Under the pieces are notes generated by a model. The model worked only from the letters and a program-made list of their open reading frames with translations, was not told the DNA's origin and did not search any database. DNA of 64,000 bases from Setoptus koraiensis. Taxonomy: Eukaryota > Animalia > Arthropoda. The stretch's first letter is position 1, and each line of letters begins with the position of its first letter. Shown here one piece after another: positions 1 to 64,000 of the stretch. The stretch is from contig CM106585.1 in the NCBI GenBank assembly GCA_048013815.1, forward strand, positions 18,600,001 through 18,664,000, in the 5' to 3' direction. Both the position numbers and the translations under genes were made by a program.

Positions 1-14
1 CCTCTCAGCTGGCC

Positions 15-3000
15 ATGCAGCTCCAGCAGCACCAGCAACTGCAACAAATTGCCAACCTGATGACCCAAAACGCGCCCACGCAACAGCAGCAGCAACAGCA
101 GCAGCAGCAACAGAAGCAACTATTTGCGGACAACCAGAAGCTGGAGCAGCTCAAAAACAAGGAGAAACACGAACAGTCGGCCGTGGCCAGCCAAGAGGTC
201 AAGGAGCACTTGGCCGGATTCATATTATCCAAGCGGCAGTTGTCACAGCAGCAGCAGCAGCAGCACAGCACCCAATCCGGCGGCCAGCAACAGGAGCCCG
301 CCACCCAGTATCAGCTGCAGCAGCCGGTTGCGGTGGGCGCCGGTCACCGACAGCAACTGCACAGTTTGAGCCAGGACGGCCAGACGGGCGCCGGGCCGGA
401 CGCGACGGGCAAGCAGCTGCAGCAGCAAAGTTGCAACAGTGATAACACGGGCACGGGCCACAAGTACACCGTGCCCTCCAGGTACCAGGCCATCAAGAGC
501 GGCTCCGACGATTATCCGCTCAGGAAGACCGCCTCGGAGCCGTCGCTGCCGCTGAAGGCGCAATCGTCGCTGAAAAAGAAACAAATTGAGCGCAGGAGCA
601 CGGTGAGTCCGCTGCTCAAGCGAAAAATAGCCGCCGCCGTGGCTAGACGACGCATACAATTGACGCAACAGTCCCAATCGATGGATTACACAACCACCAA
701 CGCAAGCACGCCGGCGACAGCAACAGCAAACAACAGCAACACGAGCAGCAGCGCCAGCGAACCGCCAACCACATCAACGACAACATCGTCGGCGCCCAGC
801 ACGTGCCGGCAGCAATCGTACTCGCCGTCGCCCCCACTGAATCACCATCATCAACCGCACCAGCATCAGCATCATCATCATCGGCATCACCAGTACAGAT
901 CGCACAGTCACCGGGACGTCGAGGTGCCCATGGATTACGACACCCTGAGCAGCAGCCAGAATCCGTATGTCATATGGCAGCGGTGGCAACTGCAACAGCT
1001 CGGCGTCGATATGACAAACAACAGCAACAACAACAACAACAACAACAGCGCAACAAACAAATCGCCGGCGCCCGCGAACAAGGCTCCCCAAGCGAGGCAC
1101 AGGTACAACTCGTTGCACCAAGACTGCACTGTTGACAACAATGTGACAGACAAGACGGAGCTAAGTGGCCACTCAATCAGCGCCAACATGACAGCTAGCC
1201 ATCATATGGCCCCAGCTGCCGGTGGTCAGCTGTCGATGTTGGCGGCCAGTAATCGGCATCACAACTCCATCAGTCAGCCACTGTTGAGCAGGGCCCAGAG
1301 CAATCCGCACCTACAACAGTCGCTGTTATACCAGCAGCACCAACAGCAGCAGCACCACCGGCAACAACAACAGTCACCAAATAGGACAGTGAGCAAATGT
1401 TTCATTCCATCTAGGAACTCATCCACAAACACCGCCAATACCTCAAATCCGAGCAACGCTGGTGCCGTCGACTGTGGGGCCCTGCTGGCGCATTCCGTCA
1501 CCAAAAAACAGTCACCCACAACTTATCCCATATTCGCAGACAGTCCAGACGACGGCATCCAGACCACTGCCAGCGGCAGCAGCAACAACAACAACAACAG
1601 CACCAGCAGTAACAACAGCACCACTGGCAACAGTGGTAGCAACAGATCAATTTTAGCCAGCCAACTGCAGCAGCCAACAACCGGCGACAAAACAATAGCG
1701 GCAGCAGCAACAACAGCGACGTCAAATTTAGACCAACAGCAGCAGGCCATTTTGGCCAAATTGCTCGAGCAGCAACAACAACACCAGCACGTTAAACAGC
1801 AGGTCAGACAGACAGTGTTACAAAGGAGCTCGAGCAAAACAAAAGTATTTCACAACATTGGCGGCGGGGGCAGCCTAGACAGAGAGCTTAAATCAATTGA
1901 ATCCAGACAGTGGTCGCTGGACTCGTCGTCGTGCAAGCCCAGCAGCGGCGGCGGCGGTCTGTATAACCAAAAACTGGTCACCAATTCAATCAAGAATCTG
2001 GCCAGCAGAACGAGAGACAATCCAGCGGCGGCAACAGCAGCAGCCAGCAACAAACAACAGAGTAGCAGCAGATATATTCACAATGCACAAATGTCAATGC
2101 CAATGTCGTCCATTTCTTCCGGGTGCCCATCTCAACAACAACAGCAGCAGCAGCATCAATTGCAGCAAGCTCATCATCATCATTCGTTGCCAATGAATCA
2201 CGGTCTAGCCAGACCATTGCCGCTGTCGTTGGCGCACAGAAATCAGCAGCATTCGTCGTCGTCGTCGTCGACATCGTCATTGTTGTCGCAACAAGACTCG
2301 CTAGACGACACCAGTTTATCTCAGGTGATTGATTTGACACTTAACAGTGATTCCAAGAACAAGACAACAAGCAGCCAACAAAGCAAGCCTTGCTCTTCTT
2401 CTTCTGCTTCCACCCTAATTGATAATAATACAAACAAAATTGAATTGGACGAGTCCGATTTAACCGCGCGAAGCGTCAAAGACGCATTCAGACAATTAGA
2501 ATTGCGCTCGGGCCACATCCAAGCCGCCACCCCGCAGCAACCATCAACCAGTAACCATCCAGCCAGCAATTTGTTTGGCGCTCATCCATCAAATGTAGTG
2601 GCGGGCATAAATCTAACTGGTGGGGGCAACAAGTTATCCACCAGTCAGACATTGCTCCAAGAATTGGACTCTTTCCGATCGAGAATCGATTCGAACGCCT
2701 TGTTGACCAACGCAGCAGCAGCGGCGGCATCAACGGGCAACTTTGATCCAAATCTGGCCGCCGCTCACCTGAACGCCCTGAGATTGTCAGCGTCATCGCT
2801 GACGTCAATAACTCCATCAACAACACCCACGCCGGGATCTTCGATGGCGCAACAATTAGGAGCGGCAGTGTATCAATTTCCATCGTCGCAAATGAATCAA
2901 AGTCACACAACAGTGGCAACAAAACAGCAACAACAACAAGACAATAACAATGATATTCTGCCGTATGCTAATTACTTTTTGCCACCTACAAACAATCAAT

Positions 3001-5338
3001 ACAATCAGTATAGCAATATTGACGATTATTTGAGACATTTCAGACAGGCCAAGACTATTGAGGCGGCCACCGCAGGCAGCGCAACAAATCCTTATTGTGC
3101 CTCCAGCGCTAACAGTCAATCGATCGATTACTCAACGTTGTCTCAATTGGCATTCCTCAATCAATCGATTGATGCGACAACAATGTCGTCGACACCCTCT
3201 AGTTTAAGTAGCGTACTACAGCTACAATGTAGACTGGCCGGCGCTACCGGAAGTCAGCCACAACACCATCAGCACCAGCATCAGCAGCACCAGCAACATT
3301 CAATTGCTGGCATTGCTTGCAGTGACCACCAACAAGAATCGTCGAGCTCGTTGCAAATGGACCTGTCCAAGCCTACGCCAATACTTCAGCGAACCCTATC
3401 AACGCCATTGATTGGTATTATTGCACACAACAACAAAGAGGTCCCTGGCACGGCCACCACGTCAATTCATGATCATCATGGCATCAAGCCCAACAGTCAA
3501 CAAATAATTGGCTCTGTCGTGGATGCCAGAATTGACGATCTCTACAAGGACAACCTATGTGATCCAACCGGCAGCATCAGGAGTATGGCCAATCAGCAGA
3601 ATTTCAGCGTTGACATTGACTCTCAGCAACAATGCTCAAATGTGCTGTTCAATCCAGATTCCACTACGGCCATCGCTTATGATCCATCGATGAACAAACA
3701 CCAGTGCATTTGCGCCAACAATTTAAACCACCCAGAGAACAGTCTTCGCGTTATTTCAATTTGGGACAGATTTTTGGAGACCGGCTTGGCGGCCCGTTGT
3801 GCAAAAGTCAGATCGCGACGTGCGACTCTCGACGAGCTACAGCTCTGTCACAGGTAGGCGCCCCATCTCACGATGACATGCCTTTCAACTGACTCTCATT
3901 CTCTCTCTCACTTGCTCACAAGTAATTACAATCAAAAATTTCATATCTCACGTCCATCACAACTCACGATACCATCATAACAGTGAAACGTACACTTGCT
4001 ACTTCGGTTTGAGCCCGTTGCAACGCAACAAACTCGGGGGTCTCAATCTGCAGGATCTTCCGCTCGAAGGACTAACCTTACTGTCTTGCGGAGGTCTAGG
4101 TGTGGACATAGATACCACCTGGAATGAACTTTATACACCGACTGCCGCCAGAATAGCCACAGGTTGTGTGATAGAGGCAGCTATAAGCGTTGCCAAAGGA
4201 CAATACAAGAACGCATTTGCGGTCGTCCGACCTCCAGGTAACAACAGCGCTATTTATCTAACTTTACTTAAGCTTTTTCGATATGTCCATGTTCAAACGA
4301 TTGATTTTGTTGAATCCGTGTTTTATTCCTTTGGCTCATAGGTCACCACGCTGAACAATCGCAAGCGATGGGTTTCTGCTACTTCAATTCGGTGGCTGTT
4401 GCCGCAAGAGTGCTAAATACCAAATACAACATGGAAAAAATTTTGATTGTCGACTGGGACGTCCATCACGGAAATGGAATACAAAAGATATTCTATGAGG
4501 ATCCCAACGTTCTCTATATCTCATTACATAGGCACGATGAAGGAAATTTCTTCCCCGGCACAGGCGACATTCAGGAGGTCGGCGCTGGTAAGGGTATCGG
4601 CAAGACAATCAACATCGCTTGGTCCAGTGATATTAATGAGGTGGCAATGATGGGCGACGCTGAATATTTGGCAGCCTTCAGGAGTATAGTGTTGCCCATA
4701 GGTAGAGAATTTAATCCATCTATAGTGTTAGTTGCGGCGGGTTTTGATGCAGCCGACGGCCATCCTCCCAATTTCGGGGGCTACAAATTAACGCCAGCCT
4801 GCTTCGCCCAAATGACCAAACAATTGATGTCCTTAGCAGAAGGAAAAGTTGTTTTGATACTGGAGGGAGGGTAAGTCAAAGTTGGCTAGTGTATCTTATT
4901 CATTTATCGTCGTATAGCCATACTAATCCAACCATCACACTATGTTGATATTGTTACAGTTACGAAATAAAGGGACTATGCGATTGCGCCCAAGCTTGCC
5001 TATCAACCCTACTTGGGGACAAGACAGATAACATCAAAGATGAAGAGCTGAAAAGAAAGGCCATCCTACCAGCCAGGGAAACTTTACACAAGGTTGCAGG
5101 TGTTGCAGGTATGTAATTGTGTAATTATATTGCGCTACTCTCTAATTTTAATTCATGATTTATATTTGATCTTACATCATAATTAATAAATATCTGTGAT
5201 ATCTTGAATTGAATTGATACTCCTTTCAAAATAGTTTATTTTTGGCCAAGTATCAGGAAGAATATTAACGCCATAGAGTGCTCAGCTTTTGACGCAATAT
5301 TAAAGGAACAGGAGGAAACCGTCGATATTTCTAGTTAG
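15..5338 (+). CDS. HDAC4: Class IIa histone deacetylase (HDAC4/5/7-like); exons 15-3853, 3984-4237, 4342-4870, 4960-5108, 5235-5338; probably 5'-partial (frame open to the window edge)
   Basis: MEF2-binding-like segment [18 protein letters not shown], 14-3-3 site RKTASEP, basic NLS-like stretch. Deacetylase domain motifs [30 protein letters not shown] and LEGGY. GT-AG introns keep the frame (4875 nt, 1624 aa from Met15). Confidence 0.93.
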
Positions 5339-5342
5339 TCAT

Positions 5343-6400
5343 TCAATCTCGGTGGCGCTTCATAGCTGGCCCTCCGGAAGAAGTACATGTTCTTTTTCGA
5401 GAATCAACGTGCCGGTGGTATTCATCAGCTATAAATTGATTAAGTTCCATCAATTCCTCCTCTGACTTGATGTTGGTAGTTGTGGTAGTTCGATCATCAA
5501 TTGCACGATTCTGATTGGGCGAGTTACTATTGCTAGAAGGAGAGCGCTTATGACCTGGTCCACGATTTAAACCTACAATTGAGAGGATAATAATTTAGGA
5601 GGAAGAAAGAAAACGGTGACGTGGTGTTAGTTGGAGCACGGAATCGCTAACTAAAGATATGGTTCTCAGTGATACAGTGAAAGCCGTAAAAAAATGTTTA
5701 CCTCTTGATATAGATAGAGCCTCCCTAAATGTTTGCATATCATCATCACCATTGCCGAGTAGAGCCTGTACTGGGGGTGGTGAGTCACATCCTAGATTTA
5801 ATTGATTGACGGCTAGTATGGCTGAGACTGGCTCAGAATTATCGCTCACACTATTATCGGATGTCATGTGGTGTGATTGGTGTTTTGAGGCGTGAAGCTT
5901 ATGCTTTTTCAGCCAGCTGGCCATCTCTTTAGTCCTTCGACGGCGTCCCACTTGATAGCCGATTCTGGCAAATCGTTTCTGGGATTCTATGCAGTCCTTG
6001 TACAGCGTAGTCAGATTACTGGCGGCATTCTGAAAGGGTGCCCAGGGTGAAGTGTTTTGATTACGATCTACAGAGAGACGATCGGATAAGATAGTAGAAT
6101 AAGATTGGTCGGAAGATAAAGAAAAATGTTGTTAATGATAATACTAATAATAATAAAAGAAATTGTTATAAAAACATAAACGCAAAATTGCTTATAGATG
6201 AGTGTGAATATCATTAGAATATCGTTGGTGCCGGGTGACCTACCTTTGTATAATTGAGCTATACAGCAGGCGGCGTTCTGAAACGACGACCACAATTGGG
6301 TGTTGCACCGTCTTTGTTCTAGCTCGATTTGATCGTCCAAACTGTCCAAATCATCGTTATCCGTAACAAATTCCGAAGGCTGTAAATCGAGGTCGTCCAT
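5343..6400 (-). CDS. HAPSTR1: HAPSTR1/C16orf72-like protein; exons 6400-6244, 6067-5702, 5572-5343 (250 aa)
   Basis: Twin motifs LWSSFQNAACCIAQLYKD and WAPFQNAASNLTTLYKD, then GYQVGRRRRTKEMASWLKK, DMQTFREAL and C-terminal LNQFIADE...KRHRD. Joined by frame-preserving GT-AG introns. Confidence 0.85.
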
Positions 6401-7272
6401 TGTGTGCACATATAAATGGCTAATAATAACGAATATAAATTTGTTGTATCGGACAATAAATGGTTGGATGTATTTGCGTTGAGCCGTTCAAATATATGAG
6501 TGTGTGTGTGTGTGTGTGTGTTTGTGTGTGAAAGTGTGTGTGGCTATGTAAATCTGTTTGTTGCGTATTATATCCGATGCAGTAGCTAGCACAAGGCGAC
6601 GACGACGATGATAATATTAATGAGTGATGTTACTATTAATTCAATAAATTGTGATAGTAGTGTGAATTGATGCTCCAATAATGTGCCTGTGTTGTAATAA
6701 TGCGACGGCGATTGTAGGAGGTGAATTAATTGATTGAATTAATAGATAAATGAGGAGAGTAGTGGTTGTGAAGGTGGTTGTTGTTTTATTTTTTACAATA
6801 AAATAAAATATAGAATAATAATAACAACAGTGGTAGTGTTGGTGTAGTTGTGCGAATCGAAATGAACAACAACACACAAAATACAAGACGAATCGTAGAA
6901 GTAATGTCTGTGTGTGTGTGTGTGTGTGCGTTGGTACAGTAGACAGGCAAGTCGCTGTGCCTCTCTGTGGCAGCAGCAGCAGCAGCAGCAGTAGCAGTGC
7001 TAGCAGTGCCAGTAGCAGTGAGTGAGTTTGAAAAGTCGCGCAGCGCTATGCTGTCACTAGAAATGTGCACAGCATGTGCAGTCCGATGCAGCGGGTGTAC
7101 AGTTTTGCATTGGCTCGGGTGCAGTGCCGACTCTAATGGCTGTTGGCTGGCTGGTCGGTAGTGCTGTTATAGCAAGATGTTGCGCACTTGAGAACATGCG
7201 ACTTACTTGTCAGCGCAAGTTGCTGGTGGGCAGCGAAAAAGACTAGCCTTTCGCACCAATATTTAAACATCT

Positions 7273-7344
7273 GGTCGCGTGGTGTAGTGGTTAGCATATA
7301 CGGCTCTGATCCGTTTGACATGAGTTCGAATCTCATCGCGACCT
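7273..7344 (+). tRNA. tRNA-Gln, anticodon CTG
   Basis: Cloverleaf: acceptor GGTCGCG/CGCGACC, D arm GTGTAGTGGTTAGCAT, anticodon arm TACGG-CTCTGAT-CCGTT (one T:T mismatch), T arm ATGAG-TTCGAAT-CTCAT, discriminator T. Confidence 0.9.
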
Positions 7345-7349
7345 AAAAC

Positions 7350-7354
7350 TTTTT
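7350..7354 (+). terminator. Pol III oligo(T) terminator of the tRNA gene
   Basis: TTTTT starting 6 nt after the tRNA 3' end. Confidence 0.6.
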
Positions 7355-7663
7355 GCTTCATTTGCGCGCCCCCTTCCAGCCGATCGTTGCCGGTACTGCT
7401 TCCCGCCTCCCCCACACACACGTTCATTCCGAATAATTCTTTGGCCATAACAAATGTGTTATTATTGTTTCAATACATGCTTGTCTATCACACTAGAATC
7501 TAGTGACTAGATCAGTACTGTCTTTTGTTATTACATTGTATTGCATTCTCAAGCTAGCCCAATTTATCACTCGCCGGCTCGTATATTATGGATTTGGCTT
7601 CATTTACAGCCACTCACAGTAACACTTAAAAATAAAAACAAGTTCCCCATCCACCAGAGCAGA

Positions 7664-9967
7664 ATGACCGCACGAACGCCCAGGCACGATAAAACCCAGC
7701 TCGTCTATCTGGAAGAGATACACGAGGCGCTGAGAAATATAGATAGGATCAACTATAAGCTCTATCACGTTATCGGCATATTCAAGTACGAGGAGACTCT
7801 CGGCAAGGACGTGCACATTTGGAATCTTGTCGATGAAACATGCCCGGACGGACTGAAAATATGCCTCAGGGGCCTGTATGGCACATACCCGAAACCAAAA
7901 ACGGGTGACATAGTCAGAATACACAGGATCAGATTGAAAACGGGCCAGCAATATCCCGAATGTCCACAACCCAACAATGTTGTCCTGTGGCGAACATTTA
8001 CCGGTGCCGATATAACGCAATATGAGAGTCTCGCTAAATCTCCTACTGTCACTCCTGCTGAATTGGAGAGGAGAGAAAAATTAGAATCCTATGTACCCTA
8101 CACTAAAATATCTGACATTTGTTCATTAAACACCGATCACATAGACATTGCCGGCCGGGTGGTGGCAACAAACTCCTGCGATGGCAATTATCGCAATCAT
8201 GCTATTCAATTGATGGACGGCACCCAACCAACAGGTACGTGGGAAAGTTTCTATCAAGACAAAATTCTAAATCCAGCCACCCGTTCTGCCGCAGACACTA
8301 TCACAGTTAAGGTATATTCCAAACAGACCCCATACGATGTTGACGATCACATTAACGTGGCCTTGGCCTTGAAAGAGGGCGATTTAGTCTACATGACCAA
8401 CGTTAAAATACTCAAGATCAATAATAAATACAAATTTGAATTGGGCTCAAATCACAAGTTCGGCAAATGCATCCGTCTCGTGCACCCTTCCAGCTTGTTT
8501 GGTCAGGTCGTTTTGATGAATTTAAAAAGGATTGAGCCCGACATGGATGAGGATTGTTTCTCTGATGACTCCTCACAGATGACAGACATCTACAATCATA
8601 TTAATCTTCAGGCGTTGACAGAAAGCCAAGCTTCAATCCAAGATGCTCAGCAGGAACGTGAAACTGCTCATGAACAAAATATGGATCTAAACGGAAGCAA
8701 AGTTGCGGATTCACTGAATGTAACTCAAAACGCAATCAATGTAACACAAGTTGAACTTCAACAAGATGCAACTTCTAACGATACCCGTATCAGCCAAGTT
8801 GTAGATCCACAAAGTTCAAATCAGAGTTCAAACAACAACTCCATCCATAATATATCTAGTGGACCTAACAACATTTCCGACAGTATTTTCGACGATTCCA
8901 TTCAATCTTCAGGCGAGCCAGTTTCTAGACCGCAGGAAGAAGTATCAATCTTAGAAGCGCGTCCCGTGTCTCAACCTAGACAGACTACTAGGGAAGTGTT
9001 AAAGCTAGATTCGGTGATCAGATCTCTCAAAGAAAAGGATACGAATAAAATAGTAGACATATTTGGAATATTTGTGTTTGAGGACCTTCTTAGCCAGGCC
9101 TGCCGGATATGGAAACTAATGGATGAGTCATGTCCAGATGGTATTAAAATTAGATTAGTCGGTCCCCATCAACCCTTTCCTAGGCCGCTCAACGGAGATA
9201 TTATCAGAATACATCGATTAGAAATCAAGTATGGGACTGCTTATCCTGAGTGTTCACAGCCAGCAAATATCGTGGTTTGGCCTGGTTTTGAAGCTGCCGA
9301 TTGTCCTCATATAAGTGTCTCACGAAATCCTACTATTACTCAAGAAGATTTAACGCGCAAGTCAGACTTGGAGCAATTTTTCTCTTTTACTAGAGTCGAA
9401 GACATCGGACCTAGCACGGGTAGTCATGTAAACTTAGCAGGCAAAATAATTGCATTGAATCCCTGTGACGAAGCATACGGAAATTTCGTGATACAGATAT
9501 TCGATGGATCAAGATTCAGAGCTCCCTTTCATTGTGTTTTCTCGGAATCAATCGAGCCTAAACCCAGCGTAGATAAAAGGATACTCGATAATTCTATAAT
9601 TGTTAAAATTTACTCCAAACAGAGGGGCAGTGATACAGATGCTCACGTCAACACCGCACGAGCACTTAAAGTAAACGACTTCGTTTATATAGCCAATGTT
9701 AGAATGACATGGGTCAGCGGAAGAATTAAATTTGAGTTGTCGTCTAACCTACTTTTCGGGAAATGTGTTCGCAAGATAGATAAAAGAAGTATAATTGGAG
9801 AGATGATATCAAGAGACGTGGACATACTAAGCTTCAATGAAGTTGACATGGTTGGTGCTGAGTCTTTCGAGGAGAATTTATCTCGTACATCTACAATAAC
9901 ATCAAATAATTCTAATATATCCAACTACTCTAATTTATCAAACTATGAAGATTGCGCCAGTGCTTAG
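7664..9967 (+). CDS. POT1: POT1-like single-stranded telomere-binding protein with a duplicated OB1-OB2 module (767 aa from first ATG), intronless
   Basis: OB1-like LVDETC...GDIVRIHRIRLK resembles POT1 GDIVRFHRLKI. OB2-like DIAGRVV...QLMDGT...ITVKVY..DHINVALALKEGD...KFELGSNHKFGKCIR follows. The whole unit recurs at about 8996-9830. Confidence 0.78.
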   Translation: MTARTPRHDKTQLVYLEEIHEALRNIDRINYKLYHVIGIFKYEETLGKDVHIWNLVDETCPDGLKICLRGLYGTYPKPKTGDIVRIHRIRLKTGQQYPECPQPNNVVLWRTFTGADITQYESLAKSPTVTPAELERREKLESYVPYTKISDICSLNTDHIDIAGRVVATNSCDGNYRNHAIQLMDGTQPTGTWESFYQDKILNPATRSAADTITVKVYSKQTPYDVDDHINVALALKEGDLVYMTNVKILKINNKYKFELGSNHKFGKCIRLVHPSSLFGQVVLMNLKRIEPDMDEDCFSDDSSQMTDIYNHINLQALTESQASIQDAQQERETAHEQNMDLNGSKVADSLNVTQNAINVTQVELQQDATSNDTRISQVVDPQSSNQSSNNNSIHNISSGPNNISDSIFDDSIQSSGEPVSRPQEEVSILEARPVSQPRQTTREVLKLDSVIRSLKEKDTNKIVDIFGIFVFEDLLSQACRIWKLMDESCPDGIKIRLVGPHQPFPRPLNGDIIRIHRLEIKYGTAYPECSQPANIVVWPGFEAADCPHISVSRNPTITQEDLTRKSDLEQFFSFTRVEDIGPSTGSHVNLAGKIIALNPCDEAYGNFVIQIFDGSRFRAPFHCVFSESIEPKPSVDKRILDNSIIVKIYSKQRGSDTDAHVNTARALKVNDFVYIANVRMTWVSGRIKFELSSNLLFGKCVRKIDKRSIIGEMISRDVDILSFNEVDMVGAESFEENLSRTSTITSNNSNISNYSNLSNYEDCASA

Positions 9968-9995
9968 CTTAATATTGATAACGATTACACAGGGG

Positions 9996-10500
9996 TTACT
10001 TTTTTACGGTGAAGCTTTCTCCACAACCACACATACCGGTGATATTTGGGTTACTAAAAACAAATTCAGAAGAAATTTTAGTATCAACGTAGTCCATTTC
10101 TGATCCGATCAGAGTTAATTGCGCTTTCCTATCGATGAGGATTTTGACGTCGTCCTTTACAATTTCCACATCGTGCTTTTCAGCAGTTGTGGCGTAATCT
10201 AGTGTATATGTGAGCCCACTACAACCTCGTTGTTTAACGCCTATCCTCAAGCCAACTGCATCGGGCCTGTTTTTGAGCAAATGTTTTATTCTCGCAATGG
10301 CAGAATCTGTCTAGAGAGTATCGATATGATAGTGACGTTGTAAGAAAGTTAAAAATTAAATTAAATGTTGATCGGATTATAACAGTGCAATGTCGTCGAT
10401 TTAATTGTTTCCTACTTACAAAAGATAAGGCAGATCTAGGATTGTTTGACTTGGTCATGTGTTTGACTGTTGCTGAGATCACCCGACCAGAGGCACTCAT
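9996..10500 (-). CDS. ISCA1: Iron-sulfur cluster assembly 1, mitochondrial; exons 10500-10420, 10310-9996 (131 aa)
   Basis: ALSF/TDSAIARIKHLLK, GVKQRGCSGLTYTL and SEFVFSNPNITGMCGCGESF. GTAAGT...TAG phase-0 intron. Confidence 0.95.
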
Positions 10501-11574
10501 AATGACGAGCAATAGTGATACAACCGAGATGTGTTTAGAGAAGAGATTTGAAGCAATCTCTCTAGTTGGATGGTCTAGATTGATATTTGGGTAGAGGACA
10601 ACATGTTTGACTAAACATGATGATAACTGTTTTGTTTTTATTATGTCAACACGTCTATACTATATGGACACGGCGGGCATAAAGTACAAGTGTAGCGAAT
10701 AACAGCAGCAAGAGATGACATGGGGGGGGATGCGATGAAATGAGAGGGGGTGGGTAGGCCATACTGATAGCGTTGCGGAAAAATTGTCACCATGTTTAAA
10801 TATGGCGCCCACCTGATTGAACGGAGACGCGCGCATGAGGTGAACATTTATAAGGGTGAAAAAGAATAGTTTGCATTTTGAACTGGTATAGCCTAGGCCT
10901 GACTTCCATAGTGTATCGTCATGAAGCATTGTGAAAGGTAAGGGAATGCATTTAGGCTGTGCAGCGAGTGCCACATTTACTAGCACTACAATTGGATGAA
11001 TAAGGTTAAGGACCGCACACGAAATGTACTAGGAAAGCGACCACTAGCACAGAGTGTATCTTTACTCTATCTGTGCGCGATTAGTCCCAATGTAGATCTT
11101 AAACATAATATCGATCTGTGAGCCTTTAGAGATAAAAACTGTGCTTTTTTGATTCTTTTAGAGCAATCACAAATGATCTCCTTACAGAGACTTGGACCAT
11201 GTCAAAAATTTTCTCTTCTACACACTCGGCTCTGTAGAATCGTCGTCTGACTTCTAACAAATTACAACGCTACAGTAATAATAACTGCGATCGTCTCACA
11301 TTATTATTATTATCATCATATTACTAATTAATTACTATTACACTTTGCAGTGATTGTGTGGTTAACAAACAGGTTATTACTATTACTATTATTATTATTA
11401 ATATTAATATTATTGTAGTTATTTCACAATTACTATCAATTGGCAAAATCACCTTAGATTCCTGGACAAATTCACACACAATAGGCTCGCTTGATATTGA
11501 TCACTTATAACGATAACAGTAAACGGTAAACAAAACAATTATATTCCATTTCGAGGCGGGCTATTCTAACGGGT

Positions 11575-11729
11575 ATGGATACCTCCAAGCAGAAGCAAGC
11601 TAGGATAAAACAATTAAAATTAAAACTTAGAAATGAAGAACACAGGCTAATCTTGCTGAAAAGATTACGCCTATCACAAGCGCGTTCAGTAAAACAACAA
11701 CAACAACAACAATTACAACAGTTAGTACA

Positions 11730-11762
<33 letters not shown>

Positions 11763-14061
11763 GCAACAACAGAATCAACACCAACAACATCCACCACAAG
11801 CCAGCACAAATGGGCCCCCTTACGGAATGGGGGGCGCCCAAGCGGCCCAATCAAATGTTGGCATGATTCCCATGCCTGCACATGCACACCAACGGGCGCG
11901 CCAACAATTGGCCCCTGGCAAATCTAACTCGTCGTCATTGGCTCCCCATAACAGATCGCCACATGTTGGCAATATATCTAGGCCACCTATAACTACGCCA
12001 CCCAATGTTGTTCTAGGATTCCCAGGTTTGAATCATCATGGTAGTGGCAGCAATACGTCCAGCAGTGCATCGCCTTCATTGGCGCAACAACACAATCACA
12101 AACAGGCACTAGAACAAAATAAACAACAGAACCAGGCACATCTATTGGAGATAACCAAACAAAACCAAGCGCAACTATTAGAATTAAATAAACAAACCCA
12201 TGCCCAATTGTTAGCACAGAAACAGGCCTCTGCTAAGCATACGCTACGCAAACAACTGGAGCGTACTCTGTTGCAACTAGCATCGCCACGGACCACAAGT
12301 AACGAAATCAATTTCATCCCCAATGGTAACAACCAAGAATTTGTCTATTACGTCGGATTAGAATCATGTGTTGATTATCTCACCTCAAAGCAGCCTTTAC
12401 AACATAAGCAACCACAACAACAAGATCCAAGCAACCAAGCTAATGATGAAAATCAAAATCAAGAAGAGCTAGTTCAACCACCTAAAAAGAATGGTTTAGT
12501 TAAAACAATCAATGGAAAACCATTGGAGTGCACACAATGTGGTACAGATTTCGCACCTACATGGCAATGGAAAGATCGCGACATGAGAAATAGTAAACTG
12601 AAGCCTTGGCCAAGTGAGTTATTCAATAATTGCTCGGATGGTAATATTAATAAAAAGCGATTACTCGCTGTTGTTTGTGAGAATTGCTCTAATGCGAATA
12701 TTAAGAAGGCAATTAAAACAGAGCACACGAGTAAAATAAAGCAAACTTTTGCTAGGGCCTTGAAACAGGAGCAAGAGATTGATCAGCGAATAGCAGCTGA
12801 GGCGGCGGCCTCTCCACCACCTTTGCCTACCACGCCGGTACATCAACAACATATGCAAATTCCAACTCCACCTCAACAGCAAATTACCCCACAACATCAT
12901 CGCCAATCCTCTTTTTCAAACTCATCACAACACCTTCGTCATTCAAACCAGCAATCGATGCGCGGTTCCCAAGCTATATCTGCCCAACATATGAACAATA
13001 ATCCTCTATCAGCTTCCGTGCAAGCATCCCAAGCATCATCTCTACTTGGACAAAACAACTTGTCAACGATGCAATCACTGGCCGCCTCTTTGAACAGCAC
13101 ACCTAACCACCTCCGTCACTCAAATCAGCAATCATTACACAATCAGCATCGCTCTCAAAACCAATCAGCTCAACACATGAATAACAATTTATTGTCATCT
13201 GCTTCGATGCAAGCCTCTCAGGCATCGTCTTTACTTGGGCAAGCAAATTTGTCTCCCCAAATGCAGACGTTCGCTGCTGTTTTAGCTGCTACGGCTGCAG
13301 CTGTTAATATAAGTCCATCCACTTTAGCATCGGTAGCTGGTCCCTTTTTAAGTCAATTAACTGCCAACCCCAATCAACAAATTAATCCATCACAATTGAA
13401 TTTCAATAATTTGTCTCTACCGATACCGAACGTTAGTGGTAATAACAGTTCATCAAGCCGCCGAGGCATGAGTCACTCATCTTCTGGGCACCAATCTAAC
13501 AATCATCAACACCATAAGAGATCATCGAACAATATGAATACTAGCCATCATCAAACAGGTGGACACAGGAGTTCATTATTGTTGTCTCAAAATCAACAGT
13601 CATCTTCGTCACTTCTAAATAATATCAATAATTTGACTCGCCTTCAGCAGTTGTCACAATCTTATCAAGGTGGAAACTCTCATCATAACAGTGGTATGAA
13701 TATCAGTGGTTCTTCCTCGTCATTAGATCATCCAATGCCTGCTCATGCACACCAGAGATCATCCAGGGGACATAGTAGAGGCGAACAACAGAACAGTAAT
13801 TCTTCTCATCGCGCTGAAAGAAATCACTCATCACACCAGCAATCAGCTCACCAATCAAATCCAATACCGGCCCATGGTAGACTTCCTCCGGGACTGTTTT
13901 CTCATACTCTACACAGTAGATCACCCCTAGTTGGTAATATGTCCAGACCACCGATAACAACCCCGCCCAATGTAGTGCTTGGTTGCCCGATGACTGATTT
14001 TAGAAATCTTGGTTCTAATTTGAACTCTCCTTCAAGTAGAAACGAAGGCAGGAATCATTGA
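11575..14061 (+). CDS. GATAD2: GATAD2A/B (p66, simjang) NuRD subunit; true start may lie in an upstream exon
   Basis: CR1 coiled coil RIKQLKLKLRNEEHRLILLKRLRLSQ, AKHTLRKQLERTLL...NFIP..NQEFVYYVGLE, and GATA-type finger CTQCGTDF...CENC followed by EHTSKIKQTFARALKQEQEI. Confidence 0.9.
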
Positions 14062-15446
14062 TAAGTTGACATAAACGAAGTTTATCATCTCACATCTGAT
14101 GCATATCTCACAAAGTTGAAGATTTTATTACCAGAACATTATATCTAAACACATGAATTATATGTTTTCAGCTAAACACATGCACATTAACTTATACTGA
14201 TGCCTTGACGATTAATTTAAACGATATTCTGATCTCCCCCGCCCCCTTCATTATCAGACCGTAGAGTCACACTGGTGATGCATACTTGGCCAGCTCTTAG
14301 TTAGATTGTGAAAGACAATCTTTCTCATTGTGTATTTTCAAGAATAAACAAATAAATTAAGACCTCTATGCCACATTAAGAGAATTAGTTATTGAAACAA
14401 AATTACGAGTGATGATCTTTTTGCCACCCAGCCAACACGAACAGAAAGTAAGTTTTTAGACTGGCATCAGACATGCCTCTGAGGGTTTCCTACAAACCTC
14501 CATAGGAAGTTTAACCCGGTCGGGTCATTCCAAATCGGGCCGGAGATAGCCTCGATAAGAGTTGTGATACAAGTGAGCTTGCAAAAGATAATGGCCAATA
14601 TGCTGTTAGCTTATGAACAGAATCTACTTTTTGAATATGTTCAAGTACATGCATCGTATCATTCAAATTGTCTAGTAGCCGGGTGCTGCATATGAAGGCT
14701 CCAATTTAGAGTATAGAATCCTGATTAATGAGCTCATATTTAACAGTCATATTAATCAACATGACATTCATTAAGATGTATGGAAATATGTGTTCACATT
14801 GTCTCGTCACAGATGAGACGATAATTTGAGTACATGATATCGATATCCTTATGTAGTCATAATCTATCATCGATTGTGACTATGTTTACTTTGAGCTTAT
14901 AGAGTGTTTTTATGGTTGCATAATAAGCCGATAAAGAGAGACAGAGAGACAGTAGAGCCTTACAATGTTGCCGCAGTGTTGCTATTAGTTGTAAGATAGT
15001 AGTATGTTCGAACAGTGGAGGAGTGTAGATAAGTAATGACTGATACGACAAAGCCAACAAGCAGGAACTTAACAATGAGACTACGGGAATTGAGAGAATT
15101 CTCGGAACGTAATCAAGAGAGAAAGTTAGTTCTTGTTAGTTTGACTGGATAGATGTGTATGTTCAGGTAAACAATTTTAAGTATCAGCAGGAACAGTTGT
15201 AATGAGTAGAATATTTCAAGACTTTCAACTTGCACGAGGTTCAGCAGCCTTTAGCATGTTTTTGTTGTTTGTTAGGTTAGTAGTAACCAACAACAACAAC
15301 CACAACCACAAGGCACAAAAATAGTAACAAGTTGTATGGAACGTTAACACTGGCACCAGCTTCATGTATTTATGATTCAAGCAACATTCAATGCCAAAAG
15401 AAACTAGCTGGCTAACCTGGCTTGCTCGCTGGATGACTGACTGGCA

Positions 15447-15534
<88 letters not shown>
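15447..15534 (+). repeat. (GGCT)22 tetranucleotide microsatellite
   Basis: Perfect tandem array read directly. Confidence 0.95.
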
Positions 15535-18500
15535 AGCTAGCTACATAATATTGTATTTATCATCCAATCTACGACGACAATGACGACATCGATGCCGATC
15601 ATGGCAGCAACTGAATGTGAGCTCAAAAGAGAGGAGAAAAAGAAAAAACAACTTTGCTGCTAGGCAAATAGAGTGCCAGTCGAGCAAAGGGATGCAATGA
15701 GATGCAATGAGGGGAACGAGCAAAGAAGGCAATCAAGTTGCTTGTTGGCTGACTCATAGAACTCACGGCCTGGGCCGGCTCGCAAAAGTAGCAATCGCAA
15801 CTAGCGGGCCTCTGTCTCGATCTGCTGCTCCATCCCGATACAGATTTTATACCTGATATCGGCCAATGAATGAGTGCAAACACCCTTTTACTCATATTTG
15901 CATATCTGGCAAGGATAGATCTACTTGTTTTGATTTTCTTCTGAGTGAGAGTAGATGCAAGCTGAACTGCAGCGGCAACTGCAGCTGAAGTGAAGCCAGT
16001 GGAAGTGATTCTTAGAGAGATATGAAAAGTTGATTATCAGCAGCAGCAGCAACAACAACAAGTGACAATATCCAGCTATACAAACACACTTGTCGAGCAG
16101 TGTGTGTTTGTGTAAAATATCAACTAATTAGCTATTAGTCAGTGATTAGCGATCACCTTCACCTATTATCTGACGTTCAAGCGAATTGTTTACGCGCGTC
16201 AATTATCGCCTGCAAACCGATTGTTGAGCCAGCGAATATTGAGCCGACAAATATTGAGCCGGCAAATATCGAGCCGGCAGCCGATCGGGCAAAAGCAGCA
16301 GACAGTCGGAGCGAGCCAGGCTAGTGAGAGTGGAAGTATTGATGCGATGCTTCCTCGTGATAAGACAGCCAGATACTGCCAATGGTGTTGTGATAATTAG
16401 TTGTTGATCTATTGATATGTCTATTGGTATGTGTGTCAGAGGATTTAAAATGCTTATTAATTAATAAAAAGGAATTTAGATACACATTAACACACGCACA
16501 ACAATTATTGAATGACTTGACTGGATAAACTGTTGCTATTAATAATAATATCTGTAGCTGATTATTATCAATTCGGACCCAATATTGAACAATCAATAAC
16601 AACAAGCCGGGGAGTGTTTGTTTTTGTTGTGTTCATGAATCATGATCGGATTGGCATTTGGCAAACTGAGACTAATCATTCATTATGCTTCACTATACGC
16701 TAAAAGCAACCATAACTAGTGCATTATCTAGCCAGCCGTTCTATTTTAGTAGTGATCGGACGCTTTTAGTTAGTTAGTTTTGTGAGTAGTCGAGAGAGAC
16801 TAGTCAAATTAACCCACTATAAGCCGTATGTATGTGTTGTGAGCGAGATGGTGACGGTCCATAAATACCTGCACCAAATCAAATCATCATTACTGGCCGT
16901 GAACAGCGCCAGCAGCCACTAATCACCGCTACAACTATATTGTTGTTGCTGGAAACAAACCAATTAATGCATTTTGTATTTTCATTATTCACCTGTTGTT
17001 GTGTTTACAGTTTTCAGTAGCGCCAATGTTGCATGTTAGTTGTCGATGGCTGTATGGCTGTTGTTCGCTTTCGCTCTAGCCAATGCTAACAAAATTGTTA
17101 GTTAGACGATTGGCTTGTCAGAGACAAATGGCTAAATGATAACGTTTATTGGCTAGGCGCCGGCGATGTTATTGTTGTAGTCGTCGTCGTCGTCGTCGTC
17201 GTCATCGTCGCTGCTGTTGCTGTTGTTATGGCAATTGTTGCAAGAGCAGCGAACGAAAGGCGCTGAAAGTTGCTCATGCAACACCCCAAATACCAGCAAA
17301 TAATCTGATAAGCCCATAAGCCGCCGCCAGCAAGCTAGCTGCACAACCGTTTCGCCGTCATCTGGTTTGGCTAGTCGTCGGGGAGAGACCCAACGAGCGA
17401 GCGGCTAGTACAGAGGCGAATTATCACGGTGAGAGTTATTGTGTTGCCTCCATTGTTGTTGCCAGTTGTTGTAGTCGTCGTTGCTGTTGTTGTTGTTGTT
17501 GTTGTTGTTGTTGGGAGTTCCCAGAACACAACAGCGACGACAGGTTGTATCGCGTCGACGACAAACGCCGACGATCGCTGCTGAAGATGCCGATGTTGTC
17601 GCTGGCTGTCTCCTGAAGCAAACACTGCGATCTTGTGTAATTGTGTATTTGGAGAGTGTTTCTCCCTTTCAGTTGAAGCCAACGACAGCAACAACAACAA
17701 CAACGACAACGACAACGACAACAACAAGACTACTTTGCATCAACAACAGCACGTCTAGCCAGATATTGTATGATGTTATATTGTTGTAGTCGCGTGCTTG
17801 TTGTGTTTGATTGCCAGTGTTTGATTGTTTGTGCCGACTGTGTATCGCCAACTGACAATTGTGCGAGGTGAAAACTGCGATTTATTTATAAACTTATTTA
17901 TAAACTCTCACTTATGAAATACCCAGCGTAAAACCACTGTCTGCCGGTAGCAGGCAGCAGTGATGCTATCACACTAGCAAGCCGTTACACCTGTTGGCGC
18001 TGTCGTTGCTGTCGTTGGCCTCTAATCTATTATTGTTGTTGTTGTTGTTGTTGTAGCTAGGGCTGTTGCAACATCAACAACAACATGGTAGCTCACTGGC
18101 AAGCTGATCAGCGCGCGCGCTAAAGATGCTACCGAGTTGAGCGGAGTCGACTCGACGACGAGAGAATTGCCTAGCTCACTGCATGCCTGTAGCGGCTGTT
18201 GTTGTTTGTCGTGTGTTGCATAATCGCGTAGCTGTTGACACGGCCATTTGTTGTTGTTTGCTCCCTCTTTGCGCATTGGCCAATTGTGGTTACGTAGGCA
18301 ATCAATTGTGACGCAATCAGCATTGTTCGTCGGCTTTGTTGACCATTATCGGCCGTGCTAGTCGAGATCAACGTGAGCTGGCGTTTGTTTGTAATTTACA
18401 CGTAACAGCGACAACAACAGCAGCAACAACAACAACAGTTGAATAAATAGTGCATGCCAATTGCGCACAACAGTCCGCTACGAGCGTGCTCGATTCGCAA

Positions 18501-19386
18501 CAACAGCAACAGCAGCAGCAACAACAATGACAACGACAACAACAGCGACAACAACGACATCGACATCGACGAAAACGCTCGCGAAGACAAATGTGCCAAG
18601 AGCAACATTGTTGCACGTGATGATGATTGTAACAGTCGACGTCATCGTCATCACGAGAGATGCCAATCACATGACGGAATCAACCTGTTTCATCTTGATC
18701 GCTTGGCGTCGTGCTGTGCCGGTGCCTTGTGCGGCGCTGATTAGCCAGCACATATCTAGCCAGCCGTCAACCATCTATAGCTGGCTGGCTGGCTAGCCAG
18801 CTAGTTAACAGTGGCTAGTTAGTGAGCCCGGCAAGTGGCAACCGGCAAGCACCAAGGACGCTGACACACTAATTAGTAGTTTAGTTACAGTAACTGGCCG
18901 GCAGGCAGCTCGGCATTGAAGGTGAAGCTGGCAGCGAGTCACTAGTTACTGCCTGTTACTGGCAATAGGAGCTACGACAAACAACAATGCTACAAATGTA
19001 TGATCAATCGAGGTCGCGCAAGCGGAAACGGCACTGCCGATGGGGGCCCCGATGTGTCAGGCGAGTGATCGATGGGACAGGTTGCCGGTTTTGGTGCAGC
19101 TGGGCATGCCAGATCAAATGAGATGATATGAGATAAAACGAGATAAAATCAGATCAGCCAAGCAATAAGGAATCGAATGTGAATAGGAATATAATGAAGT
19201 GTCGTTATCGAAGTGCCAAATTGGCCACAGGCGACGCTGCCAGAATGGCCCGTTTGTGCATTTATTGCGCCGTGCATCGCCGCTCATTGATTTTCATCAT
19301 ACTGACATTGTGAGTTGACATTGAGTTGATACGGATCAACGGCCCGTGGACGTGCCACTCAAGTGCCCCCATTTTCGTTGGGCACC

Positions 19387-19499
19387 AACCCGACGAACCC
19401 GGCAAACCCGACGAACCCGACGAACCCGACGAACCCGACAAACCCGACAAACCCGACAAACCCGACAAACCCGGCAAACCCGACAAACCCGACAAACCC
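19387..19499 (+). repeat. 9-bp minisatellite (AACCCGACA/G), about 12.5 copies
   Basis: Units aacccgacg, aacccgaca and aacccggca read directly. Confidence 0.95.
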
Positions 19500-21476
19500 A
19501 AATCCCTGTGCCGCCTCGGGTAGCTGTTGGTTAGATTTCTCTGGCGTTTGTGCCGACTGGTGGCCGACCGGTGGCCGACTGGCGGCGAGCTCGATGGCCA
19601 GCGACCAGTGTAGACACGTTGAGAGATTACAAGCCAGCAGATTGTGTAAGTGGCCGGCCAGCGGTCGAGTGGAGCGCCGGTTGCGGCGCTGGCGTGATGG
19701 GGCCCTCGCGGCGGAAAGCGCAAATAATTGTAAAAAATTAAAAAATTGCAATTAATTGGCCGCAAGTGTAACATTGTTTGCAATTAATTGCAAATAGTTG
19801 CAATTATTGCAGCAATTATTCTAACAAGCGACCGCTAGCTGATGTTAGCACAACACTTGACAATATATAACATAATATATCTGTTGTGCAGTCAGTGAAT
19901 TACAGTGTATGTGTCGCGTTGTGCGTGTGTGTCGTTGCAAACAGCAACAGTTGTTTGCACGATTGTAGCAATTGTTTGTCTGTCGGCAGTGGGCAGTGGG
20001 CAGTGGGCAGTGGGTAGTCAGCTGACCGCTGTCCACTGTTCGGCCGATCCGACAATTGCGAGTCACGGAAGAGGCCACGCAAAGGTCACCGAGTCAACAC
20101 TATACACACTGTAGAGTCTAGTATTGAGTGTATTGAGCGTGCTGTGGCGCACAATGATTTTTTATTTGCAACTTATTGCGCAATAACACCCACCAACAGT
20201 GAGTTGGTGGTGAGTGGCCGCTGGCCAGCGTGTGCGTTGCGCAATAACGCAATAATAACGCAATAACAACGCGCTATAAATAGACTATTTAATAGACTGC
20301 ACTGACTGCCTAATGAGCTACCAGTCGTTACCTAAGCAGCAACAGGTGGCTCACCTTTGCGAGCTGGCACAAGCTTGCCAAGCCGACGGTTTGTGCCGGC
20401 TCGCAATTGGTGCCAATTTGCAAACGAAGCGACGAGCTAGCCAAAGAACGAGAAGAAGAAGAAGCGACTGCTCTATTGGCTCAACTCACAAGCGACTTGA
20501 GCCAATGGAGGAAGCCAGCGCAACAATGTTAACAATGTTGTGCGCTCATTGTGCGCAACGAAAGCAAAAAGTGGCTCGGTCAGCGACGACAAGCCAGCGA
20601 CGGCAAGCCAGCGACGGCAAGCCAGCGACGAGAAAGCGCTTGAATATCCGAATTGAAAGCGATCGCATGTGTTTGTTGCCACTTGTAACCATTTGCTCAA
20701 TATCTCAATCTTGTCAATGGTCAGTGGCTGCAGTCGGCCGGCCACAACTGGCCAGAGTCGGTCGATCGGTGGCAGTCGTTGATGTAGTTGTTGGTGCTGT
20801 TGTTGTCGTTGTTGCTGCCGCTGTTGTTGTTGCTGTAGTTGTTGTTGTTGCTGTCGTTGTTGTTGGCGACCCACAAGCGCCAACAACGCGACCGAGCAGC
20901 GGCCGACAACGACACACAACGAGCGCTCTGTCGCTCTGTTCAACACAGTCTGTTGTTGTCAATGTGGCAGTTAAAGGCCACTCTGGGCGGCTCGCCAGGC
21001 CGGCCAACAGCCAAGCGAATGGCCGCTGGCCGCTGAATAGTTTACCTGTCTATTGAACTTGGCTCCTTTCGATGCGAGCTGCGGCTCGCTCACAGCGGCC
21101 GGCCAGCGGGCCGCCGACAACCGCGCCGGCCACCGACGGCTCGCTGACGCTGACCGGCCCGCAATGTGCAATTGCGTGGCGTAACAGCGCCAGCGCCAGC
21201 AACTAATTAAATATCGCCATTACGTCTGACAGTTTGCCGGTCAGTTGGGCCAGCGCGTCCAGTTTGGTGTGTGCTGTCTCGCGGCGCCGTCTCACGGGCG
21301 CTGTCTTGCGAGTTGCGAGTCGCAACACTGTCCGTGTGTCGCTGTTGACGGCCGGCCCGTCGGCCGGCCGGACGCGAGACGACACGGGAGCCCGGCACAA
21401 GGTGAGCTCGGGCGCACCGTGGCTCGCATGAGGCTCGCACAAGGCTCGAATTGGGACCAAAACGGCCGGTGCAAAC

Positions 21477-21504
21477 TGTCGAAACACTGGCCAGTGTTTC
21501 GACA
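21477..21504. repeat. Perfect 28-bp palindrome
   Basis: TGTCGAAACACTGG|CCAGTGTTTCGACA; explains why KHWPVFRQF appears in ORFs on both strands. Confidence 0.97.
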
Positions 21505-24215
21505 ATTCCGATTATCGGAATCCGACGCTCTCCAGACTCTGGAATCCAGAGTTGGCATTGAATCTCGCCGCTCGCTGGCCGCCGCCGCTCGCTGGCTGCG
21601 CGTTGTCGCCAGTTGGCATTGGAATTCCGATTTGAATTGATTGCCGTGAATGGGATTGACACACACACACACACTCTCGCCAAGGTAGAAAAACAAACAC
21701 ACACCCTTGGCAAGCCAGAAACGCACACAAAGTAACAGATGAGAGCTGCAACCAGAATCTGCGAGCAAACAGCGCAACCTCGCTCGCCAGCGCAACGCTC
21801 GCAGAGCACTCATAACGGTCACACATTAATTAATATTAATTGTTAATTGTGACATTGCAACCAGAGCAGCGCCAGCAGCGCCAAAGTTTATCAGCGGATG
21901 AACTAAAGTGCTTTCGCGAATCTGCCGAGCGAGCGAGAGAGAGAGAGCGAGAGAGCGAGCGAGAGCAACGTCTTGTCGGTGTCGGCACTAACGGTTGCCG
22001 ACAGTTTTGTGTGTCAGGGTGACGCAATGCGAAGCGACCAAAGTGAAGGCGGCCAGCGATAAACAAGAGCGATAAACAGGGCACACAAACAACGGACAAA
22101 CAACGGACAAACGGCGGACAGACGACGGACAAACAGCGGACAAACAACGGATAAATGGCAACGACCAGACCAAGGGCCAGACTGACTTGCCGGCAGCGCG
22201 AGCCACACATCGCACTCTGTGTCGGCTGTGTCGTCGCTGGCAGCCATAAGCGAATGCTAATGCACAATAAATAATTGATATTATTTCAGCTCAGCTCGGC
22301 CCGGCTCGCCGAGCGTCAGCCGAGAGCCGTCCGAGAGCCAGCCGAGAGCCAGCTGAGAGCATCCAGTCTTGCCACCGACTGTCACTGCGTGTTGTCGCTG
22401 GCTGTCATTGTTGTCGCTGGCCGTCATTGTTGTCGCAATTGTTGGCTCTTTGTCGTCATAACGCGCTCGCTAGTTGGCTCCTCCGTGCGCGCACGTGGCG
22501 CCCTCGATCGCATCAGGCGGCCCTCAGCTGCACTACGCGGCCCTCGGTTATCATAGCCGGGTTATGTAATAGGTGGCCGTCGTTTGCATCACGCGGCCGC
22601 TCGTCGCCAGGAGCCCGTCAGCTCGCCAGGGTCTCACAGGGCGGCCGGCAGGTGGACAGATGTAACTGTCAATCAGCTCATTCACAGGTGAACGCAGCTA
22701 ATTCACGGACAAACGCAGCTCATTCGCGGACAAGCGCAGCTGATTCATAGGTGACAGCCAGTGACAATTGATGACCGGCAAGTGGACAGCTGATCGTCGG
22801 GTATCACCAACTGGCAGCGGGCTGGTGCCCGCTCGCCGGTAGCGGGTAGCTGATCGCCGGTCGGCCCGATCAGTGATCGCAATTGCGGAATCGCAGATCG
22901 GCGAATCGGCAGATCGGCGGATAATTTATTTGCGAGTATAACAACAATCTATTAGAGATAATACACAGACACAGGCGGGCGACATTGTCTGCTCAACGTG
23001 ATTCAATGCGCGCGGCTTATAACGAAAAGTGTATTTATATATCCTTTATTCATCTGAGTGGCGTCGCATGTCAGCTTGCAACAATCAGCGCGATACCATT
23101 ACGATGCTTGTCGGCTCGCCGGCTCGTTCAAGGCTAACAGATAAGACTAACCGACTAACAGTGCCATTGACAACAAGTGTTTGTTCTGCCAGCGAGCGGC
23201 TTCTTTCCTCTTGCAGCTCGCCGTTTGCTTTCACTTTTCGCTTTTATTTTGAATCATTTAATTTCATTTTATCATCATTTCAATTCGCATTACGTGTGTT
23301 TGCATTCATTGCGCCCATTTTGCGCTCGCTGCGTCGATTCATTCAGCGTCGCCGAGACGCGCTCGCCGAGCTCAACCCTTTCGTTCCAATCGCTCGCACA
23401 ATCACTCACAATTTGTGAGTCGCAAACCGCAAATCGCAACCGTCTCGCCGCCGCCGCCAGACAACACAAACATCACTTTAAACTCATCAGTACGAATCAT
23501 TGTAAATCACCGTCCGGCGTTTTGCACTGGCTCGACAGTCAAAATGCCGCAGTCTGGCGATTTCGAGAGGCTCGCCGGCCGAGCAGATCGAGCGCATCAA
23601 TTGGGCCAATCATGCGACACGCGGGGCACAAACCTGGTGGCCGATTGTTGCGGGCAACGGATAAATTGGCAACAAGTCGCTGTTTCTGTCTCCTCCGGCC
23701 CGTCGCGTCCTGCGGCCCGTCGCGTCCCCCGGCCCGTCGCGTCCCCCGGCCCGTCGCGTCTCCCATGGCCGCCGCGTGTCGCTCGCTTGGCGCGTCTCCC
23801 ATGGCTTGTGTGCGTCTCCCATGGCTCGAGAGCAGCGACAGCAAACGTGACAGAGGCGCTCGCTGGCCCGCTCGGTTGTGTGCCTTGGCCGGCTTGGCGT
23901 TCAGTCAACGAGCAGGAAAAAATTGTTGCAAATAGAGAGCGAGAGTCGCTTGTAATTCAAATGATCGCGATAATGGATAAAAAGTCGCTCGCTGCTCGTT
24001 GTCGCTTGGGTTGGCGCTGATCCGCGAACCGCTGGCGTCTAATTCGCGCGAATCGTACACATTTTCAACCTGAGCGAAGCTATGCGAACAAAGCGAAAAT
24101 TAACAACAATTTAATGAGTGATTAATTGATGCTCAGCGAGTTGCCGTCGCCACTCGCCGAGCCGCCATTGTCCAACATTGTTTCTGTCAGTGACGTTGTC
24201 GGCGGGCCGGCTAAC

Positions 24216-24249
24216 CTAGACCGGGCCGGGCCGGGCCGGCCCGGTCTAG
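24216..24249. repeat. Inverted repeat, 14-bp arms with 6-nt spacer
   Basis: CTAGACCGGGCCGG-gccggg-CCGGCCCGGTCTAG. Confidence 0.9.
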
Positions 24250-25393
24250 ATTAGCGGCTAGATTAGTGGCCACTCGCGCGGGCCGCTAATGATAGCAGAG
24301 CAAACCGATGAAAGTGAGCGCACCAATAAAAGTCGCTCGCCTGAATTATCTGGCCGCGCTGCGTTTATCGGTTTTATCGTGTTTGCGTCGGTCGTTTATG
24401 AACTGCCATGAATGGGAAACATAAATGCATAATAATAAAACACAAAAACAAAAATATGGCAAGAATGTAAAAATATGTGCGAGACAGCGCGCAAAAACGT
24501 GCAAAAATGGGAAAAGTGTAAAAATATCACAATCACTTTGCGTATGAATACAAAATGGCAACAGTGCACAAACTTTGGCTACAATGGCCGCACAATGGTG
24601 CCGACACAAGCAACCGTCTGAGCGCCGATCCAATGACAGGCGGCCAATTAAACACGCCAATTCGCTCATTATCTGTCTATTATCTGTCTATCGGGCCGGC
24701 TCGTCGTGGGCTAGGCCGACAGGCGACGAGCGGCTGACGGCTGGCGGCGCTGGCATGCGCGAACACAAGCCGCCACAAATATCATATTTGAAATACGATA
24801 AAAATAAATTTTTATGGTATTTTATTTTTTTAATTTCGACCGCTTTGTTTTCGGCCTCCTCGCCGTCGGCCCGGCGGTTCGTTCAGTCTTGCGGCGGCCG
24901 TTCGCCGGGCCGCCCGCCCGACCGCTGGCCCGGCCGCTCAGCTGACTCCGTCGCCCGACAAGCGTGAGAGCCGAATGTTGGCACCTTGTCGCCGGGCACA
25001 GGTGCTGACATTCGAGCCGAGCCGAGCGATAAATGCCAATAGCTTCGGCCGGCCACGCTGGCACCTATGCAAATTGGGCCCAGCGAGAGCAAACAACGGC
25101 GACAATCACGTGACGTCGGCGCGGCAAACAATGGCATATCGCACCACATACGCATGCGGTCGGGTAAACATGCGGTCGGGCAAACATGCCTGTCGAGCCT
25201 CTGTTTGCCTTGCTCTCGCCCCATTCGCCTTAGTTGGCCTGACAGCGACCTACTTGTCGCGCTTGTCGCACTTGTCGCCACTGTTGCGACTGCGGCCCCC
25301 GACGCCACAACCCGACGCAAATCGACGCACGCCGACGCACGCCGACGCATGCCGACGTGAGCCGACGCAAGCTGCGAGAACACCCCGGCCACC

Positions 25394-25400
25394 TATAAAT
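25394..25400 (+). promoter_or_regulatory. Candidate TATA box for the secreted acidic ORF
   Basis: TATAAAT in an otherwise GC-rich context, 130 nt upstream of ATG 25524. Confidence 0.45.
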
Positions 25401-25523
25401 AGCGACGGCTCGGCGCGCTGGCCCGTCACACTAACACACCGATCACTTGCACGCATTATCGATCGAAGCGTCGGATAAATCAAATTTGGCCCCATTTTCA
25501 GTTACCCGATTGAAGCAGCTACA

Positions 25524-25871
25524 ATGTTCAAGTCAAACACAAGCGTCCTACTGCTGGCTCTGGTGGCCGGCCTCGTGCTACTAAACGTTTGCTCGTGCCA
25601 GTCGGACGACGCGCCGTCCGATAATGCTGATACCGCGCCCGAGCAGGCAGCCGCCGATGAGCAGGCCGCCGCCGATGAGCAGGCCGCCGCCGACGAGCAG
25701 CCCGGCCGCGACAGTCGCCGGGACCCAGAGCAGGACGAGGACGACTTGCCAGGCGGATTAGATGACTTGCTCGACGACGAAGACCTAGACATGATGGAGG
25801 AAAGTTACGACGAATTCGAGGCCAACATGGCTCGCTTTTTGTCCGAACACTCGGGCCGAGGCAAAAACTGA
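25524..25871 (+). CDS. Small secreted acidic protein of unknown function (115 aa)
   Basis: ATG in good context (ACAATG). Signal-peptide-like MFKSNTSVLLLALVAGLVLLNVCSC, three EQAAAD repeats, about one third D/E in the mature part. Upstream TATA box and downstream AATAAA near 26062. Confidence 0.7.
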   Translation: MFKSNTSVLLLALVAGLVLLNVCSCQSDDAPSDNADTAPEQAAADEQAAADEQAAADEQPGRDSRRDPEQDEDDLPGGLDDLLDDEDLDMMEESYDEFEANMARFLSEHSGRGKN

Positions 25872-28014
25872 GCCCGCTCACCGGACGGCCACAGCATCGA
25901 GTCGTAATGACTCGCGTCAATTAAGCGACCATCGGTTATACAAATATCCGGTGTGCGTCAGTCAGGTTATGCGATCATCATCAGTATTTGAATTTAAGCA
26001 ATTACCAGAATTATCAGCAATTATTAGTTTTAGTGGTAAACTAGTAGCGGAGAGCACTAGCAATAAAATATATAAATAGCCCTAAATGTAGAGCCGCATG
26101 TCAACACGTACAAAGTTTACGCCGGTTTGTTCAATTCGCGCAAATCAGTCAATCATATTTATGCCATTCATTAGCAGTTAGCAGTTAGCAGTTAGCAATT
26201 AGCCATTAGCAATTATCAATTAGCAATCAGCAATTAGTAGTAGTCAGTAGATAGTGAAATCATCATCAGAACGGAGTACAACGAGCAATTAACATATCCA
26301 TTCTCAACATGTTAAATTGAATATCAACATTGAATTTGAATAAATGCAAACGGCCACAGTTTGCGTCACTTGGGCCCGCGTCCGATGCGCATCATTATTT
26401 ATACATCATTCATTCATGTTGGCTCACAAATTGTGATCGGTCGATCACAGCTTGTGATTTGCGAGTGCCGCTAATCACAGTTGCTGCTGGCGACAGTGTC
26501 GCGTCGCGCCGCTGGCCGCGCCAACGGCGACAAGTTTGTTTTTGGTTGTGTCGCGTTGGTGGTTGTGGTTGTTGTGGCTGTCGTTGATGTTGGTGGCGGT
26601 TGCTGTCGAGTGCGAGCCGTCGAAATTGCCGGCGAGCCGCCGAAATTGCTGGCCAGCCGAACGCGAGGCTGGACTCACTGGAAACAGACGAAAACAAAGC
26701 GAAAGCAAACGACGGGCAACTGTTGCGACGTAGCGCAAATGTCGTGTCATTATCAACTATTACATAATAATGACTACAATGCCAGCAGTGACATGTGTCA
26801 CTCGCTCACTGCTCACCTGTCGCAGCTGTCCGATTGGCGAGCTAGCTCGCTTGCAGTAGGCGAGCATGAGTGTATTTGTTGGCCAACAAACACTTTTGGC
26901 TTACGCAACAATTGTCCAATGATGCTCGCCTTGTCACCTGTTGTCGCTGTTGCTGTTGTTGTTGTTGTCGCTGTTGCTGTTGTTGTTGCTGTTGTTGTTG
27001 TTGTTGCTGTTGTTGTTGCTGTTGTTGTTGTTGTTGTTGCGGTTGTTGCGGTTGCTGCTGTTGCCCTTTTGCAACGGCTGACAGTGACGCTTCGTCGATC
27101 GCGCTGCCCAGGAGCTGCGACACAACAAAAACAAGAACAAAAAATTGTCATGGGCACCACGATTGGACATTGGGCGACGCGACGGTGATGATGCCAGCGC
27201 TGGTTTGGTCTTTCCATGGCAGTATCGAGCTGGCAGTGTCAAGCCAGCAGTTACGTAAGCCATGGTTTTGCGATACTTGGCGCCAAACAGTGACAACAAT
27301 ATTGTGTGTCACTGTTTGGCTGTGACGCACAATATGCACCTGAGTAGGTCGGCCTGGGCATTTTGGGTAGAGCGGCAACGGTAGCGACGGCAACAATGGC
27401 AGTGGCGACAGTGACAGTGGCAATCATAACGCATGGCACATGTAATGACAGACGACGACGACCGCTAATTACAACTTTGGGCGACCTGCCGACTCGCTCA
27501 CAAAGCCAGCCAGTCGCTCGCCAAACTCGTCGCCGCCGGTGACGATGACCTGTTGCCGTTTAGTCTGCCGACACCAGTTATGTAAGAGCGCCATAACGGT
27601 GCCAGTTGAGCGGCTCTAAAATTACTTTCACTGCTTGTGCCGGGCATCGGTCGCCCTCTAGCGTTGAGTGCGCTGCATCCATTTTATCAAGTGAACCAAC
27701 CGTTATATTTATAACGGTTGTTTCACTTGTTGCGCGTCGAGTGCGTGTGTGTGTCGCTTGCAGAGTGTGTGTGTTGCGCAATAAATGAGGTTTCGCACTT
27801 GCGCTGGCAGGCAACGCGGCCCGCCGACAACAGGAACCCGAAATAGCGTCTCGAAACGTTTAGCTGATGTGTCACAGCTGATACAGGTGACAATTGACAG
27901 ATCTCGTCAGCTGTCAATTGGCATGAGTGTTTCCTGCCGGCCGACAGCGCCAACGCCAAGCGATCGCTCTTGACTCTTGATCTTGGCATTATTGTCAGAG
28001 TGTGTGTGTGTGAT

Positions 28015-28070
28015 GCAATAGTCAGCTGACGCAAGCAATAGTCAGCTGACGCAAGCAGTAGTCAGCTGAC
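28015..28070 (+). repeat. 20-bp tandem repeat x3, each copy containing palindromic GTCAGCTGAC
   Basis: gtcagctgac at 28021, 28041 and 28061 separated by gcaagca(a/g)ta. Confidence 0.9.
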
Positions 28071-28660
28071 ACGAGGGCCGGTGCGCATCTCACAACAGTG
28101 ACACAACAGTGACACACACTCATTTCACCAGCCGGTGTGTCATGTTAAAATGAGCTGGACGACACTGGCCACACATTGCACAACACACACATTGCATATG
28201 ACAAACACATTACGTAACAAGCGCACACATTACGTATTGCATGCGCAAGGGTGGCCGGTGGCTGGGGTCAAGTGGGCCGCTCGTGACCTCTGGCTGTGGC
28301 TCATGACAGTTGCATCATGATATGTGGCGATGACAAACGGCAACGGTTCTGAGTGCGCGATCTGAAAAGTTGAGCCAGCGAGTTTGTTGTCAAAAGTGAA
28401 ACTTGTTGCCATAGTGACACACAACAGACTCTGTTGAGCGCAGCAATGGCGCCAAAATCGGTCCAGCCGGGCCGGGCCGAGCCGAGCCGAGCCAGGCGAT
28501 CAGCTGACGCGAACGGGCTCGAAAGTCGTCGACTTGGTGGCCGAGTCGGCCGGGCCAGCCAACGGGCGAGTCGGGCTCACGGGCAAACTTGATCACACAG
28601 TTAGCTGACAGCCGATAAGTGTTGCGCAACGGCAAGCGCCGATCAAGTTTGAGCCCGTTC

Positions 28661-28722
28661 GTTGCAGCCGATACCTGAGTTGCCAGCCGATACCTGAGTT
28701 GCTAGCCGATACCTGAGTTGCC
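28661..28722 (+). repeat. 19-bp tandem repeat x3 (AGCCGATACCTGAGTTGC+1)
   Basis: Read directly. Confidence 0.9.
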
Positions 28723-31700
28723 TGGCTGCACGGTGAGCTTGATGTGAGCCCGTGTCTCTGGCAAGCGATACCAGAGAGCTGAGCAGCGAGTTCGAGTGTC
28801 GGGCACTGGATAGAGTCGTTGCGCGATAACGGCGACGGCAGCGACAGCAACAACGACAACAACAACAGCGACAACAACAACAGCGACAACAACAACAACG
28901 ACGATCGACCGGCGGATACGACGGACAACAGCACACAAGCCGAACAGAGCCGAACAGAGCCGATTGTAACGTTATCAGGTTGCCGTGAATGGGAGTCATT
29001 GACTCGTCTCGACCTCTACCAATGTCCGCGCTTTTGTTGTTGATTGCGTATAGTTATCGGATACTGACGCTGTCGCTAAACGTCGAACCGTCTACAGCGA
29101 AGCGGATTCTCATTCAGTCGTTTCGTTCATTGTCAGTCGTTTGTTGCTGGCCAGTGCGCTCGTGCCAAAACGGCGCCCCCTTTCGTGCACCATTTCGCCA
29201 TTTGGGCTTGTGTTGTTGGGCTTGTTGTGTTTGTGCCTGTTGGGGCCCACGGAGCCAGAGCGATCGAGCGGGCAACATGACTGTCGGCTCGGGTGCAATA
29301 TTACGGCGACCTGATGCCGGTTGATGGGGCTCGCACAGGCGTTGTGTTACATAATACAATGCGGTGCGTAATTTAATTATCGCCTGATTATCGCCTGCAC
29401 AGCACAGCACGCACTGCGTCAGCAGTCCGCACAGCAGTTTGCACACCGTTGGCCCGCAGTGGTCAGCGAGCTCACCTGTCCACCCGTCCAGCTTGCTCAA
29501 CTGTCCGCCGGGCTCACCTGTCCGCCGGGCTCACCTGTTCACCTGGCCCGGCTGCTCGCCTGTTGCTCGCCTGAGCCGGGAGCAAGGCGACATGGACCAA
29601 TGAGGGCCGTGTGCGGCACGCATAGTCGTGCTCGCGGGAGCATTGTGGTGCGGCCGCCACTGGGCAAATGTCAAACAGTGCGCTGCAGCGACAACGACAG
29701 CAGAAACAGCAACAACGACAACAACAACAACGACAACAGCAACAACGACAACAACGACAACAACAACAACGACAACAACGATGGCAAAGACCGTGAACCT
29801 TGCACCAGTTGTGCATTGTCGCTGTCGCTGTCGTAATAAGTTATATAATAAGTTGTAAGCGATTTCTACACAACATAACACAGCGCAACGCAACATTTTT
29901 ATTTGTCATTTTATTTGTGCCAGCACCGGCTAACCGCTGTTAGCCGTAACTAGCAATGTTATACTGGCAATGTTATACTGGCAATGTTATGGCTGTAACT
30001 ATATTTGTTTAGCTTGTACAATTTATTACAAAGCGCAACAGTGCAGCGCGCTGCATGTTTATGTATGTTTGTAACGTCAGTCGGTCGGTCGGCCGCCGCC
30101 GCCGAGCTCGCTTGCCAACAGTAGCGAAACGTTAATGTTTGCCGTGTGTCTCGCTGCCGATTCAACGATTCAACAATTCATTTATTCAGCCATTCAGCCA
30201 TTCAGCTATTCAACAATTCAGCTACCCAGCTACTCGGCTATTCGGCTGTTCAGCCATTCGGCGATTGGCATTCGCGCTGGCGAGCGCCTGTTGCTGCGAC
30301 TCGAGGCTCGGCTCTCGGCTGTGACTCGGGGCTCGGCTTCGGCCGTGGCTGGCCGGCCGGCCGCCACTGCACACTCACACGACCAGTTTTGAGTTTTGTG
30401 CCGGCCCGGCCGGAGAGTTTTTCACATCGGCGCCAGTGGCGCCGATGCGAGCTCACAATTTGTTTGTGAGTTACAAATGTCAACACACGAATATTGGTAA
30501 TATGGGCGCACGAATGTTCGTAATATCGGCGCCGTCGGGTCACCTGATCCACGAGCGTCCGCAGGCAGCCCGCAAGTCAAACAGACCCGTCAAAACAGAC
30601 CCGTCAAAACAGATCCGTCAAACAGGCCAGTGTCAACAGTGCAACCATCGCGTATATCGTCATGCACACACTGTTGATATATCGTTTGCTATTACTTAAT
30701 AGTTTGCCATTATTTAATAGTTTGCAGCGCAAAGTTTGTCGCTGGCAGCGCTCTTGCGCGTCTGCCAGTCCCCCCGCGAGGTGTCGCTCCAAGTGGGGCC
30801 GTCTCGCCAGTGGCCAGCGCCACATGCCGAATGCCGAATGCCGGATGCCGAATGCATCCTTGCCGGCGCCAATCGGCAGCGCTAGTGGGCCAGTTGGCGC
30901 GCCGGCAAATGGCAGGCGCACATTAATTATTAATAACAACAATTAATGTGTAATATTACGACAAACGGAACGCACGCTCGTCGGCTGTCACCTGTCGAAC
31001 GCATGCCCGCGGCCGGTGTTTGGCTTGCTGAGCGCACCTGTGAGCGCTGTTTACAGGTAATGCCACACTGATGTGAGCCGGCCAGCCAATTGCGTCACAC
31101 ACAATCAGCCAACACAAACAAACTGAGTGTGTGTATGCCAATACAATGATGTAATGCGAGAGATGCGTTCGGCACTCGATCAATTGAGCATTGTGCTGTC
31201 AGCGGCGCTACCTGAGCGACTTGACAGCGCTCAGCGACAGCTGTCAGTCGGTGGGCCGCTTCCAGTGCTCGTTGTTGGCGCCGTATGGGGGGGCTTGCTC
31301 TCGCTGTTACCTGTCGAAGCTGCTGGCCCCGCACACACAACCTTTCTGTCGACTGTCGGCCGCCGACTGTCGGGCCCGTCGGGTCCGCCGGATCCGCCGG
31401 ATCTGTCGGCGGCGTCGGTAGCGTCGTTGCCATATACGGCTGCCGTTTGTCTGCAGCGCTGTCAATTATTTTTGTGTCAATTATATCAGACGCGATCATC
31501 GCCGACGCTCGTGACCATCATCGTTTCATGTGCCCGTAACCGGCAACATGAGCGCCCCCTTTTTATTGCGCCACGTTACACCTTGTTGTGCCTCGTTATA
31601 CCTGTCGAGCTAGCAGTGCCCAATATAGTGTGTCTATACTTGTGGGATATTATCATCAGACAGAGGGATGTTATTGTTGGTTGTTTGGGGTTATTTTTTC

Positions 31701-34700
31701 ACTATCGTCGCTCTCGTCGCTGCCGTCGCTGCCGTTGATGGGGGACGCATTCTGGATTTATCTTGTCGCTTGCTGTTGATTTTGTGCATGTTTGTCGTGT
31801 TGCTGTTTGCTCGCTAACCCGACACTGGCTTTTCGTCGGCTGCCGCTGACCTGCTTGCAACATATTGCAGGCCGACATTATTATTGTTATTGTTGTTATT
31901 ATTATTATTATTATGCAACAGCAAACAATAATTGATTATTTATAACGAGATTTGCCAATCGCTCATCGTGCCATCATCATCGCCAGCCAACCAACAAACA
32001 GCTGCTCGCCGAGCCGATGATACATGATCGACATAATACACAGACAATCGGCATAAACACATAAATACGTAAATATACGTAGATCGTCATGTGCATGCCA
32101 TGCATGTGATAATAGAGGCCAATTCAAACAATTAGCATATGAACTCTTTCGCTAGCTCTACCTTACATTATACATTGTCTGCTGTGAGTCGATCGGTGTC
32201 GAACTGCCACCAACAAGTTGCCGCCTGACACACCTGAGTTACCTGTAGTTGGCCCGGCACATGACACTTGTCGGCAACTTGTTGTTGACATCCATCCGAG
32301 CCCAAACGGCCTCGTTGCACCATTCTCAACCACTCTCAACCATTCTCAACCGTCAACGAGACGACAAGAAACGATCCCAAACACAATGCTGGTTTTGGTT
32401 GTTGTCCGGCCGACTGTGTTGTCGCGCCGGCCCCGGTGCGTTGCGCAACAAGCCAATGGTCCATTACATAATGGGTGCGCTGACACGACACATTACGTAA
32501 TAGTGTCTCACACTGTGTGCTGGCTCCGCTTGCGATGGCTTCAGGGGCGATCGGTGCCGATCCGGCCACGACACACGGTACGGCACACACACACGCACAC
32601 ACACGCACACACACGCACACACAAATGAGTATGATGAGATAATCTCTGTCCTCTCTACTGACACAACACTAATCTCTGCTCACGGTGCAACGGCATAATC
32701 ATATGCAAATGTATTCATGTTCGCTCTATATCAAAATGGCAAGATCAAGAGGTGAACTTGTCGTGCCGTGCTGTACGTTATCTCGTTCTGTCTATCGCAC
32801 CCTTAATTGCGCAATCATCAATGTAACAACCAGAACATTGCGCAATAGAGCAGGGACAGAGCATCGGAGTTGCTGGTCACTGTGACAATCTGTTTGCATA
32901 TCAATTAAGCGTTGGCAATCGTCGATTATCCGGCACAACAAGTGCAATTGTAACTGTATCACGAAGAACAGTTTCCACGAACATGATGCACATTGCTCGC
33001 AACTTGCGGCTCACAACACTGATAAATCACCGCCGGTGGCAACACGTTCTCCGTTATTACACATCCATGTATATATCCATTACACATTTATTATACATCC
33101 GCATTGCACAAGTGCCAGCGAGCGCGCTCTCGGAGCCCCCGTTTCGCTCGCTTGTCATTTGTTTCATTTGTTGTCGTTTGGCGGTGCACTCTGGCTTCGT
33201 TGTTGCTCTCGCCTTCGCAACGCTTTCAAAGGCACCTGCAATGTTCTGTTTACATAATCTCAATTATAATCACCAGCCAATTACGTGATCAGCTCTCGCG
33301 CTTGATTGCCTTGGTCACACACTTGTTGTTTGTGTTGCGCTGTTTGCGCTGGTTGTGTGGCACAATCTCGGAATCAATATGATTTTGTTGGGTGGGTATT
33401 CGCTCTGTCGGCGTACCGATTCAAACAAAATTAATTGCGTCCACAGCGCCAATAGAAGTGAGCGATTTATCACGATAGGCCCAGTTCATAAAGGCACCGA
33501 GTGCGTGTTGTTTCCTTGATATTATTAATTATCACACTTATTACGTAACTGCGAATCACACAATCAGTGTTTGTCTCACGGATCCCAACAAATCAAAAAT
33601 TCGCTCTCTCTCGCTCTGTCTGGCAAGCTGCATGCCAGCTCGTGGCTGATGTAAACAGAAACGAGTCATCATCAACCGAACGCCATATCACACCGACAAA
33701 TAAAAAGCGAGAACACACAACAAGAAGCAGTAGCAGCTTGATGAATGTGTGACAGTTTTACTTGCTGTCATTCATACATCATGGCACGACAAGGTCCCCA
33801 TATCACGCTCTTCACTCGAATTTGTGCCTTTGACAATCCTCCATATAAGCTGCTTCTTGATGGTTGCGCCAGCCTTGATTGCAACTTATCGAATTGAGAG
33901 CTCTAAGGTCTCCCTTTCTCCCTTTCTCTTTCAATACATTACGCGCAATTCGTTCATTCACTTCTCCTGGAATAAAACAACTAATCCAACAATACGAGAC
34001 GACCCATATTAGTTAGCAAATAGTTGGCACCCAGCATGCCGTTAACTAACATTATGGACACCAATCAAGCTAGCCAAGCGACCAACTAACTAAGTTAACT
34101 GTCTGTATAAATTGAGCGCACACGTTTACGCAACCAATTTATAATGAATCAAGGTTATTACATAAAGAAACAGAGAAAGAAGTACCGGTTTGTGTGTTGT
34201 TCATTGCTATCATTCCCGTCTACTTATCTCAGTGTATCTATTAAGACAACCAACTTGCGCTATCGCGCGCATGATGAGAGACACAGACAAGAGATACAAG
34301 AGACTTTTTGGTGTTTGCTTAGACGTTTCCACAGAAATAACATGGCAACGTCGACTGGTGGTAGTAGTGGTGGTAGTAGTGATGGTTGTGGTGATCGTGG
34401 TAAATGCAACTTTTTATACACTCCAACAAGATTAAATAGACCGCTCTTTTTGGTCAGAATATTTATTTTTTATTTTTGTTGTTTTTCATATGGTGAAAGC
34501 TGATTATACAACGTTCAGTAATAATGGTGGTCGTAATAGTAGTTGTATTAGTAGTATCTTATGTTTCCCGTGTCTGTAAGCGCGACTTCTCTCGTTCAAC
34601 CCATTTTCACTAGTATGATGAGATTTTTGTACTTTATGGCGCGAGCGCAACAAATAAATGGAAAGAACGTCAATTCTGCCAGTTACTGATGCATAATTCT

Positions 34701-35042
34701 CTTATCTTTTGCTTTTTATCTCTTGTTTACATACACCACCATACGTTTGTACACCAGGCCACTGCGTTGTCTTGTTGCTGCTGCTGCTGCTATAACTCAA
34801 TCGTCGCCATGCTTGCTGTAGTTTTCTACCATGCTGTACACACAGAGATTGGCCTCCATTTCAATTGGTCCCCAAGCGAGATGGCTAGCTAGCTAGCTAG
34901 CCAGCCAGCCACCACCATCATCATTCATTATCCAAACGCTTTTGAATATATACACATTGATGATACACTTAGTTGTGTGCAAATAACAGATGCATATGTT
35001 TTTACAGTCTGTATATACATTTGGCACATGCGTTCAGGATTA

Positions 35043-37667
35043 TCAGGCGATGGTTAGATGGACTGGACGGGCACAAAGAGAGCAGGATTGTATGGCTAGG
35101 TAGCGACATCGGCATTCCATACAATCTATCAGCTTGAAATAAACAACGCGATTATGTTGCTCTTGTTGTTGTTGTTGTTTTTGTTGCTGCTGCTGCTCTG
35201 CCTGGTGACAGGGATTTTTGGTGTTTTGAGATTTCTGCTGCTGGTCATGAAGTTTGAGGTGGCTTGCATGGCACATATTGCTGCTGTTCATCATCGTGAC
35301 GCAACCATGATGATTATGCTGCTGATGGTGACAGGAATTTGGTATTACAGCAATCATGTTGTTGTTTGATACACTTGCTGCAACAGCGCTCGATTGCTCG
35401 GACGCTTCATTTATTGCTGCTGCGACTTTATTATCGCCAATGATGTTGTCGCCGACATTTCCAGTGCTGCAAATAGGCGTCGCAACCTCTACAGCGATGG
35501 TGGCGGAATCATTTGTCAGATCTGATAGTACTCCATCGTCAAGATCGTCTTCTATGTCAATACTTGTATCTTCTTTCTCAAATTGTTGTTCAACTTCATG
35601 ATCTTGCACAGCGAGATGCTTCGCAGTATCACTTTTTATACAAGCCTGCTGTTGTTTTTGTAACATATGCTGCGTACATTGCTGCTGCTGTTGTTGTTGC
35701 TGCTGCTGCTGGTGTTGTTGCTGCTGGTGTTGTTGCTGCTGGTGTTGTTGCTGCTGGTGTTGTTGCTGTTGTTGTTGCAACAATTGCTTCTGGTGGTGTT
35801 GGTGATCTAACGCCGATTGATGCTGCTGGCGTTGGTGGTCAAAATTAAGCTTATAAGCCAAATCTCGTATCATATTCAATGTTAATCGTAGTTCGTGGCT
35901 CATCAGACATACCGTGCTACGTTGTACAACACTGAATAGTATTGTTAAATAATCAAACTTTAGAAGAGCATCGTCTGAAAAATGATTCGCTAAATAACTT
36001 TCCAACTTGGCCTGCTGCTGGCTCAAGTCGCTAAAGTCGATAAAAAATCTTGAACACATGTAGCGCTCAAGCGTCCTTATTTGATTGTTGTTCGTTGGTT
36101 TGTAGTTTCTAACTAATAAGTTGCAATATTTAAGCAATCCTCCGCCTCGAATCTCTTCAGGACTTCGGGTAGCAATAAGTTTGTTCTCAAGATGATATAG
36201 GGCCTCCTTGAAGTTACCATATTCCGATTGGCCCACAACAGTTGGGTAGAAGTTTTTCGAGATCACTGTGTACGATCTAGTCCTACTGCTCAATGATTGT
36301 TGTTGTTCATTGGTGGTGGACGACGACGACGATGATGATGATGTGGAAGATGATGATGACGAAAGTAGAATATTATGATCATTATCATAAGCGTAAATAT
36401 CGTCATAATCGCCATCACATGACACCGCCGACGATGAAGAGGATACAATCGATGATGAAGATGAGCAACCCGATGACGAGGCCACAGATGCCGTTGAGGC
36501 GCAAACTGTTGGATCTGAGGTCAAATAAGAATGATGGTTGGCTTCTGTTGTTGGGGCACAATCATAGAATTGCATTAATGAGTCTAGTATTATCTGGAAT
36601 GAGTCGACACTAAACTCAAACTTGCGCCTCATTCTATCGACGAATTTAAGCTCGATATTGTTGGGAGCCTGAGGTGGTGCTGGCTGATGATGGTGATGAT
36701 GATTTGAATGAGTGTTGTTGTTGTTATGATTGTTTAATCTGATGGAGCCGCCACCGGGATTGTTGGTTGTTGTGTGGTGGTGATTATTTGTTGTTGTTTT
36801 AAATTGTTGATTGTTGTTGCCGGTGTCTTGCTGTTGTTGCTGTTGCATGTAGTTAACTTGATGGTGAGCCTCTGGCACTGTTGCGGATTGCTGTTGCTGC
36901 TGTTGTTGCTGTTGGACACCTAACGAGATTAAACTCCATCTATCACCTTCGTTGACTTTGACCATCTTGTGTACGTAAGCTTCTTTGATGGCACAACTAC
37001 TGAGAGGCATTTGTTGCTGTTGAAGCGGTTGTTGTGACATAGAATTGTTGTTGTGCGGAAAGAATTCCTTAAGACATTCTAAAACTACGTCTCTTATCAC
37101 GTCGAATTTGTCCTCGTCAGACAAATCGGTGGCAAATATTAAATCAAGATCATTATACTGAGAATTTTCTGGAGCTAATATGTAGCTTGCGCCGCCACCA
37201 TTTAGTCTGATATCACGTATTTCTATCGAGTGTTCGTCTTGTAGTTTTGTTTTGACAAGGCGAATTAATTCTTTTAATTTAACATATAATGTTGGAAAGT
37301 CACCCCTGCCGTAAATGGGTATTGTTTGGTCCATAACGTAATCCAATCGTTTGACTTGTTCATAAGTGAGCACAGATGAGTGACTATCATTGTGGTATTT
37401 GTAGTGGCTCTTGGCGCTACTCGACATGCTTGGGTACTGCTGCTGCTGGTGCTGGCTTGCCGTGGGCTTGGGCGCGCTCACCTGGTTGAGAGGCTGGTTG
37501 TTAAAATGGGGCCGCTGCTGCTGGTTGTGGTAGGCATGGTTGGCGTGGCCGTTGTTGGCCGGCGACGATTTGTTGTATGAGGAGCGGCAACGCGAACTGA
37601 TATAATTAAAACTATTGCTGGGGGCCGCTTGCTGCTGCTGACTATTGCTTGTGTTGGTGGGCGACAT
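35043..37667 (-). CDS. TENT5: Terminal nucleotidyltransferase 5 (FAM46) non-canonical poly(A) polymerase, 874 aa, intronless
   Basis: VLTYEQVKRLD, GRGDFPTL, LNGGGASYIL..YNDLDLIF (G[GS] and DxD), KEAYVHKMVKV..DRWSLISL, IELKFVD..RRKFEFSVDSFQI, RGGGLLKYCNLL and LERYMCSRFFIDF. Confidence 0.95.
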   Translation of the reverse strand: MSPTNTSNSQQQQAAPSNSFNYISSRCRSSYNKSSPANNGHANHAYHNQQQRPHFNNQPLNQVSAPKPTASQHQQQQYPSMSSSAKSHYKYHNDSHSSVLTYEQVKRLDYVMDQTIPIYGRGDFPTLYVKLKELIRLVKTKLQDEHSIEIRDIRLNGGGASYILAPENSQYNDLDLIFATDLSDEDKFDVIRDVVLECLKEFFPHNNNSMSQQPLQQQQMPLSSCAIKEAYVHKMVKVNEGDRWSLISLGVQQQQQQQQQSATVPEAHHQVNYMQQQQQQDTGNNNQQFKTTTNNHHHTTTNNPGGGSIRLNNHNNNNTHSNHHHHHQPAPPQAPNNIELKFVDRMRRKFEFSVDSFQIILDSLMQFYDCAPTTEANHHSYLTSDPTVCASTASVASSSGCSSSSSIVSSSSSAVSCDGDYDDIYAYDNDHNILLSSSSSSTSSSSSSSSTTNEQQQSLSSRTRSYTVISKNFYPTVVGQSEYGNFKEALYHLENKLIATRSPEEIRGGGLLKYCNLLVRNYKPTNNNQIRTLERYMCSRFFIDFSDLSQQQAKLESYLANHFSDDALLKFDYLTILFSVVQRSTVCLMSHELRLTLNMIRDLAYKLNFDHQRQQHQSALDHQHHQKQLLQQQQQQHQQQQHQQQQHQQQQHQQQQQQQQQQQCTQHMLQKQQQACIKSDTAKHLAVQDHEVEQQFEKEDTSIDIEDDLDDGVLSDLTNDSATIAVEVATPICSTGNVGDNIIGDNKVAAAINEASEQSSAVAASVSNNNMIAVIPNSCHHQQHNHHGCVTMMNSSNMCHASHLKLHDQQQKSQNTKNPCHQAEQQQQQKQQQQQEQHNRVVYFKLIDCMECRCRYLAIQSCSLCARPVHLTIA

Positions 37668-37792
37668 GGCTCTACTGGGTGCTTGTGGGCATTATTGTGT
37701 GATGGGTTCAGGCGCGTCGATGTGGCCGCTTCGAACTGTTTCTTCAATCTGGTGCTTCAATCTGGCGCTCGTTATAATCGGTGCGGCGCTCG

Positions 37793-37887
37793 TGTTAATT
37801 CTATGATTTTGTCTGGTGCTCGCGTTAATTCTATAATTTCATCTGGCGCTCGCGTTAATTCTATAATTTTATCTGGCGCTCGCGTAG
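37793..37887. repeat. 30-bp tandem repeat x3 plus partial copies, upstream of the TENT5 ATG
   Basis: Consensus GGCGCTCGCGTTAATTCTATAATTTTATCT. Confidence 0.9.
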
Positions 37888-40777
37888 TTCGGTCGGGCGC
37901 TTAGTTCGATCTTGCTGATTCGGTGGCTGGGCCCTGCTGACAGGCGCGACGTTCGGTGACTGTTGCGGCTCCTCTGGCGCACGATCTCACGACGATTACA
38001 ATCTCAACAATAATGATAATAATGATAATGGTGATAATAATAATAATGACGTAATGTGAATATCTCTTAACAACAATAGTAATCTCAATAATAATCAGTG
38101 TGTGTGTGTTGTCTCAGCGTCTCATATCGTCTCAGCGCGTCTCGTCTCGTCGCAAGTGCAATAGCGAGTGTAACAGCGACTGTAATAGCGAGTGTGTGAT
38201 AGTGCGAGTGAGCAGCGAGTCGACTGGCTAGCGAGTGAAAGTGAGTGCTAGTGCGAGTGTGTGTGTGTGTGTGTGTGTTCTATCGACGAGAAAATTCGTT
38301 GCTCGTCAATTTCGTCTAATTTTAAGCGGTGGTTTGTTGTTGTGCTGTGTGTGTGTGTGTGTGTGTGTTTGGTTGTTGCACCACAGAATGCAAGTGAGTT
38401 AGTGCCCGAGCGTCTGTTGCGAGCGAACGCGCACCGTGCACTGTGCATGCAATGCACTGACAGCGCTAGATGTGGATGGCACACGCTCTGCTGTCGGCTG
38501 CTGTCGGCTGCTGCTGGCTGCTATTGGCTGCCATTGGCTGCTGTTGGATCATCTCGCTTTCTCCCACTGCCAGCCAAGTTCTACGCCAGCCACTTCTACG
38601 CCAGCCAGTTCTAGGCCAGCCGACTCTGTGACACAGAGTCGGCAATGCACGCTCTGTGGTGCGCGCTCGGCAACGCAGAGTCGCCAATGCTGAGTCTGTA
38701 TTACAGAGTCTGTATTACAGACTGTAATGCAGGCCTGTATCGTACAGTATGCAGAGTCTGTGCCCAGCGAGTTCCATGCCAGCGCGCAACAACAATATCT
38801 GTCCTATAAGGCTTACACAGGCTTGTGGTATAAGCACGCAGCCAGGGCACGTCGCGCGCCAGTAGCCAGCTTGTTCGTCGCTCGCCTGTTCGTTCGATCG
38901 CGCCTGTTCGCTCGCCAATTTGTTCGATCGCGCCTGTTCGCTCGCCGCTCATTGGCTCGCCGTCCGGCCGGCCGGCCGCACAGGCTCTGCATCTCGGGCT
39001 GTGTGACTCGGGCTCTGCGACTCGGTCTCTGCGACTCGGTCTCTGCGACTCGGGCTCTGTAACGCAGGCTCGCAACGCAGGCTGCCAGCCTGAGTCCGGA
39101 TTGCAGACTCAGCGATACGGACTCTGCGATACAGACTCAGCACAAGACTGTAGACTCTACAGTGTAGACTCTACAGTGTAGAGCGCTGTGTGGGACGCGG
39201 GCGGCAATGCAGTTGAGACGGTGCGGAAAGGCCGCCACACTCACGAGCCGTCAGCCGTGTGTTGCCATGCAGCAGCGCTGCTGAGCCACTCACAACCAAC
39301 AACTTGTGAGCTTGTAAGCTTGACTCAGGCTGGCCAGCCCGGTGAGCCCAAGTGAGCAGTACCTTGGTAGTACTATTCTGAGTATAAAGTTAGTGCGCGG
39401 TGAGTGGCGCTCGTCTTGCCAGCGCACACTGACAACTTGTGAGACTCGAGTCTGCACCACACGCTCTGCACCACAGTCTGTGCACCGCAGACTGTGCACC
39501 ACACACACTCTGCAGAACACAGTGTGCAGAACACAGTGTGCAGAACACGGTGCGCTGGCTCGGTGCGCTGGCTCGGTGAGCCGGCGAGCTCGTAATTGAG
39601 TTGAGACCGCGCGCCCCGAGCTCGCTGCCATTCCTGGCGCTCATGCACCGCAGGCGCTGCCGTGTGTTTGCCATAGTAAGCGATGATGATGATGATGATG
39701 ATGCCAAACATACAACAGATTGTACCATATTGCCGCTCTTAGAACGACGCTCGCCCCTTCCCCCCGCTCCCCAGTTTCCTTTCGCTGCTGGCGCGCACTA
39801 TATTGCACTATAGTCACCATAGTATAGCGCACTCTATTGCACACTCGCTCCCTAACACGGCTCTGGCATGGCTCTGGCATGGCTCTAATGTGGCTCCAAT
39901 GTGGCTCTTATATGGCCTGCATACCAGGGCTGCACAAGGCTCGCTCGCAGCCTGCGAGTCGCAGGCCAACCTGAGCCCGGCCCCCGCATTTCTGATGCGC
40001 AGCAACAAGCTCGCCAGACGGACTCAACGGAGCGACTCAACAGAGCGACCCGACAGAGCGACTCAGCCCGGCCGAGACACCAGCCGCTGGCTGAGCCGGG
40101 CTCAGTGCGCAAGTCTCGCGAGTCGCACTTGACACTGCAGCCAGCAGCCGGCAGCCGGCAGTGAGCAGCCAGAGCGGCGGCGGCTTATCGCGACAACAAC
40201 AACAGCGACACCAGTAGCGATATTCGAGTGCTAGTTTCGCCAGTTGAGCACAAGTTTCTCGTATCGTCCTGTACCTGTGTTCTTTTTAATAGGTGTCTAG
40301 TTTTCTAGAACAGTCCACAAGCTCGCAAGCTGTGAACCAGTTTTCATCTTTGTCGTCTATCGAAACGATTCATTTTTCTGTCGGCTCAATTCGCATTCCG
40401 CACACTCCCGCTCCCCGTCTGCCCGGTCCGCTTCTGCACCGCGCTCGCCATACCATGGCGGGCATACCCCGGCCGCCTGCGCATATTGCGCGTATGCACT
40501 GGCCAGCTTGTCTGGCTTGTCCGCCGCCGCCGCCAGCTGACAAGTTTATTACCCAATAAATATTCGCCGGCTACAATCGTGCGCAGCATTGCCGCCGCCG
40601 CCGCCGACAACAACAACGTGAGCTGTCAAGACAATGATCTTGCCAGCGAGCGATGGTAACAATCACGGATTACATAACCAACCTTGATCCGCAAAGGAAC
40701 TAACCGATCGCGCATACTAGTGACTTGATAAGGCAAGCTCGCCAGGCCTGACAGAATGTAACCTTTTCACATAATGT

Positions 40778-40782
<5 letters not shown>

Positions 40783-40814
<32 letters not shown>
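40783..40814 (+). repeat. (TG)16 microsatellite
   Basis: Read directly; one of many (TG)n and (GTT)n tracts in the window. Confidence 0.9.
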
Positions 40815-40816
<2 letters not shown>

Positions 40817-43800
40817 CTAAAAATACATTCTATTCTGGCTAACCCCCTCCCCCACCCGCTGACCCCATGTTAGGCCTGGTGCTGAGGACACACACACACA
40901 CAAGAGGATCTCGCTGTTGCGATTATTCTCTTGCGCCCCCGCAATGCGTACATATGTTGTGCGTAAACAACAACAACAACAACAACAGCCTGCCAACACA
41001 TTAATATAGTTCAAAGACATATAGCCTCTCTTGTTGTCATTTATCCCGGCCAGCCAAACCGATCCTCGTTTCCTATCGAGATGCCGTGCGCGACTTTACG
41101 TCGCTGCTGCCGCCGCCTCTGTATTAGAGAGTCTGTAATACACAATTTGTATAAAACTACTGGCTTTGCACTGCCGTCTACTGCGGAGAGCTCTCAACAT
41201 TGTTGTTGTTGTTGTTGTTGCCGGAAAAATGTTGTATCCCCCACCCCCTGTGTGCGTGTGTGTGTCCCAACTTTACTCTTATGGTGTGCGTGTGTGTGTT
41301 GCTAACAAGACCTCGAAATGTTGCTGTCGAATAGTTGCTGTAGTCATCATAAAAGACAAACATTGATCGATAGTTACTATCAATTATTATTATTCTTCTT
41401 TTTTCTGTGATTATCTAATTATTATTATTTGTTTACAAGCGCGACATTTCGTCAGCGACATCTAGTATGGGGTAGCACTTTTCATTCAGACTTTGTTTTG
41501 GCTTGGCGTACATTAAACACAGTGCATTAAGTAGTGTCAGACAGTATGTTTGCCTGGCTTTGTCGCTTCATTATTATTATTATCGATTGGTTGATTGATT
41601 AAAGCACTCAGCTATGCAGTGAATGCGGCCACATGATCATCATACCCATAGAATATTGTTATCTCTCTTTGCAAATCTCTTCGCTGTTGCTGCCACTACA
41701 ACAACATCAACATCAACATAATAATAATAATATAATAGTAATGATGATTGCCGAAACTTTCCACTTCTGTCATGATGCTGAAGGCTAGCAGACAGTCAGC
41801 TGTAGTGTCAAGCTAGTGACAGAAGCTCTCATTACATTATGAAGTCCATGCTATGCACTCCACAGTGCATCTCTCTCACTCTCTCACCATGAGTGTAAGC
41901 CTTCCAATAAAATCTTCTCTCTCTCCCCCGATTGCCACCCCAGTGCCAAATTGATAGGGCTTACAAGCGACGATGATCTAACCATCTAAAGCTTGGCACA
42001 CCTACTCAACAAGTGGCGCCCTCCATATGTGACATATGGTTTTACATTTTGGACATTTGAACAATGTTGTGAGAGTTATTTCACTCAAAACTAGAGGACT
42101 AGAACAGAGATGAGACGGCATGATAGCTGAAAGATGTTTGACAATCAACAACAGCAGCATTAGCAGCACTGATCGTTGATAAACGGCGCTAGATGGATAC
42201 AGATGGATAGATTGTTGTTGCAAGATTAGAGTAGATTGAATATTTCAAGCTCTTGGACCGGCTCTATCTTTATATCCATCTCCCATGCTCTGCCAAACCA
42301 TCGCAATGTAGCTGCGAGTATAAACTCTTTTGATACTCTCCTTTTCACTCTATCGCTCGCTGTCTCTGTCTCTCTCTTTTACGGTCGCCACCATACCATC
42401 GCCACTCTGTTTGCTTTGGTTCATAAAAATTGATTCTTTCCAAACGATGTATTGTGTCGGTGCTAGTTGTTGCTCTTTCAAGAAGACTTTCTCAATCAAT
42501 ACTCGGTAGCTCGAATATAACCCGAACTGTGCCAACTACCAACTAGGCCGATAACAATCAATGTCTACTTATTTGGAAAGGGCCATCTTTTTGAGAAATC
42601 ATGAAAAATATAACAACAAAAAGCAAGAGTTCCTATTTCCTATCAGGTAGTATCATCGTTAGCATAATGGCTCCTGACAGTTGATTCGCTACCACCTGTT
42701 AAATGTGAAGCAAATTAAGCGATGCGTAACTAATGGCCTATGGATGACGATGCCAGCGGTGGAATAGAATTTAATGAAAACAAGTGTCTTAATATTATGT
42801 AATTATGTTCTCTCAGGCGGCCTAACTTGTCTCTACAGTATAGTAATATTTAGAGTGGTGGTTATTGTTGTTATTTTACTGCAGTGGTGATAATTACCGC
42901 ATATAAAATATACACACTACAGCATTTTTTCACACTTAACTTTGTTATTGGCTGTGTATACTCTATTGTTATACTATTATTATGATTATTAAGTATTAAT
43001 AGTATTACATGTTACAGCAGTTGCCGGTTGGCCGGGCTGTTGCCAATGCCAGGAAAGAAAAACAATTGATTGGTTGTGTTATTTGTGCCTGTAAACATGA
43101 AACAAAAGAACCAATCAACAGCTCATCATACTCTTTATTTACCTGGCATTAATGCAAATACAACAGCCGACACCGACAGACTAACACTTTGATCCGCTTG
43201 CCAAAAGTCGTCCGGGCGGCCGACTGGCGCTCGCAAGCTTCTCAAGTGACTGGCCATCTAAACAATTGTCACTTGATTGGTTTGCAGGGTCAACACAGAT
43301 GAGCGTCATCACAATGTGATCATAGATAATATTGATCAACATTACGTCATTCGTCAAGATCATCATCATTGTGTGCATCAGTTAATATTGAGTGTTGGTT
43401 TGTTTCTTTTGTTATGCATGATGCAAGCATGCAGTAGAGTTTTATAGTCGAGTCTAATCGAATTGGATTGAATGGATTATATGTTACGCCCCATTCCAAG
43501 AGCAGACCTTTTTTGAAGGTCTTCAAACGCAGCTTTGAGCTTCCTCTCATATTCAAACCGCAAAATAACAACAACAAACTGACAGAACTCAACTTTGGCC
43601 TCGAAGATTCTCACCGACATATGACTGCAGAATATCTGCGTACATTACAAGTACACAGTATATACTGTGAACACAGATAAACACAAGTGTAGACAAGTGG
43701 ATCGAGACTAGAGTAGATTGTTATCATCAAACATTTATTTTTATTAAATTTGTATCATCAACACAATATACATATACATATATATATCTTTTTTTTTGTC

Positions 43801-44056
43801 ATTCCACAACAAACTATCGATGACAGAAGCACCCTCGATAAATCGATGATATCATGACTCATTCATTCTTATTGTATATGACAACAAATGAAAAGAAAAG
43901 AAGGCCAGATTTGTGGCAAGACTTTCTGCTCTAATTTAAGCTGTGTTGTTTTTTGCTGTCGACATCACAGGCCCACCAGTACAAAATTTTAACAAATCGA
44001 CGTGCTTGTCTCCTCCCCGCTCGTTCTTTGTCGCTATATCACCCACTCGTAGCTGA

Positions 44057-44289
44057 ATAACGTTTATTTCTAGTGCTTTTATGTAAACTGTTCCATTTAG
44101 ACTATGTGTCTAATCATGATGTTAAAGTTATGTATTGTTACTCTATATATAAGTATAGAGAGCGAGAGAAAGAGAGAGATAGATATATATAATTTAGCCA
44201 ACCCAGACACATAACGTTTCTTTCTAGTGCTTTTATGAAAACTGTTCCATTTAGACTATGTGTTTAATCATGTTGTTAAAGTTATGTAT
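44057..44289 (+). repeat. 79-bp direct repeat pair (44057-44135 and 44211-44289)
   Basis: ATAACGTTT...GTTATGTAT duplicated with about 4 mismatches; spacer contains GA/TA microsatellite. Confidence 0.9.
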
Positions 44290-44691
44290 ATATCTATCTA
44301 TCTTGCTAGCTCACACACGCATAAGGTCCAACACTCCAAATATTAGCACCACATTAATGGGTGGAGAGGCATTCATTCGCGAACCATGGCGCTAGTTAGA
44401 GCCAATCATTCATTGAGATAGTCTCATTCTCTCGCACTGACTGTCTCGCTCTCTTTGTAGTAAATCCCATAGTGTGATAAATAGTTTAGCCTATTCAATC
44501 AGCTAAAATCCAGATTACTATTATCTGGCTTAGAGCCAACTACTTCTACTGCAGTGTACTGTACAGTTTGTTTCTGCAAACACAAGCACAGTTTTAGTTG
44601 CTGTATTCATGGTTATGATACTAGCACTAAGTCGGTTAGTCAGTCAATTATTATGTCAGCTACTAATTTACTTAAAGCTAGATTTTTATTA

Positions 44692-45573
44692 CTATAGTAA
44701 CGAGCATATGGACTTGCGCGCAACCTGGCTTGCGGAAGCGGCCAATCGTTTCTTGTCTAGATCATCACGCATGCGACTAAACTGACTATGTCCAACAGCT
44801 ATAGATAGATCTAGACCGGACGACAAATCTATTGAGGTGGTCTTGGTGGAAATTCTGATAGCCCTCTCTGGTATCACAGGTTCGCCATTGATGCCCCCAA
44901 TAGATTGGTTTAGACAATAGCACGCAATCTCTTCTTCAATATCACATCTTGGAAAATAATAGGCCATTACGGTCTCGTATAATTCATGAAGGCTTTCATC
45001 AATACAGATGACAATCATATCAAAATTATTTTGTTTCTTTTCTAATATGCGTCTGATGACGCGCAATTGCATGTGACAATTGTCCTCTGGTGGATAATTT
45101 GATTTTGTTGTTGTAACAGGCGGCATGACTAGAGTCCGGAACTTTTGTTCGATGGTGGTCTCCAAAATACGAAAATAAACATGAAATAAGGCAGTTTCGG
45201 CAGCAGTCTTATATTTGGGCTTGTACTTTGGCGGTACGGCATGTATGATGTATTTGACATTAGACTTGAAACCCGGCGTAACTTTGACATCGCACGTTCT
45301 ACAAGTTTTCACTCTACGCAAAGCATACTCTAGCTCTTTGCCGGCTAATGCGGACAGGTCCGAATTGATCTCGGTGAAGTTTTCGTTGGTTGGATGCACC
45401 AGTGCGTCGGCCTTGATGCCGGCCATTGCTGATGTGGTGAGAGAAATTCTCTTGTTTATTTCTTCGTTTTTGGGGAATGGCGTTTTTGGCCAGACTCGCG
45501 TCTCCACGGAACGGACGAATTGTAAATCGGTCGAATTGCTTATACCGGCGCCCCAATGTGCAATCCCTGCCAT
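44692..45573 (-). CDS. GDAP2: GDAP2-like macro-domain protein (293 aa), CRAL-TRIO domain not found
   Basis: TPFPKNEEINKRISL, DALVHPTNE, CRTCDVKVTPGF..KYIIHAVPPKYKPKYKTAAETAL, YFPR, GEPVIPERAIRIS and FSRMRDDLDKKR all fit the GDAP2 N-terminal half. Confidence 0.85.
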   Translation of the reverse strand: MAGIAHWGAGISNSTDLQFVRSVETRVWPKTPFPKNEEINKRISLTTSAMAGIKADALVHPTNENFTEINSDLSALAGKELEYALRRVKTCRTCDVKVTPGFKSNVKYIIHAVPPKYKPKYKTAAETALFHVYFRILETTIEQKFRTLVMPPVTTTKSNYPPEDNCHMQLRVIRRILEKKQNNFDMIVICIDESLHELYETVMAYYFPRCDIEEEIACYCLNQSIGGINGEPVIPERAIRISTKTTSIDLSSGLDLSIAVGHSQFSRMRDDLDKKRLAASASQVARKSICSLL

Positions 45574-46108
45574 GTCTAAAGGCGGCTTTGTTTATTGTTA
45601 AATATTGTTAATTTATCCACCAATGGGACGGAATAGACGAGAATAATAATATTAATTTTTAACAACAACGGAATGATAATAATATGTACAATGTTTAACA
45701 ATATAAATGTATATATAACAGTAATAATAAATGATAAGACTCTTATCTTATAAGAGGCCGATAATCAATTGTTTCATGTGTGTAACTTTGTGCGTGCTGG
45801 GTGGAACTCAATGTTTCCCCCCAATAATTCAATCAACGTTGCACTCTGCCCGCTTGTCCGTCTGTCTGTGTGTGCGTCTATTTGTTGGTGTGCAAGACAC
45901 ACAAACAGACTTACACATGAAACAAATGATGAATACAAACAACACAATTTATTATTGGCCTCCCAACATTGATTTCTACTACATATATTATCATTATCAT
46001 TCAACTATAATTTGACATCATCACTATTATTATTATTATTATTCTCATCTCTCAGGCAGACAATATTTAACAGACAATATTTAAAAATCAACACAGCCAC
46101 CTTGAGAC

Positions 46109-46588
46109 ATGGCAGGGATTGCGGCGTGTAGGCTTCAAGAAGAGAGGAAGGAATGGAGAAAAAATCATCCATTTGGGTTCATAGCAAAACCAAAGAAAAA
46201 TCAAGACGGTACAATGTCCTTAATGCAATGGGAATGTGCCATTCCAGGCAAAAAGGGTACTCCGTGGGAGAATGGTCTCTACAAACTCACCATGCATTTT
46301 AAAGACGATTACCCATCTACTCCTCCCAAATGTAAATTTGAACCGCCACTATTCCACCCTAACGTCTATCCATCTGGCACAGTTTGTTTATCACTCTTGG
46401 ATGAGGAAAAGGACTGGAGACCATCTATAACCATCAAACAAATACTGCTCGGCATTCAAGCACTTTTAAATGAACCAAATATCAAGGACCCGGCTCAAGC
46501 GGAGGCTTACACTATTTACTGCCAGAACAAGGCGGAATACGAGAAGAAGGTTAAACAGCAGGCTATCAAATTCGCGCCGGCCACTTGA
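46109..46588 (+). CDS. UBC9: SUMO-conjugating enzyme UBC9 (159 aa), intronless CDS
   Basis: [31 protein letters not shown] and [23 protein letters not shown] with the active-site Cys. Confidence 0.99.
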
Positions 46589-46718
46589 AATGATTATTTA
46601 TCATCATTTCACCAGAAAGAATCTTAATAAAGAGGTTAGAAAAAAAGATAAATGCTTGAACCTACCAAGTTTGACATTATGATGAGACTGTAACACAGAA
46701 CGAACAAAATAACAAATA

Positions 46719-47441
46719 TCATCTATTAATTTTACTATAATTGATATCATTGCTGTTATCCTTAGCCATATCTTTGAGATTCTTCGGAAATATTCTTATG
46801 AATATAACCATCATCAAAAATGTGCACGTAACCAAAACAATCGCGGCCCAAAGTTTACATTGACAACCTGTTCGCAGGAAATCTCCCAAACGATCAATGT
46901 TAGTCTTGATTCTGAAACTATTAGCCTCAGCGTTGATGGTGGCGTTCGAAAGAGTCTCTGTGTCTTTTTTTATGATATTATTGGCTAAAAACATGTTCTC
47001 TCTCAGATTAGTTGTTAGTTCCAAGATATTTCCTGTGATGCTATTTGTATTATCATCGAAGTCATCATTATCTTTGTCTTTGTAACCTGCCTTCCTCCTC
47101 GTCATCAATAGTTCCTCGCGAACTTGATTGTGATACTTCGTAGTTGTCCTTAGATACGTTTCTTTAGTTTCTCTATCGGGAGACAGTAGCTCAGCAGCCA
47201 AAAGTCGCTTTTCAGCTGATGGTAACTTTTCCGTATCAATCAGTCCGCGAAGGAACTGGATTTTCCTATTGTATTCCTCAAGAGTCTCACGACTAGGCCG
47301 GCTTACATTGAGACTCCTTAACTCTTCCAATTTATCCGCCAATGCATCGACATATTTTTCCACTCTCCAAGTCTTCTGATCTGCTATCTGTTGGCATTGT
47401 TTCAAGAGTCTCAAGAAATCAATTTCGTTACTGGTCTTCAT
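46719..47441 (-). CDS. USE1: ER Qc-SNARE USE1 (240 aa from ATG 47441)
   Basis: EIDFLRLLKQC, WRVEKYVDAL..KL, YNRKIQFLRGL, a SNARE-like coiled coil and a C-terminal TM (CKLWAAIVLVTCTFLMMVIFIRIFPK). Confidence 0.88.
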   Translation of the reverse strand: MKTSNEIDFLRLLKQCQQIADQKTWRVEKYVDALADKLEELRSLNVSRPSRETLEEYNRKIQFLRGLIDTEKLPSAEKRLLAAELLSPDRETKETYLRTTTKYHNQVREELLMTRRKAGYKDKDNDDFDDNTNSITGNILELTTNLRENMFLANNIIKKDTETLSNATINAEANSFRIKTNIDRLGDFLRTGCQCKLWAAIVLVTCTFLMMVIFIRIFPKNLKDMAKDNSNDINYSKINR

Positions 47442-47688
47442 GGTAGTTGGGTGCAATCAATACAAGAGAGAGGCCAGATATTGTAACCATTGAAGAGAAA
47501 TAGATTATTGGACCATACACAATTATTACACTTCTAACACTTGTCATTGCATATCCGACGCGCGTGATTTAAATTCATACAGGAATTTTTCAATTGATTC
47601 CGATATAAAAGAGATGTTTTCAGCAATAGATTGTTTATATATTGATGAACTATTCTACTTAATATAATCTAAGCGATCTATGTGGGTT

Positions 47689-48198
47689 TTATTCGTAAAT
47701 TTTGGGCTTGATGACTTTAGTGTAAACTAGAGATAATGCTAAACCTATGGTTGTTCCTATTAACGAGCGTTGTAGGGTCTTTTGCCAATTGACGTTCCGA
47801 CTAGTGACAGCACCACTAATTAAACCGGTTACAGATGCCGCAGTCATCGTATTTATATCGTCGTCCTCAATGCTAGATGTCAATGATAAGGCCACACCAA
47901 TTGTGGAATATAATACTGCCACTACACCAAAAGCGTTCGCTGAAGATGTTCCTCCTTTCACTATGGAATTTATCATCTGTGTCCTCTTCACTGATAATGA
48001 AGGAAGATCTTTAATGAGGTTGTAACCCCTCACAGTGCCCAAAGAACCTCCAAGAGCCGCACCTGTCAGAACTGATCCTCCTATCTGACTGAAAGCCAAT
48101 TCCATCCGGCCTCTCTGATGACCTGGCGTGGCATTTGGTATTATGTATTGGTTTGGATCATTTAGAGGTGAATAGTTCAGGTAGGGGGAGCGTTCCAT
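47689..48198 (-). CDS. TIMM23: Mitochondrial import translocase subunit Tim23 (169 aa from ATG 48198)
   Basis: SPYLNY, RGRMELAFSQIGGSVLTGAALGG, KRTQMINSIVKGG..AN.FGVVAVLYS and DDDINTMTAASVTGL. Confidence 0.92.
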   Translation of the reverse strand: MERSPYLNYSPLNDPNQYIIPNATPGHQRGRMELAFSQIGGSVLTGAALGGSLGTVRGYNLIKDLPSLSVKRTQMINSIVKGGTSSANAFGVVAVLYSTIGVALSLTSSIEDDDINTMTAASVTGLISGAVTSRNVNWQKTLQRSLIGTTIGLALSLVYTKVIKPKIYE

Positions 48199-48591
48199 TA
48201 TATTTAGCTGACAAATAACAAACAATTTATCATAAAGTAATAATATGATATTATTTTTGAAGGTCGCCTCTCGAAGGTTCAAAATAGCACGTGTGCTCTA
48301 CTGAAGATAATGATGCGCGCGTGATTTAAAAAACAAAAATTTCGCGGTGCGACTGTATCGCTTTGGATAAGAACTTTGGTAAACCACATGAAAGAAAGTA
48401 AATATTTGGTTGGTTATTAATTTTATTGTTAAATTAGTTATTTGTTCGTTAATAATTGCTGTTGTTGTATTTGTTAATAATTGCTTGTTTATGTTGCACC
48501 TATGTAACATGTATGATGGATGCAATGAATCAATGAAGGGTGGTCCTTATTGAGAAATTGAGTGAGTATGTTCAAAAGTTTATGGAAGTTG

Positions 48592-51500
48592 TTAACTGTC
48601 ATAGACTATTTGCATCAAGAAGGTCCTGATCTCCATGGGACGCATTGTAATGATGAAGGGTTGTTCATCGATATTGTTCTCTATATTGAGCACATGATCT
48701 GAGTTTACATAGTCACCAAGCTCATCTGTGTAATTTTTGTAGGGATTTGAGCTTGTGACAAATTTGAGCCTGTTTGATCTAGCCACCTCAATATCTTGTA
48801 ATCCGTCTAGTGTCATTTCTCTCATTTTGATTACGCGGAAATTCTTGAACATGCGCCTCAACGAGATACGTACTGGCTTTGAAAAGTCAGCGTCCTCGTT
48901 GATTTCGAACACGTGCTCCAATCTAATTAGTACGTGATCGAGGTCCCACGATTCCAGTGACAACAAGTTGATCATTTTAGGTAAGTGTTCTTGCAGGCCA
49001 TTGAATTTGAATCTGTTCATGTTATTGTTTGTCATGGTGATGTCTTGCATTAAACCATTCTGCTGATTAGGGTTACCAATCAGCGAGTTAACATAGCCAC
49101 TTGGGGGCGCTTGAAACCATTGAATGGGTTGCATGTGCAATTGTTTGCTCAATTGTCTTGTTGACCTGATAACGTTGTCTATGGGACCAATTAACAGATA
49201 GTGTTTACCTCGTATAATTAAACCTCTCCTATCAATGCCTGGCTCATTGAGGGGCTCCTCCATGCCTAAGCCATCGTCTTGTAACAGTCGCCTGTGGAGC
49301 ATTAGTTCCAATTGGCCGTCCTTCAGGCTACTGGCGCCCTGTGGCCTGTCTGGCAATATAGACAATTGAATGTTTTGATCATAGTCTCTAATGAATATCC
49401 AACTAGTGATAGGGTAATAGTTGCTGGCTGTATATTCTGAGGTGTATAAGCGATAATCGGATCGATAGTTCTTCAGGCGTCTAATGGTCTCTCTACCGTT
49501 TGAGTCAGTGAAAAAGGTCTCGTTTGTGTGCATATCGGTCTCATAGTTAGATACAACCTCTCTACCATTATCCATTATCATTTGCGGCCCGCCACCCGAT
49601 ATGGAAGAGGCGCCACTCATGGGATTGTACGCATGCGGTGAGTCGTTGATGGGTATCGGGCCCACAAGCCAATGGAACTCGATGTAATCCGATTGTTTAT
49701 AGATACGAATAACCTGGGAGCACCATGGCGTGAACACCTGATGCAGTTCCTCAACAACGGGTCCGCGTATTATCTCGAATTCGGCCTTTGGCGCCACCTT
49801 TTGTGCACCTTCGTCACTAGGATTAAATATATAGGCGCCCGAATTCTTTTCTGGCCTATACTTTGTTGTATCGGCGTCATAGTAGAGAAAGTTTTGCTTC
49901 AGTGTCATCCGGCGACCGTCGGGCAAGATGACCGCCTTCAGCATGCCCGTGTTGCGATCTACAACGGCGCTGAGGCGACTGTTACCAAATATAGGGTCGC
50001 TGGTCATCATTTGGTTGCCCGTTTCGCGCCTGATCACATTGTTGTTTGAGAGCGCGGGCACTGCTCGTCGTGTCGCAAACGGTGTCGTAGAGGGCGATCG
50101 GCGGTGTGTGAATTGGGGTGGAGATAAGGCGGAAATGGGATGGAAATGGAAATAGAGTCAATACGGAATTGCGGCAAGCTTGGGGGCCGAGGGCCAAAGC
50201 CGAGCGGGAGCGATACTTACGCAACTGTCTGGGGTTGTTGGCCACCGAGCGGGTGACCACGCCCGGGTTTTGGTAGCCCAGCGAACCGGGTATCTTTTCG
50301 ACGATGTAGCTGGCCATGGTGAGCGGCGGCAGCACGGTCGCAAATATGAACTCCTTGCTCACCTCGGGGTCGATGATGCCGTACTCCTGTCTCGACTCAA
50401 TGCTGGTCAATTTGAGCACGCTCGGCGGTATGGGCGTCTGTTGCGACAGCGTCGACACGGCCCCGCTTCGGATGCAACGATGAAATGGTGCGATGGTGCA
50501 ATGACGCAATAAGGAAATGAGGAAATGACGCAATGAGGAAATGACGAAATTATGAAATGACGCAATGATGAAAAATGGCAGCAACAGTAGGCAGCGGCCG
50601 GATGTGCGTGCTTGGGATGGATATACTTACTTGGCCTCGCGCACCATGTAGTGGCCGTCGCGAACAGGTATCTGCACGTAGTGCTGGATGACCTGCGAGG
50701 CGGGATTGTAGACGTGTATTATGAGCCGCTCGAATCTGTCCAATTTTTCGCTTATCTGACAATGGCTGGCGTTCAGGCTGGAACAAAATATGTGCTCGCC
50801 TTGCATAATGTGCATGTCAATGAGGCTCATGTTGTTTGTGTTGGTGGACGAGCGTCGCTTGTAATTGTGCTCGATGATTTTCGCCACCGATGTCACCAGC
50901 GAATGGTGGGCCCGTTTCATGGATTGCGCCAGCATGCGACTGTAGTCGTCATTGACAAACTGTTTACAGGTGCCAGTAACGGCATCGTGATGTTGCAAAA
51001 TGCCCAGTGTCTCTTGCAGTGACTCTAGCTCGTTGACGGCGTCCTGATTGCTGGACGGATTTGCCAGAACGCTAAGCTGTTTGGCGGCTTGCAAAAAGTT
51101 GTTGCCCGTGACTATTTGATATTTCAAGCCGGGCCTGCTAGTGAAATAGCCCGTCCAATAAGAATTGTGCGCGTCCGCATAGGGGAAAAAGTCGTCCAAT
51201 TTCACCGGCCACGATATGGGCGCTCGTTGGACATTCTTGAGGTAACACGAGGGCGTAGAGTAAATCAAATTGATCTTGTAGCGCATGGGATCCGATTGTA
51301 TTTCGTCAATGAGCAAATCCAGATTGGTGTACCATTTGTTTGCGTCGCGATAATGAAAGTCCATGCCCATGGTGACAATAGTGTGATTGGTGGTGTAATA
51401 TTTGGCCTGTTGTAGCATCATGCGCGAAAACTGAGCCGCCTTCTCCTTGAGATTGTATTTGTTTAATTGTTCATCGTTACAATTGACATCGTAACAAAAC

Positions 51501-52573
51501 GAATCGGGCGGCGAATACGTATTGGGCAGTATGCCCGTGAATATGTCACTCTTGTAGGCGCCCAACGACGGCGACGATTTCCAGATAAATTCCATGGTTT
51601 TTAGCCGCTGCCTGAACGCTTTGTCCTGAAAATCTATCCTGCCCAAGAATAGGCCGTCAAAGCCCATTTGTGACAGCAGCGATGCGTATTCGCGCGAATG
51701 ACCAAACGGATCTATTTGCCAGCCTATTTTTGGTATGCCGCCGCACTGGCCAAACAGCCGATACAAGTTCTTGTGGCCCAATGTCATCTGATCTATAATG
51801 GCGCTGTAATGCGACACGGCCTCGTCGTTCATGGACCAGCCGCCGCTAATGAACTCCAATTGGCCCGAATGAACTAATTTCTTGAAGCGCTGGCGCACAA
51901 ACTCGTTCTGGTCTCGCCACCAGCGCATCAGGAAGGCCGTCTCGACGAATATGAACCGGCGCCTGGTGGATTCGTTGAGCGACTTCACCACACTGTTCAG
52001 TATGGTCTCGACGTATCCGAAATAGTACTGATCGAATGTCTCTACCCAGCCGGTGTCTAAATGAGTGTGACATATTATGTGGACGTTGAGCATGCCGTCT
52101 CTGGTCGGGTGACAACTGCCGCCAACGTGCGTGTAACCGGGCGTGCTGCCCTCGTTGTCCTGGCCATTGTTGGCGCTCGACGAATAGGGCCACGACGACG
52201 ACGACGCACCGGAACCGCTCATTGGCGACGGCGCCGGCGCTAAAGCTGGACAGGTAGCTGGATTGTTGTTGTTGTTCAATTGAGGAACGTTGCGTGTATG
52301 GTGCGAATGACTACTCAGCGAATGGTAATTTACAGGTGGCGCCCCGTACAGCGTCGACGCTTCCGCCACCCGGGCATTGTTGTTGTTGTTGTTGTTGTTA
52401 TTGGCCAACAGGTCAATTATTGTGCTAGACGGTGATAATAATAATATGAGTATTATGTTCACAATGGCGAGTTGCCTAATTGCTGAATTGTTGTTAGTTG
52501 TTTGTATCACTTGTAACAATCTAGAGCTGCGATTCATTGTGTCTGATTCTGGCTTGATGCTGCTCTTGCTCAT
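48592..52573 (-). CDS. MAN2B1: Lysosomal-type alpha-mannosidase (GH38); exons 52573-50631, 50465-50221, 50060-48592 (about 1218 aa; start uncertain)
   Basis: NVHIICHTHLDTGW, LEFISGGWSMNDEA, nucleophile motif GWQIDPFGHS, DDFFPYA..YWTGYFTSRP, QHHDAVTGT, FFTDSNGRE, NYYPITS and LELMLHRRLLQDDGLG. GTAAGT donors with in-phase acceptors. Confidence 0.93.
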
Positions 52574-55500
52574 TTTTCGTTTTTCTTCTTCTTCTTTTGT
52601 TGCCTGGATACACTGGCCGCCGCTCGTCAATACCGGGGCCCTTCTTCTCCCTCGCTGCCTCCTGTGGCACAGACACAACTCACTGGGGCTGCTCGTGCAT
52701 GCCAGCCGTTTCACCTGACTAGGTAGCGGCAGATGGTGATGTCGTCTAGCCGTTGTTGTTGTTGTTGTTGCTGCTGTTGCTGTTGTTCTTGTTTGCTTGC
52801 TTTCATTATTTCCTGTTTCGCCGATAGTGACGCCATCACATGTCAGACGATTTGTGCGATATGCGCCATTTGTGTGATCTATGGGCAATAAAATCATAAT
52901 TGTGCCTCTCAAATGAATCTCGAAACACACGATCCTGCAATTCCACTGCTAAACTAATAATCGCTCTCCCTCTCGCTCTGTGTCTCTTTCTTTGATTAGC
53001 GATACAATCTCCAATCAATCAGACCATTTTCATCACGGCGATTATCTGATACCGTGTGTCTGCGCGTTTGTGTGTGTGCGTGTGTGTGTGTGCTCGAGTG
53101 CGGGGGATGATCGTGATTGAACTTGAACTGCCTAACTGTTGCTTTTATCTATGCTCGCTGCTGCACTGCTGCTGCTGCACAAACTAGTGTGACATTGACT
53201 GTTGATTGATGATAATTATGATGACAAAAACAGCGACGACGAGCTGAAAACATCCAACAGACAGCCAGTAGTCATACGAAACCAATAGACACAGACGCAG
53301 AGACAACAACCTCAAATGTCTGTCAAATGCAACTCTTCCCTTTCTAAAAATGTCTTGATACTTCTATTATTGTGTTGTTATTGTTATTCTTCGCCTGTAT
53401 GTTACGTCTCGTTGACTTGTGCTAGGCTCCTACCATTTGAGCTAATAGTGCAGATAGAGGCAATAATTGGGTCTAGCTCAGTTGTTGTTGCTCAGACTGT
53501 ATGTACGTTTGTGTGTGTGTGTGTGTGTTCGTTTCTTTCTATGTCACTTGCAAATCTATGTCACTGTAAGTAGTTCAAATAGTAGATAGAAAAATATAAG
53601 ACAGTGGTGAGAAAGTTAGCAATTTGAATATGTTTCTGCTTTGAATATGCGCTCAACGCGGAGAGGATCTCCTCTGGCCGACCATACAACTATCCGTCTA
53701 TCCAGCCATCATTAGCTGCCTACAGCGAGACACAGAATAGGTTAACCAGTTGGATATTTGTCGGTGTGGTGTGTTAGTGGTGTCAGTAGTGTGCCAGCAG
53801 TGTGTCAGTGGTGTCAGTGGTGTCGGTTGTGTCGGTTGTGCCGGTGGTGTCAGTGGTGAGTGTCCAATTAATGTCACACACACAGCAGAGCAGCAAATGA
53901 GAAGTCGCTTTTCATTAAGTCGCACAAATTCGCTTGCAGTCGAGAATATACACTCTTGTGTAAGAATACTTACTGCTCATATATATATATATATATCTTA
54001 TAATAACGTATTAATTATAACATCTGACGCAGCATTCTCCACTCTCTGGCTTGTCGTTGTTGTTACTTCGCCGTTGTCTAGAATCACTACTTGTTGTTAC
54101 TTGTTGCTCAACACTGGTTTGTGTAACTACTCTCGGGGACTTATCACGCAAAACAGATAAAGCCAAGAGAGATGTATGCAATCTTACAACTTATGCAAAT
54201 TAGTCTCTCAACTACCACTACTGGCAGTTTGTGATGACATACCAGTGTGCTAGTGAAATGCTTGTGTATTTCTGTTGCCGCTCTCGAAGTTGGCGCATAG
54301 TAGTAAAGTGAGTAGTCAACTTTTAACTTGTGAAGATACTACCTAATCTCGAGGTGTAAATCTCTCTTGTTGCCCTCTATTGTTTATTACCGTTGCCAAA
54401 CTACCAAAGGTAGTAGTAGTAGTGGTAGTAGTAGTTGTTGTTGTCTGTCAGACAGTTTTAGATGTGCGTAATAATAATAATAATAATAATAATAATAGTA
54501 ATAATAACGGTATGTATAACGGTTTGCTCTATCAACTTTGACAGTTTATCATAACGCTTTTAAACTTTTATTGTTGCGTTGTGTCTGTCTGCTTTTCGCT
54601 TTGTTTGTTTGGCGCTTAATGATGATTATCTTGAGACTTGCTACTTCTTGCAACACACGGCGAAGCCACATACAAATGGAGAAATCTCACTTTATTATAT
54701 GAAGTTTATATAACTCGTTGTTGTTGACTATGTGAATATGGATGGAGAAAAAGAAAAACATGTAACTATTAAGATGAAAATATAATAATAATTCTCGACA
54801 TGTATGTATATATGTAACCTAATGTCTGGCTGTAAGTGTTAGTGCAAGGGTCTTGGTAATGAGTTATCTCATCATTTGATCGCAACTTGTAAGCAACAAA
54901 ATGAAGAATAAGAAGAGTCGAAGAAGTCGTCGTCGCTGTCGTCGTCGTTGTCGTCGTCGTTGTCGTCGTCTTCGTCGTGGAGAGAAGAAGACAAGTCTCG
55001 CAAGAAGATGACTATTACTTGAAATGAACTGTCTTCTAGTGTCTTTATTATTATTTTTGCGTTGAGTGCCTACCCTCAGAACTCGTATACAGCGAGAATA
55101 TCTTGCTGTATCAACGCTAACAACTTGAGCGAGCTAGATTGTCTCACTCGTTCATTTGTCCACACGACGACCAAGTCGAAGAGGGCAACAATGATGACGA
55201 TGATGATGACGAATAACGGTTCTAGATGACTCCACCCGATAAGGTGAACTACTTTATGTTACTTTATATATACTACATTTATATATATATGTCCGAAACC
55301 ACCATAAGTATCATTATGTCTGCTGACAATGACCGTTAGGTGGCGTCGTTCTGTTCAATTGATTAGTCATCTTCCAATAGATACCTTCAATTCAATACAA
55401 TCGATGATAAATTAAATCCATTTCCTAGCTCGGTGTGTGCCGCTATTGCTATTGCTATTGCCGATGTTGTTGTTGCTGTTGATGTGTTGTTCATTGTTGC

Positions 55501-57709
55501 TCGATCTCATTGATGCCGAGCTCTTAATGTCAGCCGGTCTAATCCAACCACATCCATGCCCATGATGAGGTTAGTAGAACAAACCAATATACAACAAAAG
55601 GCGCGGACGGTAGGATTAAAACTGACCAGGTAAGGAAACGGCCACAATATGCTCGGATCGGATGGAATCATGACAGCACTAGACCAGATTAGATTACGCA
55701 ACAGTGCACTCATAGGTGCTGAATATGGAAATCGATTGTCAGTTTTTTAAAAACTGTGACACTCGTGACACCACACTGCTTTGTCTGTTTGGTGTCATTG
55801 GTGCGACCATGATGATTGCGGTGATAAAGTTTTACTTACAAGCGTCATACACAAAAAGCGATTTGTTGTTGTTGTTGATGTTGTTGCTGTTGAGGCTCAA
55901 AGAAAAACAGCTACGTCTACTCTTGTTTGTTATGGAAATTCGTTTGGCAATTCATTTCGTTTCACTTCGTTTCCAATCCCTATTCCGTTGCACAGTGTGT
56001 CAAACTGACGGCAACTGCGACCAACGCCAACAAGGTTATTCGTTTGTCGCAAACAGCTGCAAAACATTAGCCATGGTCAGTGACATGATTTACCATTGTA
56101 GTTGTTGCTGTCATTGTTATTAACAAAGACAGAAATCTGATGATGAAGTGACTCAAGTGCCCTGATAGATGTCATTCAGCTGGCAGTTCGATGTCATTGT
56201 TGCTGTCAATAGGCATGACCAACAATGAGGATCATATCACTCTAGATTGGTTGACTACTGCTGACTAGTCATGTTGCGGGACTGGTCAGTCTAATTTGTG
56301 TTGTAGTCAGTTATGTAACCCATAATGGGCACCATGGCCTTTAGATAATAGCGGTAATAATTGTGGTTGGGGATGCTGCTACAGTATACAGTATATACTG
56401 CTGGTGTGGTAGTACTAGTATCAGGAAGGAGGAAGAAGGAGTAATGATCGATCTTTTATTGCGACAAAACGACAATGCAATATATCTTGACCACTAGATA
56501 TTGGCTCAATCTTTTATTTATTCTTTAATGGATATTACTATAATAATATCACTATGGTAGCCGTTGCAGTACCCATGAAACATGTAAAATGATAGTTACA
56601 AAAATAATATCACATATTCGTGACTTGATGCAACAAATGCAACAATAAACGTGCAGTTTTAAATTGCAACCAAATTGTTGTTTTGTGACCATTATTTACG
56701 TGATATGTTTACCCCTTCCTCGCATGCAGAATATTGAATGTGCTGGATATGTAGGACAGAAAAATAGGTGTGTGTGTGTCCATCAATAAAAGAATCATAT
56801 GAAATCCATCGAATCGAATGGCCAGACAGATTATCAGATTGAGATCAGATTGAATACAATTAATACTGACAGTTGGATGAATTAGGTAGGAGCAAGTGTC
56901 TAAATATAGGCTAATAGCTCGATAAGCTATTTCATTAATCAGTCAAAAGTAAGTGTGACATAGATTGTTGTATTAGACATCCATTGTTATCAAACCTGGC
57001 ATCTAACCTATCATCCGTAAGTCAGTACCAAATGGTGAACACCGTTCTGACAAATGAATTGACTTGTTGATTTACAGCTATTTCAAGTGAAGTGAGCACA
57101 ACACAACAAGTGTGCTATACATCGTGACTGCTAGACTGATAGTTGCTGTTGCTAAGCTCGAACAACACTTGTTGTTCGTTTGTTACAATTGTTGACCCAT
57201 TGCATGATATTACATCGGACGCACACTGACAAACACTTGAACATCGAGATACTCTGGCCATTTTACTTTGTACCAACTCACACAGTCTACATGAGTCCAC
57301 TCCAACCAAAATAGCGAAATGACCATAAATTAGATGAGATTATTGAAGAGCCTTCTCTCTATACAAAGAAAGAAATCTCAAGAGAAGGCAATTGGAGGGC
57401 GAGATAAAAAACAGATCGTTTGATGAAGTTATCGGAAAACGCCTCGGGTTGAATGGTACTTATGAGGCGTGATGACGACATCTAATGCATATCGCTCGTA
57501 GTCTGGACACTTGATCAATCGCAACCCTTGTCAATGCACTACATGGTCGATCAATTGATTCCTTCATCTTTCATATGAACACACTCAATTGCAGGTGCGA
57601 TCAGAATTGAAAAGGATTATTATCACCTCTATTTAATAAATTCATTATGTGATCAAAAAGTTTCTAAGTAAAAAAATACCATTATACCAAGGAATACCGA
57701 AAGAATGGT

Positions 57710-59968
57710 CTAGTTTGCATGGAATTTCTTCGACCTGTCTTTGGCGTGGTCCATCAAAAGTTGACAAGGCTCAAAAGGTTTTCCATAGTAACTTTGGTAT
57801 TTTTCCATATGAGCCACCAATTTATCGGCACCATAGGTGTCTGCATATCTAAAGGGTCCACCCAAAAACGGTGGGAAACCCAGACCAAACACTGCTCCAA
57901 TATCACCTTCCAACGGGTTCGCTAATATACCTTCCTGTAAGCATAAGATTGCCTCATTAATCAGTCGCGTGCCAAGTCTCATCTGGAAATCTTCTTTCGC
58001 GCAGGTGAACTTCGGCTCAACTCCAAATTTCTTGATAATATCTAATGCACGTGAATTCATCTCGCGAATTTTCGATTTCTGATTCTCGTACAAGAAGAAT
58101 CCTTTGCCCGACTTTCTACCTTTAAAACCTGATTGCACCATTTCGTGAAGAAGTGCAGGATTCATGCCTGCAAATCTCTCAGCAAACACATTGCCAAGGT
58201 CGCTAGAAACATGCGATGCAACATCAATGCCTACTTCGTCCATGAGTGTTGCGGCACCAACTGGAAAACCGAATGACTTAGTCAGCGAGTCAAGTTCCTT
58301 TGGTGACACACCCTCCTGAAGTAACAACAGTGCCTCTGAAAGCACGGGTGCAAGTATACGCGTTGTGTAAAATCCTGGTCCATCCTTGACAGTTATAACT
58401 ACCTTTCCTTGCTTAAGACCAGCCTGCACAGCTATGGCAGATGCTCTTTTTGATGTTTGATCTGTGGTTATCACCTCCAAAAGTTGCATCTTATCAACAG
58501 GTGAGAAATAATGCATACCAATAAAGTTCTCCGGACGGACACTGGCTTGAGCAATTTTAGTAATTGGCAATGCTGAGGTGTTTGAGGCAAAAACACAATC
58601 GTCCCTGATGTGCTTCTCCACCTCCTTAACAACTTTATGTTTAAGATTAATATCTTCAAATACAGCTTCGATGACTAAATCGACTTTATCGAAGTTGGCG
58701 TAATCAGTCTGAGAATACAACTTAGATAAAGTGGTATCACGTTCGAAAAAATTAATTCTTTTTCGTTTCACCTTCTTATCAAGATTTGATCGTATCTGTT
58801 CCTCGCCACGAGCGAGACCTTGCATATTAATGTCCTTCATAATAGTATTGACACCCTTCTCTATGGATACTTGGCATATACCGGCACCCATAAGTCCTGC
58901 TCCTAAAACAGCAACTGTTGAGGCAGGTTTTTCAGGTGTTCCAAAACGATTCTTTTTACACAGGGTCTGGCCATGGAACAGACCTATCAGAGCTTTAGAA
59001 TGTGTTGTGTGTGCTAATTCGGCGAATGCTTTTCGTTCAATTTCGTATCCGATACTTGGATTTTCAATACTCTGCTTAACAACGTCGAGTATTTTGAGCG
59101 GAGACGGATAGAGGCCGTTGGTTAATTTCATAACATTTTCTCTTGCTTTGTTGAAAACATAATCTCTTGCGGGGCCAATATTTGTGATAACCTTTCGAGT
59201 GAGCTCCTCCGAGAAAGGTCGTTTCCTGTTGATTTTAACTTTACCGTCCGCCAAATCTCTCGCAATCTGGATAGCCACCTCTTCGAGGTATCTATGAGTG
59301 CCTCCATCGCGGTCATCTAGGCCAGGTCCCAAGGGTTGAACCAGTACATCAACAAGACCCAATTTTTTTGCCTTGTCTGCGCGAACTCTAGCTCCGGTGA
59401 GCATCATCCTTAGCGCTTCTGGTATGGCGATAAGTCTGGGCAGGCGCTGAGTACCTCCAGCCCCGGGCAGTAGTCCAATCATGACCTCTGGCAGAGAGAG
59501 GACGGTTTTGTTGTTGTTTATGGCCACTCTATAGTGACACGACAGAGCCAGCTCTGTTCCGCCGCCCATACAATCGCCCATTATGGCGGCAACAATTGGC
59601 TTTTTACTGTCTTCAATACTCTGGAATATTTTTTGGCCCTCGAGAGCCATTTTCTCTGTCTCAGCCATATTTTTGGCCTTTTGCAGCATGTTTATATCTG
59701 CGCCGGCAACAAAACATTGCGGCTTACCACTGATAATAACGGCCGCTTTGGCACTAGACGATGGAAACTTGTGCAATAATTCTGTAACCTCATCCATTAG
59801 AGCCGCATTCAACACATTCACCTTGCTATTGGGAGCATCGAGCTTGAATATCATGACATCATCCACAACACTTGTACGCAGCTGAGAGTATTGTCTGATG
59901 GATAGGCTGGAGTTAAGGCGAGCACGAGCTGCCAGGTATAAGTAATTCATTAATGGTCGTGCCTTCAT
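57710..59968 (-). CDS. HADHA: Mitochondrial trifunctional enzyme alpha subunit (752 aa), intronless
   Basis: Hydratase motifs [15 protein letters not shown] and [18 protein letters not shown]; dehydrogenase motifs [18 protein letters not shown] and [11 protein letters not shown]. Confidence 0.98.
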
Positions 59969-60554
59969 TTTGCCGGTGATTTCTCAATTGATTATGGGCC
60001 AAATGTTGATATTGAACCTATTGACACTAACTAAAAAAAATATTTTTTTGCCTAATATCCTATTCACTGTGACCCTCTCTAAACAAATTATATGTAATTG
60101 GCAGTGCCACTTGTGGTTAATTGTTCCGAGTGTTGTTTTTGTTCGGTGATCGAATTACATCGTCGTGGCGGCGGCATTTTTGAACAAGCCACAGTTATCA
60201 AGGGAGGGCACCAATGGGAGCATTCTATCTCAAACCTACGAACAGTGTGAGAGGGAGACGGCTCTCCCCTAAACACTACATCTCCCGATAACTTTAAATT
60301 CATTCGAAATTCGCGCTATCATATATCTCCAACCAAACGCAGATGCACAAGGCGATTTTTTTACTGAAAAGTACAATCATCACTCGATAAGACTTTTCAT
60401 GTTATACTTTACAAGCCTGTGCAACAACTCCTGCTGACTGTTTCGTCGATACATTTTTATAGCTGAGGTCAATTGCTATTTTGACTCCTCAATTACCATC
60501 ATCGCTCTACATTTTATTTAAATCAGCCGACAGGGTCCTCCAAATCAGGAAAAC

Positions 60555-61567
60555 ATGAAAGAGAGACTGCTTATCAGCTACCTTTCTTTCGCTGCCATAT
60601 TCACACTTGCTCTATGGCGAACAGCAGAAGCTCATGACTGGGAGGGGAATGTTGTCGTCTTGACAGATTCCAATTTTCAAAGAAAGGTTCTAGAATCAGA
60701 AGATGTCTGGCTGGTAAATTTTTATGCACCATGGTGTCCCCATTGTAAAAATCTTAAACCCGTTTATGAGGAAGCATCAAGGAGGCTGAAAAAAGAAGGT
60801 ATCAAAAATGTCAAGTTTGGTGCTCTCGACGCATCCGAATATCAATCATATGCTAGTAAGTTCAACATAAGAGGCTACCCAACCCTGAAATTCTTTCCAG
60901 CCGGCCAAAAATCAGAGACAGATGCTCAAGAATTCGATGGGGATCGATCAGCGGGTGGTCTGGTCAGTTGGGCTAAGCAGAAATCATCAGAAATCAAACC
61001 CCCACCAGAGCTCAAGCAATTGACAAGCGAGAAAATCCTTAAGGAAACTTGCGAATCTGCACAACTATGCATAGTATCTGTTCTACCTCATCTATACGAT
61101 TGCCAATCTGAATGTCGTAATAGATATATCAAGAGACTTAAGGATGTCGCAGAGACATTCAAGGCTAAGTCTTGGGCATATTTGTGGGTTGAAGCAACTG
61201 TGCAACCGGAACTAGAAAAAGCATTGGACATTGGTGGTTTTGGCTACCCCGCATTAGCAGCTATGAACATTCGCAAGATGGCATTCTCACTTATGAGAGG
61301 ATCTTTCTCACAAGAGGGTATAACAGATTTCCTTAAAGACCTTTCCTATGGTCATGGCAAGAGTGCTCCTATTAAGGGTGCCAAACTTCCCAAGATTGTC
61401 AAGTCTGAGGAATGGGACGGGAAGGATCTTGTGGTAAGTTGATCGTGTCGGCATTTTATACCATTTTATACTCTTTCCTACTCATTACTCGACTGAACTG
61501 TTTATTCTTGTCTTCTCTTTGATCTCGTCCCATTAAATAGTTGCCCACTCTAGACGATGAACTTTAG
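60555..61567 (+). CDS. PDIA6: PDIA6 (P5)-like disulfide isomerase with a single thioredoxin domain; exons 60555-61433, 61541-61567 (301 aa)
   Basis: Signal peptide, VWLVNFYAPWCPHCK and P5-type C-terminal domain (QLCIVSVLPHLYDCQSECRN, GGFGYPALAA, FLKDLSYG). A spliced last exon gives LPTLDDEL, an ER-retention-like end. Confidence 0.88.
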
Positions 61568-61662
61568 AAGTGGGAGGTATTATTGCCTTTCAATTCCCTA
61601 ACACACAATTATTTATATTGTATTAATAAAAAGAATGAGAAGACATCTCATCAAGAATAATT
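61289..61662 (+). repeat. Direct repeat copy 1 (PDIA6 3' coding end, last intron, last exon, polyA signal)
   Basis: Matches 62811-63184 at constant offset 1522 with about 7 mismatches counted by eye. Confidence 0.95.
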
Positions 61663-61812
61663 TTGTTGCTATTTACCTTGTCGAAAGGCTTTAATTTGGT
61701 TGATAGAGGTAACCAACCTAATTCGTCTTGTTTTATTTATAGAGATCTCAAATTCACGTGATATATTCGGAAATCTCAGAACTGTCGATCACTGCTGAGA
61801 GTAAACTAATTT

Positions 61813-62583
61813 TCAATCTAATTGATATTTGCGGTCAGTGAGGGGTACATACCGAACACGTAGGAGCTCTTTTCTTCTTATTTCCCCGTTGGGTAGTTTA
61901 TCGATTTGCTCAAATATCTGATTGTCTATATCTTTTTGAATTGGAACAACCATTCGACCACCTTTGTTGAGTTGTTCGATCAGTTCAACAGGCAATCCGG
62001 GCGCTGTGGCGCCAACATGTATCACATCAAAGGGAGCCTCTTGGGCGAGACCAACACGTCCGTCCCCAGTTACAAATTTCAGGCGTCCTGACTGTAATAA
62101 GCCTGGCTGATCCTTCTCTACGTTTGCTTTCGATCTACTGACTAGCTCAGGTATATGCTCTATACCAAATACTTGACCATTTGGTTCAGTCATTAGAGCC
62201 ATACAGGCCGTCAAGTAACCTGAGCCAGAGCCCACGTCCAGAACTTTGGCCTCGGAATGAAGATGATCCCTAAGTACCTCCAGAGCTTTGGCATGCATGT
62301 GAGGGGCAGATATGGTTGCATTGTAACCAATTTGTATTGGCGTGTCCTCATAGGCATTGTTGGGGCAATAGTTGGCACGATCTACTTTTAGCATAGTCCT
62401 TTCAACGAGGGCATCTTCTATTAGTCCCTTTACTTGAGTATGTGAATGGCAAGAATGGTTTTGGAATGAGTTTCGTCTTGTTTGTATCTCCCTTTCGAAA
62501 CGAAGCTGATTGTTTCAATTCTACTTACGCTTGAGATTCTCAACAAGATCCTTGAGAGTTTTACCTGCCTGATATAGCGCCAT
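61813..62583 (-). CDS. PCMT1: Protein-L-isoaspartate O-methyltransferase; exons 62583-62529, 62432-61813 (224 aa)
   Basis: MALYQAGKTLKDLVENLK/LKGLIED, YEDTPIQIGYNATISAPHMHA, VLDVGSGSGYLTAC, GDGRVG..APFDVIHVGA and VRYVPLTD. Confidence 0.95.
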
Positions 62584-62810
62584 TGTAGTTGGAATAAACA
62601 ATCAATATCTAGCTTCACGAACCAAAAAGTTGAAACAACTGTTTCGATGTAACCAACGAAGAGAGGCCGGGCGAGCCCGCTCCAAAGGAAACCTAACATT
62701 TCTGATTTTTTTTTTCATCGTGTTCAGAATCTCATGTTTCTAGTACTGGCCGATAGGGGGCCTCTTGCTTGTGTGACTTAGTGTTCGGGCAGCAAGGGCA
62801 GCACATGCGG

Positions 62811-63184
62811 ACTTATGAGAGGATCTTTCTCACAAGAGGGTATAACAGATTTCCTTAAAGACCTTTCCTATGGTCATGGCAAGAGTGCTCCCTTTAAGGG
62901 TGCCAAACTTCCCAAGATTGTCAAGTCTGAGGAATGGGACGGGAAGGATCTTGTGGTAAGTTGATCGTGTCGGCATTTTATACCATTTTATACTCTTTCC
63001 TACTCATTACTCGACTGAACTGTTTATTCTTGTCTTCTCTTTGATCTCGTCCCATTGAATAGTTGCCCACTCTAGACGATGAACTTTAGAAGTGGGAGGT
63101 ATTATTGCCTTTCAATTCCCTAACACACACTTTTTTATATTGTATTAATAAAAAGAATGAGAAGACATCTCATCGAGAACAATT
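62811..63184 (+). pseudogene. Direct repeat copy 2: 5'-truncated duplicate of the PDIA6 3' end
   Basis: Near-identical to 61289-61662 and keeps the intron. In-frame TAG at 62779-62781 upstream; no 5' PDIA6 sequence. Confidence 0.8.
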
Positions 63185-63267
63185 AATTGGTATTATATTT
63201 TTATTTTATTGTGATTATGTTGTTTTGCGATGATACCCATCACAGACTACCACGTTATTTCATTTGT

Positions 63268-63987
63268 TTATTTTCCTTTCTTCGCTTTGATTTTACGATG
63301 GTAGAATTCCAGCTCTTTTCCTTCAAGGATGTAGCCGTCGGCACGACCGACTTGACCTGGTCTAGATGCTATACAGGCTGTTTAAGAATAGCGAGTAGAC
63401 AGATGTGGGTTAGTAAAGGGTCAATACATCAAGAGACATTGCTGACTATTATCATTTGAAGTATCTTCAGGGTAACTATGAAATCATCACTAGCGTAGCT
63501 GCTTAAGTGAGAGAGTATGTTTTCATCATCAGATTTTTTTCTGTTCCCCATTTAACGAAGCAGGGAGACTTACCAAGTAGCTTTCCAGAGCTGAATTGCT
63601 CTTCGAGAAGTGTCTCGATTGAGGCAGTCTTCTGCCTTTTGTTGAACTTCCTCATCAAACTTTTGCTTCCTTTCTTTTCTATCTTGGCCTTGGTAGCTGC
63701 GGCCTATGCACATTTGGGGGAAATGGTATGAGGAGAAATTAGCTTTTTACGTCTTGAAGAATTCAATATAATCGCATATTATAGTAGTGCCTCAGAAGAG
63801 TATACAATTTGTCATCAGAACAGCTCAGCCGAAAGATGGTGAATTTGTATCTTATTCATCATTGAATGAGCAGGTTCAAATCAATGAGGCAATGTTGGAG
63901 TTCAACTTACCTGACGAGCATTCTTGCGTTTACCAAGAGGAAGGGCATAATGAGACTCGTACCATAGACGGAATGGTGCTGAGTCAA
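63268..63987 (-). CDS. RPS8: 40S ribosomal protein S8, last three exons (63987-63911, 63703-63574, 63377-63268); 5' part outside the window
   Basis: [69 protein letters not shown]. Confidence 0.97.
63463..63534 (-). ncRNA. Intronic box C/D snoRNA, SNORD46/snR63-like (guides 2'-O-methylation of an A in 28S helix 69)
   Basis: ATCT/AGAT terminal stem, C box ATGATGA, C' GTGATGA and D box CTGA. The guide TCATAGTTAC is complementary to conserved LSU GUAACUAUGA. Confidence 0.85.
63790..63865 (-). ncRNA. Intronic box C/D snoRNA, SNORD32/SNORD51/snR39-like (guides an A in LSU CCCGAAAGAUGGUGAA)
   Basis: C box ATGATGA (63862-63856), 15-nt guide TTCACCATCTTTCGG followed by D' CTGA, C' CTGATGA and D box CTGA (63795-63792). 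Flanking TGCCTCA/TGAGGCA stem. Confidence 0.85.
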
Positions 63988-64000
63988 CTAAAACTATACA

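Follow-up and report, generated by a model that had tools for sequence, protein, structure and literature searches.

A gall mite POT1 homologue with a doubled OB1-OB2 module and neither OB-N nor OB3

Introduction

To our knowledge, the telomeric overhang is universally read by POT1, and central to shelterin is the reliance of POT1 on TPP1, both for affinity and for recruitment. Most metazoan POT1 proteins possess an OB-N fold, and the last OB fold of canonical POT1, like that of RPA70, serves in partner binding (PMC8653790). Eriophyoid mites carry telomerase-type terminal repeats, which need an end binder (PMC11879100).

The protein described here is encoded in a 64,000-nucleotide stretch of DNA (the window) from the eriophyoid gall mite Setoptus koraiensis. 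It is of POT1 ancestry, has a four-OB layout with neither OB-N nor OB3, and both of its OB1-OB2 modules are under purifying selection. With a probability of roughly 60%, we read it as a POT1 homologue that has lost OB-N and OB3, has doubled OB1-OB2, and would bind the T/G overhang through two modules as a self-sufficient cap.

A single ORF encoding two OB1-OB2 modules

The gene is a single intronless ORF on the plus strand (7664-9967) that encodes 767 amino acids, within which a ~280-aa module occurs in two collinear copies. The frame is open from 7541, with the first ATG at 7664 and a TAG stop codon at 9965-9967. The features of the locus are as follows:

7664..9967, plus strand: complete coding region of the POT1-like gene (767 aa and the TAG stop), from the ORF list, an 80%-identical ORF in the sister species and collinear RNA-like contigs
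7691..8017, plus strand: OB1a, first OB fold of module a (aa 10-118), from HMM limits; aligns to human POT1 OB1
8081..8518, plus strand: OB2a, second OB fold of module a (aa 140-285), from HMM limits; aligns to human POT1 OB2
8519..8986, plus strand: S/Q/N/D-rich linker (aa 286-441), probably disordered, from composition
8987..9307, plus strand: OB1b, first OB fold of module b (aa 442-548), from HMM limits and the AF2 model; best Foldseek match human POT1
9368..9829, plus strand: OB2b and closing helix, second OB fold of module b (aa 569-722), from HMM limits, Pfam POT1PC, AF2 and Foldseek
9830..9964, plus strand: short S/N-rich, acidic tail (aa 723-767) without OB3 or CxxC, from a motif check and composition; stop conserved in the sister species
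7273..7344, plus strand: tRNA-Gln(CTG), a synteny marker 320 bp upstream of the POT1-like gene, common to the sister species
9996..10280, minus strand: last exon of the convergent IscA (Fe-S assembly) gene, a synteny marker common to the sister species and Fragariocoptes setiger

A preliminary description of this DNA had placed OB1-OB2 at about 7700-8535 and again at about 8996-9830, with an S/Q/N-rich linker of about 150 aa between them and a short tail behind. The HMM domain limits agree with this placement, the linker measuring 156 residues (24 S, 18 Q, 16 N and 15 D) and the tail 45. A recount of the 57-aa OB1 core (W53-W109 against W483-W539) likewise returns exactly the 32 identities reported earlier. 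Over their full length, the two halves share 107 of 281 residues by BLASTP (38%, E 3e-75), collinearly across both OB folds, and reach a Smith-Waterman score of 558, against 34 +/- 5 (maximum 56) in 200 shuffles. The large ORFs on either side, at 15-3857 and 11575-14061, contain no recognisable domains.

Both terminal regions of canonical POT1 are missing. The protein lacks the N-terminal OB-N of most metazoan POT1s, an absence that goes beyond the preliminary description: OB1a begins at aa 10, a collinear RNA-like contig starts from 7501, and the tRNA gene lies just upstream. At the other end, only 45 aa follow OB2b, and no CxxC motif occurs anywhere in the 767-aa protein. Single-module relatives, Dinothrombium and Oppia among them, end in C-termini of 230-410 aa that carry two CxxC motifs; other acariform mites keep this region, and its reported absence here stands. 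Because there is neither a split OB3 with a Zn site nor an HJRL, the known TPP1-binding surface is missing. The stop codon is 28 bp from that of the convergent IscA gene, leaving no space for a further downstream POT1 exon; a spliced-on OB3, raised earlier as a possible objection, does not fit before IscA.

The gene is transcribed, with RNA-like contigs collinear on 7501-7734, 7814-8057, 9110-9620 and 9692-9956, and thus on both halves. In runs X7 and X8, the IscA intron at 10311-10419 is spliced out. DNA contigs of independent runs (X2, X3) cover the whole gene without differences. Since the RNA-like contigs leave 8058-9109, including the linker, unbridged, it is conservation of the ORF that argues for a single full-length mRNA.

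Assignment to the POT1 family

Both halves had been proposed to be POT1-type OB1-OB2 modules, and three lines of evidence bear this out. Pfam POT1PC matches at E 2.7e-9 (37.5 bits, cut-off 27.2), with its best stretch at aa 659-692. When profiles of the two halves are compared separately with solved structures, each finds human POT1 OB1-OB2 and nothing else significant (N-modules only, E 6e-6, positions 33-277; C-modules only, E 3e-6, positions 24-247), so that neither half matches a non-POT1 OB family better. The third line is an AF2 model of module b, built on a 47-row alignment (pLDDT 93.1, pTM 0.90); the full-length AF2 model, from a two-sequence alignment, has a pLDDT of 26. In Foldseek, the seven best matches of the module b model are human POT1 (DBD 2e-17, 292 columns), followed by other end-binders, including S. 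pombe Pot1 (1e-12), Oxytricha TEBP-alpha (5e-9) and Teb1 (7e-8). The OB-fold families of RPA, MEIOB and BRCA2 are weaker look-alikes. Module b is thus predicted to adopt the two-OB POT1-type fold, and module a, at 38% identity to b, is expected to share it. The Pfam OB1 model PF02765 (POT1/Telo_bind) gives no match at E <= 1, so it takes profile and fold comparison to recognise OB1.

Human POT1 Y223, Y271, R273, F31, F62, Y36, Y89 and H266 are residues that we take to be DNA contacts of OB1/OB2. Both mite modules have Y, F, K and Y/F at the positions aligned with the first four, and F62, Y36, Y89 and H266 are not conserved in the same alignment. This partial conservation of aligned positions is no more than suggestive of telomeric G-strand binding. 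Because several of the human contact residues have changed, the DNA specificity of the mite protein cannot be read from its sequence.

Conservation and distribution

The sister species (locus L001) has an 80%-identical single ORF and keeps both the convergent IscA gene and tRNA-Gln(CTG). Against this orthologue, at dS ~0.9, dN/dS is 0.106 for module a, 0.338 for the linker and 0.069 for module b; by fold, it is 0.11 for OB1a, 0.10 for OB2a, 0.08 for OB1b and 0.06 for OB2b. Linker indels between the two species are in frame only. Purifying selection on both halves agrees with the earlier view that the duplication is old and that both copies are maintained. Fragariocoptes setiger has the same one-ORF four-OB layout beside a convergent IscA gene, and selection has maintained this layout in at least three mite species. 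The GenBank model of the F. setiger gene (KAG9509571.1) fuses the POT1-like ORF to PTPN9, which is a mis-annotation. The fusion was considered as a real spliced C-terminal extension and rejected: the model exits the ORF at aa 627 and crosses the antisense strand of IscA.

A word-based homologue search with the whole protein returned only the sister-species orthologue, and a metagenome scan with alignment A2 gave no match. Among 1.84 billion representative proteins, the doubled module was found only in this lineage, in keeping with the lineage-specific architecture claimed before. The preliminary description had also seen a candidate for an undescribed system; the protein is instead a variant of the known POT1 family, and one protein with this layout is already in GenBank (as PTPN9). 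Among named proteins with a single module, the closest are POT1-like and come from the acariform mites Leptotrombidium, Dinothrombium and Oppia (E 1e-12 to 1e-16).

The gene is one of a broader mite family in which a three-OB form also occurs. About 30 three-OB relatives (OB1-OB2-OB2; P0003-P0025 and P0180-P0188; E 1e-34 to 1e-68) come from assemblies in Logan, JGI and ENA, an agave/cactus leaf-surface metagenome among them. Most of their loci adjoin STT3, and P0011 lies near IscA. ABCF3, a neighbouring gene at three-OB loci, has ~38 relatives at 74-88% identity and is at most 62% identical to that of any named arthropod, the best mite being Oppia. In the three-OB proteins, conservation is much stronger in the terminal OB2 than in the middle one (mean ~80 vs ~40 bits), and a search of their linkers found no OB1b remnant. 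In the module tree, the mite family is monophyletic (100/100) and stands beside the canonical POT1s of acariform mites. Trees of OB1, OB2 and the whole module give no resolution inside the family, a single b-clade is not rejected by the AU test (p 0.095), and a-copy versus b-copy HMMs give no positional-orthology signal on the three-OB proteins.

Proposed function and alternative explanations

In the history that we propose for this lineage, POT1 would have lost OB-N from its N-terminus and, from its C-terminus, the split, zinc-binding OB3 to which TPP1 docks, and would have gained a second copy of the OB1-OB2 ssDNA-binding module. Both modules may bind the G/T-rich 3' overhang of T/G-only telomere repeats, and each would cover about ten nucleotides, the figure for human POT1. 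With its two heads joined by a flexible chain, the protein would gain avidity and a longer footprint, perhaps making up for the affinity and tethering that canonical POT1 obtains from TPP1 and shelterin. If the doubled heads can stand in for TPP1/shelterin in this way, the protein would therefore cap chromosome ends alone. Telomere binding, independence from TPP1 and a connection to the T/G-only repeats of eriophyoids are thus predicted properties of the protein. The preliminary description had suggested a match to a non-standard telomere repeat; such a repeat does occur, since an eriophyoid telomere-to-telomere genome has TTTGG/TTTGGTGTTGG ends (PMC11879100), and its link to this protein is one that we infer.

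A broader version of this proposal is tentative. Eriophyoids may have exchanged the POT1-TPP1 link for multiplied POT1 OB folds, in four-OB and three-OB forms and possibly more than once, alongside the switch to T/G-only repeats. The result would be a self-sufficient single-chain cap whose two heads occupy adjacent sites, or the 3' end and the double-stranded to single-stranded junction.

It could instead be that only module a binds telomeric DNA, with module b (or its OB2) acting as a docking domain that replaces OB3, for a TPP1-like partner, telomerase or CST. Such a role would fit the stronger constraint on module b (0.069 vs 0.106) and the partner binding of canonical POT1 and RPA70 through their last OB fold (PMC8653790). 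It would also fit the lone C-terminal OB2 of the three-OB relatives, where the best conservation of the last OB2 could equally indicate a protein-binding role for the C-terminal OB. However, module b shares the aromatic and basic positions of module a at the equivalents of Y223, Y271, R273 and F31, is predicted to fold as a standard POT1 OB1-OB2 pair, and is without OB3-type Zn-binding cysteines; we regard the docking role as unlikely. Less probable still is that the protein has left telomeres altogether and now binds single-stranded nucleic acid in a general or a specialised role, such as replication, repair, meiosis or RNA handling, within a streamlined genome. The loss of the shelterin-docking domain, the altered human DNA-contact residues and the presence of RPA, MEIOB and BRCA2 among the weaker look-alikes are in its favour, as is the fact that telomere binding by the mite protein is itself something we infer. 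Nonetheless, every significant sequence and fold match is a telomere end-binding protein, the family search gave no other POT1-like protein of an eriophyoid, and the terminal repeats of this lineage call for an end binder.

It is very improbable that the single ORF is an artefact, whether two tandem POT1-like genes read as one or an assembly error. The gap between RNA-like contigs at 8058-9109 and the internal Met codons within the linker are what such a reading would draw on. Against it, three species separated by dS ~0.9 or more all keep the linker frame open, no indel shifts the frame, the linker dN/dS is 0.34, and the independent DNA contigs span the gene without differences. The two-module capping protein remains the preferred reading.

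This natural POT1 lacks both terminal domains, has its DNA-binding module doubled and occurs in animals with 32-35 Mb genomes and novel T/G-only repeats. As a compact system, it lends itself to asking how far DNA binding alone can protect chromosome ends, how OB1-OB2 is re-tuned to a new repeat, and whether avidity can substitute for a tethering partner. The analysis also brings to light an entire, unannotated family of mite POT1 variants with three and four OB folds and corrects a public annotation, F. setiger KAG9509571.1 being not simply PTPN9.

Comparison with known telomere end-binding proteins

Like human POT1 (PDB 1XJV, 8SH1, 7QXB), the mite protein is built on the OB1-OB2 module; each of its modules aligns to human residues ~20-280 and contains the GDIVR-HR motif. 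Unlike human POT1, the mite chain has two such modules and neither OB-N nor a split OB3, and the apo module b model sets its two folds in a different orientation to one another (TM 0.52, rmsd 7.4 A). The POT1-like proteins of Dinothrombium tinctorium (RWS02292.1), Oppia nitens (XP_054163129.1) and Leptotrombidium deliense (RWS21279.1), which are sister to the eriophyoid-type family in the module tree, have one module, N-terminal extensions of 280-430 aa and C-termini of 230-280 aa with two CxxC motifs.

The three-OB relatives resemble the window protein more closely in having no OB-N, no OB3, compact intron-poor loci and an extra DNA-binding-type OB fold beyond a disordered linker. They differ in their OB1-OB2-linker-OB2 order with no second OB1, in a conserved RRSPRL-type linker motif that the window protein does not have, and in mostly lying beside STT3 instead of IscA.

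Oxytricha TEBP-alpha, Tetrahymena Teb1 and RPA70 are fold matches and, like the mite protein, multi-OB end or ssDNA binders with tandem DNA-binding OB folds. Whereas the mite protein repeats a two-fold module, these proteins have four OB folds that are not equivalent to one another (N, A, B and C), the last of which binds a partner. We know of no duplicated POT1 DBD in C. elegans POT-1 and POT-2, which have a single OB fold each, or in budding-yeast Cdc13, which has one DNA-binding OB among four unrelated OBs. All three are telomeric ssDNA binders without a POT1-type OB3-TPP1 link, and Cdc13 binds irregular T/G-only repeats.

Organization and expression of the POT1-like gene

The POT1-like gene of the window is a single open frame encoding a 767-amino-acid protein, in which one OB1-OB2 module (a) precedes another (b).

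Features of the POT1-like locus (window nucleotides) and of its protein (amino acids; HMM limits for the OB folds)
Nucleotides 7273-7344: tRNA-Gln(CTG), upstream of the POT1-like gene
Nucleotides 7541-9967, forward strand: POT1-like open frame; first ATG at 7664, TAG at 9965-9967
Nucleotides 9920-10659, convergent: IscA-type Fe-S assembly gene
Amino acids 10-118: OB1a
Amino acids 140-285: OB2a
156 amino acids: S/Q/N/D-rich linker between modules a and b
Amino acids 442-548: OB1b
Amino acids 569-722: OB2b
45 amino acids: S/N-rich, acidic C-terminal tail

The IscA gene meets the POT1-like 3' end with a stop-to-stop gap of 28 bp. Its transcript contig extends back to 9920, so the 3' UTR runs antisense to the final ~45 nt of the POT1-like CDS. 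Contigs from two sequencing runs (X7 and X8) have the 109-nt IscA intron removed by splicing (10311-10419, CT..AC on the forward strand), and these runs behave as RNA. They are identical to the POT1-like gene at 7501-7734, 7814-8057, 9110-9620 and 9692-9956, at a depth of 2-4 versus 6-10 on IscA, and contain no splice joints within it; contigs from two DNA runs (X2 and X3) cross the gene unchanged. The RNA-like contigs leave the linker stretch uncovered, so a single mRNA is predicted from conservation of the open frame.

Other window genes are ordinary animal genes: alpha-mannosidase, HADHA, a PDIA6-like gene, a macro-domain protein and an NTP_transf_7 protein. Two long forward-strand ORFs flank the locus: 15-3857 (1280 aa), with no Pfam match even at E <= 1, and 11575-14061 (828 aa), with no Pfam match at E <= 1 and no meaningful PDB sequence match. 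A stretch of ~535 bp (10779-11313) lying between IscA and the ORF that follows is 90% identical to a sister species, compared with 80% for coding genes at dS ~0.9. It contains neither a long ORF nor an Rfam match (E <= 1), and RNA-like contigs are placed on 11134-11489; it could represent a conserved non-coding RNA or a block of regulatory or 5'UTR sequence. GC content reaches 50-55% in blocks 18000-32000 and 38000-40000, against ~40% near the POT1-like gene; an acidic 115-aa ORF (25394-26070) pointed out in the preliminary description falls within the first block.

Both modules are of the POT1 type

The two halves of the protein align collinearly with 107/281 identities (38%, E 3e-75) and a local alignment score of 558, versus 34 +/- 5 in shuffled sequence; the 32/57 identity reported earlier for a 57-aa core was reproduced exactly. 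Pfam recognizes POT1PC, which corresponds to POT1 OB2, above the curated cut-off; its OB1 model (PF02765) has no match in the window protein. A profile built on four mite halves retrieves human POT1 OB1-OB2 at 5e-7 and nothing else. Three-species profiles of the N-terminal or C-terminal module alone each reach both OB folds of human POT1 (6e-6 and 3e-6, respectively) with no other significant match. AlphaFold2 modeling of the full-length protein from a two-sequence alignment gives a pLDDT of 26; module b, modeled from 47 rows, reaches a pLDDT of 93.1 and a pTM of 0.90, with a helix linking two beta-barrels. In Foldseek, this model retrieves the human POT1 DBD first (2e-17, 292 columns), then S. 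pombe Pot1, Oxytricha TEBP-alpha and Teb1, with HIN, BRCA2 and RPA70 far behind. Look-alikes in a language-model atlas are POT1 clusters. A better match of the halves to another OB family, which would have counted against the first proposal, was not found.

Conservation and history of the duplication

The sole close homologue among 5.8 billion proteins is the 772-aa protein of the sister species (Logan assembly), which is 80% identical and shares the gene order tRNA-Gln, POT1-like, convergent IscA. Nei-Gojobori comparison of the two genes gives a dS of ~0.9, with dN/dS lowest in module b (0.069), intermediate in module a (0.106) and highest in the linker (0.338), bearing out the early impression that both halves are maintained; every indel is in frame.

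HMMER, run exhaustively against 1.84 billion representatives, identified a second two-module protein, KAG9509571.1 of the phytoptid eriophyoid Fragariocoptes setiger, a homology that helps to assign the window's organism to the gall mites. KAG9509571.1 is annotated as PTPN9. The contig shows the two modules encoded by a separate 669-aa ORF that ends in a stop codon of its own, and a convergent IscA gene comes next. The GenBank model (JAIFTH010000416.1, locus L004, 258-6033) exits this ORF at residue 627, passes through an 'exon' on the IscA antisense strand and joins the true PTPN9 gene (CRAL_TRIO and tyrosine-phosphatase), and is therefore chimeric. Three species share the POT1-like sequence as a single gene, and it is under selection.

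All mite-family modules form one clade (100/100; 96 in an OB2-only tree) beside canonical acariform POT1. Window modules a and b group together weakly (87/70), a-a identities between species (32-33%) do not exceed a-b identities (33-38%), and module-specific HMMs yield no positional signal; a single b-clade remains compatible with an AU test (p 0.095). One old duplication is favored because F. setiger and the window have an identical layout at syntenic positions, with independent duplications or gene conversion as possible alternatives.

A wider family of about 30 relatives (450-610 aa, E 1e-34 to 1e-68) has the layout OB1-OB2-linker-OB2. Its linkers carry no trace of a second OB1 but conserve an [LP]RRS[PA]R[LF] motif (e.g., LRRSPRL), absent from the four-OB proteins of the window and F. 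setiger, that might serve in phosphorylation, nuclear import or the docking of a partner. These genes may be orthologues that lost OB1b, or they may be paralogues. Most adjoin a divergent STT3 gene, and one divergent member, P0011, has IscA 3 kb away. A neighboring ABCF3 has ~38 relatives at 74-88% identity, with named arthropods at <=62%, and one of the host samples is a metagenome of agave/cactus leaf surfaces (PMC6978686); both fit an eriophyoid origin short of proof.

Predicted DNA binding

In the four-halves profile alignment, human Y223, Y271, R273 and F31 correspond to Y, F, K and Y/F in both mite modules, and F62, Y36, Y89 and H266 are not conserved. The human residue numbers agree with the chain offsets in the alignments. 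The residue pattern fits two modules competent for DNA binding and adapted to another sequence. Eriophyoid telomeres are T/G-only, and a telomere-to-telomere genome ends in TTTGG/TTTGGTGTTGG (Edwards et al., PMC11879100). A human POT1 monomer binds two repeats via OB1-OB2 (PMC3245936; PDB 1XJV title). Two such heads on a flexible tether of ~150 aa could cover a ~20-nt footprint or bind two sites with high avidity. The main rival, in which the C-terminal OB fold(s) became a docking domain, is left open by the stronger conservation of the last OB2; in three-OB relatives, terminal OB2 scores ~80 bits versus ~40 for the middle one.

Comparison with canonical POT1

Canonical metazoan POT1 comprises OB-N, OB1, OB2 and a split OB3 that binds TPP1 and always keeps its Zn-binding cysteines (Myler et al., PMC8653790). 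Among named proteins, those closest to the mite module are POT1-like proteins from three acariform mites, Leptotrombidium, Dinothrombium and Oppia. These are single-module proteins with a long extension at the N-terminus and a C-terminus of 230-280 aa carrying two CxxC motifs. In contrast, the window protein has two modules, begins ten residues ahead of OB1a and ends 45 residues past OB2b, with no CxxC anywhere in its length, consistent with the TPP1-binding region originally described as absent. A further downstream exon is very unlikely because IscA abuts the stop, the sister species keeps the stop position and an RNA-like contig is collinear to 9956. Two-head avidity could stand in for what TPP1 supplies to canonical POT1, namely affinity and tethering.

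The literature searched yielded no paper on mite POT1 or on a duplicated-DBD POT1, and telomeres go unmentioned in the Aculops genome paper. Among the 1.84 billion representative proteins searched, the two-module layout is restricted to this mite lineage, and the window protein is rated a novel variant within the known POT1 family.
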